A stretch of 62,389 nucleotides of DNA, filler included, from Basidiobolus ranarum (Eukaryota), in NCBI GenBank assembly GCA_040143965.1. It is 18 parts of 18 records of this genome, joined end to end, with 100 filler letters (N's around TTAATTAATTAA, not from the genome) between each part and the next. Parts side by side here need not be neighbours in the genome. Positions count along the whole stretch, not along the records: positions 41,699 to 45,067 come from JASJQH010009415.1; 17 more parts are not named here. The stretch is one strand, 5' to 3'. The notes under the pieces were generated by a model, which made no database searches, was not told the origin of the DNA, and was given only the letters and a program-made list of their open reading frames with translations. The translations under genes and the position numbers were made by a program. The stretch's first letter is position 1, and the number at the start of each line of letters is the position of its first letter. Shown here piece by piece: positions 1 to 62,389 of this stretch.

Positions 1-297
1 GCACTCCTTCCACAAGAGTTGCGAGAGGTGGTAATGCACTGTCCTGATCTGGAAGAGCTACACCTTGGACAATTCAAAGAGGTGGGAGTAGATGTAGGTG
101 ATCGTCTTGTGCTCGAAATTTTGACCAGATGCCGGAAAATGCATACACTCAACCTCGGAAATCTGAAGTTTACAGAATATAGCCTTTTGAATCTTGTTAA
201 TCAAGCCTGCTTGAAACAGGTAGTGGCTTCTAAATCAATCGAAAGATACATAGGAAAAAGTAACCTTCTTCGCAATTACAAGTTGAAGCTTTTATAG
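1..297 (+). CDS. C-terminal fragment of a leucine-rich-repeat (RNI/F-box-LRR-like) protein, 5' truncated by contig start
   Basis: Frame is open from base 1 to TAG at 295-297. It has two AMN1-type LRR units (CPDLEELHLG, CRKMHTLNLG). Confidence 0.6.
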   Translation, partial: ALLPQELREVVMHCPDLEELHLGQFKEVGVDVGDRLVLEILTRCRKMHTLNLGNLKFTEYSLLNLVNQACLKQVVASKSIERYIGKSNLLRNYKLKLL

Positions 298-909
298 TGT
301 GATAATCATTCTTTTTCGCAGTATTTCAGATATCTCACGCTACACCATGCTCTCACATCACAACATACAATACCCATTGTCTAATATAATTGGTACTATA
401 GAGGCTCTCGATGCATAATAAATTATTCATTAATACTAGTAAGACGTTCCATTTTAAATCTCTGGCAGTAGATTGTCTAAAGTTGAACATATAAATGATA
501 GATAAATACAAAATTGCATTACATTGTCAAGGGGAGTTAAATAGGCACGAGATTTTAAGATGAGATTACGTTAATTTTTTTTTCAAGCACGAGGTTCGCA
601 CAAAAATATTTGGGATAGCTTCATGATTCGATTTCTGGGGGTTTACCCAAGTAAATTCAATCATGTTGAGCAACTTCAACAGCTAATGGGTTTATGTATG
701 GGTTTGGGCAAAATTTTAATTTGAAAAATCCTTTCCTATATTATGGAAACTCAAATTTTGGGGAATCAATGCTACCCCACACGTGATAAGAACCCCAGTG
801 ACAAGATTCCCAAATGAACATTCAACTCAAGTAACATAGCTGGCTCGACATATCTGCCTTTGTCACTTGAATTCTTCGGTTAGTCTACCACATTCGCTCT
901 TCTCCGAAA

Positions 910-2059
910 ATGTTTGCTGCCACTCGTGCTGTTCCTACTGCCGCCCGCGGCGCTGCTAGGTAATACTCCTTTTGATATTGCCTAAGAATGATTCGGTTCA
1001 CAACTTTCGTTGATAGTAGACCTGTAGATATATTATTATTGAATACATTCCTCTATAACCTTTTTTTTCAATTGAACATCCTCTAATCATAGTTATATTT
1101 TCCCCCGAAATATAGTGTTCAAACTAGAAACATGGCTACCCTTAGAGAAAGTAAGTGAAGTACTCTTTGTATAATTATGAACTTATGGCTGATGGTCTTT
1201 GTCATTTAGTCCAAGTTCGTCTTAAGTCAATTTCCAACATTGCCAAGATCACCAAGTCCATGAAGATGATTGCATCCACTAAACTTAACCGTGCTCAAAG
1301 AAACATGAACAATGCTCGTGTTTATGGTGAAACCTCCATTGGTAGGTTTAAATATGAGTTTGATAGTTGAATATTTACTTATTGCCTTATAATATTGTAC
1401 TAGACGTTTACAAGCAATCTGAGGTCGCTGCCCCTGCTGATGCTCGTGAAGTTATTGTTACTGTTTCTTCTGATCGTGGTCTTTGCGGTGGTATCCACAG
1501 TAGTGTTACCAAGGCTACCAAGAACATTCTTGTACAAAAGCCCGACTCTCAAGTTGTTGTTCTTGGTGACAAAGCTAAGGCACAGCTTTCCCGTACCGCT
1601 AGAGCAAATATTGTCTTGTCTTTCAATCAACTTGGTAAAACTAACCCTACCTATACTGAAGCCTGTGCCATCGCTGACACTATCCAGAAGGCTGATATTG
1701 AATACGACGCCGCCCAAGTTGTCTATAACCAATTTACCTCTGCTATCGCCTATGAAGCCACCACAATCCCTGCCTACTCCGGTGAAGTTATGAAGGCTGC
1801 CCCCAAATTCGCCGCATACGAATTGGAGGAAGATGAAGTTCTTCAAAACTTGAAGGAATTCACCTTCGCTAACTCTCTTTACTGGGGTCTTGCTGAGGGT
1901 CACGCCTCTGAGATGTCCGCCAAGAGAACTGCTATGGAGAACGCTACCAAGAACGCTGGTGAGATCATTGACAAACTCACTTTGACTTATAACCGTGGTC
2001 GTCAAGCCGTTATTACCAACGAATTGATTGATATTATTACTGGTGCTTCTGCCCTCTAA
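910..2059 (+). CDS. ATP3: Mitochondrial F1 ATP synthase gamma subunit. Exons 910-959, 1116-1150, 1210-1341, 1404-2059
   Basis: GT-AG splicing gives presequence MFAATRAVPTAARGAASVQTRN followed by MATLREIQVRLKSISNIAKITKSMKMIA. Also carries SSDRGLCG and the C-terminal RQAVITNELIDIITGASAL signature. Confidence 0.97.
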
Positions 2060-2964
2060 ATTCTCTCAAATCCCTGAACTTCATATATTTTCATTAAAGT
2101 ATTCCACACATTCATTTATTCGAATTGCTCTTCCTGTACTTCAACTTTACTATAGGTTATCCGGTAGTATAGATTTCATGGAGTTTAGGTAAAACATTTC
2201 TTCGTCATTTAGCGACAAGTCATTTTTTTCTAAATGTAACATGCATGCATAATTCCAAAAATTTTCCTATTTCCTAAAATAAAATATGAAATTCAAGTAT
2301 TGGAGAAAATTAACCAATTCACTAATTGTATCATTTATTCACTACTTTTATTCAAATTTGCTACCTATGATGAAAATCTTCGCAAATGGGGAAGGACTTG
2401 AGGGAGATTGTGGGGTAAATTAAAGTTACAAAATTGTTTAAATTCCGACGTCTATTTGACTCTAATAGTTATATTATTGCATATCTTTTGGTTGAGTTAG
2501 ACTTTACTACTTGTAATACTTGGAGACCCTAAGCAATGGTGAGCCATTGATGAAATTCATTTAGGTTTCTGACCTCAACATATTCATACCCTTATGAAAC
2601 AACGTACTCACATAAATAACGACCACTGATTAATGGAAGAACAAACATAAGTCATTTCTATCTCCGTCTAAAGTATTTGACTATATATATCTAACATTCA
2701 GTAGTCTAGTGCAGTGTCTGAGATAAATAGCATAAAGTTATTGTTCACTCTTGGAAAAGATCTATTTATTCGTATATAGCTATATATACTATATGCTTCT
2801 ATATTATCTCACTAAAGCTATTGTTATGAGATTCAATAAACATTAAGCGGATTATATTGAGTTAAGCAAAAATTTCTTACCTGCTCTACATATCGATTAC
2901 ATAAAAGCCCCTACTATTTCCACTATATTTTTCCTTGAGCAGAAGTATCTTTAGTAACCTCTAT

Positions 2965-3268
2965 TGTTGAAATTAGCTTTGCCTAAACACCTATATAGTC
3001 ATATATAGCTTAGTACTTAGTTATCTTATATTGAACTAAGATATTATCCATTATTCTCATAAGGAATTTACTTGGAATATTTTTACCAACTTAGAAGTTC
3101 TCAGATATATAGATTTTTCAAGCTTGTGCTAGAAGCCCCAAACTTTGCACATATGTACCTGGGACCTAAACTTAAGTTCTACACGTTGGTTTTTTTACAT
3201 CTTGACAAAACTACAAATGTCAACTTTCTACTCAATAAATCAACAAGTGAAAACTACCAATTTCTCTA
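2965..3268 (+). mobile_element. LTR family A copy (solo/partial LTR, probably Copia)
   Basis: Starts TGTTGAAATTAGC. The same sequence recurs at 3480-3637(-), ~21945-22160(+), 27862-28180(+), 32600-32877(-) and 34398-34600(-). Confidence 0.7.
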
Positions 3269-3379
3269 TGTTGGATAATTAATCTTTATTCAACATCATA
3301 GTTAACTTTAGTTATGATACATATATCAGAAACAGAAAGCTACGTATCTATAGCCCCTATATTCTAAATAGGAATATCT

Positions 3380-3479
3380 NNNNNNNNNNNNNNNNNNNNN
3401 NNNNNNNNNNNNNNNNNNNNNNNTTAATTAATTAANNNNNNNNNNNNNNNNNNNNNNNNNNNNNNNNNNNNNNNNNNNN
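3380..3479. other. Artificial contig linker (N44-TTAATTAATTAA-N44), first of 17
   Basis: Identical 100-nt linkers start at 3380, 6859, 10338, 13816, 17293, 20770, 24244, 27717, 31189, 34660, 38130, 41599, 45068, 48535, 52001, 55465 and 58928. The 12-mer gives stops in all six frames. Confidence 0.99.
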
Positions 3480-3637
3480 TCCGGGCTTCTAGCTCTAGTT
3501 CTAAAAATCTGTATATCTTCAAACTTCTAAGTAAATTCCTCTTGAGAATAATGAGGAATATGTTGGTTCAATATAGGATAACTAAATACTATGCTATATA
3601 TGACTAAATAGGTGTTTAGGCAATGCTAATTTCAACA
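3480..3637 (-). mobile_element. LTR family A fragment
   Basis: Reverse complement of 2965-3140. Ends TTCAACA on the + strand. Confidence 0.7.
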
Positions 3638-4259
3638 ATTGGAATCAGAGTAAAAGTTTACTAGACACCCACAAATTTACACCAAATAACAATTCATGTA
3701 ACTTAAGAGTGGATTTTCCGGAACATTTTTTTATTCAAATCCTGGTTTGACTTTTCAATGCTTTTGCAATATATTGAATCCTTCTTTAGCAAACCGAGTC
3801 TACTCAGAGTTGATGGATGATTCTAATCAATCACTTGGGTATGGATTTATTAGTTATAATATTTTGTATAGTTTTAAAGTGGGATACTTCTCGATGTTTT
3901 AAGAAGGTTAGGTGTGTCAAAAGTATGAGAGAAGAGAAAGGTCAAAATTGCAGTCAGTAGGAAATTGATCTTTTGTAATAGTGAATTGGTTAATGAATAT
4001 GAATTCTTTCTGCAAATGTGTGAATTGATGAATTTAGAGTCTCCCATTGGAACGATCTGTGTTTATATAGTGATCTTAGTGTATGTAAATGGAACTGGTT
4101 ATAAAAAAGCTAAAAAAATTCATGGGAATTCTCTTTCATAAGCACTGAGATATATGGAAGGTGAGGAGAGGGGAAGAGAAGAGAAGAGAGGAACAAAGGA
4201 AGTAAGGGAATGTGTACAAAACAAGATTCATTTACATAATGATTAGAGAGTTCAATGAC

Positions 4260-6805
4260 TTAGGTTGGATTAAGGGAGACTGGCATCATAGATTCCGGTA
4301 TTGATTTCCCATTTTCTGGGTTGGTTAATGGCTCATTTGTAAGTGATAATGAATTATCGAGTGGAAGTATTGGCTGTGAGGTAGTAGCCACACCGCCACT
4401 ACTGCCACTGACACCGCCACCGATGGGATTTCGTATTCTTCTTTCATGTTCTAGCAAAGATTGTGCTTGACACTTATCCTCAGCGGTTAAATCCCCTTCG
4501 ACTTCATTTAATAGAGTGGAATGCAAGGTTATCTCGATGATAGCATTCTTATTAGCGTCGACCATTTCACTGATCACTGAATCATCATATTGAACTGCGG
4601 ATAGCTTCGACACTGGCCTATGTTCTGGGAAGTCCAAGTATCTTTTCATCTGGTCTTTGGTGAATAATTTCCCTGGATTCTTTTTGTCCACCACTCTAAC
4701 GAATAGACCCACCTTATGAACGTTATTCTTGAATAGTTTATCTTCGAATGTACTATACGTTTGTAAACGATACACGTACACTTTGCGTGTTTGTCCGTAT
4801 CTATAAGCTCGTGCTATCGCCTGTTCATCAAAACTAGGATTCCAACCCACATCATAGATGACCACTCGACTGGCTGACACTAGATTCACCCCCAACGATC
4901 CTGCTCCGGAGGAGATGAGGAATACATCAAAATCGGTTTCTTGATTGAATCGATCGATCATATCCTGTCGGTTCTACATAGAAAAGAAGTTTAGAATTGA
5001 ATGAGTTCATACCCGATCACACATGGCTAAATCACCTGAATTGGAGTCTCTCCATCCAAACGTAGATACTTGAAGTGTTGGTATTTGTAGCGTTTTAACA
5101 CATGTTCCATGTAATCTAAGTAACAAAGTGGATCAGTAAGGACCAATGAACAAAGTACTGCTAATCATTACGTACCGAGGGTGGGGATGCTTCTAGAGAA
5201 CACCAGCACCTTCTCTTTGATATTCTTACAAGCAACCAAGATATCCAACAGCATTTTCATTTTATGACAATGCACGATGTCACTGGGATCCTCCACTTTC
5301 TCGAACAACTCATTAGTCCAACCATATCCAGTAGGTTCGATTTTCTTCATTTCTTGTTGTACTTCGGGCAATTCCTCTGGTCTTTCATTCTCCAGATCGA
5401 TGATGGTGATCTCCTCGACCTCCGCATGTTTAGGTTTCGTTTCGAATGCCGAGACACCGGATTTATTTCTTTCCCCTTCAGCATTGGAGACGACCGCCGT
5501 TTTAAATACACACGGATGGTTACAGATTTGGAGTAATACATGTCCTTTCGCAATGATATTCTCGTTGGTGTAAGTCTTAGCATCGTTCATTTGGGATCGA
5601 AGGAAGCCAGTGTACAATTGATATTGCAAATCAGTCATTTTACATGCGATGATGTATTCCACCTTTTCCGGTAAATCCCGATGTAAAACACTAGTATCTT
5701 TTCTCAACACGATCTCCGAGATGATTCCACTTAACACGTATAATTTGGTGGAGGAGAGTTTTCGATCACCTGGTGTACTATCAGGATACAATCCATTATT
5801 GATAGGATTGATGTAAGCGTTTCTAAAGTCTGGCAAGCTTCCAAGAAACATTGGATAAACAAAGTCTACCATGCACCAATACTCTTCCAAGTTATTTTGT
5901 AGTGGGTATCCAGTAAGGCATATCCGACTTTTCGTCTGTAGTTGTTTGATGTAGAGGGAGATCTTGGTGGTTGGGTTCTTGATGATGTGCCCTTCGTCCG
6001 CTATCACTATCGAAGGGGCCTCCAGAAGGATCTTCTTTATCTCTTCACTTTGTTCAAACGTCTGCACTACTCTTCCCTGATTACTGACCAAATCTCGAAA
6101 CGCCTGATAGCCCATTAGTAAGATTCCACCGAATCTATACCATTTTTGCAAGAAGTCGATCTTTTCGTCTATTCGTTTACAAGCGTTTCCTGTGTAGAAG
6201 TTGATTAGTTCAAAGTGTAACTATGTCCCAGTGAGAAGATAGTTATCAAATGACCTACCAAGTTTATAGACCCAGCCAATGACTCTAAGGTGTTCACGGG
6301 GTATCCATTTATAAAACTCATTGTGCCAATTTTCGATCAACGTTGGTGGACAAAGAATCAATATTCTACTTGGTTTTAGTTTCGATGGAATCGTAGAATT
6401 TCCAAGTCGATTCTCTCGCATTAAAGTGAAGAGAAATGTTATCACTTGAAAGGTCTTCCCCAACCCCATGGCATGTGACAATACACACCCCTGTCCATTG
6501 AACATGACGATATTCTTCCACATAAACCGCACTCCTTCAATCTAGTACATCAATAGGGATAAAATGTGAGATAACGAGGATAGATCGGAGATTTAGAAAG
6601 GATTGTGTACTTGATGTGGTTTCAAATATTTGGCAAGCTCTGGTAAAATGAAGATGTCGCTTTGAGATTTGTCATGACCTGGGTTGATCAGCAACTAAAG
6701 TAATCAAGAGACTTAATGGCGTGAAAGAGATTCCCCACAAGAGATTTGACATTTACCTTGATCGAATCTTTGGTGGAAGAAGTGCCCTCATATCTACGTG
6801 GATTC
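4260..6805 (-). CDS. SNF2-family helicase of the ATRX/ARIP4 (RAD54L2) type, 5' truncated. Exons ~6805-6757, 6694-6611, 6541-6259, 6189-5176, 5115-5036, 4973-4260
   Basis: Motifs LKPHQIEGVRFMW, GCVLSHAMGLGKT (motif I), ADEGH (II), LTGYPLQNNLEEYWCMVDFV, RLDG and QAIARAYRYGQ (VI). ~60-nt GT-AG introns join the ORF pieces. Confidence 0.9.
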
Positions 6806-7179
6806 CTAGAAGGATTTAAAGTTCAGTACTTTTCTTTGGAAGATTGGAGTGGTCCTAGNNNNNNNNNNNNNNNNNNNNNNNNNNNNNNNNNNNNNNNNNN
6901 NNTTAATTAATTAANNNNNNNNNNNNNNNNNNNNNNNNNNNNNNNNNNNNNNNNNNNNGTAAAGGGTGTCAGTCACTATGATCTATACGATAAACCGGAG
7001 CCCGTTAGTAAAGCTGTTAAACAGTTAGAAGCCTTCTATAAAGAAAACCTATAATAAACTACTGGTCATCAATATTCGCCTTAACATATTTCTCACAGAT
7101 GAACACAAACATTGCACACACGTTCCTAACATATTCGGTTTGTTTATTTTTTGACGAAACATCAAAAGTATAAATAGCC

Positions 7180-7248
7180 ACTTGAAGGCCAATACATTCC
7201 CTCTTAACCTTAACACTTGAAGGCCAATACATTCCCTCTTAACCTTAA
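7180..7248 (+). repeat. Tandem duplication of ~35 bp (CACTTGAAGGCCAATACATTCCCTCTTAACCTTAA x2)
   Basis: Two adjacent identical copies are visible. Confidence 0.85.
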
Positions 7249-7755
7249 GATAGTTATTCAACTCTGGGTCATTTGTGTAAAAATTAATAAGAGTTGAAGG
7301 GAAATATTTTGCTGGGGATACTTTAATGGAAATACTTTGCTGAGGATACCTTAATCGCTCGATTACTATACAAGGCTAGTAAAACTTATAACCGAGATTT
7401 CTACCTTATTTCACGCCAATAATGGAATTCTATGATTCAACAAAAGATAATCTGGAAATTCGGAAATCCGGAAATCTGGGAATTCGGGAATGCAATAAAT
7501 CGATGTACATTGATTAAAAAATCACCAGAAATCAACAGATACTGATACAACCATAAAAGGCTAAGATAAGAAGTATACAGCCTGTCATTTAATTGTTGTA
7601 GCAGCATTTGGTGTAATTCAGTGACGTCGCCACCATCTCCATGAACATCAGATAGATCGAATGTGTGCTCGTAAAGAATTGATCATGAACTTGTTGACTC
7701 ATTCCCAATTATGCCTGAGCTGGGCGGTATAATCACAAAAACAATCACAAAATAC

Positions 7756-7822
7756 AACAATGGTTAAATCTATATAACAATGGTTAAATCTATACAACAC
7801 TGGTTAAATCTATACAATAATG
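7756..7822 (+). repeat. 20-bp minisatellite (ACAATGGTTAAATCTATACA-like) x3
   Basis: Three near-identical tandem units. Confidence 0.8.
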
Positions 7823-7829
7823 GCTAGGA

Positions 7830-9010
7830 TCAAATTGTTCTTTCAGTTGCTCAATGTTATATCCATTAACTGATAAGAACTTATGTTCCATTGTTTAAAT
7901 TCTCCCAGATAAAGCCAGTTTACAACATGTTATGACAATTTACCACTTGTTGGACAGTAGCTAGGTATTGATTCAGATGCTCACTTTTATTGAAAGCCTG
8001 GTGATTAGCCAAGATATATGGATCTCCTGTGGCCAAAAGGTGATTGAATAGGATACCATCCTGTAATGGAGGCAGAGTATAATGGAGCTAGAGATTAGAT
8101 GTCTGGAATATTATTGACACCTCATGGAATCTTCTCCACAAAGGATCTATCTCTGCTTGTGTGAGATGTATTAGCAGTAACAGGTCAGGCATTCAGGATG
8201 CAGTGGCAGGTGTACTGTGATTCTGTGGCATAACTACTTCAGAATGTTTATCTATCAAACTACCCAACTTTCCATGATTAAAAGAAGACTATGTGCAATA
8301 CCAACTCACCCAATGGATAGTTCTCCTGTAGCCCCAAGTGGTACTAGTTAAGCTTGCTTGTTAAGTAAGAATATTCAAGCAGATTATTTCCCAATAAATG
8401 TGACTATTGTATTTTGCAGCAAAGTTGAATTGGGTATCTCTCCAGTTAATATCAATGATGTTGGGTTGCTTAAGCTTGGCAAAACATTGCTATTTTGCCA
8501 AAGAACAGGTGGTAATGTTGCATTAGTTATCCCATTTCTTTCCAAGTAGTTCCCTAGTCACTTGTAATCTGGACATGTAATATTAGTTTCAAGGAATGAA
8601 CTCATAAATTAGTGCCAAAACTCAAGGTAAATACACATTGGCAAATTCTAGTGAGAGTTATAAATCAATCCAATGTGGAATGCTCTCAGCTGAACTGGTA
8701 TTCATTATTGACTTTGCCAAAAAGTAAATGGCAGCATTAATGAAAGCAAGATGACTTTGTTTCTGAAAAGACAATGAAATTTTATCTATTTCAGTTACCA
8801 CCAATAAATAAACATTCCCCTCTGCCATCAAAGTGTAGGATATCCTGGCAATCCTTGTCTTTTTTGACAATCAACAGTATTCACACTCAAACTTTGGCAT
8901 CAGATGGAAGAATCAATCCTTGCCTACATAGTGATACAGTGATTGTGAATATCCCACAGGAATAATGAACCTGTTTCTGATCATTAACTTTCCATTATCA
9001 CACTTAACTC
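7830..9010 (-). mobile_element. Heavily decayed non-LTR (LINE-like) RT relic
   Basis: Degenerate RT-order motifs on the minus strand: RQG (~8915), LAFIN in place of LAFAD, YK*LG (~8560), LTSTTWG (~8340). CpG-poor. Confidence 0.4.
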
Positions 9011-9239
9011 TTGCTATATTGTTCACTGTAGTAGTGGCTACTATGACTTACTGTCTATAATTTCTACATTGACAAGAGCAGCAGCAGAAATTATAGTGCA
9101 TCAAAGAGATTTAAAAAGTATGACTACTACTTGTGAAGCCTATGGGGATTCTTTAAGTGCTATATATCTGACTTACATTAATGCTTTGGGTACATGTGGT
9201 GCATAGCTCGGCAAGATGTTACTGCTAGCATTGATCAAT

Positions 9240-10337
9240 GTAGAAATAAATTTATTGGTAAAATATATGATTGTTTGGTGACTCTGAACCAAGCTTGATA
9301 GGATGTAAAGTTAGACAGACTTCTAGTAAAACTCCTTCTCTTCAGATATGTAGCTGTAGCAACAGATTCTGCCCAAAAATTATGAGATAAATTCTGTGCA
9401 TTTATCAAAGATCTTGCCATTTCTATTATAGTCCTGTTAGCTCTTTCAGCAACACAATTTTGCTGAAGTGAATAGGGGCAGTAGTTTCTTGCTTAAATCC
9501 ATGAACTTGGCAAAAGTGATTAAATAGTGTTTAGGTATATGCACCACCATTATCAGTACAAAGTTTCTTGATTCTGGTTCCAGTTTCAGTCTCCACAAGT
9601 GTTTTAAAAATATCCAGGAATAGAGAGAGCTTCTTTTTTTCTTTAAAAAAAGTAGACTCAAGTGTATCTTGTATAATCATCAATGAATGAGATTAAACAT
9701 CTTTTTCAGCCTAAAGATTAACTTTGCATAGGTTCAAACAAACCTGAGTGAATAAGATACAATTTTTTTACAGATTTGATTAAGCCAGAGCACTTGAATG
9801 GTTGCCTGGCTTGGTTTCCATATATATAACCCTCACAAATTTCCATTTTGGTTGGGAGGGGTTGATTTGAATTCCAGAAATTAAGCAACTTTTGATCATT
9901 TTGCTCAAAAATTAAATATAATATGGTCAAACCTCTTATGCCATAATTGAATAATTTCTTAATTGGAAAAATGTATATTTATATATAAACCTCTTGAATA
10001 ACATGTACATTTGTTCAAGTTCCAATCCTTCTCTCCTGAAGCTAAATAATTCCCATTTTGATCAGTGATGGTGCATCCTGACTTATCAGAGTAGAATTTT
10101 GGCCCTTCTGAAATAGCCTTGCATACAGATATTAAATTCTTGGCAATATCTGGAACATGTTATACATCCTTAAAAGTATACACTTTCTATTCAGAAGCTT
10201 GTTTTAAATTGACTTGAATTGTTCCCATTCCAATGGCATCTAATGTATGGTCATCTCCCATGAAAACCTTTCTTGGGATTTCTTCATGATCCACAAACCA
10301 ATATTCTTCATTTGTGAAATATTGGGAGGCTCCAGAA
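9240..10337 (-). mobile_element. Ty1/Copia pol fragment (protease, GAG-pre-integrase, integrase), pseudogenised
   Basis: SGASQYFT, LWHKR, CEGYIYGNQARQPF, FIDDY and ARSLINAQNLSHNFWAESVATATYL. Same family as 32880-34020 and 55565-58125. Confidence 0.9.
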
Positions 10338-10437
10338 NNNNNNNNNNNNNNNNNNNNNNNNNNNNNNNNNNNNNNNNNNNNTTAATTAATTAANNNNNNN
10401 NNNNNNNNNNNNNNNNNNNNNNNNNNNNNNNNNNNNN

Positions 10438-10630
10438 CTCATTCGGTGTGTTCGTTGTCATGGCACTTGTCTACATGATCTTGTCGAACTCTGTAGGCTT
10501 CGATCGTCTTGCTCATGGCAAATCAATGAAGGCTAAGAAGAACAGAGGCATGGAAGACTTGATGGTACAAATGGCCCGTGTGTCGGATCAGCATCACAAG
10601 CAACCTATGTTATCTGGACATGAACTATAA
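10438..10630 (+). CDS. PMA1: C-terminus of a plasma-membrane H+-ATPase (upstream paralogue)
   Basis: SFGVFVVMALVYMILSNSVGFDRLAHGKSMKAKKNRGMEDLMVQMARVSDQH matches the fungal Pma1 TM10 and regulatory tail (FDRLMNGK...EDF...MQRVSTQHE). Confidence 0.88.
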
Positions 10631-12094
10631 GCCAACTGAGTGATATGCTGTGTTTGTACATATGAACATGGTTATTTCAACTTGTATACTCCTTCATCTT
10701 TACTCTGCGATGATAATGTTTGAATATAGAAAGATCGATACATAATTTGCATAATCAATTTTACAAATAAATATATTTAATGTTTGTATAACAATCATTT
10801 TTAATCTTATGGTAATGATGTTTCCTGATTTCTGGATTCTCTCAAGTCCTATATTTTCTTAATTAGTTATTGCTCATAGTTTTTATGCAACTTGGTTGAA
10901 CTTAAACCTTTTGCTTGGAACCCATTACCAAATATTTCACCCACTCTTTTAAAGGATTGAATAAATCAGATGACAAACCAGTATGCTAAAGTTCATTTGT
11001 GTTAGGAATGAGCTATTTTAAATTGAACTATTGATTATGATATGGCAAATAGTTTACAGTAATAAGTGATAGTTACTATCATGAAAGGTAAATCTAGTTA
11101 GCTTTTCCTTGATTATTGTTCTCCTAGTTGTCTTCATTGACCTTTATGGTAGATGTAGCTATTCCAAAGATTGCTTATGACGATGACTCTCAGCAGCTAC
11201 TCCAGTAATGTGACCTCTGAATTTATGGAACCTATCATTTGTCACGCGGCTATAATTCTTATTATAGGCACTTGAGCTATATAGCCTACCATAACGGTAC
11301 CGAGAATTAGGGTCATTGGAACCTTGGTGGGGGATGGGGATGGGGGAAGCTATATTCCTTGAGTCGGTATGAATTGGAAACTGACAATTCTTCATTGCAT
11401 ATTTATACACCTCACTCTACGACTGTTTCTCAATCTGACAGCTATTCAGCGAAGTGACATTTACTTTCCACTTCTACATTTCGAAATACACCACCTCATC
11501 TGGTCTCTTGTTATCTCTACAGATGTATCCAACCTCTCGATAAACTTAGTAAATGCATCAAGTGAAATTTTCTAAATGTGGACTTCCCATGTTACGTTCT
11601 GATAATAGCAGGAGCTTGGATCATATATACTACTAATTTGGTTCCTGGTCACACTGCCATTGCAAGGCGCTCATGTTCGTCAAAGAAGTGATTCAAATCC
11701 GCCATCCTGGCAATTGGCTGGAGTAGGATTGTAGTGCTGTGAGGGTTGTCGAGCTTCACTTCTACTATTTTTGGAACGGGATAGTTTCATTTGATGTGCT
11801 CTGTCATGGGATCCAAGGTTTCGATCGCATTGTGGATACTGATTCCTCCAATGCTTGACCGTTGTGAATTAACGCCAAAAACACCTACTAGTGTATTTAC
11901 TTCCGAACCCATCTCTGATCGTTTCAGTTGCAAATGAAGAATTTTTCATTAATTTGGTTCACTAAATGTTCGAGGATTCGCTCCAAATATGTAGCATTAG
12001 TTCGTATAGTATTGGTGCGGCAATTCAAGTGAACATATGCGTAGATGTAGACGGAATTCAAGGGATTCAAGGGATTCCATCTATTTATTACCCC

Positions 12095-12214
12095 ATTGTT
12101 CGAGAAATTAAATTAGAATATGCTTTTCTTCTTTATTGTTCGAGAAATTAAATACAAATATGCGTTTCTTCTTTATTGTTCGAGAAATTAAATTCAAAGA
12201 TGCTTTTCTTCTTT
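12095..12214 (+). repeat. 3 x 40-bp tandem repeat upstream of PMA1
   Basis: Units start at 12095, 12135 and 12175 (ATTGTTCGAGAAATTAAAT...TTCTTCTTT). Confidence 0.9.
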
Positions 12215-12829
12215 TCGATCTAGACTTGTTTCATAGATTATGAATACCGTTTCAACCACAATCTATGTCACATAATTCCCATGGTTGCTTATTACTGAAT
12301 AGTGGAGATGTGGAATAATATTGTCAAGATTTACGGCAATTAAGCACTCAGCATAAATAGCAGATTGTTGTGGTCAGATTGTCGTGGCCAGAATGTCTTC
12401 ACAAAATGGTAGCAATCCCATGCTAGCATGAAACCATTTACTTTCAACGATCTCAATTGGCAAAGGCATCTATATCTAACATGGCGGCCCTTGCTGCATA
12501 TGACAGATAGCCGAATTGCTTGATCTAATCAAAACGGTTTATTAGTTCATCGCTTACGTTGGTATGTGAAATAAAATCTGGGAGATACTCGAAGTGGGCG
12601 AAACCAATTACCATCCTCCAATGATATAACCAGTCCAATTCGGTATAAACTTTATTTCACGATAGAACTCGCAATCCACTTCGGGATGACGGATGGTACG
12701 ATAATTTCGTGACTGTTATCGAAATGGAATGAGGACGAAATGCCTGTCTGCTATTTAAACTGGCCTCAACTAGAGTGCATCCGACATTGCTTACCATAAA
12801 CTTAATATACCTCATATTTCTCAATTAAC

Positions 12830-13815
12830 ATGTCGATGTCTGAAAAAACGGAACCAGTTCCGCCAAATTCGAACAATACTGTTCAGTTCGACTCCACACA
12901 ACAAGTTCCAGCTCGTGACAGACATTTATCCATCGATGGAAATTTCAACCCTACTGTCCCCTTATCCAAGAAGGATACGCAGCAATCAACAGCTGCTGTT
13001 TCCGTTATGAGTGACTACGACTGGAGCGATGAAGAAGAAATACCCGAGGAAGAGGATGAAGAAGGACATCCTATAGACGCTGCAGTTCCTGAAGAACTAT
13101 TACAAACTGACCCCCAACTAGGATTAACATCTGCAGAGGTCGAGATCCGTAAGAAAAAATATGGTCTCAATCAATTATCTATTGAGACTGAGAACCCTTT
13201 TGTCAAATTTTTAATGTTCTTCTGTGGTCCCATTCAGTATGTGATGTGGATTGCTGTCATTTTGGCTGGTGCTCTCCAGGATTGGGTAGATTTCGGAGTT
13301 ATTATTGGTCTGCTCGCCCTGAATGCTTTCGTTGGTTTCTTGCAAGAATATCAAGCCGGGAATATTATTGATCAGTTGAAGAAAACATTGGCACTGACGG
13401 CAGTAGCAGTAAGAGATGGAAGACAATCTGAAGTTGAAGCCAACACTCTTGTTCCTGGAGATATTATTCTCGTTGAAGATGGTAGTATCATTCCTGCTGA
13501 TGCTCGTGTTCTTGGAGAAGACTCACGTCTACAAGTAGATCAATCAGCACTAACGGGCGAGTCATTAGCAGCATCTAAGGGACCAGGTGATAATTTGTTC
13601 AGTAGTTCGGCTATCAAGCGTGGTAGTTGTTATGCTGTTGTTACTGCTACTGGTGAAAAGACATTCGTTGGACGTGCTGCTACTCTTGCTGGAAAAGCGG
13701 GTAGCGTTGGTCACTTTACTGAAGTTATCAACGGTATTGGTACTGTTTTACTCATACTTGTCGTCTTGTGGTTGTTGATCATTTGGATTTCCGGTTTCTA
13801 TCGTTCAACTGGTAT
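12830..13815 (+). CDS. PMA1: Plasma-membrane H+-ATPase (P3A), N-terminal part, 3' truncated
   Basis: Acidic N-terminus, LLQTDPQLGLT, FLMFFCGPIQYVM, LVPGDI, IPAD, VDQSALTGESL and TFVGRAA. Confidence 0.96.
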
Positions 13816-13915
13816 NNNNNNNNNNNNNNNNNNNNNNNNNNNNNNNNNNNNNNNNNNNNTTAATTAATTAANNNNNNNNNNNNNNNNNNNNNNNNNNNNN
13901 NNNNNNNNNNNNNNN

Positions 13916-16063
13916 GTACTCACCATAAAGCTGATGGTATTACCAATATACTTGATGAATATCACTACCAGAATCTGAAAAGTCAAGGTTTCTTTGAGAA
14001 CACATATGATCATGCATTTGCATTGGATCAGGATGATTTCTTGCTAAACAAATAAACCATTGGAAAGGCTTGCTAGCCAATAATTTTAATTAACCTATGT
14101 CTTCCTCCTCATGAATGGTATAAGAGACATAATATTTTGATACTATCCATCATATATGGACCTAAATCACCAGTGCTTATAGATAGCTTCTTGATTGCTG
14201 AATTTGAATGGTTATCTAATGGGGTTCAGATGGGTGAATATTTTATTAAAGCTAATGTCATTGTATGTAGTGGTGACACTCCTGCCATCAGTAAACATGG
14301 AGGTTTTTGCAGGCACAATGCACTATCTTGCTGTAGATTTTGGCAAATCCATTGAGTTTACTCTATCAGGCATATGCTTTACTTCTATCCAAATGCAGCA
14401 CTAAACTTCATGATTTTACCATCAAGAGCCTGGTCAGATTTCAACATGATCACTGATATCAATTCACCAAATAGTCAGTCTAGCATCAAACTTGGTAATA
14501 ACCATAAGCCCAAGGTTATATTGCTAAAGGAGATCAGCTGGAGGCAGAGATTCCCATTAGGCACTATGCACTTACTATTCAATGACATTCCAATACTACT
14601 TACTCAGCTATATAGTGGAAAATTCAATATGAATGATCCATTTAAGATAGGATCAAAGTTTGAATCAATTGGGAAAATTCTTGAAGGCATCAAGATACCA
14701 TCATATTTTACCAGGACTCCCATCAATATCCACTCATCTAGGCATTTATTCAAATGCAAAGACTGCAAGTATTGGATTCATATGTATTCAAGTGGAATTT
14801 TGAGAAGATTTCTGCCTGATAAGTATTGGCAACATTGGGGGTTGTTTGTCAATATTGTTAATATATTCTTACAGCATCAACTCACATTGGCAGATCTCAG
14901 GCAGATACAGTGACTGTGCAAAGATTTGGTAATTGCATATGAAAACTTTATTACAGGTTTAAAGAAGAAAGCATGAATCTATGCCGGTATTCAATACATT
15001 CCCTGCTGCATCTTTCACAATGCTTAGAGATTATAGGCCCTTGCTATACATTCTGGGAGTTCCCAATGGAGCACACCTGCGGTGAAATGATGCTCTGTGT
15101 GAAATTGTCAGTATTACCATATGCTAATCTGATTAACAATGTATCAGCAAAATCAGTGAGGGATATAATGCAATGGGTTACAGAGACTCCAGAGTATATC
15201 AACCTTCCAACAAAGGGCTCTTTTCAATGTGTTCATGGGTTTTTGCATTGTTTGAGCACAATAACAACAACAAAGCCCAATCCATGGACAAGGGTTAAGT
15301 GCCTCTATAATACCAACCAATTTGTTTATGTAATAATTTGACAATATTTTTAGGAAAGCTGCAAGACAGACTTTGAGGTGAGATAGATCACAATATGCAG
15401 TATTATTGTTTTAGCCATGGGGTAATCTATTCAAGCATTGACACATCTACCTGTGGCAGGACATTTGTTGACTGCAAGTTGGGGATATATTGGCTGAATG
15501 TTTTACAGAAATATGCCAAAATCCAAGAGCTTATTCTCATTGTGAATAGTAACATGAGTCAGCTATTTGCCATGTGTCAGTGCTATTCAAAATTTCTGAT
15601 GTTTAGCAACTTTTCCACCATTAGTTTGCCGGTAAAGCATATTGATGTTGTAGAGTTATGTCTGATCAGTCCAGTGTGTGCATATGTAGAGACTAAACAC
15701 AACAAGATTCTTGTATTTTTTGATTTTCATTATGGCTGGAATACAGAGCCTAATATATCTAAACAAAGGCATGCATATTAATACAAATTCCTACAGCAGT
15801 AAACCCAGAAATTTGCCATTTGAAAATTAAATTTTTGTAAAAATTGCTGGATATTGAATAACACATGCCAAATATGAGGATCAATATTTTAACATGTATT
15901 AATACCATCAAAATATCATCAAAATAATATTAAGAAACTGCCATCACACCATCAAAATCCCTGGCAGAATTCAAGCCACCAATTTTGTGATGTTGCTCTG
16001 ATAGTTTTCCTATTTCAGAGGGTGGATCCAATGCGGTTCAAATTGATTTAATTTCTATTAGGG
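13916..16063 (+). mobile_element. CACTA/EnSpm (CMC)-type transposase pseudogene plus element end A
   Basis: Transposase_21/DUF4218-like motifs: GPKSP..IDSFL, GDTPA, HNALSCCRF, FPLGTMHLLF, IHSLLHL, GPCYTFWEFPME, PYANL. Homology with other copies stops at ...ATTTCTATTAGGG (16063). Confidence 0.85.
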
Positions 16064-16067
16064 ATTT

Positions 16068-17292
16068 CTCACATTTGAAGTCCCAAGTTTCTTTGATATT
16101 TTCTCCTGAATATGATTATAGAGTTCTTCATGCCCAAGGATTAGGTCATATCCAACACAAGTTTATATTAATATCTCTATCAAAGCCCCCCATTGTATTA
16201 ATGTTGCTGAATCAACATTCTTCCCACTATCTGGTGGATACCCTGCAATATTGTGCCACTCTGAATTAAGTTCTTCTCAGATATCTGCATGGTCAACACC
16301 AGACTGAATGGCAAATTGAATGTTCTTCTTCTGAAGCCACTTTCTGATAACTTGCACTGCACCTTTCCCTTCATACTTTTGAAAATACTCCTATGACACT
16401 TTCATTATATTTGTATGTCAATGTAGTGTGACACTACTGAGGGTGCTGTGCAGTGTTTGTGCAGCTTTTTACTTGTCTTTAACTTTGAGACTAATTTCAA
16501 CACTATGAAATGTACCAGTAGAGGTTGGAGAGTAGAGAATCTTATATGCTGGTGTTTTGGCTTATATAGTGATGCCAGTCTTGGAAAAACTTCTGAATTT
16601 GGTCCTCTTGCAAGTGGTGTACCTGGTTCTATGGTAAAATTAAGCCTTTCTGCCATTATATCTGCTGGTATATATAACTCTGGAAATACAGATCTTCATG
16701 CTGGTGTGAAGAACTTGTTTAGTGGGGCAGTAAGGCCTAAACTTACTGGCTCCTTTGCTTTTCCCTTGGTTTTACTCACTTCCTGCTCCTAGAGTACTGA
16801 TTTAGCCACCTCTCTTATTTTTCCAAGTCAATAACTGCATACAATTTTGAGATGTTTTGTGAATAGGCCTGTACTTGCCCATTATCATTTGTTTGCCAAA
16901 ACCCAGGATAAGCCACATGAAGTAAGTCAAGCACCTTCAAAGTAATGTAGTTTTTACTTATGACTGCATACAAATCATAATGGTGTTTTGCCTGCAACTG
17001 CCTTTTTGTGAAAGTTCTATCAAAGTTGTTTATGGAGTCGTATGCAATAGTTGGCAAAGTGGGCATTTTAGAAGTTGATGGTCTTGATGATGTTTCTGTT
17101 AAACTTTGCTAAACTATTTATTTAATATGTAATTGAGGGATAATAAGCACTTCACTTGCACTTTCACTAGAAAGGAAGACTTCTGGTAAGTTGATTGATG
17201 TTTCATCATTACTTGAGTTAGTTTCCTGCATGTTAATGCCTTCCAAAGTAGATAGTGGATTGCTAGACTGCTAATCAATTAAGTCCTTTGTT
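16068..17292 (-). mobile_element. Second ORF (ORF2) region of the same CACTA-like family, decayed
   Basis: Homologous to 17393-17640(+), 18480-19340(-) and 60521-62389(+). Confidence 0.7.
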
Positions 17293-17392
17293 NNNNNNNN
17301 NNNNNNNNNNNNNNNNNNNNNNNNNNNNNNNNNNNNTTAATTAATTAANNNNNNNNNNNNNNNNNNNNNNNNNNNNNNNNNNNNNNNNNNNN

Positions 17393-17816
17393 CATTCAGT
17401 CTGGTGTTGACCATGCAGATATCTGGGAAGAACTTAATACAGAGTGGCACAATATTGCAGGGTATCTGCCAAATAGCTGGAAGAATGTTGATTCAGCAAC
17501 ATTGATACAATAGTGGGCTTTGCTGGAGATATTGATACAAACTTGTGTTAGGTATGAGCTAAACCTTGGGTATGACAAACACTATAAAAATATTCAGGGG
17601 AAAATATCAAAGAGACTAGGGATTTCAAATGTGACAAATTATCCATCAAGCATAACTATTTTGCAAGATCTTGATATTTCACTCCAGAAACTGAAAAAAT
17701 TGATTGAAATCAAATTTAACTTGATGATTTTAAGACAGTATGTAAATGGTCAATCCTAAATGGATTAGAATTGCAATGGTTTTCCTTCAACAACAATCCT
17801 CCAATTTCTGTTAGGG
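17393..17816 (+). mobile_element. CACTA-like ORF2 3' part and element end B
   Basis: Ends ATTTCTGTTAGGG at 17816. It is an inverted homologue of 18234-18735. Confidence 0.75.
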
Positions 17817-17949
17817 ATGATCATGCAAAGTGTCCATAGAAGTTTCAAAAGCAGCTTTCCATTTGTCTCCTGGTTGGATTCTTACAAGACTCTAAGCACC
17901 TCTAGAGTCAGTCTTTGTAAATACCTAGGCTACAGCAAACTAATCACAG

Positions 17950-18233
17950 AGTGAGTTGATTAATGGCAAGGGGTGCCAGTTTTTGACTGTAATGCTATTT
18001 AGGCCCCAATAAACATCACAGAGACTGCAGGATGCATCCTTTTTCTTGATAAATATGATTGGAGAGCCTGTTGAAGACTTTAAATGTTAGATGAACCTTC
18101 TCCATATTTTGAGCAATATATTCTTTTGGAATATTGCGTTATGGCTGGGCCAGCCAGTTGATAGGCCCAAATGGTTATTGCTTTCCTTCTGGTAGATCCA
18201 TGGGGCAATCATAAGGGTTGAGAGCTGGGAGTA
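17950..18233 (-). mobile_element. Ty3/Gypsy (Tf2-like) RT N-terminal relic
   Basis: PYDCPMDLPEGKQ*PFGPI...KEYI and a degenerate IFIKKKD.SCSLCDVYWGLNSITVKNWHPLPLI. Confidence 0.7.
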
Positions 18234-20028
18234 CCCTAACAGAAATTTGAGGATTGTTATCATAGGAAAACCATCACAATATTAATCAATTTGGGATTTA
18301 CTGTTTACTAACCATCATAGAGTTGTCAAGTTAGACTTGATTTTAATCAATTTTCAGTTGCAGGAGTGAAATTTCAAGATCTTTTGAAATAGCTGCACAC
18401 AATTTGCTACAATCTTGGAGAACTATAGATCAACACATGTGCAAAAAACATAACTCAAATTTTACACATTTACCACTTGAGAGTAAATTTGTTACCTTTG
18501 AATTCTCTAGTTTCTTTGATATATTCTCCTGAATATCTTTATAGAGTTCTTCATACCCAAAGCTTAGCTCATATCCAGCACAAGTTTGTAACAATATCTC
18601 CATCAAAGCCCACTATCATATTACCATTGCTGAATCAACATTCTTCCAGCTATCTGGCAGATACCTTGCAATATTGTGCCACTCTGTTTTAGGTTCTTCC
18701 CAGATATCTGCACAGTCAACACCAGACTGAATGTCAAATTGAATGTTCTTCTTATGCAGCCACTTTCTGCATACTTGCACTGTGTTTTCCCTTCATACTT
18801 CTGAAAATACTCCTCAAGCATCATGATTATTTTTATATATCCTTGTAGTGTGACACTACTGAGGGTGCTTTGCAGTGTTAGTATGCCTTTTTGTATGCAG
18901 TTAAGTTTGGTGCAAATTTCAACACTTTGAAAAGTACTAGTTGAGGTTGGAGAACTGTGAGTTTAATTTGCTGGTATTTTGGCTTGTTGAGAAGTGCCAG
19001 GTGTTGAATGAATTTCCAAATTTAGCACTCTCCCAATTAGTGTACCTGGTTACATCATGAAATTAAGCTCTTTGCCAGTATATATGACTCTGGAAATGCG
19101 GATCTTTGTAACGGTGTCAAGAGTTTGATAAATGGGAAAGTAAAGCCTAAAATCACTTTCTCCATTGTGTTTCCATTGGGTTTACTAACTTTCTGCTCCT
19201 AGAGTACTCATTAGCTGTTTTTCTTCCTTTTCCAAGTTGACAGATTCATACATTTTTGAGATGTTTCAAGTAAAGGCCTATATAAGCCCAATTGCCATTT
19301 GCTTGCAACAACCCAGGATAAGCCACATGGAAATAAGTTAAGAAAATTCTGAGTAATGGCTGGTCATTGATTTTTCCAAATAGTCAGTCTAACATCAAAC
19401 TTAGTATTAGCTGTAAGCCTAAGATTATATTGCTAAAGGGGATCAGCTGGAGCCAGAGCTTCCCATTAGGCACTATGCACTATCTATTCAAAAACATTCC
19501 AATACTACTTACTCAGCTATATAGTGGAAAATTCAGTATGAATGTGCCATTGATGATAGAATTGAAGTCTGAATCAATTGGGAAAATGCTTGAAAATGTC
19601 AAGATGTCATTATATTTTACCAGGACTCCCAGCAACTTCCACTCACCTTGGTGCTTATTCAAATGCAAAGACTGGAAGTAATGGTTTTGTGTATATTCAA
19701 GTGGAATCTTGAAGATTTTCTGCCTGATAAGTATTGGCAACGTTGGGAGTTGTTTGTCAATATTGTTAATATATTCTTATGGCATCAACTCACATTGGCA
19801 GACCTCAGGCAGATACAGTGACTGTGCAAAGATTTTCTAATTGGATATGAAAAACTTTATTACAGGCTCAAAGAAGATAAACTGAATCTAGGCCAGTATT
19901 TGGTACATTCTCTGCTACATCTTTCACAATGCTGAGAGAATATAGGCCCTTGCTATGCATTCTGGTAGTTCCCAATGGAGTGCACCTGTGGTGAAATGAT
20001 GCTCCGTGTGAAATTGTCAGTATTACTA
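18234..20028 (+). mobile_element. Internally deleted CACTA-like element: end B, ORF2 on the minus strand (18480-19340), transposase on the plus strand (19370-20028)
   Basis: Starts CCCTAACAGAAAT. The ORF2 homology is followed by FPLGTMH...FKCKDWK...GPCYAF. Confidence 0.8.
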
Positions 20029-20029
20029 T

Positions 20030-20405
20030 TATTGGTAAAATATGGGCTGTTTGGAAGAGGTTTAGGAAAGTGCAGTTGTAAATAGCTTTGTGAGATAATT
20101 ATTTATTGTCCAGAAATAAAGCATTTTTACATTTTGGTGGAAATAGAGTAAATTGATACTGGGATTGTGTTCAGAACATCTGTGGGAGTAAAATGCTACG
20201 TTTGTGGCAATTTAGACAGGTTTGAAATTTCCAATATGGAATTGCTAATTCTCACATCATTCACATATTTATATTATATATGTTCCAATTTTCAGTTAAG
20301 TGATATTTGATTAAATAATGTTAACTAACTTATATGTGATATATGAAATAGTTAGGTGTATAGAGATAGAGATAATAAGGATGCTAAAGACAATAAATTT
20401 CAACA
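20030..20405 (-). mobile_element. LTR family B (Copia) solo LTR
   Basis: Reverse complement of the LTR at 58137-58390. On the minus strand it reads TGTTGAAAT...CCAATA. The 20275-20405 part also occurs at 34976-35104. Confidence 0.75.
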
Positions 20406-20869
20406 CTCTCACTCAACTCAATATTCATATATGTTTATCCTAACTGATACCAAAATTATTCAAATTTTGGCATGGTTAATGTTTGGTAAGCATGTCAGGA
20501 ATCATGTCCCAAGCAGGAGAGTACTGTAATTGGACAAGCATATTCTCAATAGCTCTTCTAATAAAGTGATGTTGAATGTCAATGTGCTTACTTCTAGCAT
20601 GAAATTTGGGATTTTTAGCTGAAGATATACAACTTTGATTATGCTTGAAAATTATGGTGGGTGAACTTTAAAATATGCCCTAGTCTTTGAGCAGTGTCCT
20701 TAACCACATCGCCTCCTTTGGTTTAGGGGATGCTGCCAGGTACTCTGCTTCAGTGGTTGAAGGTGCTATNNNNNNNNNNNNNNNNNNNNNNNNNNNNNNN
20801 NNNNNNNNNNNNNTTAATTAATTAANNNNNNNNNNNNNNNNNNNNNNNNNNNNNNNNNNNNNNNNNNNN

Positions 20870-21730
20870 AGATTACTCCTAGACCCACAAGCAAAAGTTC
20901 TCCATCCTTTAGAGCAGTCTGCTATCTACTCTGTACCTAATGGTGTAATGCAAGGCTCTGTTCTTGGCCTTATTCTGTTTGCTATCTTTCTGAATGACTT
21001 CTCCAGTCTCTCTCCAGGCTCTATGGTTACTCTCTTTGCTGATAATATCAGAATCTCCTTCTTCAATATCCAACAAGACTCTGAGCCTAATAGCAGTTAT
21101 ATCCAGCAGAATATTCTCCAACTATCTTTAGCCAAGACTATTCCTCCAGGCTGCTCACTCTCTTTGAATGGTTCAACTCAATCTGCTCAGAGCTTGGCTA
21201 CTTACCTTGGATTCCCTTTCCTTCCTGATAGCTTGTACTTTGCTGATCACCTTAAGAAAAGAATGGTTTTGGAAAGGCAGGCTCTTCACAAGCTACTGGC
21301 TGTTACTCCCCCTATTACTTCTGCTCCCAGTTGTCTACTTCTCCTCAAACTCCTTCTCTTTCCAGTTCTAGAATTTGGCTTACCTCTTCTTTCTCTCACT
21401 TCCAGGCACTTCACTAAACTTGACAGACTTCCCTAGTTTCCTATCTGCCTGAGTGCCCTTACAGATGTGCCATTCTTGGTGCCTTTGGATTACTTCCATA
21501 CAGTATTAGAATACTCTACCTCAATACTAGACTGGTCATCAGGATTTGCAAGAGTCAGGACCCTCTGATTATGTTCTGGAGAGGTTCCCACTTTACCAAT
21601 CCTTCTTCTTGCTGGAGAATACTACTAGGAGATCCTGAAGTCAGAAATTTACTTTGTTTAAAGAACAAGTTGAGAAGCCCTCCCTTGCCTACATGGAATA
21701 CTTGGTGGACCTTTGGCAGCAATATCTTTA
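20870..21730 (+). mobile_element. Non-LTR retrotransposon (LINE) RT C-terminal fragment
   Basis: VPNGVMQGSVLGLILFAIFLNDF, LFADNI, TYLG and PVLEFG. Same family as 24344-25560. Confidence 0.85.
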
Positions 21731-22894
21731 GAAACACACTCCCATGATGCTTTAATTAAGAAACTACAAAAGTAGTTATGGCTTCTTTGTTTTGTTTTAA
21801 ATAGAGATTTCACCTCTGGGTGACTGTCTCCTCCTAACCCAAAGTTTTTGATTAGTATGAAAGTTAAATAAAGTCTGCAGCACCTGGTGCTTATCATCCC
21901 CCTACATACAGATCTTATTTGGCAGATTTAGTCAAAGAATGTGGAATTCCAGATATACAGACTTTTCAAACTTGTGCTAGAGGCCCTACTCTTTATGCAC
22001 ATTCCTGGGACCTTCTTTAGCACAATCTACATGTTAGTTTGTTTTCATCCTAACAAGACTACATATATCAACTTTCTACTCAATAAATCAATAAGCAAAA
22101 ACCACTAATTTCTCTGATTCTCCAAGTCACTTCCAACAGGCACCTAAATACTTAGACAGAAACTAGTTTCTAATACAACAACAACAACAGCCTGCACAAT
22201 CAGAATACATTGTTAGAACATGTTGATGCAAAATATATACCCGATCTCTTTCTAATTGATTTTGTGGATAGAAGCTGTAATAATTAGTGGCCAAGATTAC
22301 AAAAAAAATCTTTTAATACTGAATTATACATTAGCTACCTCCTACCTGGTGAAACTTTGTTATACCATACTTTGTAATTTTAGTATTTCATATGCTAGGC
22401 CTTTGTATTCCACTTGAATGTTCAAAAGCCTACCACATGAAATAAACTGCTATTTAATCACTTTCATCCAGTATATATAGAGCTCTTTAACTCATATTTC
22501 AAGACACCCTGCCTCAGCTACTTTGATACTTACTATGTAACTATTCATCACCTTTCTAGCATCCTGTGGTATTCTCTTCCAAGTTGCCTCCAGTATTCCA
22601 GCCAGCTACTATCCTTACCAGTATTGCCCACAAGTGTATGGTCGTTATGTAGGTAATCCATGTATTCAACAAGGATCTTTTTGTAGCTGGGTGATTCAGA
22701 CAAGAGTAGCACCAGAAGCTAGTGTCCCAATACTGAAGCAGAAATTTGTCATCATTACTCAAAAGTATGATGACTTTAATACCACCAAAGCTAACAACAG
22801 AAAATTTGTGGTGGGTTAAACCAAGGATGGGGTATATACTGATTCATATGTAGGAGAATGAAAGTAAGTAGATATTAGCCCACCTAACCCTAAG

Positions 22895-22982
22895 CCCTAC
22901 TATTGCTATTATTGTACCCTACTATTGCTCTTATTGTACCCTACTATTGCTCTTATTGTACCCTACTATTGCTATTATTGTA
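22895..22982 (+). repeat. 4 x 22-bp minisatellite (CCCTACTATTGCTMTTATTGTA)
   Basis: Four tandem units, preceded by CCTAACCCTAA. Confidence 0.9.
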
Positions 22983-23670
22983 CTTCATGATATTCTACTC
23001 CCATTTAGTTGGACAGGCCACTACTTCAATTTCTATTTCCACCCTTTCCTTTAGCTAATATTTTAAATATTCCTAATATTAGGATTGTTACTAACAATTA
23101 AATGTAGGATTTTTCTGTTTTAGTCAAACTACCTTCACACATCATACAAATCCACATTACCTTAAAGCACTGTTCCTTTCGCTTCATATTCTCAAATAAT
23201 ACTGAAAACAGTCACAGTAGGAATATGTACATGATATACAATTCTCGATCTATCTTTCTGTATTTCTCAGTTATCGTTTCTGTATTTCTCAGCTATTGCA
23301 CGAAAAAAAATCTAGCAATAACTAGGTTGTTTGCTAAACGCGTATCAGAATAGTAATACTCCGTGATAGAAGTGACTGATTGAACAACATTCATTTAACA
23401 ATCGAGACAGTCTTTGCTTGATTAAATCTAGAGTAAACAAGATTACACCATGCATAGCCTACTATAATGTACTATTAGTGCAATATACACGTGTAATCCC
23501 GTTGACAAGGTTACTCCATTTTCCTCCAACCATTTTTTTCGCTATGATTGAGGCTTTGAAGGAAGTAATACTTAGCTTCTGTTATCACCTGGAATTAGTG
23601 TTTACAATCATCGCATCAAGAGGGTTTTTCTTTTATTCAAATAAAACATCTTAATACATTAACCAGTTGG

Positions 23671-24243
23671 CTAGAAAAGTGCACAATAATTCTTAGCGCA
23701 GGAAGTACTTTCAAAGCCACAGTCTTGATCCTTGGTGCATCTTTGATAAGAAGTTCCACTACAGATGAGTAAGATTAATTACTGATATAAGGAGTACCTG
23801 ACACTAGGGTTAGAGTTAGTGAATATTATTGTTACCTTTTAATGTTATTTATATAGCACCACTCTGGAGCACTCTGCGGCGGAGCTGCATATCCAATGCC
23901 AAATGAGAGGATTCCTATACCACCATGGCACTTGCAACAATATTAATCAACCTTTCTATGAAGCAGCCATAGTTACTTTGGTACTTACTCTTCTCCAGCA
24001 ATACCCTTTGTGACAGCCACAAATATCCTTCCCACCTTTCTGTTTGGTGACTCCACATGTCAGGTCACTCTTTTCCCAAGAGTCGATAACATGGTTTAAA
24101 CGATCAAGAGCATCGAAGAATATATCTACTCCATCAGACGCGTCTCGCTTTTCCACCTTATGGCCTGGCTGGCCTAAACTAGTGGTGAATTGCTGTATCA
24201 TCTTCACGCAATCTTTAAACCTGGCTTCCTTATTAACTGGAAC
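23671..24243 (-). CDS. Cysteine-rich, probably secreted protein with a Tha p 2-like domain, 5' truncated. Exons 24243-23989, 23930-23836, 23758-23671
   Basis: GT-AG splicing yields ...VEKRDASDG...ICGCHKGYCWRRCHGG...PEWCYINNIKSGTSYQRCTKDQDCGFESTSCAKNYCALF*. The phases are consistent. Confidence 0.75.
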
Positions 24244-24343
24244 NNNNNNNNNNNNNNNNNNNNNNNNNNNNNNNNNNNNNNNNNNNNTTAATTAATTAAN
24301 NNNNNNNNNNNNNNNNNNNNNNNNNNNNNNNNNNNNNNNNNNN

Positions 24344-25560
24344 AACTAGATAGTCAATTGGACAAAAACGTGGATTAATAGGAATCTTGATAGGTGTGTT
24401 AGAGGCAAGGTATTGCTTCCAAAGGTCTAGCTGGATGTCTATAGCAACAATTTTAGGCTGTTGTGTTTCATGCAGCTGTAAAGCTAACTCAGAAACAAGA
24501 GGATCACCTTGTATCAATTTCCAGCATGATAGTGCATTTGAAGATGGTGTGGCTAGCCAATTCTAAATCAGTGGATTTCTGCAGTCATTTAGTTGAAGTA
24601 GAAATCTTGCCCTGAGTAAAGATACTCTAATATTATATGGGAAGAATCCAAAAGTTCCATTCAGAGCATGATCATAGGGAGCCTCAGGCAAGTCAGGTAT
24701 CAGCAGCCTGAGGCAGTAGCTGATGAATCCTTCAAGCTTAGAGTAGTCTCTTTGGTTGAGAGGGAGCAGATGTACTCCATATTCCAGAACTGGTATTATA
24801 AACTGCTTGAGAAGTCTTTGACAGCCATGATAAAATGTATTGGGTGGTATAACAGCAAGTAACTTCTGAAAAGCCTGATTAGCCAAGGCAATACTGACTG
24901 ACAAGTGTTTCTTCATATCAATGCCAGTTTAAGTAAATTGAAAGCTTAGATATGTTGCATGGCTCATATGAAGAAGCTAAATAGCATACAAGGAAATGGT
25001 GCAACCAATTGGAATTGTTTTGGCAATGGAAAGCTCCAAGTTATTTTCTGAATGGTTTTTCTGAATAGTGGCAGTATCCAGCTGAGGCTGAGAAGTAGAA
25101 ACTCCAATATCATCAACAAATAAAGTAAGCTGGGATCCAGGGTATAGCCGAGGAAAATCATTGAGAAATATCACAAAAAGCAGAGAACCTAGCACTGAAC
25201 CTTGCATCACACAATTGGGCACTAGATATAAGCAGGAAGTGAATTCAGGATGGAGGACTCTAGCTCTATTTTCAATAAAAAAGGCTCTCCTGTAGAAAAT
25301 TTCTCAGATATTGATATTTTTTTAATTTTTATTAATTTGCAAGTCTCTGGGAAACCAAAGTGCAGATATTGTCCTTCAGACTCTGAAAGCTTTTAAGTAT
25401 TTTAATTTTACCATAGGTAGACTGGCTACTCTTTAGCTTGGTAATTGGCAATTTACTTATTGAGAATATCCTTTATGACACTATTTAGAGTAACAAGGAA
25501 ACTTGATTAACTTGATGAATTGGTAATATTTGCAAAAACTTTGTGAAGTTTACAAAATTA
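24344..25560 (-). mobile_element. Non-LTR retrotransposon (LINE) RT fragment
   Basis: VMQGSVLGSLLFVIFLNDF, LFVDDI and PVLEYG, with frameshifts. Confidence 0.85.
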
Positions 25561-25929
25561 AATAAAGAAGAAAGTGAATGTTGGAGATATCATAATTATA
25601 TTACAAATCTAGAAGTATTGAAAGTGCTGATAAAAGCTTTCTATTCATGTTTTACAAATTTTGACATATCACTAGCACTAAGCTCCATATATGCTTATTT
25701 ATATACAAAACAACAAAATAGTCATTAAAATAAACTTTTGGGCTATATAGCCTGCATAGCACAGAGGTGCTACAAATTTAAAAGGTTGTATAAAATGCAA
25801 TGTATTTGTGAATAAGGTTTTCCAAACAATATAAACAAAAGCAACATGCACAACAGAACCCTCTATAATTTCAAAAACATACTAACTTTTGAGCTGTATA
25901 GTACTGGAAACATGCCTTCATGTGTTGCC

Positions 25930-26780
25930 CCTGACTTTATAGAGGCTACATTGGTGGTAGACTGTTCAATATACACTACAAATGTGAGCCTATTGTTAAA
26001 AAATTGTTTACTTCTATAGTGCATATGACTGTTACCATATCATTATATTGTATCTCTGACTTTAAAGGAGTCACAAAGACTACTCATCCCTTGATGTGCA
26101 CTACAAATGTAAGCATCTTTTTAAAAACATATTTACTTTTGGCATATGTATGACTGATACCATGTCATTACTTTTCCCTTATGATTTTATAGGAGTTACA
26201 AAGACTGCTCATCCCTGTACATGCAATACACACATAGGCCTCTTTTTAAAAACATATTTACTTTTGGTGCGCATATAACTGATAACATTAGGGTTACCCT
26301 AGCCTAACCCTAATATTGTATCTCTGACTTTAAAGGAGTCACAAAGACTACTCATCCTTTGACGTGCACTACAAACGTGAGCCTCTTTTTAAAAACATAT
26401 TTACTTTTTGTGTGCGTATAACTTAGACCATATTATGATATTTTTTACTTTTGAATTTAAAGGAGTTACAAAGGCTTCTCATCCATTGATGCACACTACC
26501 AACATGAGTCTCTTTTTAAAAACATACTAACATTTGGCATGCATATAACACAAACCCTGTAATGATATTTCACTTTTGACTTTATTGGAGTTACAAGCTT
26601 ACACTTCTCTCAACATGCACTACAAATATGAGCAACTTTATAAAACCTGTTTACTTTCAGCATTTTTATTACAGATACTATGTCTTTATATTTTATTTCT
26701 GATTATGTAAGAGTTAAGAAGATCATAAATCATTAAACATGCACTACAAGTGTGATCACCTTTCTCTAAACTTTATTTTT
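25930..26780 (+). repeat. Degenerate ~125-bp tandem satellite, about 7 units
   Basis: The unit anchor TGACTTTAAAGGAGT recurs at ~25932, 26057, 26181, 26325, 26452, 26577 and 26700. Confidence 0.85.
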
Positions 26781-27861
26781 TTAGCATGCATAATATAATG
26801 ACCATATTGCAATCTTGCTCTTCATGCAATGCTCTCAAGCCTGAAAATATTTGAAGTTACCAGATTTCCATATTCACTATGATAGGTTGGCACAAGTAAC
26901 TACTAATGATTAACATGGTGATTACAGACAAGTCACTGCACATTTCAATTACTTCAGAGAAATACAATGGCTATACTTTATCATTACAGGTGGAATGTCA
27001 AGATTTACAAAGTATACTATTGATGAAAGATGAGAGTAAAGATCATGGCTAGGTATGATAGCTGATATGATGAAGCATGCATCATTTCCACCTTTGCTAT
27101 ATAACTATGGGCACATCTTCTCAAAGATGATTTATTTAAAGGTTCAAGCAATATCATGCAACAAAAATATCAAGATTGCTTCCCACATCCACCTATTAGA
27201 AGAGGCAAAGATAGTACTTGAAGTGGGACAATTGCAAATCAACAGTCCCAAAACCTAGTGGTGCCTAATAGGAACCAAACCACCCATGCATTGGGCACTG
27301 TAGAACAACTGGCTGCAAACTGCATCAAAATGCCCAAAATTCTACTGTTCTATGTAGAAATACAGTGGAGGCAACTAATATAACTTGTCAACTTCTGCAT
27401 CTCAGTACAAGCATTCCCCAGTAACTTATAGTGTTCTGGGAATTGGAGAGAATGCTGACATTGGTGCTGGAAAGCAAACATTTAACACCTGCTCAAGTCA
27501 GTGTGTTAATGAATAGAGTACATAAGATTTATTCTCTATATGACCGGCATCAGTCCCAATCAAACAACCATGAGTCATAATGTAAAAGTAAAAATAAACA
27601 AATTGTTGACAATCTTTGGGACATGTGCAGAAATAAGCTTCAAGTTTAAATCCAAACATTAGCTCTCATAGTTGCATATAAATGTCCAATAGCAGTCAGC
27701 AAAAATAGCCATCCACNNNNNNNNNNNNNNNNNNNNNNNNNNNNNNNNNNNNNNNNNNNNTTAATTAATTAANNNNNNNNNNNNNNNNNNNNNNNNNNNN
27801 NNNNNNNNNNNNNNNNGATATCTTAGTTCAATATAGGATAACTAAATACTAAGCTATATAT

Positions 27862-28180
27862 TGTTGAAATTAGCATTGCCTAAACACCTATATAGTCATA
27901 TATAGCTTAGTATTTAGTTATCCTATATTGAACTAAGATATCACCTCAAGAAGAATTTACTTAGAATATTGACACCAACTTAGAAGTTCTCAGATATATA
28001 GATTTTTCAAACCTGTGCTAGAAGCCCCAAACTTTGCACACGTATTCCTGGACTCTTCTTCAACCTATCCTAATAGTTTGTTTGCATATATCGTGACAAA
28101 GCTATAAATGTCAACTTTCCACTTAATAAATCAATAAGTGAAAACCAACAATTTCTCTAGTTCTCCCAAGATACTTCAAT
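27862..28180 (+). mobile_element. LTR family A copy
   Basis: Starts TGTTGAAATTAGCATTGCC and is colinear with 2965-3268. Confidence 0.75.
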
Positions 28181-29945
28181 AATCTCAACAATCCCTACCA
28201 GCATATACCTAACTATTTCATATCATATCCAAGTTATTCAAAATATACTGGTCAAATATCACTTTAGAGTCAAAATATATCTAGGATACATGTGAGCTCC
28301 CAGAATTAGCAAAGTTGAACTTTGGATCTCAAAGTTATCCAAGTTAACTACAAGACAACCTATATCACTCAAAGATCTTCTGAACACAACCTCCCTTGCC
28401 TATTTTTATTCTTATCATCCAGGATATTAATACAATATCTTCATTTCTCGATAATCTTTATCAACTTCGCAATACTAATACTAATACTGTATGGATGTAT
28501 ACTAGACATAGTATAAAATATATCAGAAAATATCTTAGTATCAATCCCAAAACTATGCTTTACTTGTCTGAGTGCCTATGTATTGCATCATGAGTTAAGC
28601 TCTTAATATAAAATCATTCAGTATTCCACTAGTAGCAGTAATAAGGGATCGTTCAAATAGGCATTTTGTTGAATTGAAGAGTTCATTCATCATACATTCA
28701 ATAACTTTCATTTAATAACCATTTTACGCAAAACAATACCAATCAAACCAAAGAATTCTGAGGATATAACAAGGATCTTAATCAAGTCAAAAACACACCA
28801 AACTTCGTATTTTTACGATTCCTAACCATTGGAGGTGCTTATAGTTGACACTTGAACAGTATTATAATCTTTTGAAAGATTTCTAAGAACTCCAAAAATA
28901 TGGGGCTGTGCTATCCAGAAAATTTTGTAGTTAAGCTCGGTACCTTTTAGCCGAAATCCGGATCGATGCCCTGACCTCGAGATGAAATTACGATACTCAC
29001 GTTTCTAGATGAGAGTATCTTAATATGGTCAAGTATGATAACCAGGTAATAGAGCCAGAGAAATAACACAGACAGCGCAGGGTAACTATTAAATATGACC
29101 GTCGGTTTCACAATCCAAAGTCAGATTAGTGAGTAATACGCCTAAAATAGCTGCCAAGCTTGAATTCATTTCTGATGTTAATAGATAAAACAAAGCAAGG
29201 ATCGAATCATTGCTGAGAATTGAAACTGGTGATACCTGATGGAGTTTGTTTGGTTAACTTTCAGTCGCACTGCTCTTTCTGAGAAGGAAATTGACCATTC
29301 TTCTTGACCACTGGAATCTTTTTCAGTTTGCTTATGTGGAGATGATGTTATGCAGTATAAATTACCAGGAATTCCATTTTAATACCGCGTTACTCATTTG
29401 AGCATTATTCTGTATGAATTCCTGAAGGATTGCTGCTATGATTCTGAGAATGTCCATATGGGTTGGATCATTCGATTGAGTGCCTCCATATGGCAGAGTA
29501 TTTTATGACTGGGAAATTAATATTTTATTTGTATAGAAGAGACGCCACAATTCAATCGGTATTAAGTTGAGAAGTGTGGCATATTCGATATTTTACAAAT
29601 TGAGTTATACAATCTTGTTTTGTCGGCTTCAAGGGAAAATGGTGGATTGAAACTCTAGGATAATACATAGGAATATGTGGGAAATGGGTGCCTGGATTGA
29701 AATATACAACCTAGATATGCCCATCCCAATAAGTATATATGTTCAGAGAAGGCCTGGGTTGAATGCTCAATTGCACAGATTACTGGAGCTAACCCACGAA
29801 CACAGGTTACAGTCACACCACGTTGTAAAAAGTGTGAAATTACCTGTTTCAGAATACAAATACAGAAGAAAAGCCTTATACTTAAATGAAGAGCTTGGAA
29901 TGTTAATAAGTACATGAACAAAGCATCTGCGCAACCGCTTAACAG

Positions 29946-31131
29946 CTAGATGCAGTTTGCGAACACATCCTCAACAAATATGGAGGCGTTCATGTATTTT
30001 TCTGAATTGTACTTGATATACACGGCTTCGTGATTTTGCTTGTGCGGAAGACGGCTGCGAAGCTGGAGAGCACAAGGCATTAAATCCATCTCAGTATAGC
30101 CTGAGTAGTGAATATGTGAACTGGTCTACATATGTTGAGGAAATAGATTAGTTCGCGCTCTATATCTCAGTATCGAATAGTACTTACCCAGCTTCCTTTG
30201 TTGATCAACCCCATCGCAAGGTAGTAGCTTGCTGCAGCAATTTTTGAAGAGGGATATTGAATGAATGTTTCGTACATGAGGGTGACTTCCGATAGATATT
30301 TCGCAAGAGTCCGAATGGCCGTATCGTACCGGTCTGCTTTGGATATACGTCTTAAAAAGCTGAGTGGATCCGGATAGCCCAATTCATAGTTTAAAATGTT
30401 CATCATGTATCTTTCAGCTTTCTTCAAGTCATCAACGGAGAAAGCTCCATCAACCATAAATATCATTTCACTTATGGTGGGTGCACTTATCTCCTCATAC
30501 TTGGCAGCAATGAAGAGTGCTGTTATTCCTACCAGTTGTAGCTTATCAATTGAAATTTCTTTGACAGAAAGAAACCGGTCAATATAATTCACGCATAGAA
30601 ACAAGGTTTCTTGATGCATTTTGAAGCGATCATGGACTTGAACTAACCAATCGAGAAGAATTCCACGCATGTGCCATTTCAATTCGGGCTGACGATCGAT
30701 GTAACAAGGATCTGGCATCATCCGTATCTAACGAAGGACATGTTAGCATGTGCCAATGTATCTAATAATAACGAGTGCGAGACCTACCTCTAATTCTCTC
30801 ATGTATTCGATAATTTCGTCGGCATATTCAGCAACCATATTCACATCATGTTTGTCTACCTCTTCAATGCTATGTACGATGGGATTGAATGGATCAGATA
30901 CGCTCTCGACCATTCCAGTGTCTAGCTCCATTAACGTATTATCTGGATTGTCGTACTTGACGCCCGGATGAGCGTTCAAAAGGGATTCGTCATCTCTTCC
31001 CACAACAGTTGTATGGCCGGAATTATGGGTAGGTATCTGGTTGTTGGTGTATAAGTTTCTATTTACTTCCGAATCATCTTCAATCCCTGCCTGGCCAACA
31101 TATGACTTGGTGGCTTCTTTGAGCGACTTTC
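29946..31131 (-). CDS. B-type (G2/mitotic) cyclin, 5' truncated. Exons ~31131-30788, 30727-30188, 30125-29946
   Basis: MVAEYADEI, cyclin box MRGILLDWL..VH..F, ETLFLCVNYIDRFLS, KLQLVGITALFIAAKYEE, FLRRISKAD, and AVYIKYNSEKYMNAS in the last exon. Confidence 0.93.
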
Positions 31132-31288
31132 CTGATATAACAGTCTAGAGTTAAACATATAGGAGATGGTTTAGAATTTGGAAAAGATNNNNNNNNNNNN
31201 NNNNNNNNNNNNNNNNNNNNNNNNNNNNNNNNTTAATTAATTAANNNNNNNNNNNNNNNNNNNNNNNNNNNNNNNNNNNNNNNNNNNN

Positions 31289-32422
31289 GGCTAATAATTT
31301 TAAACAACTTAAATCTTCCTCCTTCCAAATGGTTAAGAGTCATACTATTTTGATACTATCCATTATATCTAGACCTATATCACCAGTGCTTATAGATAGC
31401 TTCTTGGAGCCTTTGATTGAAGAATTTGAACGGTTATCTAATGGGGTTCAGATGGGTGAATATTTTATTAAAGCTAATATCATTGTATGTATTGGTGACA
31501 CTCCTGCCACCAGTAAACTTGGAGGTTTTTGTGGTCACAATGCACTATCTTGCTGTAGATTTTGTCAAATCAATGGAGTTTACTCTGACAGGCATATGCA
31601 TTACTACTATCCAAATACAACACTAAACTTCATGATTTTGCCCTCAAGAGCCTGGTCAGATTTCAACATGATCACTGATATCAATTCATTGAATGGTCAG
31701 TCTAACATCAAACTTGATATTAGCCATAAGCCTAAGCTTATGTTGCTAAAGGGAATCAGCTGGAGCCAGAGCTTCCCATTAGGCACTATGCACTTACTGT
31801 TCAACAACATTCCAATACTACCTACTCAGCTATATAGTGGAAAATGCAATATGAATGAGCCGTTTGAGATAGAATCAAAGTTTGAATTGATTGGGAAAAT
31901 GCTTGAAAACGTCAAGATACAATCATATTTTACCAGGACTCCCCTCAATATCCACTCATCTACGAATTGATACAAATGCAAAGACTGGAAGTATTGAATT
32001 TGTATATATCCAAGTGGAATTTTGAAAAGATTTCTGCCTGATAAGGATTGGCAAGATTGGGAGTTGTTTGTGGATACTGTTAATATATTCTTATAGCATC
32101 AACTCACATTGGCAGATCTCAGGCAGATACAGCAGTGGTGCAAAGATTTTGTAATTTGATATGAAAGACTTAATTACAGGTAAAAAAAAGATAGACTGAA
32201 TCAATGCTGGTATTCAATACATTTGCTGCTGCATCTTTCACAATGCTTAGAGATTATAGGCCCTTGCTATCTATTCTGGGAGTTCCCAATGGAGTACACC
32301 TGCGGTGAAATGATTTTCCATGTGAAATTGTCAGTATTACTGTATGCTAATCTGATTAACAATGTAACAGCAACATCAGAGATGGATGTAATGTGATGGG
32401 TTAAGGATACTTCAGAGTATAT
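31289..32422 (+). mobile_element. CACTA-like transposase pseudogene
   Basis: IDSFLEPLIEEF, GDTPATSKLGGFCGHNALSCCRFC, FPLGTMH and FWEFPME. Confidence 0.88.
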
Positions 32423-32599
32423 TGGACTTGTTCTCTGTGATAGTGCCAGATTGTGCTGTATATATCATACTGGATAAATTATTCTAAAATTTATGTGGCA
32501 CAATTTGGCACTATCCATCACCCTCTGGCATGATCAATTTCAATCACACTTACTCTAATATATTGATCCAAGGTCCAATAAATCCTGGCACAATGGAAC

Positions 32600-32877
32600 A
32601 AGTCCATTAAGTAGAAAGTTGACATTTACGGTTTTGTCAAGTTGTAAGCAAACCAGCATGTATAATGTGCTAAAGAAGGTCATAGGAGCATATGTGCCAA
32701 GTTTGGGGCTTCTAGCACAAGCTTGAAAAATATATACCCCAGAACTTCTAAGTTGGTATAAATATTCAAAGTAAGTTCCAATTGAGAACAATGGATAATA
32801 TCTGAGTTAATTATACAACAACTAAGTACTAAGCTATATACTACTATACAGGTGCTTAGTCAATGCTAACTTCAACA
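32600..32877 (-). mobile_element. LTR family A copy
   Basis: Reverse complement of 2965-3240. Confidence 0.7.
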
Positions 32878-32879
32878 CT

Positions 32880-34020
32880 ACTAATGGCTCTCAAATCAGA
32901 AACTGAAGATTTTATCTTAAATAATATACTTAGCAGACTCCTGGATGCATATTTAGGCAAATTACAATCCTACCAAAAGAATGAAGTAATTCCTTTAATA
33001 GGTTATAGGAAACCATCCTATAAAGATCAGAAGTACTTTAAGAAAAAAAGTAACATATCCAGTAATTGCTATAAAAGAATTGGCCATTTAAGCAAAGACC
33101 ACAGTAAAGAATTGCAAAAGAAGAAAAACATACCAAATCTAGAAATGTGGTTACAACAGAAGATCACTTCATATCTGCTCTATCTATGACTACCAATATG
33201 GATTCTCTGATATGATATATTGATTCTGGAGCCTCCCAACATCTCACAAACAAAAATCATTGGTTTGTGAATTTGAAGAAATCCCAATTAAGATGTTTTC
33301 ATAGCAGATGACTGTACATTGAATAAACTGGGAATAGGAACTATTCAAGTCAATACAACTGGTGATTTTAAAGAGATAATATGTACTTATAAAGGTGTAC
33401 CACATGTTCCAGATATTGCCAAGAATTCAATATATGTATGCAAGGCCACCTCAGAAAGGCTGAAACTAATTTTGTTAAGCTAGGATGCATCCTCACAGAT
33501 TAAAAAAGCTATTTTGTAGCTTTAGGAGAAAAGGATCAAGGAATAATTACATGTAAGTATCTTGGCTTATATAAAAATATAAGTTGTTTCAATGAAGACA
33601 CTATACAAATATGTCATAACAGATTAGGCTATATTGGATTTGATAGTTTGAGAAAATGATCAAAAATCACCTAATTTCTGGATTTCAAATTACCCCAAAC
33701 CAAAAAGGAAATTTATGAGGATTGTATATATGGAAAACAAGCCAGGCAACCATTCAAGAGCTCTGGGTTAAACAAATTAGTTAAAAAATTGGATCAAATT
33801 CTTGCAGATTTGTTTGCACGTATGCCAAATTTTCTTCAAGTAGAAAAAGGCATATAATCACATTTATTGATGATTATACAAGACACACTTGGGTCTACTT
33901 TGTGGAAAAAAAAGAAGCTCTCTCTATCTTCAGAGATTTTAAAACTGTTGTTCAGACTAAAACTGGACCTTGAAACAAGAAAATACACACTGATAATGGT
34001 GAAGCATATGCTTCAACACA
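32880..34020 (+). mobile_element. Ty1/Copia gag zinc knuckle, protease and integrase fragment
   Basis: CYKRIGHLSKDH, IDSGASQHLTN, CHNRLG, CIYGKQARQPF and FIDDYTRHTWVYF. Confidence 0.85.
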
Positions 34021-34397
34021 ATGAAACAGTTTTGCTACTATTTATACTTTTCTGAAGATAGATATCATGATTCTAATCTTGGCATACTCATCTACTGCAA
34101 ATGTAATTGTTCAATTATCAGATTATGACATCATATCTGCTAAAGTATTTGGGCACCTGTTGAAAGTAGCATGCAGAATTAGAGAAATTGATGGTTTTCA
34201 CTTACTAATCTATTGAGTATTCAATCTGAATGAACCTTTTAAGCTAGAATCACAGTATGAATCATTTGGGAAAATGCTTCAAAACATAATGATACCACCA
34301 TATTTTACCAGAACTCCCATCAATATCCACATATCTAGGTGCTTACTCAAATGCAAAGACTGGAAGTAATGTATTTATATATGTTCAAGTGAAATCT

Positions 34398-34600
34398 GTT
34401 AAAGTATTTGGGAGCCTGTTGGAAGTGGTTTGGACAATTTGAGAAATTGGTAATTTCACTTGTTGATTTATTGAGAAGAAAGCTGACAGTTATAGTTTTG
34501 TCAAGATGCAAGCAAACAAGCAAGCAGAATGTGTTGAAAAAGATCCCAGAATAATATGTGCCAAGTTTGGGACTACTAGCACAAGTTTGAAAAATCCATA
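34398..34600 (-). mobile_element. LTR family A 3' part (a second shorter piece lies at 34141-34220; a CACTA transposase scrap lies at 34225-34395)
   Basis: Reverse-complement similarity to 21950-22160. Confidence 0.6.
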
Positions 34601-35104
34601 TAGCTAATGGGGCTCATAACCTTTTGAAATTATTTAGGGAGAAATATTGGTCTGGCCAGNNNNNNNNNNNNNNNNNNNNNNNNNNNNNNNNNNNNNNNNN
34701 NNNTTAATTAATTAANNNNNNNNNNNNNNNNNNNNNNNNNNNNNNNNNNNNNNNNNNNNCTCTAGACTTAAGACACTATGAATAAAGCTTTCATCATCTT
34801 TTGAATGTGCAATAATGTCTAAAAGTACTTTTCTTAAATATACCACATAAGTAAAATAAACTGTTTCCAAAACGGTAAATAACATTGTGCCGGATAGTGC
34901 CCAATCATGCCAATTTGTGCTGGCACACTTTTTGGCTGGCCTGATTTGGCTCAATAAAATGGAACAAGTCTGATATATATGTTCCAATTTTCAGCTAAGT
35001 GATATTTGACCAAGTAATGTTAACTAACTTATATGTGATATTTGAAATAGTTATCTGCATAAAGATAGAGATAATAAATATGGTAAAGATAATAAACTTC
35101 AACA

Positions 35105-36460
35105 CAAATCAACCAACATATACAAGGATTTACTTTAACACACCTATGTACCAATATTGAAGCAGAAGGTAGGAAGCAATCTTGAACATATGCCTACAGT
35201 TGGCAGCAAAAAATACCTTGTTGCTACCAGAGATATGCTTAATGGATGGGTGGAAGCCTGGGCTCTACTTAACAAAAAAGCATAAACAATTTGGAAGTCC
35301 AACTTGGAAGATATTATCTGCCAATAAGAAACTATATGACAATTCACTGCCAATACAGGGGAGATGATGTCACTGCTAATTCAAGACCTTTGGTTGAAGT
35401 GTTGCATACATATCAAATACACTACAGCTTATCTTCCTCATGCAAATGGGATGATACCAGGAGGACATTGACCCTAGGTGAGCTCAATGGTGCAGTCCTG
35501 TCAAGGTAAGTGATAACTTTGGCCACAAAAGCTGCACTAAGCACTATGGGCTGACAGGATCACTACCAAGAGGGCAACCAGAATGTCACCATACAGACTG
35601 ATATATGGAAAAGAATACATCCTTCCCATTGAAATTGAAGTCACTACTTGGAACACTTTGACCTGGAAGACTCATGCAACTGCCCAACAACTTCTCATCA
35701 ACTGGCTAGGCCAATTTAACAGACACCATGGTGATGTAGAGAAAGATACTGAAGGCCTGTAAACGCCAGAAATGCTAGCAAGAGCTACTTTAACAAAACC
35801 ATCCACTTTAACAAAAGCCACTAGAAGTTGCTGACCTAGTGCTTGAATATGATCCACTTTGGCCAAACAATAGAGCAGTAAGTTTGACAACTGATGGAGA
35901 GGCCCATACAAAATTATTAAAGTTGTAGGCAATGGAAGCTATCACGCAGCCAAACCTGATAGAGCAGAGCTCACACTACCAGTTGCAGGGAACAGACTAA
36001 AGGTAATCAATACTAGAGGAAATGACTCACCTAGCTGAGTTTGGTTTTTCACTTAAGTTCAAAACTCAGAGAGAGATGGATGTAGTGGGGTGGTGTTGGT
36101 TCCCACTGGCAGGTGGACTTATTCCCTATTTCATACAATTACTATCTCACAATATCTAGTTTAAAATCCATATTTGACTTGCCCATATTTTCTAGCCAAC
36201 AATTTGAAGCTAATGGTACTATCCCCTATTACTTTCTTGCAGATTCTACAACTTTCCAGAACATTCCATGGGTGACTAATCTTATAATTTATGCTGGTAG
36301 CATATCCCCCAATCCCAACCAAATTAAATTTCCTGACACTTTGAAGAAAATCTCATTAGTGATCAGTTCTACCCTCAGAAAAGCATAAATAGGAGCCATA
36401 TTCTTCAAATAAAAATCATCCTAGTTTTCAACTAACATTTACTACTTGTCGTTGCCCTTC
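35105..36460 (+). mobile_element. Ty3/Gypsy integrase core/C-terminus, purine tract and probable 3' LTR start (36081)
   Basis: PTYVP..QKVG, RDMLNGWVEA, MSPYRLIYG, WRGPYKIIKV and VAGNRLK. Followed by AGAGAGAGATGGA then TGTAGT. Same family as 38230-40340. Confidence 0.75.
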
Positions 36461-36465
36461 ATCAA

Positions 36466-38129
36466 CCCTGACAAAAATAAACCATTTGATCTGGATTGGA
36501 CCCACCCTTTTGGGATTGCAAAAACATCAGAAAGCCATCACAATATTGGGTGCTTGCATTCTGCCAGGGATTTTGAGGATGTGATGGCAGCTTCTTGATT
36601 GTACTACAATGGTATTCATACAAGTTAAAATATTAATTCCCATATTTGCCATGCATTATTTAATTTCCGGCATTTTTTGCAAAATTCTAATTTTTGAATG
36701 GCAAATTACTTAGGTTAGTACTGAAGGAATTTGAATTAATATGCATTCCTTTATTTAGATATTTTAAGCTTTGTATTCCAGCCACAATGTAAATTGAAAA
36801 ATACAAGAATCTTGATGTGTTTAGTCTGTACATATGCACATACTTGACTGATCAGATATAACTCAACAACAACAATATTCTTTAACACAAACTAATAGTG
36901 GAAAAATTGATAAATATCTGATATTTTGAAAAGCATTAACACTTGGCAAATAGCTGACTCTTGTTACTGTTCACAATGAGAATAAGCTCTTGGATTTTAG
37001 CAAATTTCTGTCAAGAATTCAGCCAAAATATTCCCAACTTGCAGTCAACAAAGGTTCTACCACAAGTAGATGTGTCATTGCTTGAAAAGATTAACCCATG
37101 GCTTAAATGATAATACTGCATATCTTGATCTATCTGACCAAGAGGTAAGTCTTGCAGCTTTTGTAGATATACTGTCAGATTATGACACAAACAAAGTAGT
37201 CCAAATTGTAGAGGTACTTACTCTCTGTCCATGGATTGGGGTTTGTTCATTTAAATATGCTCAAACAATGCAAAAACCCATGAGGACATTAAAAAGTGCA
37301 CTTTGTTGGAAGGTCAATGTACTCTGGAATCTCCTTAACCCATTGCTTTACATACATCACTAATTTGCTGTTACATTGTTAATCAGATTAGCATACGGTA
37401 ATACTGACAATCTCACACAGAGCATCATTTCACCCCAGGTGTACTCCTTTGGGAACTCTTAGTATGTATAGCCAGAGCCTAAAATCTCTGAGCATTGTGA
37501 AAGAGGCAGCATGAAATGTATTGAATACTGTCATTGATGCACTCTATCTTCTTTAAACCTGTAATAAAGTTTTCATATCCAATTACAAAATCTTTGCACA
37601 GTTGCTCTATCAACCAATGTGAGTTGATGTTGCAAGAATATATTAACAATATCCACAAACAACTGCCAATGTTGCCAAGACTTATCAGGCAGAGATCTTT
37701 TAACAATACCACTTAGATATATACAAATCTAGTACTTCCAGTCTTTGCATTGGAATAAATTACTAGATGAGTGATATTGATAGGGGTCATGGTAAAATAT
37801 GATGGTATATAGCCATTTTCAAACATTTTCCCAATCAATTCAAACTTTGATCATATCTCAAATGGCTCATTCATATTGTATTTTCCACTCTATAGCTGAG
37901 TAAGTATCATATGAATGTTGTTGAATAGTAAGTGCATAGTGCTTAGTGGGAATGTCAGGCTCCAGCTGATCCCATTTAACAATATAATCTTAGGCTTAGG
38001 GCAAATATAAAGTTTGATGTCAGACTGACTGTTTGGTGAATTGATATCAATGATCATGTTGAAAGCTGACTAGGCTCTTGATGGTAAAATCATGGAGTTT
38101 AGTTTTGTATTTGGATAGTAGAAATGTGT
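36466..38129 (-). mobile_element. CACTA-like end A plus transposase pseudogene
   Basis: Begins CCCTGACAAAAAT. Reverse-complement homologue of 14390-16063. Confidence 0.82.
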
Positions 38130-38229
38130 NNNNNNNNNNNNNNNNNNNNNNNNNNNNNNNNNNNNNNNNNNNNTTAATTAATTAANNNNNNNNNNNNNNN
38201 NNNNNNNNNNNNNNNNNNNNNNNNNNNNN

Positions 38230-40340
38230 TTAACTTCCAGACTGTGTCTGCTTTATTGTTAGGTAGAGCTCTAGCTTCCACCCAACAACTAAGGTCATCT
38301 CTGGCAACTACAAGAATTTTTTTGTTGCTAGCTGTAGTCATATGTACAAGATCAATTCCCACCTTCTGCCATAGTGCTGGTACATAGGTGGGATAAAGTG
38401 GTTTCTTATATCTTTTGGTTGATCTCCTTTGGCATGCATTACATGTCTCCACATGTGCTTTGATATCCTGATATTGATTGGTCCAATAGTATCTTAGTGT
38501 TGAGTCCTTGAAAGTAGCCTCTCTGCCATGGTGTCCTCCTGGCTCTCCTTCATGGATCTCTTTATTGATCCTCCAATTTTCTCTAGAATCAAAGATCACT
38601 CTTCTTAGTACTTGTCCTGCCTTAACAAGCTGGAAAAGTAGTCCATCCTTTACAAGAAAGTGATGGGCTTTCCTCCTGAGGTTTCTGGGTAGCTGGAGAT
38701 CTAAGGTGTATGGTCTCTGTAACATAGTCAAATAATGGACAATATCTCTCCATTCTTCAGGTATAGGAGTACTGATAGAAACTTGGTATATGTTGGCATC
38801 AAGGGAGTCTTCAGAATTGTAACCAGAGTGTATTTCCCTAGGTCTTAGTCCCATTCTTGATAGGCAATCCGTAACAACATTTGCTTATCCTGGTATGTGT
38901 ACTACTTCGAAGTCAAACGTCTTGAGCCAAGCCATCCAGCAGTTGGTAGCATCATCTGGTAGATCAGGTTTTGTTGATCATCCCAATAAGTGGTCTTGCA
39001 TCTGTTTCAGGTATGAAGTGAGTCATATAGAGTTGGGCCTACAGTTTCTTGATCATCTTTATGGCTCCAAGTAGCTCTCTGTTGACCTGGGAATATCCTT
39101 GCTCCCTAGGGTTGAATAAGCAGCTTTCATATCTGCTGGCACAGTGGTTGCCTGCCTCATCATTCTTGCCTAAAAGAGTGTCCTGCCCCAATAGGACTTT
39201 AGTCAACTATGAGTATTGGTGGTCTTGTGGCATCTGCGTAGTCTAGTGGCTTAAGTATTGGATGCAGTGTTAGTGCTTGCTACAGCTTCTCCATAGCAGC
39301 ATGTTGATCAGGTCCCCATTCAAACTTCACATTCTTTCTTTGTAGTTGGTATATGGGCTCTGCAATTTGAGAGAAATTGGGAATCAATGTTCTAAAAAAT
39401 CCATAAGAGCCCACAAATCCTCTTGCTTGGGTTAAGTAGCTTGGTGTTGGCCATGTGAGAAGTTTTTCAATCTTAGATGGTCTTGGTGTTCTTCCATGGA
39501 TGTCACATTCTTGGCCAACCATGGATATTTCTGGAATTCCAAAGTCACCTTTCTCACCACTTATTGTGAGTCCAGCCTTCTCAATTTTGGTCAAAATATT
39601 GTCATTGGCTTGTATATAGTCATATAAAAATCTTCTTACTCCTTGGAGTACTTTAGTTGTGACCTTGCTGGGTGATCCATTTATGTCAATGTCATCTACA
39701 AATACAGCTAACTTGTTGGGGATGAACTTGTGGAGAAAATTGACCATCATACATTGAAACTGTGCAACACAGTTGGTTCCACCTTGGTTGAGTCTGGTCA
39801 TTTTTAGTAGCCCAAAGAGAGTCTGTAGTCCAAATATGTCTCTTGAGGTTTCATCAATAGGAATTTGGTTGAATCCTGAATATAGACCAGAGGTTGAATA
39901 TATGGAAGCTCCTGCAAAGCACTCTGCAAACTCCTCAATTGAAGGAGGTACTGCAGCATCCCTGATTGTTATTGCATTGCAGGCTGCATGTCTTGTACAA
40001 ATCCCAATTTGCCATTCTTCTTCTTTGTGACAAACCAGCAGTTAGCATAAGGTCCATATTATGGCTCTAGGATTCCAGCTATAATTTTACTCTTTAGAAG
40101 TGCATGTACATCTGATTGCACACCTCTTGGTTGTGGGTAAGGTTTATAAGTTGATGGTGTGTCCCAAGGTGTGAATTTCTGTTGGTTTCTGAACTGAGGG
40201 CAGTAGTAGTCCCATTTCCTGGTTGTTGTATGCACAGACTCAGTCATGTCTAACCATAGACTTGTTCCATTGGACCAGGTCAGATTGTGCCACTTGATCC
40301 AGCTGGCTAGCACATCATCTGGCATGATCTCTCAATTATC
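38230..40340 (-). mobile_element. Ty3/Gypsy pol (RT, RNase H, integrase) pseudogene
   Basis: MTRLNQGGTN, FVDDI, FEWGPDQ, integrase HHCC (GGHHGREAT...CNACQ), KVGIDLVHM and ARDDLSCWVEARAL. RT precedes IN. Confidence 0.92.
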
Positions 40341-41431
40341 ATGGCTGGGTCCTGTAGCACTTGATTGGACACTATAAGCAGCAATATGGCACAATCTCAC
40401 CAAAATCAGATATGACAATTTTATTGGAGTTCTTGTGCCAGCCAGTACCACGTTACCCAATTTAGTATTACCAATTAAGATTTTGGGTAACTGACAAATC
40501 AAGTTCATTCCCTAGTTTGTAATTTATGAATTATTGAATGTGTAACAATGAACAATTTATACTGTTACTTACCCAATCAAATATATAACCAAGACATTCA
40601 CACAATTTTAGGCCAATCATTTGTCCCTCACTAACACAGTATCCTGATTTTCAATTGGGCCCAATGGCTCCTGCATTACAAAACACCAGTAGTTTTGGCA
40701 CACCAGCAACAAATCACAGCACTAAATGATGGATTGATCTGCAGTAAGATAGTAGCAATCAGGATCACTTGATTCATCATTTTTAGATCAGCATATTATT
40801 CATTCAATCATGCAAGCTTCTAATTGGGTAAGAATGTGAATGGATTGAGCCATATTGAGCTAATTTGGCTGTGCAAGCTTATTATTGACAGACATTTTTC
40901 ATTTAATTGTAGTGATATTGGTTGTATTAATAGGCTATCATTGATTTTTTTTAATATATGACAACTTTATGCTATCAGTGTTTCATAAAGACATAAGCAA
41001 TCATGATCCAACTAAAGCAATTTATGCTATATATAACTGCAATCCATATCAATATTGCATGATGCGCTAAACAACAAAGATAGGATAATGTAAATTTTCA
41101 CAAGAGAATTCAGCAGTTGCCTAGGAGTGATGCAGTACATGCTGATTTGCTTCTGTTACTTTTGTTACCTCCTTGATATTTCCATGGCAGGAACTTTGCT
41201 TGAATCTCTGTGCTGAGTTGGTTGATTTGATCCGGCTGAAGTTCCTCTACCTTGGCCAGCATGAGCTGTGGCTTGAGATTGATATGCTGTGGTATGCATA
41301 GGCTCATCTGGTGTAGTTTGCAGTTTGTTTGTATCTACAGTCTCTTCTTCAGATGTGGAGCCTTCACTTAATAAGTCAACCAGCCATTGCTGCTGGCATG
41401 CAGCTCTACATGTTGACCTGCAATGTCCCAC

Positions 41432-41598
41432 TTGAGGTTTGTGCTCAACAATTATTGCTTCTTCAACCGTGGTTGATACTTCATCTCTTTTGACTGGCCG
41501 TGGCCACAGTTACATGGCAGTACATGTTGGAGCAAGTTGTCTACCTTGAGGTTTGTGCTTGACTGTTATTGCTTGTTCAACCATGGTGGAATCTTCAT
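41432..41598 (+). repeat. Imperfect direct repeat, ~115-bp period, in a decayed low-complexity ORF
   Basis: TTGAGGTTTGTGCT...TTCAACC...CTTCAT occurs at ~41432 and ~41547. Confidence 0.6.
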
Positions 41599-41698
41599 NN
41601 NNNNNNNNNNNNNNNNNNNNNNNNNNNNNNNNNNNNNNNNNNTTAATTAATTAANNNNNNNNNNNNNNNNNNNNNNNNNNNNNNNNNNNNNNNNNNNN

Positions 41699-42767
41699 TG
41701 CAACGGCGAAGAAACCTTTGGGCGGAGATCGCTAGCCATTTACAATCCAGAGGCTTTGATATATCCAGTGAGCAATGTGGCCAAATGTGGAAAAACATGT
41801 AGCGCACTGTTCGAGTAAGTATTTCTTTTGCCCTTTCTTATATGTCACTCTTTTTATTGACCTAATCACTTAATCTTAATCAATAGGAGGTGGAGGAATA
41901 CAATGGTAAAGTAGGACCAACGGAGAAGAAGAAGTGTTCTTTCTACGATGAAATATCCGACTTTTACAACAAAACTCGCTTCGACTCTCCTAAGCCTTCG
42001 GAGGTCGACGACCGTGTCACCCCAGAGTAAGTAGCATGATTTCTGAGCATCATGAATAAAGTAAGCGTAACGAATTGACTTAATTCTAATGGTTATAGGA
42101 GTGAGGGGAAAATTGACACACCTGATACTCTACCCTCAAGGTAATGGCTTGACAAACTTGTACTGAATTCCCGCATAACTTATTTGTACCTTCACTTAGT
42201 CTCTCGGATTTTCAAAATGGCTCGCATGGCGCTCGTGTATTTGATACGATGTCACCAAGTACAAACATTGGATGCTCAATATCTGTCCCCAATACACTAA
42301 ATCAAGCGAAACCTAGTGGCAATAGCACTGCACGCCCCAAACGCCCGTCGGATAGTGTTCTGACGCCACTTCATAATAAACTTCTACGCATTCAGCAAGA
42401 AGGCTTTGACTCTTCAATACCTCCAGAAAAGCTGTTAGATGAGTTCCGTTTGCTTGCTGAACAGCGGAGCTCTCTGAGTACGCCTTATGGTAGTCCCTTT
42501 CCGCACAAATCTAAACAAAGATCGCATATAACCGGTGAAGGACAAATGAACACTGGATCCAAAGAAGATGTGGAGAGATTCTTCAGCTTCTATCGTGAAC
42601 AAACCCTCCGAATGAACACCGGGGCCGAGAAAGCTCGAGAGAATTTTCGGTACACATTAGAAGTAATCGAAAATTTGGCCAAAAACTTCGCAGATAAGGA
42701 ACACCAGTATGCGGATCGTCAAGACATAATGTTTGAGAATTTTGTGGAGGCCTTAAGGAAGGATTAG
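41699..42767 (+). pseudogene. Trihelix Myb/SANT-like DNA-binding protein gene with an in-frame TAG at 41800-41802, 5' truncated. Exons ..41814, 41887-42026, 42099-42140, 42200-42767
   Basis: QRRRNLWAEIASHLQSRGFDISSEQCGQMWKNM*RTVR/EVEEYN...KCSFYDEI fits the W..I...L...G...S..QC..KWKNL...F(F/Y)DE pattern. Introns are GT-AG and in phase. The C-terminus looks like a coiled coil. Confidence 0.75.
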
Positions 42768-43564
42768 CAGTTGTTCATCCTCATCACGTAACCCCACCAT
42801 GCATTGTAAGAACTTCATTTAAATAGCTGATGGCTGTCTTTGATGTCTTCATCAGAGCTCTTTCTATTGTTTTTAGCACCCCTCATGTCGTTTCATCATA
42901 TTAATACCCTCACACTCGCCCCACCTCCTCATTCATTACTATTTGTACATAAGTTTATCTTTTTGGAAGCCTCCAATCTCATCTGTTGACATAAAACCAT
43001 TTTTGAAAAATGAATGGAACAGTTCTTTACTTAGGGTTAGTAGACTTGGCTCCATTACAACCATCCATTTTCTGAATATTCCCACAATGGCACTGATTTA
43101 GTACAGTGTTTTAACCTAAAATTAGATGACTGCAAAAAATAATTAGACAATCATAGAAAACCATTCAGATGAATGTCAACAGTAAAACTAGACGTATATA
43201 TTGAGAAATTTACGTTTGGTAGAAATATGCGTTACATTATCATAAAGCGAATCAAATAGAAGCAAGTTTTTTAACTAAGCTATCTCGTTTCTGGATCAAT
43301 TGATCATATCCACATATTGTTAAAAATTATGTCAACTTAGATCGTTCAATGAAATCAATTAAGACTGATTATATGCAAATTGAATCAAGTGTAAATGCGC
43401 TACCCGAGTCAATCAATAATCGTATATATATTATATGCACTTCTTAATAAATTGATCGATCTTCTTTCTTTTTACAAATCACTACTAAATTCTAACACAC
43501 ATGTCATCAACAAACTAATTTGTCTTTAAAATAACCTCTCACATACATAATTTTATACTACACT

Positions 43565-44262
43565 ATGTCAAGAAGAAACATTAGAGGTAAATAAATAACA
43601 TACATGAACAGTCAAACTTTTTTGTTCTTATATATCTTTTGCTTTTACAGTAAGCTGAAAAGAGTTCTGCTTCTTCGTCAAGCATTAAGAGAATAATGAC
43701 TGACAAGATGTCGGTGTCTACCATTGAATGGAAGGAACAATTCAGGCCCATACTAAAAGAGTTGGTTCATAACGTGAACGACCTTGTCACCCACACATTT
43801 GCTTTTTTAAAATTCGTCTTTATAAAAGAGTTTGCCAAAGACAATGAATTCGGCTTGAAAGAATATGAGAATATGTGACAAAAGATTTTTCGGGAAGTCT
43901 TTTTGTCTCTTATTGACAAACAGGTCAGAGATGGAGGTACGACCAGCAAATCTCAGCTTTCAGCCAAAATGCGTCAGGTGAGAGAGAAAATAAACACTTA
44001 TAGAGAAGAATATTGTCAACTTGCTTCCTATGCACCTATTAAATTGGCGACTGCTCAACAAATAGCAATCTATGAAAGCACTAAGATTCATACCACCTAC
44101 ATTAATAATGTAGCTCTTCACTTTGGAAATTGTCTCAGAATGTTTCTAAACAAGGTTTTACGAAAAAAAAGAAAAGAGGGAGAAGCTGACTCAAGATATG
44201 AAAATCAACGGCTGCTCAGAAGAGGAAATAAAAATTTCAGCCAGCGAATACATCGACTCACC
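43565..44262 (+). pseudogene. Fanzor1 (eukaryotic TnpB-like RNA-guided nuclease) N-terminal WED/REC region, disrupted and truncated
   Basis: KMSVSTIEWKEQFRPILKELVHNVNDLVTHTFAFLKFVFIKE...EVFLSL...YREEYCQLASYAPIKLATAQQIAIYESTKIHTTYINNVALHFGNCLRMFLNKVL, then after a frameshift KEKREKLTQDMKINGCSEEEIK. This resembles fungal Fanzor1 N-termini as I recall them. Probable intron 43587-43654, TGA at 43876, frameshift at A8 (44163-44170). Confidence 0.75.
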
Positions 44263-45167
44263 CACACGAACCCCGAACAGTGTTAATGAGTGCCTCAAAT
44301 ATGCACATAATAACGAATACTAAACAGTCACTCGACCACTTAGAGCTTCAACGTTTGTTGATATGGGCTACGATTTTCAGCCATGGTATTCCCCGTTCAC
44401 ATCCGGGCTTCATTTAAATATTTCGAAACAGAATCCTGGGCAAAGACAACCACGTCTCAATCCATATAATAGACCTAAAGCCAACTTTAGTCCCTCACAT
44501 CTCACTGTAGCTAATGAATTAGTTCGATCTTCCCGTAGTAGTAGTGTGACGAAAGAAGCGAATCCAAATACTTCACAATTCACAACTCTATTTGATCGAG
44601 GTTTCTAAGTGACTTCACAATTGCAATAATTATAGGTTTTACTAGTGAATTGGATTAAGGAATCTCTAATATTAAACTGTAAATTTAGAAGTGTTAGTTT
44701 TTATCATGGATATTCCATGGTTAGAGATCTGCTACTAAAATCAGGATATTTATGAGGAGTGATTTTGTTGTAAGATCCAACAATCTAGAAAAAAAATGAA
44801 AAAAATGGCTCTGGTTAGCAATGGGGGAATTCAGTTCCCTAAATTTGTAACTGCATTCTAGTCGGAATTCCTCCTCTTGCGTCTTTGGTACCCATAGACT
44901 TGACCACAAATCCGTTAATTATGGTACGTTAACAAATTTACCATATCGTTTAGAGTACAATGTACATCCATCAAAGCGAAGATATCAATTATTGATTTCT
45001 GCCAAGATTACGACGAGTCGCAATATGTTCCATTAAAGTTCATCAAACCCTAACTCTTGTTTTCTGTNNNNNNNNNNNNNNNNNNNNNNNNNNNNNNNNN
45101 NNNNNNNNNNNTTAATTAATTAANNNNNNNNNNNNNNNNNNNNNNNNNNNNNNNNNNNNNNNNNNNN

Positions 45168-45956
45168 AGATCTCAGGCAGCTACAGCAACTGTGCAAAGA
45201 TTTTGTAATTGGACATGAAAAACTTTATTACAGGTTTAAAGAAGATAGACTGAATCTATGTTGGTATTCAATACATACCCTGCTGCCTATTTGACAATGC
45301 TTAAAGATTATGGGCCCCTGCTATACATTCTGGGAGTTCACAAAGAAGTGCACCTGCCATGAAATGAGGCTGCATGGAAATTGTCAATATTACTGTATGC
45401 TCATCTAATTAAAGTTGTGTCAGCAAAATCAGTGATAGATGTATTGTAATGGTTTAAAGAGACTCCAGACTGTATCAACCTCCCAACAAAGGGCTCATTT
45501 CAATGTGCTTCTGGGTTTTTGCATTGTCTTAGCACAAGAACTACAACAAACTCAATCCATACTCTAAGACTGAGTACTGGTATAATTTGGACTGATTTGT
45601 GGGTGTGATAATCTGCAGTATTTCTAGGAAAGCTGTAAGGGAGACTCTTGGTGAGATAGATCAAAATACCTAGTTATATTATTTTAGCCATGGTGTAAGC
45701 TATTCAAGCAAAGTCATATCTACTTCTAACCAGAATTATGTTGACTGAAAGTTGTGGAAATTATGGCGGAATTCTCTATAGAAATTTGTCAAAATCAAGA
45801 AAGCAGCTAAAGATGGACTCAAGCACCAGAAGATAGTAGACCCAAGGGAAAAGCAAAGGGGCCAGTGAGTTTAGGCTCTACTGTCTGAGTTACCAAATAT
45901 TTCACACCATTACAAAGATCTGTATTTCCAGAGTCAGATATACCATCAAATATACT
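45168..45956 (+). mobile_element. CACTA-like transposase C-terminal part (45168-45800) fused to an ORF2 scrap (45800-45950)
   Basis: QQLCKDFVIGHEKLYYRFKEDRLNLC...GPCYTFWEF. 45845-45935 matches 61578-61675. Confidence 0.8.
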
Positions 45957-46258
45957 GTCACAATTAGAAATTGGACAAGGACTGGAAACAGAGATAAGGG
46001 GCTAGAGAGTGGGAGGACACTTGTGTGTTGATCACAAGTAAGACAAGACAAGACTGGACAGGAAAGATAATTTGAAAGAATCTTTATTGATAACTGGTGT
46101 TGATCTGACTGAGGTCTGATAAAGGAAAACAAGGAGCTTATATAGATATTTCAGGGTATAATATAATGTATTGAATAGGGAATATACTGTAGCAAGTTCA
46201 AGTGTCAGGGCATTGGAGACTAAAACAACCAATACAAAGGGGGATGATGTAAGGATGA
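45957..46258 (-). mobile_element. Probable LTR fragment(s)
   Basis: Starts TGTCACA. The minus strand has a TATA-like site (~46140) and AATAAA (~46085). AAGGGGGATGA-TGTAAG at ~46240 looks like a PPT-LTR junction. Confidence 0.35.
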
Positions 46259-46273
46259 TCAGATGACCTTCAG

Positions 46274-48382
46274 TCCTAGCAAAAACAAAATCAATTTGAT
46301 CTGGATCAGATTCACCCCTCTGGATTGCAAAACCATCAGAGTACTGTTACAGTATTGGTGGCTTGCATTTGACCAGGAATTTTGATGGTGGGACAGCAAC
46401 TTCTTGACAGTATTATTATGGTAATCACACATGGAAGAATTTGGATCCTCACATTTGTCATGCATTTTTTTATTTTGAACAACATTGGCAAAAAACTAAT
46501 TTTCAAATGGCAAATTACTAAGTTATTGCTATAGGAATTCAAATTAATATGCATACCTTTATTGAGATATTTTAGGCTTATATTACCACCATTATGAGAA
46601 TAAAAATATTGAAGAATCTTGTTGTGTTTATTCTCCACATATGAACATACTTGACTAATTGGACATAACACAACAACTCCAATATTTTATACCAGTAAAC
46701 CAATGGGGGGAAAATTGCTAAACATCTGAAACTTTGAATTGCACTGACACTTGGCAAATAGCTAACTCTTGCTACCATTCTTCATGAGAATAAGCTCTTG
46801 GACTTTGGAAAATTTCCAAAAAAAAACTCAGCTGATATATCTAAAACTAACAGTCAACAAATATCCTGCCATAAGTAGATGTGTCATTGCTTGAATAAAA
46901 TACCACTTGGCTAAAACAACAATATTGTGTATCTAATCTGTCTAACCAAGAAGTCTATCCTGCAGCTTTTCTAAAAATATTATCAGATTATCACACAAAC
47001 AATTAGTCCAAATTATAAAGGTACTTACTCTGTATCCATGGAGTGAGGTTTGTTGCTGTTATTGTGCTCAAGGAATGCAAAATCCCATGAGCATATTCAA
47101 AAGAGCCTTTTGTTGGAAGGCTGATATAGTCTGGAGTCTCCTTAATCCATTAATATATATCCAATAACAATTTTGCTGAAACATTGTTAATTAGATTAGC
47201 CCAAGGTAGTACTGGCAGTTTCAGAGAGCATCATTTCACCATAAGTGTGCTGCATTGGAAACTCCCAAAATATATAGCAAGGGCCTATGATCTCCAAGCA
47301 CTGTGAAAGATGCAAGAGAGAATGTATAGACTACTTGCATAGATTAAGACTATTATCTTCAAACTTGTAAAGAAGTTTTTCATGTACACTTACAAAATCT
47401 TTGCATAGTTGCTGTGTTTGCCTGAGATCTGCTAATGTGAGTTGATGCCTTAAGAATATATTTACAATATCCTCAAACAATACCCTATGTTGCCAATACT
47501 TACCAGGCAGAAATATTTTCAAAATTACACTTGTAGATACACGTGTCCAATATTCCCAGTTGTTGCATTTGAGTAAATGCTTAGATGAGTAGATATTGCT
47601 GGGAGTTCTGGTAAAATATGATGGCATCTTGATGTTTTCAAGCATTTTCCCTACCTATTCAAATTTTGATCCTATCCTGTATGGCTCATTCAGATTGATT
47701 TTCCACTATACAGCTGAGTAATTAGTATTGGAATGAAATCAAATAGTAAGTGCATAGTGCCTGATGGGAAGCTCTGGCCCTAGCTGATCCCCTTTAGCAA
47801 TACAATCATAGGCTTCTGGCTATTCTCAAGTGTAATGTTACACTGACTGTTTGGGGAATTGATCTCAATAGGCATGTGGAAATCCAAGGGCTCTTGATGG
47901 GAAAATTGTGGAGTTTAATGTTGTATTTGGATAGTAGTAGTCAGTGTCCTGGTAGAATAAGCTCCATTTATTTGATAAAACCTAGAGCAAGAAAGTGCAT
48001 TTTGCCTGCAAAAACCTGCAAGTTCACACATGGCAGAAGTGGCACCAACACATACAATGATATCAGCTTTAAAAAAGTATTTACCCATCTGTACAATATT
48101 AGATAACTACTCCAATGCCCCAATCCATGGCTCCAAAAAGCTATCCATAATCACTTGTGACTTAGGCCAAGATGTGATTGCTATTATCAAATCTTATACT
48201 TCTTATACCATTCAGAAGAAGGAAGATTTAAGTTTATTGAAACTATTGGCTGGCAAGCCTTTCCAGCAATATATTTGTCTAGTAAGAAATCATCCAGAGC
48301 CAATGCAAATGCATGCTCATATATTTTCTCAAAGAATCCTTGATGTATCAGATTTTGATGGTGATATCCATCAAGTCTATTG
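46274..48382 (-). mobile_element. CACTA-like end A plus transposase pseudogene
   Basis: Begins TCCTAGCAAAAAC. Reverse-complement homologue of 13948-16063. Confidence 0.85.
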
Positions 48383-48534
48383 CCATAACAAAAATAAAAG
48401 TGATTTGATCTGGATTGGATCCACCCTTCTAATTGCAAACCTGTCAGAGAACCATCACAACATTGGTGGCTTGCATTCTGCCTGGGATTTTGATGGTGTG
48501 ATGGTGGCTTCTTGACGGTATTTTGTTGGTATTC
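48383..48534 (-). mobile_element. A further CACTA-like end A inserted into the transposase
   Basis: CCATAACAAAAAT... repeats 46274-46420. Confidence 0.75.
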
Positions 48535-48634
48535 NNNNNNNNNNNNNNNNNNNNNNNNNNNNNNNNNNNNNNNNNNNNTTAATTAATTAANNNNNNNNNN
48601 NNNNNNNNNNNNNNNNNNNNNNNNNNNNNNNNNN

Positions 48635-49105
48635 AACAGCGTCAGCATCAAGTCTGGCTTGGAGGGTCTTCTTGTGTTGAAGACTACTGGATCATCCTTC
48701 ACCAACTTCCATCATTGCGAGAACACTACACTCCAAGATGCCGATGACCGTATATTCTCTACTACCGTCAAGGCTCACTACAACATCGATACTTCGATTG
48801 GTGTTGAGAACATTCCATTCGATCGTATCTTTGATGGAGTTCGTAAGACCACCTTGGATGTGTTTGCTCATGACGACTCTGCCTCCGTCCAAGCCACCAT
48901 GTACCGTATGGCTGAGTTGATCTTGAAGCGATTCCCTGAAGTCAAGGATGTTCACTATGCCCTTCCTAACAGCCATCACTTCACCACCAACCTTGCACCA
49001 TTCAAGCTTCCAAACTCTGGTCAAGAAATGACTATTTTCTCACCTATCACTGATTTCTCTGGATATATTACCGCAACAATTGGCCGTTCTAATAGCCGTA
49101 TTTAA
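48635..49105 (+). CDS. uox: Urate oxidase copy A, C-terminal half
   Basis: LVLKTTGSSF, TTL....DRIFST, SASVQATMY and LPNSHHF. Ends SRI*. Confidence 0.95.
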   Translation, partial: NSVSIKSGLEGLLVLKTTGSSFTNFHHCENTTLQDADDRIFSTTVKAHYNIDTSIGVENIPFDRIFDGVRKTTLDVFAHDDSASVQATMYRMAELILKRFPEVKDVHYALPNSHHFTTNLAPFKLPNSGQEMTIFSPITDFSGYITATIGRSNSRI

Positions 49106-50253
49106 TTTTCATTCCCCCAATTCATATATTCTGTACCGGTAAACATCACTACTACCGTAAATTTGTAATGAATCACCAAATCACTATTGGTATTGAGAAA
49201 TAAACCGAGTCTTGAGCTTTTTCATACCTTACGTGTAACATATATCACTTTGAAATGTTCTAATTTCTGCAAAACAATAAAGCACTTTTATATACATCTC
49301 CTGAGGGGAATATTTTTTTTCCAATTTATATGAGAGCCAAAGCGTATGCTCCTTTTTTCAATGTATTGTCCTGTATAATTGAATAACACAATAGGAGGGC
49401 ATTGTACGCGCTGAGTATTGCTATTGCTATTCCCATTCAATTGTGAAAAAAGGATAGACAGCAACCACAAGCTTTTTAATTGCACAACGACGAATATGAC
49501 TGTCGCGATGTAACTGGGTTGGTTATTAATATGTCGCCAGTAAGTCAGCTATATATCTTCAGTGGATAGGTGGAAGGGTTTCAAACAACCAACCCAGAAA
49601 GTCGATTTTCTTTCTCAGCCTAAGGTTTTTGCTGTTCAATAGTTTAATCTAGGAAATAGTCACTAAATCTTGGCAACTTGATCTATTGGTAGTAGGGGAT
49701 GAATTTCGATTTAACAGAACTATAACCGATGATTTTTATCGAACGACAGTTGATGTTGACTAGATTGAAAAATGATCAAGTGGTATCTGAATTATATATG
49801 GATGTCCAGTCAACAAAAAAGTCCAGTCAACAAGGCCCCTCGGTTGAGAGGTCATCTATTTTTCATGTTTAGCAAGACATCCTAATGAGAGAAAGCTCTG
49901 GGTATTGATCATTTAGCGCTTCTTACTTTCTGCAAAATTATTGCTTACATCAATAGCTAATCTAATGGATCGTATTACAATAGATTTGGGCCTTTATATA
50001 GGTTCCATGATCGGAAGCAAGTTAAATATTTTATGAAAACAAAGAAATGAATTTCTACAATTAGACCTAGTACCTTCGTTAATTCATTTGAGAGTAATGA
50101 ACTAGTAAGGCTGTCACGTTGTATGGTTAGATAACCTCTAATTTCATCGGGTATTCAACATAATATAAATCAGCAAGCTATGGAATATGCATATTATCTT
50201 TATTTGATGTCATAAAAAAAGCCTAATGAATAACCTGTTACAGTGCCGAATAC

Positions 50254-51144
50254 TTAAAACCTGTTGTTACAACGGCCAATGGTGGCAGTAATATAGCCAG
50301 AGAAGTCAGTAACGGGTGAAAATATTGTCATCTCTTGACCCGAGTTTGCAAGATTAAATGGTGCAAGATTAGTGGTAAAATGATGACTGTTGGGTAGGGC
50401 ATAGTGAACATCCTTGACTTCCGGGAATCTCTTCAAGATCAACTCAGCCATACGGTACATGGTGGCTTGGACTGAGGCAGAGTCATCGTGAGCAAATACA
50501 TCCAAGGTGGTCTTGCGAACTCCATCAAAGATACGATCGAATGGAATGTTCTCTACCCCAATCGAAGTGTCGATGTTGTAGTGAGCCTTGACGGTGGTAG
50601 AGAATATACGGTCATCAGCATCTTGGAGAGTAGTGTTCTCGCAATGATGGAAGTTAGTGAAGGATGATCCAGTAGTCTTCAACACAAGAAGACCCTCCAA
50701 GCCAGACTTGATGCTGACGCTGTTGGCGGTGACAGTCAACCAGGTTTGTCTGGTCTCAGATCCATCACGGTAAAAGGAATGAGGATGGGGCTCACCATTG
50801 ACATTGATTCTGGCCCAACGAGACTGGACAATGTGGACATTGGCGTGGGTGACGTGAGAGTATTTGTCCACAAAGTGTTTGCCGAGTTCATAACCATAAC
50901 GTTCAATGGTTTGAACATGGTTAGACTTCTTGGCAATGACATAGCAAGTGTTCTTGACTGTGTCAGTTGGAACTACCATGCTGTTGTCAGCCTCGGTGTA
51001 AGCCGTCTCAAAGTCACCCTCAAGGAGCACTTGACAGGTAAGCTCAACAATGTCGTTCCACTCGGCGGTGTGGCGGATGGCTTTAGTGACTCTGACCTTA
51101 GCTTTACCGTAAGCCTGACGTTTTAACTCGATAGATGAAGACAT
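50254..51144 (-). CDS. uox: Urate oxidase copy B, complete and intronless (296 aa)
   Basis: YGKAKVR, VVPTDTVKNT, LKTTGSSF, DRIFST, SVQATMY and LPN.H.F. Confidence 0.97.
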   Translation of the reverse strand: MSSSIELKRQAYGKAKVRVTKAIRHTAEWNDIVELTCQVLLEGDFETAYTEADNSMVVPTDTVKNTCYVIAKKSNHVQTIERYGYELGKHFVDKYSHVTHANVHIVQSRWARINVNGEPHPHSFYRDGSETRQTWLTVTANSVSIKSGLEGLLVLKTTGSSFTNFHHCENTTLQDADDRIFSTTVKAHYNIDTSIGVENIPFDRIFDGVRKTTLDVFAHDDSASVQATMYRMAELILKRFPEVKDVHYALPNSHHFTTNLAPFNLANSGQEMTIFSPVTDFSGYITATIGRCNNRF

Positions 51145-51718
51145 GGCTGGCTAGATAATTGGCTAAGTGGAAGTTTTGTAATTTTTCTTCACCCTTCATT
51201 GACTTTAAATATAAACAAATCTAAAACCTATGTTACTTTGAGCCGATTACGCTGAGCAAAATGGGAATAGATCTAATGTGTGGTACAAACATTATATTCT
51301 CTTAAAACCCGATACCAACAATTCGCCTAGGCCACTCAATTGAATAAATTTCATTTAATACTGGTAATCAATAGTATTTACAATAAGGCAAAGATTATAT
51401 TCATGAAGTTTTATTTATTCACACAGTGTAATACTTCATGTAAAGCCGGCTTGCTCTGCTTTTACCATTTATCTTTTGAATCTGATCAAAATCAACAGAT
51501 TGTCCATGAGAACTCATTCTTGATTACCGGTTATGCCTCAGATGTACCAAGGCCGAGGCTACTTCACAAATACGGCGATTCTTCATTGAAATCAGATCTG
51601 TCAATATTCAATGGAACTGCCGTTACCACCTATTGAATCCATATTCTATATAAGGTCTTGTCATGTTTGTATGGATTTCATCATCATCAGTATCAACTAA
51701 TTGTTACTAACAGCCATT

Positions 51719-52000
51719 ATGTCCAACAACGCTAACGCTTATTTGAAGAAACAAGCCTATGGCAAGACTAAAGTCCGCGTAACCAAGGTTATTCGCCATA
51801 CCAAGGAGTGGCATGATGTCGTTGAACTTACTTGCCAGGTTCTCCTTGATGGTAAATTTGAGACCTCATACACTGAAGCTGACAACAGCTCCATTGTTCC
51901 TACGGATACTGTCAAGAACACCATCTATGTTCTTGCTAAGAAGTCAAACCATGTTCAGACCATTGAACGCTTTGGTTTCGAGATTGGTCAGCACTTTATC
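51719..52000 (+). CDS. uox: Urate oxidase copy C, N-terminal part
   Basis: MSNNANAYLKKQAYGKTKVRV...ADNSSIVPTDTVKNTIY. ATG at 51719. Confidence 0.95.
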
Positions 52001-53406
52001 NNNNNNNNNNNNNNNNNNNNNNNNNNNNNNNNNNNNNNNNNNNNTTAATTAATTAANNNNNNNNNNNNNNNNNNNNNNNNNNNNNNNNNNNNNNNNNNNN
52101 TCAGCAAGCAGGTCACTAACTTCCCAATCCACCATAACTTTTGTGTATTCACCCAGAATATGGATAGCAGGACAATCCCCAAGTGGGAGGCATGTCAACT
52201 CCTTGGCCTCTTGAGTGATCATGGGTGTAAACAGTGTGGAAGTGTCCAAGTAGACTTTCCCAATGTCAATGATGTCAGCAATGGTCAACTAACAGTCAAC
52301 AGATGCTAATCTAATAATGAGTAACATCAACGATACTTCTGAGCAAATGAATGATTAGAAACTTTTTATCAATAAATGGTTGAAATCCTTTGAGGATGAA
52401 ATGTTGCATTGTACTATCTCATTCATCTTGACCTATTGGCTTTGTTAATAGATAGAATCCAATTCTATGGCAGCTTGTATATGGCATATGTGGTAGCTTG
52501 TAAGTGATAGCTAACATTGTAATATGTATAGATTTGAATTGATTAACTAAACAACACTGCAACACTACTAGTCAAGTCGCACAGTAAGATAAATAGCAAG
52601 GTTACACTTGATAATATATACATTTCAATCATCACCTCTTATGTCCAATTATTAATAATTCCAACTGTCCAGACACTACACTATCTGTTTTATACTTAGG
52701 ATTAGCTTAATCACTGGATGTGGATTAATGCATAATATTGCTCAGTTTTAGAATACCTTCATTGATGCATCAGAAAGACTAATCTGCGCAACCAGATGAA
52801 ACAAGATTGGCTGCACTTGGTCAGCATCAGCAATGGTCATGGTAGATTTTAGAGTATGTTGCCACACAACTGAAATAAATCTTGCCGATATTGTATACTT
52901 TGGACTTAATCGCGTAGTTAGCTTACTACTACAGTAGCAAGTAATTACAATGCACATCTTGTAGATCTCCCTGAGTTTACTGATGAAATTTTAAGTGTGT
53001 TCTGATCAGAGAAAGACATTATTCCTTTGGTTAATTCAGATAACTTAGAGCTAAGGTTAGGTAAGCCAGGACCTACTCACGCATTTATGGGTATTGTATA
53101 TTAGCCCGTAATTGAGCAAATTAACCCTAGTAGTTCAATACCAAGGTCATAGTGAAGTTTGGGAAAATGTTCAACTAACTCTTGACAATAAAGAAAATTA
53201 AGTATGGCAATTGAACTCAACAACTTCAAGCAAAGATTTATGAGTACATAACGTAGGAACCACTCAAGAATTTTTGCCTTTACAAATGCCTTTTTATTCC
53301 TTTGGTACTGGCTATACTTCAAAAGTACCACCCACCATTACTACTTGAAACATCACCTATGACCATAGTTTCTGGCCTCTCCTTAGCGCTAGTTTCCATA
53401 TCTTTA

Positions 53407-53766
53407 TCATTCATCAGCCGCATCGGGAGAGTCTCCTTCATCTACCTTGGTGCCGCTTCTCTCTTTATCTACATCTCGTCGATTCAAAACCGTATGTCGA
53501 ATCTTGCTGTATGTGTCACCAGACATTCGATGAATCATACTCTCAATATTATGTTGAATCTTTGCCGCATCTTCTTCTTTGGATGATTTAAACTTCCTGA
53601 CAACCTGGCCACCCTCTGGATTACGCCCTAGGTTGGAATCAGTGTTGGACACGGAAGAACTGGCGACGTTACTACCTGTCACCTGATAAGGAGTGGACTG
53701 TAACTGATTCCCAGCGGTAAACGTAGCAATGAGGAGTGTGCTGATGATGGTAAGTTGTACGTACAT
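53407..53766 (-). CDS. Small putatively secreted protein (119 aa), function unknown
   Basis: MYVQLTIISTLLIATFTAG looks like a signal peptide. TATAAAT lies ~45 nt upstream. Gene-like GC and CpG content. Confidence 0.65.
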   Translation of the reverse strand: MYVQLTIISTLLIATFTAGNQLQSTPYQVTGSNVASSSVSNTDSNLGRNPEGGQVVRKFKSSKEEDAAKIQHNIESMIHRMSGDTYSKIRHTVLNRRDVDKERSGTKVDEGDSPDAADE

Positions 53767-54927
53767 TGCGAGTGCTGGATGACTATTTCTTGATCGAATC
53801 AGCACATTTATACGACTCGCTGGCTGAAGGTTTATTTAAGTTTAATCTTGGTCAAAGCATATCTTACCAGTATCTTTCTTATTACAATATCTACTGTTCA
53901 TGGAAGCAATCAACATGCTGTCTAATCAGATAACATGTAGATGTCTTCAAGAGCCTAATTTGTTGATATCTACAAGAGCATAATTTGTTAGTATCTACTC
54001 TGCGTGGGCATAGGGTAGAATATAGCTATTCATGCAAATGAACCAGAAATGCTTCCATATACATGCAATGCATCAGGCGTCTTAGCTTTAAACTATGCAT
54101 ATTCCTTTCCGTTTGATTTCTGAGATTCTGCCATTAGAACGGATGAACTTAACAAATTTATAACCCACCGTACTCTCTCTGATGCAGATATTCTATCGAA
54201 ATTAACTATTTAACAGATAGGGTTAGGTGTATGCTGATTGATGAATAGACTCATGCTAGAAGGTTTCTTTTAGAGCCTCTAAGACTTAGGGTTAGGGAAG
54301 GCCTAGAAAAAATATGTGTATACACCACAAAGGGTAAAACTGCCATGATTGATATAGTGAATCGCATTCTATTTTCATGACTATACCCCGGTTTCCAGGA
54401 TAATTAATATTAGCGTTGATCTAGGCGGTTGCCAGATACAGATTAGAAGTATATGATAGATATAGACCACACTCAGGCACGATTCTACTTCAATCTATTT
54501 CTATCCCTAGATAGAGTTAGGTAGACTTTTATCACTGAATGCAACGTAGGATGTGATTATGAATGTGATTTGGGATGCACAGGATACGCTCGTCAATTAA
54601 ATGAGTTTGTCGCTAAAGGTGAATATTATTGCACAGACAGTTCTACACCGTGCTTCACAGTTAGATGCTTTATCAATTCATTTTACTTGCAAGTACTGTA
54701 ATTTTTCCGTTAAATCGATGATTTGAAAGGTATGCGCACATGGCTCGACCTGATCCTATATGATCCAATGGAGTTATTGGAGTCTGTTCGATCTTACTTG
54801 GCCCATTCCTGAACGGAGATATGTCAAACCTCGGCATAACTTAGCCTGTATACTGATCAGTACATCCATTGGCAATCATATAAAAGGTCTTCAGTTTGGC
54901 CTTTAACTCACAATTGACTTTATTATC

Positions 54928-55464
54928 ATGGCATTTCGCATGGGAAATTGGACTTTACTTCAGCGCATATACTATCCATTAACTATCGGATGGGTTCTCT
55001 TTTTACTCATCACCACGATATTGTACGTAGCTCATCGAAAATCCCCCAACATTCGGTATCGCGGTACATTTCTTTCGGTTTGCATGGTCATTGCCAATCT
55101 GATGGTGGTGACACTTTATCTGGGACGTGAGCCAACTTATGATAAGTTCCCATGTTTCATTAGTCTCTGGGTGTCCTCCATTGGAATCCCGCTGTGGTTA
55201 ACTTGTGTGCTAGGTCGATTTATGAGACTGATATTTCTTTATCGTTTCAATCAAGCACAACTCACTTCTTCTGTAACAACCTTTGGTAGCAGTAGTTTTG
55301 AAAGTAACTTGGTCCGACGCTACAGCTTCACGTCAGAAGAGAAATTCATCAAGCCATCTGTGGCCAAACTTCAAGAGGATTGGTACATTCGCCATCGAGG
55401 AATATTCACCACCGAATTCATTGTAAAGATGATTCTCGGATGTTTAACTGTACAAATTCTACCA
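54928..55464 (+). CDS. Multi-pass membrane protein, likely a 7TM-RGS (GprK-like) receptor, 3' truncated
   Basis: TM1, then RKSPNIRYRG, TM2, FPCFISLW, GRFMRL..Y. TATAAAA at ~54879. Confidence 0.6.
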
Positions 55465-55564
55465 NNNNNNNNNNNNNNNNNNNNNNNNNNNNNNNNNNNN
55501 NNNNNNNNTTAATTAATTAANNNNNNNNNNNNNNNNNNNNNNNNNNNNNNNNNNNNNNNNNNNN

Positions 55565-58125
55565 GTATATATTGTAAATAAGCCAGGCAACCATTCAAGA
55601 GCTCTGGCCCAATCAAATCTGTCAAAAAATTGGATCTAATTCATTCAGATTTGTGTGGACCTATGCAAATTTATCTTTAGATGGAGAAAGATATTTAATC
55701 ATGTTTATTGATGATTTTAAAAGATATACATAGACCTACTTTATGGAAAGAAAAGAAGAAGGTCTCTTTATCTTAAGAGATTTTAAAACACTTGTGGAGA
55801 CTGAAACTGGAACAAAAATCAAGAAAATACATACCAAGAATGGTGGAGATAACACTTCAGCCCTATTTAAGCACTTTTGTAAAGTTCAAGTAATTAAGCA
55901 AGAAACTACTGCACCCTATTCATCTCAACAAAATGGAGTTGCTGAAGGAATTAACAGGAATATAACAGAAATGGCAAGATTTATGATAAATGCACAAAAT
56001 TTATCTCATAACTTTTGGTGGAATCTGTTGCTACAGCTGTAGTTTGGAAGTATAAGAGTTTTACTAAAAGTCTGTCTAATTCTACACCATATCAGACTTG
56101 GTTTGGAGTTAAACCTGATGTAAAATATTTGAGAATCCTTGGATGCATTGCTTATGTCAAGATTGTGACCAAAAGTCAGTGTAAGTTTGATCCAAAAAGT
56201 AAGAAATGCATATTTCTTGGTTTTTGTACTCAAACCAAAATATCCAAGTTAATCAATTCCAGGGATGTTTTATTTAATGAAAATGAAAAATTTCATCCAA
56301 AATGACCTCAGATGATAGCAAAAATCAATTTTCTCCTGACCCAATCATTCCAGTTAATTCTAACCAAAACAATGAAGAAAATAGCAATCCTGTGGATCCT
56401 TCAACCAAAGCTTTCCCTACTGAAGTGCCCAATACAATGCAGAAGTTGTAGTATCTTTATCCCAACCCAGGGGATCAAATTAGATCATAAATAGCCCTGA
56501 TTACTATATAAATGAGTCCCAAAATTGGGCCTATGCCTGCACAGCTCAAATACATGAGCCCCAGACTGTTAAAGAATCCCTGAATGGCTCTCACACAAAA
56601 GTTCTGGAGATCTACAATGGCTGATGAGTAGCAGGCTTTAATTGATAATCAAACTGCTACTTTGAGCAACTTACCTGAAGATAAAAAGTCAATTGGCTAA
56701 CAATGGGTGTTTAATGTCAAATACAACTCTGATAGCAATATAGAAAGGTACAAGGCTAGACTAGTAGCCAATGGCTATTCTCAAACACTAGGAATGGATT
56801 ATATAGAAACTTTTGCACCTGTAGCAAAGTTTAAATCAATTAGGTTGATTTTAGCAATTTCCACTATATGTCAGTTTATTATACATCAAATGGATGTTAA
56901 AGCTGCTTTTTTGAATGGGGTGCTTGCTGAGGATATCTATATGGACCAGCAGATGGATTTGTGGACCCACAAAGCCTAAAAAAGTTTGCAGAATCTGGAA
57001 AACACTCTATAGCTTAAAACAATCTCCAAGCGCTAGAAATAGCAAGATAGACGCTTTTTTGGAAACACTCAAATTCCAAAAGAGTAATGCTGACTGTAGT
57101 ATCTACTTCAGGCCAGATAAGACAAACCCTGCTTTATTAGCCTTATATGTAGATGACCATATGATAGCAGCCAAAGACTGGAAGACTTTGGAGAAAACCA
57201 AATCCAGCTTATCTACCATAATCAAAATGACTGAACTTGGTGAACTGATGTACCATCTTGGAATCCAAATCACTATAGCTATAAATATCATAACAATAAC
57301 TTTAAACTAGTCCAAGTATATCCTGGATATGCTAAAGAAGTTAAAAATGGGAGAATGTAATCCAGTATCTATCCTAATGGAGACAAGTTGTAACTTGAAC
57401 AAAAATGGCTCATATCAGATGTTTTTGGATTCAGATGTTAGCCAGAAGTTTCCTTCTCAATCTATGGTTGGTAGTTTGATATATATCATGGTTGGAACAT
57501 GGCCAGATATGCATATTCTGTGGGAGTTATATGCCATTATCTTCAAAATTGTGGTTCTAATCATATCATAGCAGTTAAGCTGATTTTCAGATATTTGAAA
57601 GGCACTGTGGATCTGTGCTCAAAATACACATATTCTGGATCAAACTTTGATCTGATGGGATATTCAGATGCAAACTGGGGAAGAGATATTGAAGACAGGA
57701 GATCTATCACAGGATACTTATTTCTTTACTGTAATGGAGCTTTTTCTTGGAATTCAAAGAAACATGCGACCATAGCTCTTTCAATAACAGAAGCTGAATA
57801 CATACCTGCCTGTGAAGCAACAAAAGAAGCAATATGGTTAAGAAAACTCTCAACACATCTAGGTTATTCTCAAAATTCACCAACTACAATATTTCAAGAT
57901 AATCTAAGTTGTAACAAATTAGTTAAAAATCCCATGTTTCATAATAGAAGCAAACATATGGATATTAAACTTCACTTCATTAGAGTGACCTTAGAGAATA
58001 GGTTTATTGACTTAAATTATTGTTCAACTGAAGACTTCATTGCTGATATACTTACCAAACCATTAGCTAGACAGAAATTTGAGAAATTCAGACCTTTATT
58101 GGGATTAGTTTACAAGACTATTTAG
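55565..58125 (+). mobile_element. Ty1/Copia pol (integrase, RT, RNase H) pseudogene
   Basis: HSDLCGPM, PYSSQQNGVAE, YKARLVA, QMDVKAAFLNG, LYVDD, YSDANWG, TEAEY, SKHMDIKLHFIR and ADILTKPL. IN precedes RT. Confidence 0.95.
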
Positions 58126-58136
58126 TTGAGGGAGAG

Positions 58137-58390
58137 TATTGAAATATATATATGTGAATAATGTAAGAATTAGCAATTCCATATTGGAAATTTCAAACTT
58201 GTCCAAATTGCCCCAAACATAGCTCATTGTACTCCCACAGATGTTCTGAACACAACCCCAGTGTTAGTTTTCTGTATTTCCACCAAAATATATAAATACT
58301 TAATATCTGGGCAATAAATAATTATCTCACAAAGCTATTCACAACTCCACTTTTCTAAAGTTCCTCCAAACAGCCCATATTTTCCCCATA
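58137..58390 (+). mobile_element. Copia LTR (family B), preceded by a PPT (GAGGGAGAG) and followed by a PBS
   Basis: TATTGAAAT...CCCATA with internal TATATAAA and AATAAA. A homologue lies at 20030-20405. Confidence 0.85.
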
Positions 58391-58402
58391 GGTTATGAGC
58401 CC
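58391..58402 (+). promoter_or_regulatory. Copia primer-binding site GGTTATGAGCCC (internal tRNAi-Met half primer type)
   Basis: Sits immediately 3' of the LTR. The same motif is on the minus strand at 59429-59440 and ~34610-34621. Confidence 0.8.
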
Positions 58403-58422
58403 TGTGTTCTAACCTTTAGAGC

Positions 58423-58927
58423 ATGATAGAAACCACTACTAACACTTTTATAAACAAAGTGTGGAAAAGCTTGATGGAGAAAATTTCAATTCCTGAAGTT
58501 CAAGATGCAAATCATGCTGGAAGACAGGGAGCTTTGGTATGTAGTCTCTGGAGATAGAAAGGAACCTTCTGACACTTCTTTACTGGAAGCTTTCAAGAAA
58601 AGATACAAAAAGGCCTTTAATGTCATTTGTCAAAGTTTGAAGTATTCAAAACTTGTGAATATTCAATATGCAAAGACTTCCCATTTAACTTGCACTATAT
58701 TGGAAGAGTGTTATGAAGCAGAGGGTCTTGCTAATAGACTCCTTCTCAGACAAAAATTCTTCAATATAAAGATGGAAAAGTCTGAAAGCATGGTTACTCA
58801 TATTGCAAATGTGAGCTCTTTGGCAAAACAACTGGAAAATATTGGTGCAACTTTACAGGAAGAAGATGTCATTATGACTCTTTTAAGTAGTCTACCAGAA
58901 CAGTATTCAAACTTGGTCACAGCTTTG
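58423..58927 (+). mobile_element. Copia gag (UBN2/Retrotran_gag_2-like) N-terminal part
   Basis: KLDGENFNS*(W)...KMQIMLEDRELW, LLRQKFFNIKM and LLSSLPEQYSNLV. Confidence 0.88.
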
Positions 58928-59027
58928 NNNNNNNNNNNNNNNNNNNNNNNNNNNNNNNNNNNNNNNNNNNNTTAATTAATTAANNNNNNNNNNNNNNNNN
59001 NNNNNNNNNNNNNNNNNNNNNNNNNNN

Positions 59028-59640
59028 TCCTTAATTATTCATTCAAAAGCCTAGCACCAACATATTCCATTGTTAATGGCTCTGATCTTGATTCTAGGGC
59101 AATTATAAGGTTCCCAAAATCATTTGGCAGGCTCCCAAGTAGTGTCACAACTAAGTTATCTTGATTTATAAATGCTCCAATGGATGAGAGCTGATCTGCC
59201 ATAGTATTTGTCCAATTTATATGATTAATCCTAGAATCATCAGAATTGATATGAATTGAGAATAACTGTTGCCCAAGATGTAGCCTATAGCCCAACTTTT
59301 AGACTAATATAGTCCCTAAAGAGTTTCCCAAGCATATTGGACATTGTTGGCTGATTGTATGTGCCTGAATCAAGAATGCTTAAACATTAATGATAGTACA
59401 GGTAGACATTCTGTTAACAGCTAGAATGGGGCTCATAACCCAATAAAAGTGTTGAGGGTACTCAGAAGTGTTTTAGACAAGATTTAGATTTGTGAATTAG
59501 ACACTTAAGTTTTATTGAATTGAATATGTCCTGTTTGTAGCTTACTATGAAATAGAACTATTGGATGTGCCTAGGTCATAACAAACATGCCTGTCAGGCA
59601 TGGGTGAAAATATGAGGTGATGTGGAGAAGTTTTGAGAAA
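59028..59640 (-). mobile_element. Copia LTR part, PBS and gag fragment (different LTR family)
   Basis: PBS at 59429-59440 and LLGSLPNDFGNLIIALES. Confidence 0.75.
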
Positions 59641-59649
59641 ATAGTGAAA

Positions 59650-62389
59650 GTTGGTAAAAGTGATCTAATTGATATTTCAATCAATTAGAGCAATAACCAC
59701 ATGTTTTTCAATGACAGAATTGAGTGCTAAATACTCAGAATCTCGGTAAACTAACTACTAAATAATGAGTTGCTATTTACTTAATTTCTACATTGCTAAG
59801 ATTGGATTAAACTCTCCACTCCTCAACAATCAAAGCAGCTTCCTTTACGGTAAATGTTATGAGTGGACTAATGTTTGCCAATTACAAAGCATCTTTAACA
59901 AAACCATTGTTTTCTTCTTCAACTTCTGATATACTACCATCAGTACTGGAATAAGCAAGGTCAACATCTGGCAGGAAGTCCTCAAAGTTTTTGGGACTTA
60001 CCAGTTTGACCAAAGTTACATTTCTACCTACATTGTTCCAGTCATATAACTGTGGTAACTCCACTGTATCTTGACTTTTGGCAGTGTTACTAAAACTCTG
60101 GGGCAAAGTACAGTCAGTGAACTCAGTAGGCAAAATTAAAGTCCATTTTGTGTACTTATTTCTGTTGATATTCACCATGATTTGTGCAGCTGGTGGCCTT
60201 TTACAGTGATCATGCTTGTATTTATTTTTTCTATGAAACCTCTGGCTTTTGTAGCACAAGAATTTCTGACAATAATAGCAGGGCTTCTTTAAACATTTGT
60301 GTTACAGCATGAGAAGGATATTATAGAAAAATACACCTCCTACATTGGGGTGGTATTTAAGGTATAGCCCATCAATATTTTCAGCTGATTCTGAGACAAT
60401 GTTGCAGATGAATCATCAGGGGATTTACAAGATATTTTTGGTAATGACAGGCAATTTTGGTTTATTATAAGCTGTTTCTAAGCAATTTCATTACTCTAAG
60501 TTTATCATTGAAAAATTTCAATGCCATTCAAAAAGTGTTCAAAATCCAAATCCAAATCAGCTTCAAAGCCAAAATCTGCTTGCACCAAAGGAAAAAAACC
60601 AGCAAGAACAGAGGACTTAAGTGATGAGCAGTCTAGCAATCCACTATCTACTTTGGAAGTCATTAACATGACAGAAACTAACTCAAGCAATGATGAAGCA
60701 TGAATCAATTTACCAGATATGTTCCTTCCCATGGATAGTGTAAGTGAAGAGATTATAATTCTCAACTACATAGTTAACCAATAGTTGTGCAGAGTTCCCC
60801 AAAACACCATCAAGACCATCAACTTCCAAAATGGCCACTTTGCCAACTATTGAATAAACCTCTGTAGAAAATTTGGATAGAACTGTAACAACTAGGGAAT
60901 TACAGGTGGAACACCATAAGGATTTGTATGCCATCCTAAGTAAAAACTAAAAAGTTGCTATGAAGGCAATGACAAGCAGCAATGCTGAAATATGGCAATT
61001 AATGCATCATTTGGAAACAACTAGTCAACAGTTAGAGAGTCACTCAACAATGATACAAGACCTTCAGAATGCTGTACTTGAGCCATAGCAACATGCTGCT
61101 CTCTCCATCCATTCTCATCTGGGATTTCAATTGATCCAACACCATACATATGAACAACACTGTGACAATCTTGCAGAGCCAAATATGTGCTGAACCATTA
61201 AGCCCACAGAACAACCCAAAATAGCTTGGACACATGATAGTAGATATCTTATAGGAAAACCAGCAAACCAAAAGACTCTGAATGTTAGAGCTGCCATCAC
61301 TTGCTCCAATGATGAGTGGTTTAACATTTTGGAAACTGTATAGAAACTTGCCCAAATTCACCTGGATTTGAGCCACTTGTGGAAAAACCAAAAGCCAGAT
61401 GTTACTCCAAAGGTTGTTGACTTATTTAATGTGGCTTATCCTGGGTTTTTGCAGCAAATGACTATTGGGCTAGTAGAGGCTTGTTCATGAAAAATCTCCA
61501 ACATGCAAGCAATTATTGACTTAGAAAAGAAAGAAAAGCAGCTAAAGAAGCACTCAAAGAGCAGGAAGTTAGTAAACCAAAGGGAAAAGCAAAGGAGCTA
61601 GTGAGTTTAGGCTCTACTGTCCAACTTACCAAATTCTTCACATGATTACAAAGATCTGCATTTCCAGAGTCAGATTAACTGGCAAAAAAGCTTAATTTCA
61701 CCGTGGAACCAGGTATGCCAGTTGGAAGGGTCCTAAATTTGGAAGTTTGTCTAACCCCTGGCACCTCTCAACAAGCCAAAATTTCAGCAAATAAAACTCA
61801 TGGCTCTTCAACCTCAACTGGTACTTTTCAAAGTGTTGAAATGAGCCCCAAACTTAACGGCAAGCAAAAAGCCACACAAACACCACAAAGAACTCTCAGT
61901 GGTGTCACACTACAAGGACATATAAGTATAGTCAAAGTGCTTCAGGAGTATTTTCTAAAGTAGGAAGACAAAAATGCAGTGTAAGTATGCACAAAGTGGC
62001 TACAGAAGAAGAACAACCAAATTGATATTCTGTCTGGTGTTGACCATGCAGCTATCTGTAAAGAACTTAATGCAGAGTGGCACAATATTGCAGAGTATCT
62101 GCCAGATAGCTGGAAGAATGTTGATTCAGCTATGTTAATACAATGGTGGGCTTTGATGGAGATACTGATACAAACTCATGTTGGTGATGAGCTGAACCTT
62201 GGGTATGAAGAACTCTATAAAATTATTCAGGAGAATATATCAAAGAGACTAGGAATTTTGAAGGTGACAAATTAGCATTCAAGTGATAACTGTGTAAAAT
62301 TTGAATTAAATTTTTTGCACATGTGTTGATCAATAGTTCTCTGAGATTGTAGCCAATCATGCACAACTATTTTGTGAGATCTTGAAATT
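59650..62389 (+). mobile_element. Central part of the CACTA-like element: probable transposase N-terminus on the minus strand (~59650-60310) and ORF2 on the plus strand (60521-~62290)
   Basis: ORF2 starts MPFKKCSKSKSK and matches 16068-17292 and 18480-19340. The divergent minus-strand ORF starts with a Cys/His cluster. Confidence 0.7.

What the first reader, a model, noticed from the sequence alone, without database searches (positions are those of the whole stretch)
43565..44262. Fanzor1-like RNA-guided nuclease relic split across unlabelled ORFs
Joining the 43696 and 43903 ORFs and the frame after the A8 run gives ~210 aa with the order of motifs I recall for fungal Fanzor1 such as SpuFz1: K.S....., V..LVTH....LKF, YCQL, QQ...Y, Y.NNV..HF...LR..LN. 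A short basic first exon (MSRRNIR) is probably spliced on. No RuvC or zinc finger is visible, so this copy is dead. It still flags a Fanzor family in this genome, possibly with intact members and an omegaRNA. Unlike the other TEs here it retains many CpGs, which suggests it is young, low-copy or unmethylated.
Basis: partly seen in the sequence, partly recalled or inferred. Interest (0 to 1): 0.85.

Follow-up and report, generated by a model that had tools for sequence, protein, structure and literature searches.

The report
Dead front fragment of Fanzor1 gene
This stretch is the broken front quarter of a Fanzor1 gene (a transposon-borne RNA-guided DNA cutter of fungi) that has lost its cutting domain, so it is an ordinary genomic fossil that only shows such elements once lived in this fungus.

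Summary
Window 43565-44263 (+) encodes about 195 codons that match Fanzor1. The read-through peptide hits the solved Parasitella parasitica Fanzor1 (PpFz1) at E 4e-33. Its AlphaFold model matches PpFz1 best and SpuFz1 next. It covers only PpFz1 residues ~96-288 of 849, the N-terminal strand region plus the helical REC domain. The second half of WED, RuvC and the TNB zinc ribbon are absent from the whole window.

The piece carries several lesions:
- a start exon that is out of frame;
- a TAA directly after a 64-nt GT-AG intron;
- a TGA at 43876;
- a frameshift at the A8 run;
- loss of homology after ~44263.

The nearest relatives are three short Basidiobolus ranarum proteins (65-79% identity). 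Full-length relatives found were Mucorales proteins or unnamed; none was from Basidiobolus.

The window is 18 unlinked contigs joined by linkers, so only 41699-45067 is true context. The CpG claim is confirmed: o/e is 0.66 here against 0.0-0.18 in the window's transposons. The many lesions argue for "not targeted by CpG loss" rather than "young".

Verdict: a pseudogene relic of a known family, of low interest.

The parts
43565..43586 (+). Remnant of exon 1 of the Fanzor1 gene. It holds the ancestral ATG at 43565-43567. The reading QEETLE (43569-43586) is offset by one base from the ATG, and 22 nt is not a multiple of three.
   Evidence: frame translations, and tblastn of paralogues P0049 (EEETLE vs QEETLE) and P0156 (EETLE, 5 of 5). 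One search gives the sequence.
43587..43650 (+). Probable 64-nt spliceosomal intron (GTAAAT ... pyrimidine-rich ... ACAG). It joins the EETLE frame in phase 0 to the main frame.
   Evidence: Sequence. The paralogues read ETLE-E-AEKS, with exactly one residue where this copy has TAA. This is an inference; no RNA data were available.
43651..43653 (+). TAA stop at the first codon after the intron, where the paralogues have Glu.
   Evidence: alignment LQ*AEKSS against LEEAEKSS.
43654..43875 (+). Fanzor1-homologous coding remnant, part 1 (profile positions 3-64). It covers the N-terminal strand region and the first long REC helix.
   Evidence: E 1e-24; helix 28-62.
43876..43893 (+). Local lesion. 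An in-frame TGA (43876-43878) is followed by a short stretch read out of register. The copy reads M*QKIF where paralogue P0006 reads MCDKRFF; the next frame reads ICDKRFF. This is consistent with a 2-nt loss and a 1-nt loss that together restore the frame.
   Evidence: P0006 1-18 matches frame 2 at 43871-43924, and P0006 4-103 matches frame 1 at 43879-44178.
43879..44170 (+). Fanzor1-homologous coding remnant, part 2 (profile positions 68-172). It holds the REC helices with the conserved AQQIA.YE..KI.T.Y.NN...HFGN.LR motif block.
   Evidence: E 4e-35.
44163..44170 (+). A8 homopolymer where the reading frame shifts by one base.
44171..44263 (+). Last homologous stretch, read in the next frame (EKREKLTQDMKINGCSEEEIKISASEYIDSP). 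Homology to all relatives ends here, at about PpFz1 residue 288 of 849.
44264..45067 (.). About 800 nt to the end of the contig with no Fanzor homology, no long ORF and no Pfam match. This is the sequence that replaces the missing three quarters of the gene.
41699..45067 (.). The only true physical context: one 3369-nt contig, bounded by artificial linkers.
   Evidence: linkers and size-sorted segments; the window's own ORFs P0005 and P0011 lie on a contig of 3369 nt.

Best explanation
Window 43565-44263 is a non-functional 5' remnant of a PpFz1-type Fanzor1 gene.

Background (from print, not tested here): in its intact form Fanzor1 is carried by a transposon and binds an omegaRNA encoded at the 3' end of the element. 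It recognises a TAM and the guide/target duplex with its WED and REC domains, and it cuts DNA with a RuvC/TNB nuclease (PMC11423790, passages read).

This copy retains only the N-terminal strand region and the helical REC domain, equivalent to PpFz1 residues ~96-288 of 849. It is disabled at least five times:
- exon 1 is out of frame with its ATG;
- a TAA follows the intron;
- a TGA and a local frame slip lie at 43876-43893;
- a one-base shift lies in the A8 run;
- everything from the second WED half onward is lost (WED strands, RuvC, FRI, TNB, and with them the expected place of the omegaRNA and the right transposon end).

It therefore makes no nuclease and no guide, and it has no activity of its own. 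The two small ORFs annotated on it (60 and 105 aa) are by-products of the decay.

It sits on a gene-like, CpG-normal contig next to a Myb/SANT-type gene fragment, in a fungus that is probably Basidiobolus. The homology, extent and lesions are shown. The intron, the exact nature of the indels and the organism are inferred.
For: - Sequence: phmmer against PDB gives 9cf0_P (PpFz1) at E 4.2e-33, query 8-177. BLASTP to PpFz1 itself (P0158) gives 40% identity over 96-258, E 6e-38.
- Structure: the AF2 model has pLDDT 84.4. Foldseek PDB ranks 1-2 are PpFz (E 6e-8, TM 0.63) and ranks 3-6 are SpuFz.
- Relatives: one search gives 203 hits. The full-length relative P0026 (732 aa) matches PpFz1 at E 5.6e-197 and SpuFz1 at 1.7e-36. 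P0084 (807 aa) behaves likewise.
- Extent: tblastn of 153 family proteins against the window gives 152 of 152 rows at E<=1e-3 inside 43645-44320. A profile of 11 long relatives against 3211 six-frame peptides finds only three collinear pieces, profile positions 3-191; the next best hit has E 1.6.
- Lesions.
- A paralogue reaches further: P0156 goes on into the CFPLR...TIDT WED strands that are absent here.
- CpG.
Against: - No genome, no paralogue DNA and no RNA reads were available. The indel reconstructions and the intron therefore rest on protein alignments only.
- Two of the lesions lie in homopolymers (A8 and a T run) and could be assembly errors.
- The contig ends 800 nt after homology stops. 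An insertion that splits the gene, with the rest on another contig, cannot be excluded.
- Pfam gives no hit for the peptide. PF26935, which the database attaches to the relatives, is not in the tool's Pfam copy, so its name is unknown to me.
Confidence: 0.9

Rival explanations
1. The gene is split rather than truncated. An insertion or rearrangement at ~44263 separates the REC part from a WED-RuvC-TNB part that lies beyond the end of this 3369-nt contig. The locus would then be a whole-length, though still mutated, Fanzor1 copy.
For: The contig ends only 804 nt after homology stops. The assembly is highly fragmented into ~3.4-kb contigs. Paralogue P0156 shows that longer copies exist in B. ranarum.
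Against: The 804 nt downstream show no transposon protein, no repeat shared with the other 17 contigs and no Fanzor homology. The stops and frameshifts upstream remain in any case.
Confidence: 0.08
2. The stop codons and frameshifts are sequencing or assembly errors, and the REC-only ORF is an expressed, possibly domesticated, host protein.
For: The contig is CpG-normal like host genes. Two lesions sit in homopolymers. Annotators called ORFs here (P0005 and P0011).
Against: The TAA at 43651 and the TGA region are not homopolymer errors. Paralogue P0006 ends in the same RKKRK reading as this copy's shifted frame, which suggests the A8 shift is inherited. Nearly all short relatives in the library look like similar fragments of full-length Fanzor1 genes. 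A REC domain alone has no known activity.
Confidence: 0.03
3. The similarity is to a host helical domain that merely resembles the Fanzor REC domain, and is not a transposon relic.
For: There is no Pfam hit, and no transposon ends could be found.
Against: The hit to PpFz1 has E 4e-33. Every long relative checked is a full Fanzor1: P0026, P0084 and P0158 match PpFz1 and SpuFz1 through the nuclease part. Among 10 long relatives scanned, 4 give weak Cas12f1-like TNB hits below Pfam's cut-off and 6 give none.
Confidence: 0.01

Closest known systems
Parasitella parasitica Fanzor1 (PpFz1; PDB 9cf0-9cf3; Cell 2024, PMC11423790, passages read)
   Same: There is 40% identity over PpFz1 96-258, and collinear homology to ~288. 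The predicted fold superposes at TM 0.63 and rmsd 3.0 A over ~160 columns. The conserved REC motifs are the same.
   Different: Only 23% of the protein is present. There is no second WED half, no RuvC triad, no FRI insertion, no TNB zinc ribbon and no omegaRNA region. The piece carries stops and frameshifts.
Annotated Fanzor1-like fragments of Basidiobolus ranarum (P0006, P0049, P0156; named 'hypothetical protein K7432_...' by the source)
   Same: These are the closest relatives, at 78%, 79% and 65% identity. They share the N-terminus M-x-x-EETLEEAEKS, and P0006 shares the RKKRK reading after the A run.
   Different: They lack this copy's TGA and local slip (P0006) and its TAA (P0049, P0156). 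P0156 continues into the WED strands. Only their protein sequences were available.
Rhizopus / Mucor / Parasitella Fanzor1 family (proteins tagged PF26935 by the database)
   Same: There is 53-55% identity to R. stolonifer P0002. In a quick tree the window copy and P0156 fall in a supported 8-row clade with R. microsporus and R. stolonifer copies.
   Different: The host is apparently Basidiobolus, not Mucorales. Many Mucorales copies are full length at 600-880 aa.
Spizellomyces punctatus Fanzor1 (SpuFz1; PDB 8gkh)
   Same: It has the same REC fold (Foldseek ranks 3-6, probability 1.00). Long relatives of the relic match it by sequence.
   Different: It is not detectable by sequence from the relic itself at E<=10. 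Identity in the structural alignment is 19%.

Membership tests
Fanzor1 (eukaryotic TnpB-like omegaRNA-guided nuclease) | Significant sequence homology to an experimentally characterised Fanzor1 | tested here: met
   Hit to PpFz1 at E 4.2e-33; 40% identity over 171 columns.
Fanzor1 (eukaryotic TnpB-like omegaRNA-guided nuclease) | REC-domain fold as in solved Fanzor1 structures | tested here: met
   The model has pLDDT 84.4. The top six Foldseek PDB hits are PpFz and SpuFz chains.
Fanzor1 (eukaryotic TnpB-like omegaRNA-guided nuclease) | Complete WED domain (C-terminal strands, CFPLR...TIDT block) | tested here: not met
   The block is present in P0156, P0002, P0003 and P0026 but has no counterpart in the window.
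Fanzor1 (eukaryotic TnpB-like omegaRNA-guided nuclease) | RuvC domain with its catalytic acidic triad (RuvC-I DPG motif at PpFz1 ~485) | tested here: not met
   No match beyond profile position 191 anywhere in 62 kb. tblastn with 153 proteins and HMM against 3211 peptides both found nothing.
Fanzor1 (eukaryotic TnpB-like omegaRNA-guided nuclease) | C-terminal TNB / zinc-ribbon domain | tested here: not met
   Same searches. The relic has no Pfam hit.
Fanzor1 (eukaryotic TnpB-like omegaRNA-guided nuclease) | omegaRNA encoded at the 3' end of the gene or transposon | not testable with these tools
   The 3' part of the gene is missing. Rfam found nothing in the window, but I do not know whether Rfam holds a model for this omegaRNA. 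No paralogue DNA was available to build one.
Fanzor1 (eukaryotic TnpB-like omegaRNA-guided nuclease) | Location inside a transposon with defined ends (TIR/TSD) | tested here: inconclusive
   Only short, chance-level repeats lie around the locus. No sequence is shared with the other 17 contigs.
   P0026 6-707 aligns to PpFz1 chain 566-1254. P0084 604-775 aligns to the C-terminus of PpFz1 and SpuFz1.

The most novel reading that the evidence does not exclude
The Basidiobolus Fanzor1 lineage, to which this relic belongs, was acquired by horizontal transfer of a transposon from a Rhizopus-like Mucorales fungus, or the reverse. In the REC tree it nests, with starred support, in a small clade of Rhizopus copies. 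It is far from the one Zoopagomycota copy sampled (Coemansia). After arrival the element escaped the CpG-destroying process that has hit every other transposon in this genome sample.
Probability: 0.25. Interest if true: 0.35.

Novelty: new member of a known kind. Interest (0 to 1): 0.2.

Why it matters
On its own the finding matters little. It is a fossil of a known family with no nuclease, no guide RNA and no editing potential.

It has three modest values.
- It records PpFz1-type Fanzor1 elements in what is probably Basidiobolus. I found no paper that mentions that host together with Fanzor: 0 papers for 'Fanzor' + 'Basidiobolus', and none of the 10 listed papers for Fanzor with Zoopagomycota/Entomophthor* terms holds the word Fanzor. 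Supplementary tables of the Fanzor surveys could not be read and may list it.
- It gives a seed for a genome-wide search for intact copies.
- It is a transposon-derived sequence that kept its CpGs in a genome whose other transposons are almost CpG-free. That makes it a small natural control for how that genome recognises repeats.

Tried and rejected
- Whole-genome search of the window's own genome: no genome is held.
- Pfam on the relic: 0 families even at E 10.
- Rfam over the window: 0 matches. tRNA scan: 0.
- Earlier notes of this scan: nothing for this genome or sequence. The word search returned only Fanzor findings in other genomes, none bearing on this one.
- Search for TIRs and repeats around the locus: only the artificial linkers and 14-20-nt chance matches. 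No DNA or translated similarity between the contig and the other 17 contigs.
- Search for a Basidiobolus full-length Fanzor1. The 'longer' word search found only a Rhizopus protein and one JGI protein. The profile search listed 120 of 132 hits, none named Basidiobolus. This is weak evidence of absence, because the index is word-based and many rows are unnamed.
- Horizontal-transfer test. The quick tree nests the Basidiobolus pair among Rhizopus copies. The AU test did not reject a tree holding the 22 named Mucorales rows together against window + P0156 + Coemansia (p 0.108, lnL 13.0 lower). The group was also named after the tree had been seen. Seven rows were dropped from the tree: P0006, P0198, P0200, P0232, P0236 and P0244 for overlap under 100 residues, and P0194 for no hit. 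P0049 was not entered.
It was rejected in favour of the phase-0 join of the EETLE frame.

Full report
**What is in the sequence**

The region was read directly, and all stop-to-stop ORFs were listed under the standard code.
They are one reading frame interrupted by a single TGA at 43876-43878.
- Read through with X at the stop, this gives a 210-residue peptide, P0001.
- An A8 run lies at 44163-44170. The next frame from 44150 reads a 57-residue peptide, P0004.

**Is it Fanzor?**

Pfam gave nothing for P0001, even at E 10. The other evidence is strong.
- A sequence search of all PDB chains gave one strong hit: the MBP fusion of Parasitella parasitica Fanzor 1 (9cf0, also 9cf1-3). E is 4.2e-33, query 8-177 against chain 510-671. 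The only other row was noise at E 0.54.
- P0158, an 849-residue Parasitella protein found later, is PpFz1 itself: chain 412-1259 equals residues 2-849 at 1931 bits. P0001 residues 4-174 align to PpFz1 96-258 at 40% identity.
- An exhaustive HMMER scan of 1.84 billion representatives found 203 relatives at E<=1e-3, 79 at <=1e-10 and 8 at <=1e-30. Many are short fragments.
- Long relatives are complete Fanzor1 proteins. P0026 (732 aa) matches PpFz1 over residues 6-707 at E 5.6e-197 and SpuFz1 at 1.7e-36. P0084 (807 aa, named Coemansia sp.) matches the C-terminal nuclease part of both.
- Of 10 long relatives scanned with Pfam, 4 give weak Cas12f1-like TNB hits, all under the curated cut-off, and 6 give none.
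- An AlphaFold2 model of P0001 was built on a 42-sequence alignment. It has mean pLDDT 84.4 and is a helical bundle.
- Foldseek against the PDB returns PpFz at ranks 1-2 (E 6e-8, TM 0.63, rmsd 3.0 A) and SpuFz at ranks 3-6. Everything below has E>1.

That test was: no profile or structural match, and full-length homologues lacking RuvC.

**How much of the gene is left**
- TBLASTN of 153 family proteins against the whole window gave 152 rows at E<=1e-3. All lie within 43645-44320.
- A profile of 11 long relatives (alignment A2) was searched against 3211 six-frame peptides of the window. It finds three collinear pieces only: profile 3-64 (43654-43875, E 1e-24), 68-172 (43879-44283, E 4e-35) and 155-191 (44150-44320, E 0.04). 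The next best peptide has E 1.6.
- The frame-2 piece continues the homology exactly where frame 1 loses it. This confirms the shift at the A8 run.
- Homology ends at about 44263, which corresponds to about PpFz1 residue 288.

In PpFz1 the RuvC-I motif (LMDPGRRD) lies at 483-490 (subject sequence shown). The paper places R448 in the loop between WED and RuvC (PMC11423790, passages read). The relic therefore holds the N-terminal strand region and the REC domain only. The second WED half, RuvC, the FRI insertion and TNB are all missing. So is the 3' region, where Fanzor1 loci encode their omegaRNA (the paper's description; not testable here).

The 804 nt from 44264 to the contig end show no long ORF, no Pfam hit and no Fanzor similarity.

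**Lesions**

Three annotated Basidiobolus ranarum proteins are the closest relatives:
- P0006: 103 aa, 78% identity;
- P0049: 58 aa, 79% identity;
- P0156: 213 aa, 65% identity.

Their N-termini read MPEEETLEEAEKSS... and MLGEETLEEAEKS.... Comparison with this copy shows the following.
- The frame one base after the ATG at 43565 reads QEETLE and ends at 43586.
- A GT...AG interval of 64 nt follows (43587-43650).
- The next codon is TAA, where the paralogues have Glu. AEKSS follows.

However, the exon is out of frame with its ATG (22 nt). Its ancestral reading was acidic, not MSRRNIR, and a stop follows the intron.

Around the TGA this copy reads M*QKIF where P0006 reads MCDKRFF, and the adjacent frame reads ICDKRFF. 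This fits two small deletions that together restore the frame. It is inferred from proteins only.

With the A8 shift and the truncation, that makes at least five disabling events. None leaves room for an intron, because homology is contiguous across each one. P0006 ends with the same RKKRK reading as this copy's shifted frame. That hints that the A8 shift is inherited rather than a sequencing error.

**Context**

The window is not one piece of genome. It holds 17 linkers of 100 characters each (44 N, TTAATTAATTAA, 44 N). These separate 18 segments whose lengths fall monotonically from 3379 to 3362 nt. The segments are size-sorted contigs joined artificially. The window's own ORFs P0005 and P0011 are on record on a contig of 3369 nt, which is the length of segment 41699-45067. 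The retrotransposon before 41598 and the transposase after 45168 are therefore not neighbours of the relic.

On the true contig the upstream sequence is a gene fragment with short introns. Its first visible exon (41701-41814) matches Myb_DNA-bind_4 at E 1.1e-7 (32.6 bits, above the cut-off of 27). It too carries an in-frame TAG. The 204-codon ORF 42153-42767 has no significant Pfam hit. No transposon ends could be defined.

**CpG**

Over the window, CpG o/e is 0.34 and strongly bimodal.
- Pfam-confirmed transposon ORFs have o/e 0.05-0.18 with a TpG/CpA excess of 1.25-1.5. These are Transposase_21, Integrase_H2C2, RVT_1 and RVT_2.
- Host genes have 0.65-0.93. These are ATP synthase gamma, uricase and cyclin.
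- The Fanzor piece has 14 CpG in 609 nt, o/e 0.66. Its whole contig is at about 0.8.

Given the number of lesions and the 21-35% protein divergence from paralogues, 'low-copy and not targeted' is a better reading than 'young'.

**Host and origin**

The three nearest relatives are named Basidiobolus ranarum, so the window is probably from that fungus or a close relative. This is an inference.

The profile search listed 120 of 132 hits.
- The named ones are Rhizopus, Mucor, Parasitella, Pilaira, Helicostylum, Cokeromyces, Thamnidium, Rhizomucor and Umbelopsis.
- None is Basidiobolus.

A quick maximum-likelihood tree of the REC region used 50 rows and 173 columns; 7 rows were dropped for short overlap or no hit. 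It pairs the relic with P0156 (SH-aLRT 99). It puts both in an 8-row clade (99) with R. microsporus and R. stolonifer copies, away from Coemansia. An AU test did not reject holding the 22 named Mucorales rows together (p 0.108). Horizontal transfer is therefore only a possibility.

**Limits**

No genome, no reads, no paralogue DNA and no supplementary tables were available. Whether intact Fanzor1 copies or an omegaRNA survive in this genome remains open.

**Verdict**

The object is an ordinary pseudogene fragment of a known family in a probably unreported host. Interest is low.

Noticed in passing
window 3380-3479, 6859-6958... 58928-59027 (17 linkers): The window is 18 contigs of 3379 down to 3362 nt, sorted by length. 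They are joined by N44-TTAATTAATTAA-N44 linkers that carry stops in all six frames. Adjacency across the linkers is artificial.
   Followed up: yes
whole window, e.g. 8001-10000, 14001-22999, 32001-40999, 45168-47999, 56001-62389: CpG content is strongly bimodal. Transposon contigs have CpG o/e 0.0-0.1 with a TpG/CpA excess of 1.3-1.6. Genic contigs have 0.6-1.0. This is the signature of methylation-driven or RIP-like CpG loss confined to repeats.
   Followed up: partly
window 41701-42150 (+): An upstream gene fragment on the same contig. Its exon 41701-41814 matches the Myb/SANT-like domain Myb_DNA-bind_4 (E 1.1e-7) but holds an in-frame TAG. It is followed by GTAAGT-type short introns. It may be a second pseudogene beside the Fanzor relic.
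   Followed up: partly
window 48635-49105 (+) and 50254-51150 (-): One contig carries a complete uricase ORF (Pfam Uricase, E 7e-65). It also carries, in inverted orientation at the contig start, a near-identical copy of the C-terminal ~155 codons. This is either an inverted partial duplication or an assembly fold-back.
   Followed up: no
window 14356-15781, 31290-31967, 45168-45300 (+): Three CpG-free copies of one DNA-transposon protein family lie on three different contigs. The copy at 31290-31967 matches Pfam Transposase_21 (tnp2) at E 1.8e-7. The other two are recognisably similar by eye.
   Followed up: partly
paralogue P0006 versus window 44150-44178: The B. ranarum fragment P0006 ends in ...VLRKKRKD. 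This is the same shifted reading as the window copy after its A run, so the frameshift may predate the duplication of these copies.
   Followed up: no
database annotation of relatives: Most relatives carry the precomputed Pfam tag PF26935.1. That family is absent from the Pfam copy the scan tool uses: there are no hits for P0001, P0002, P0156 or even PpFz1 itself. I could not learn what the family is called.
   Followed up: no
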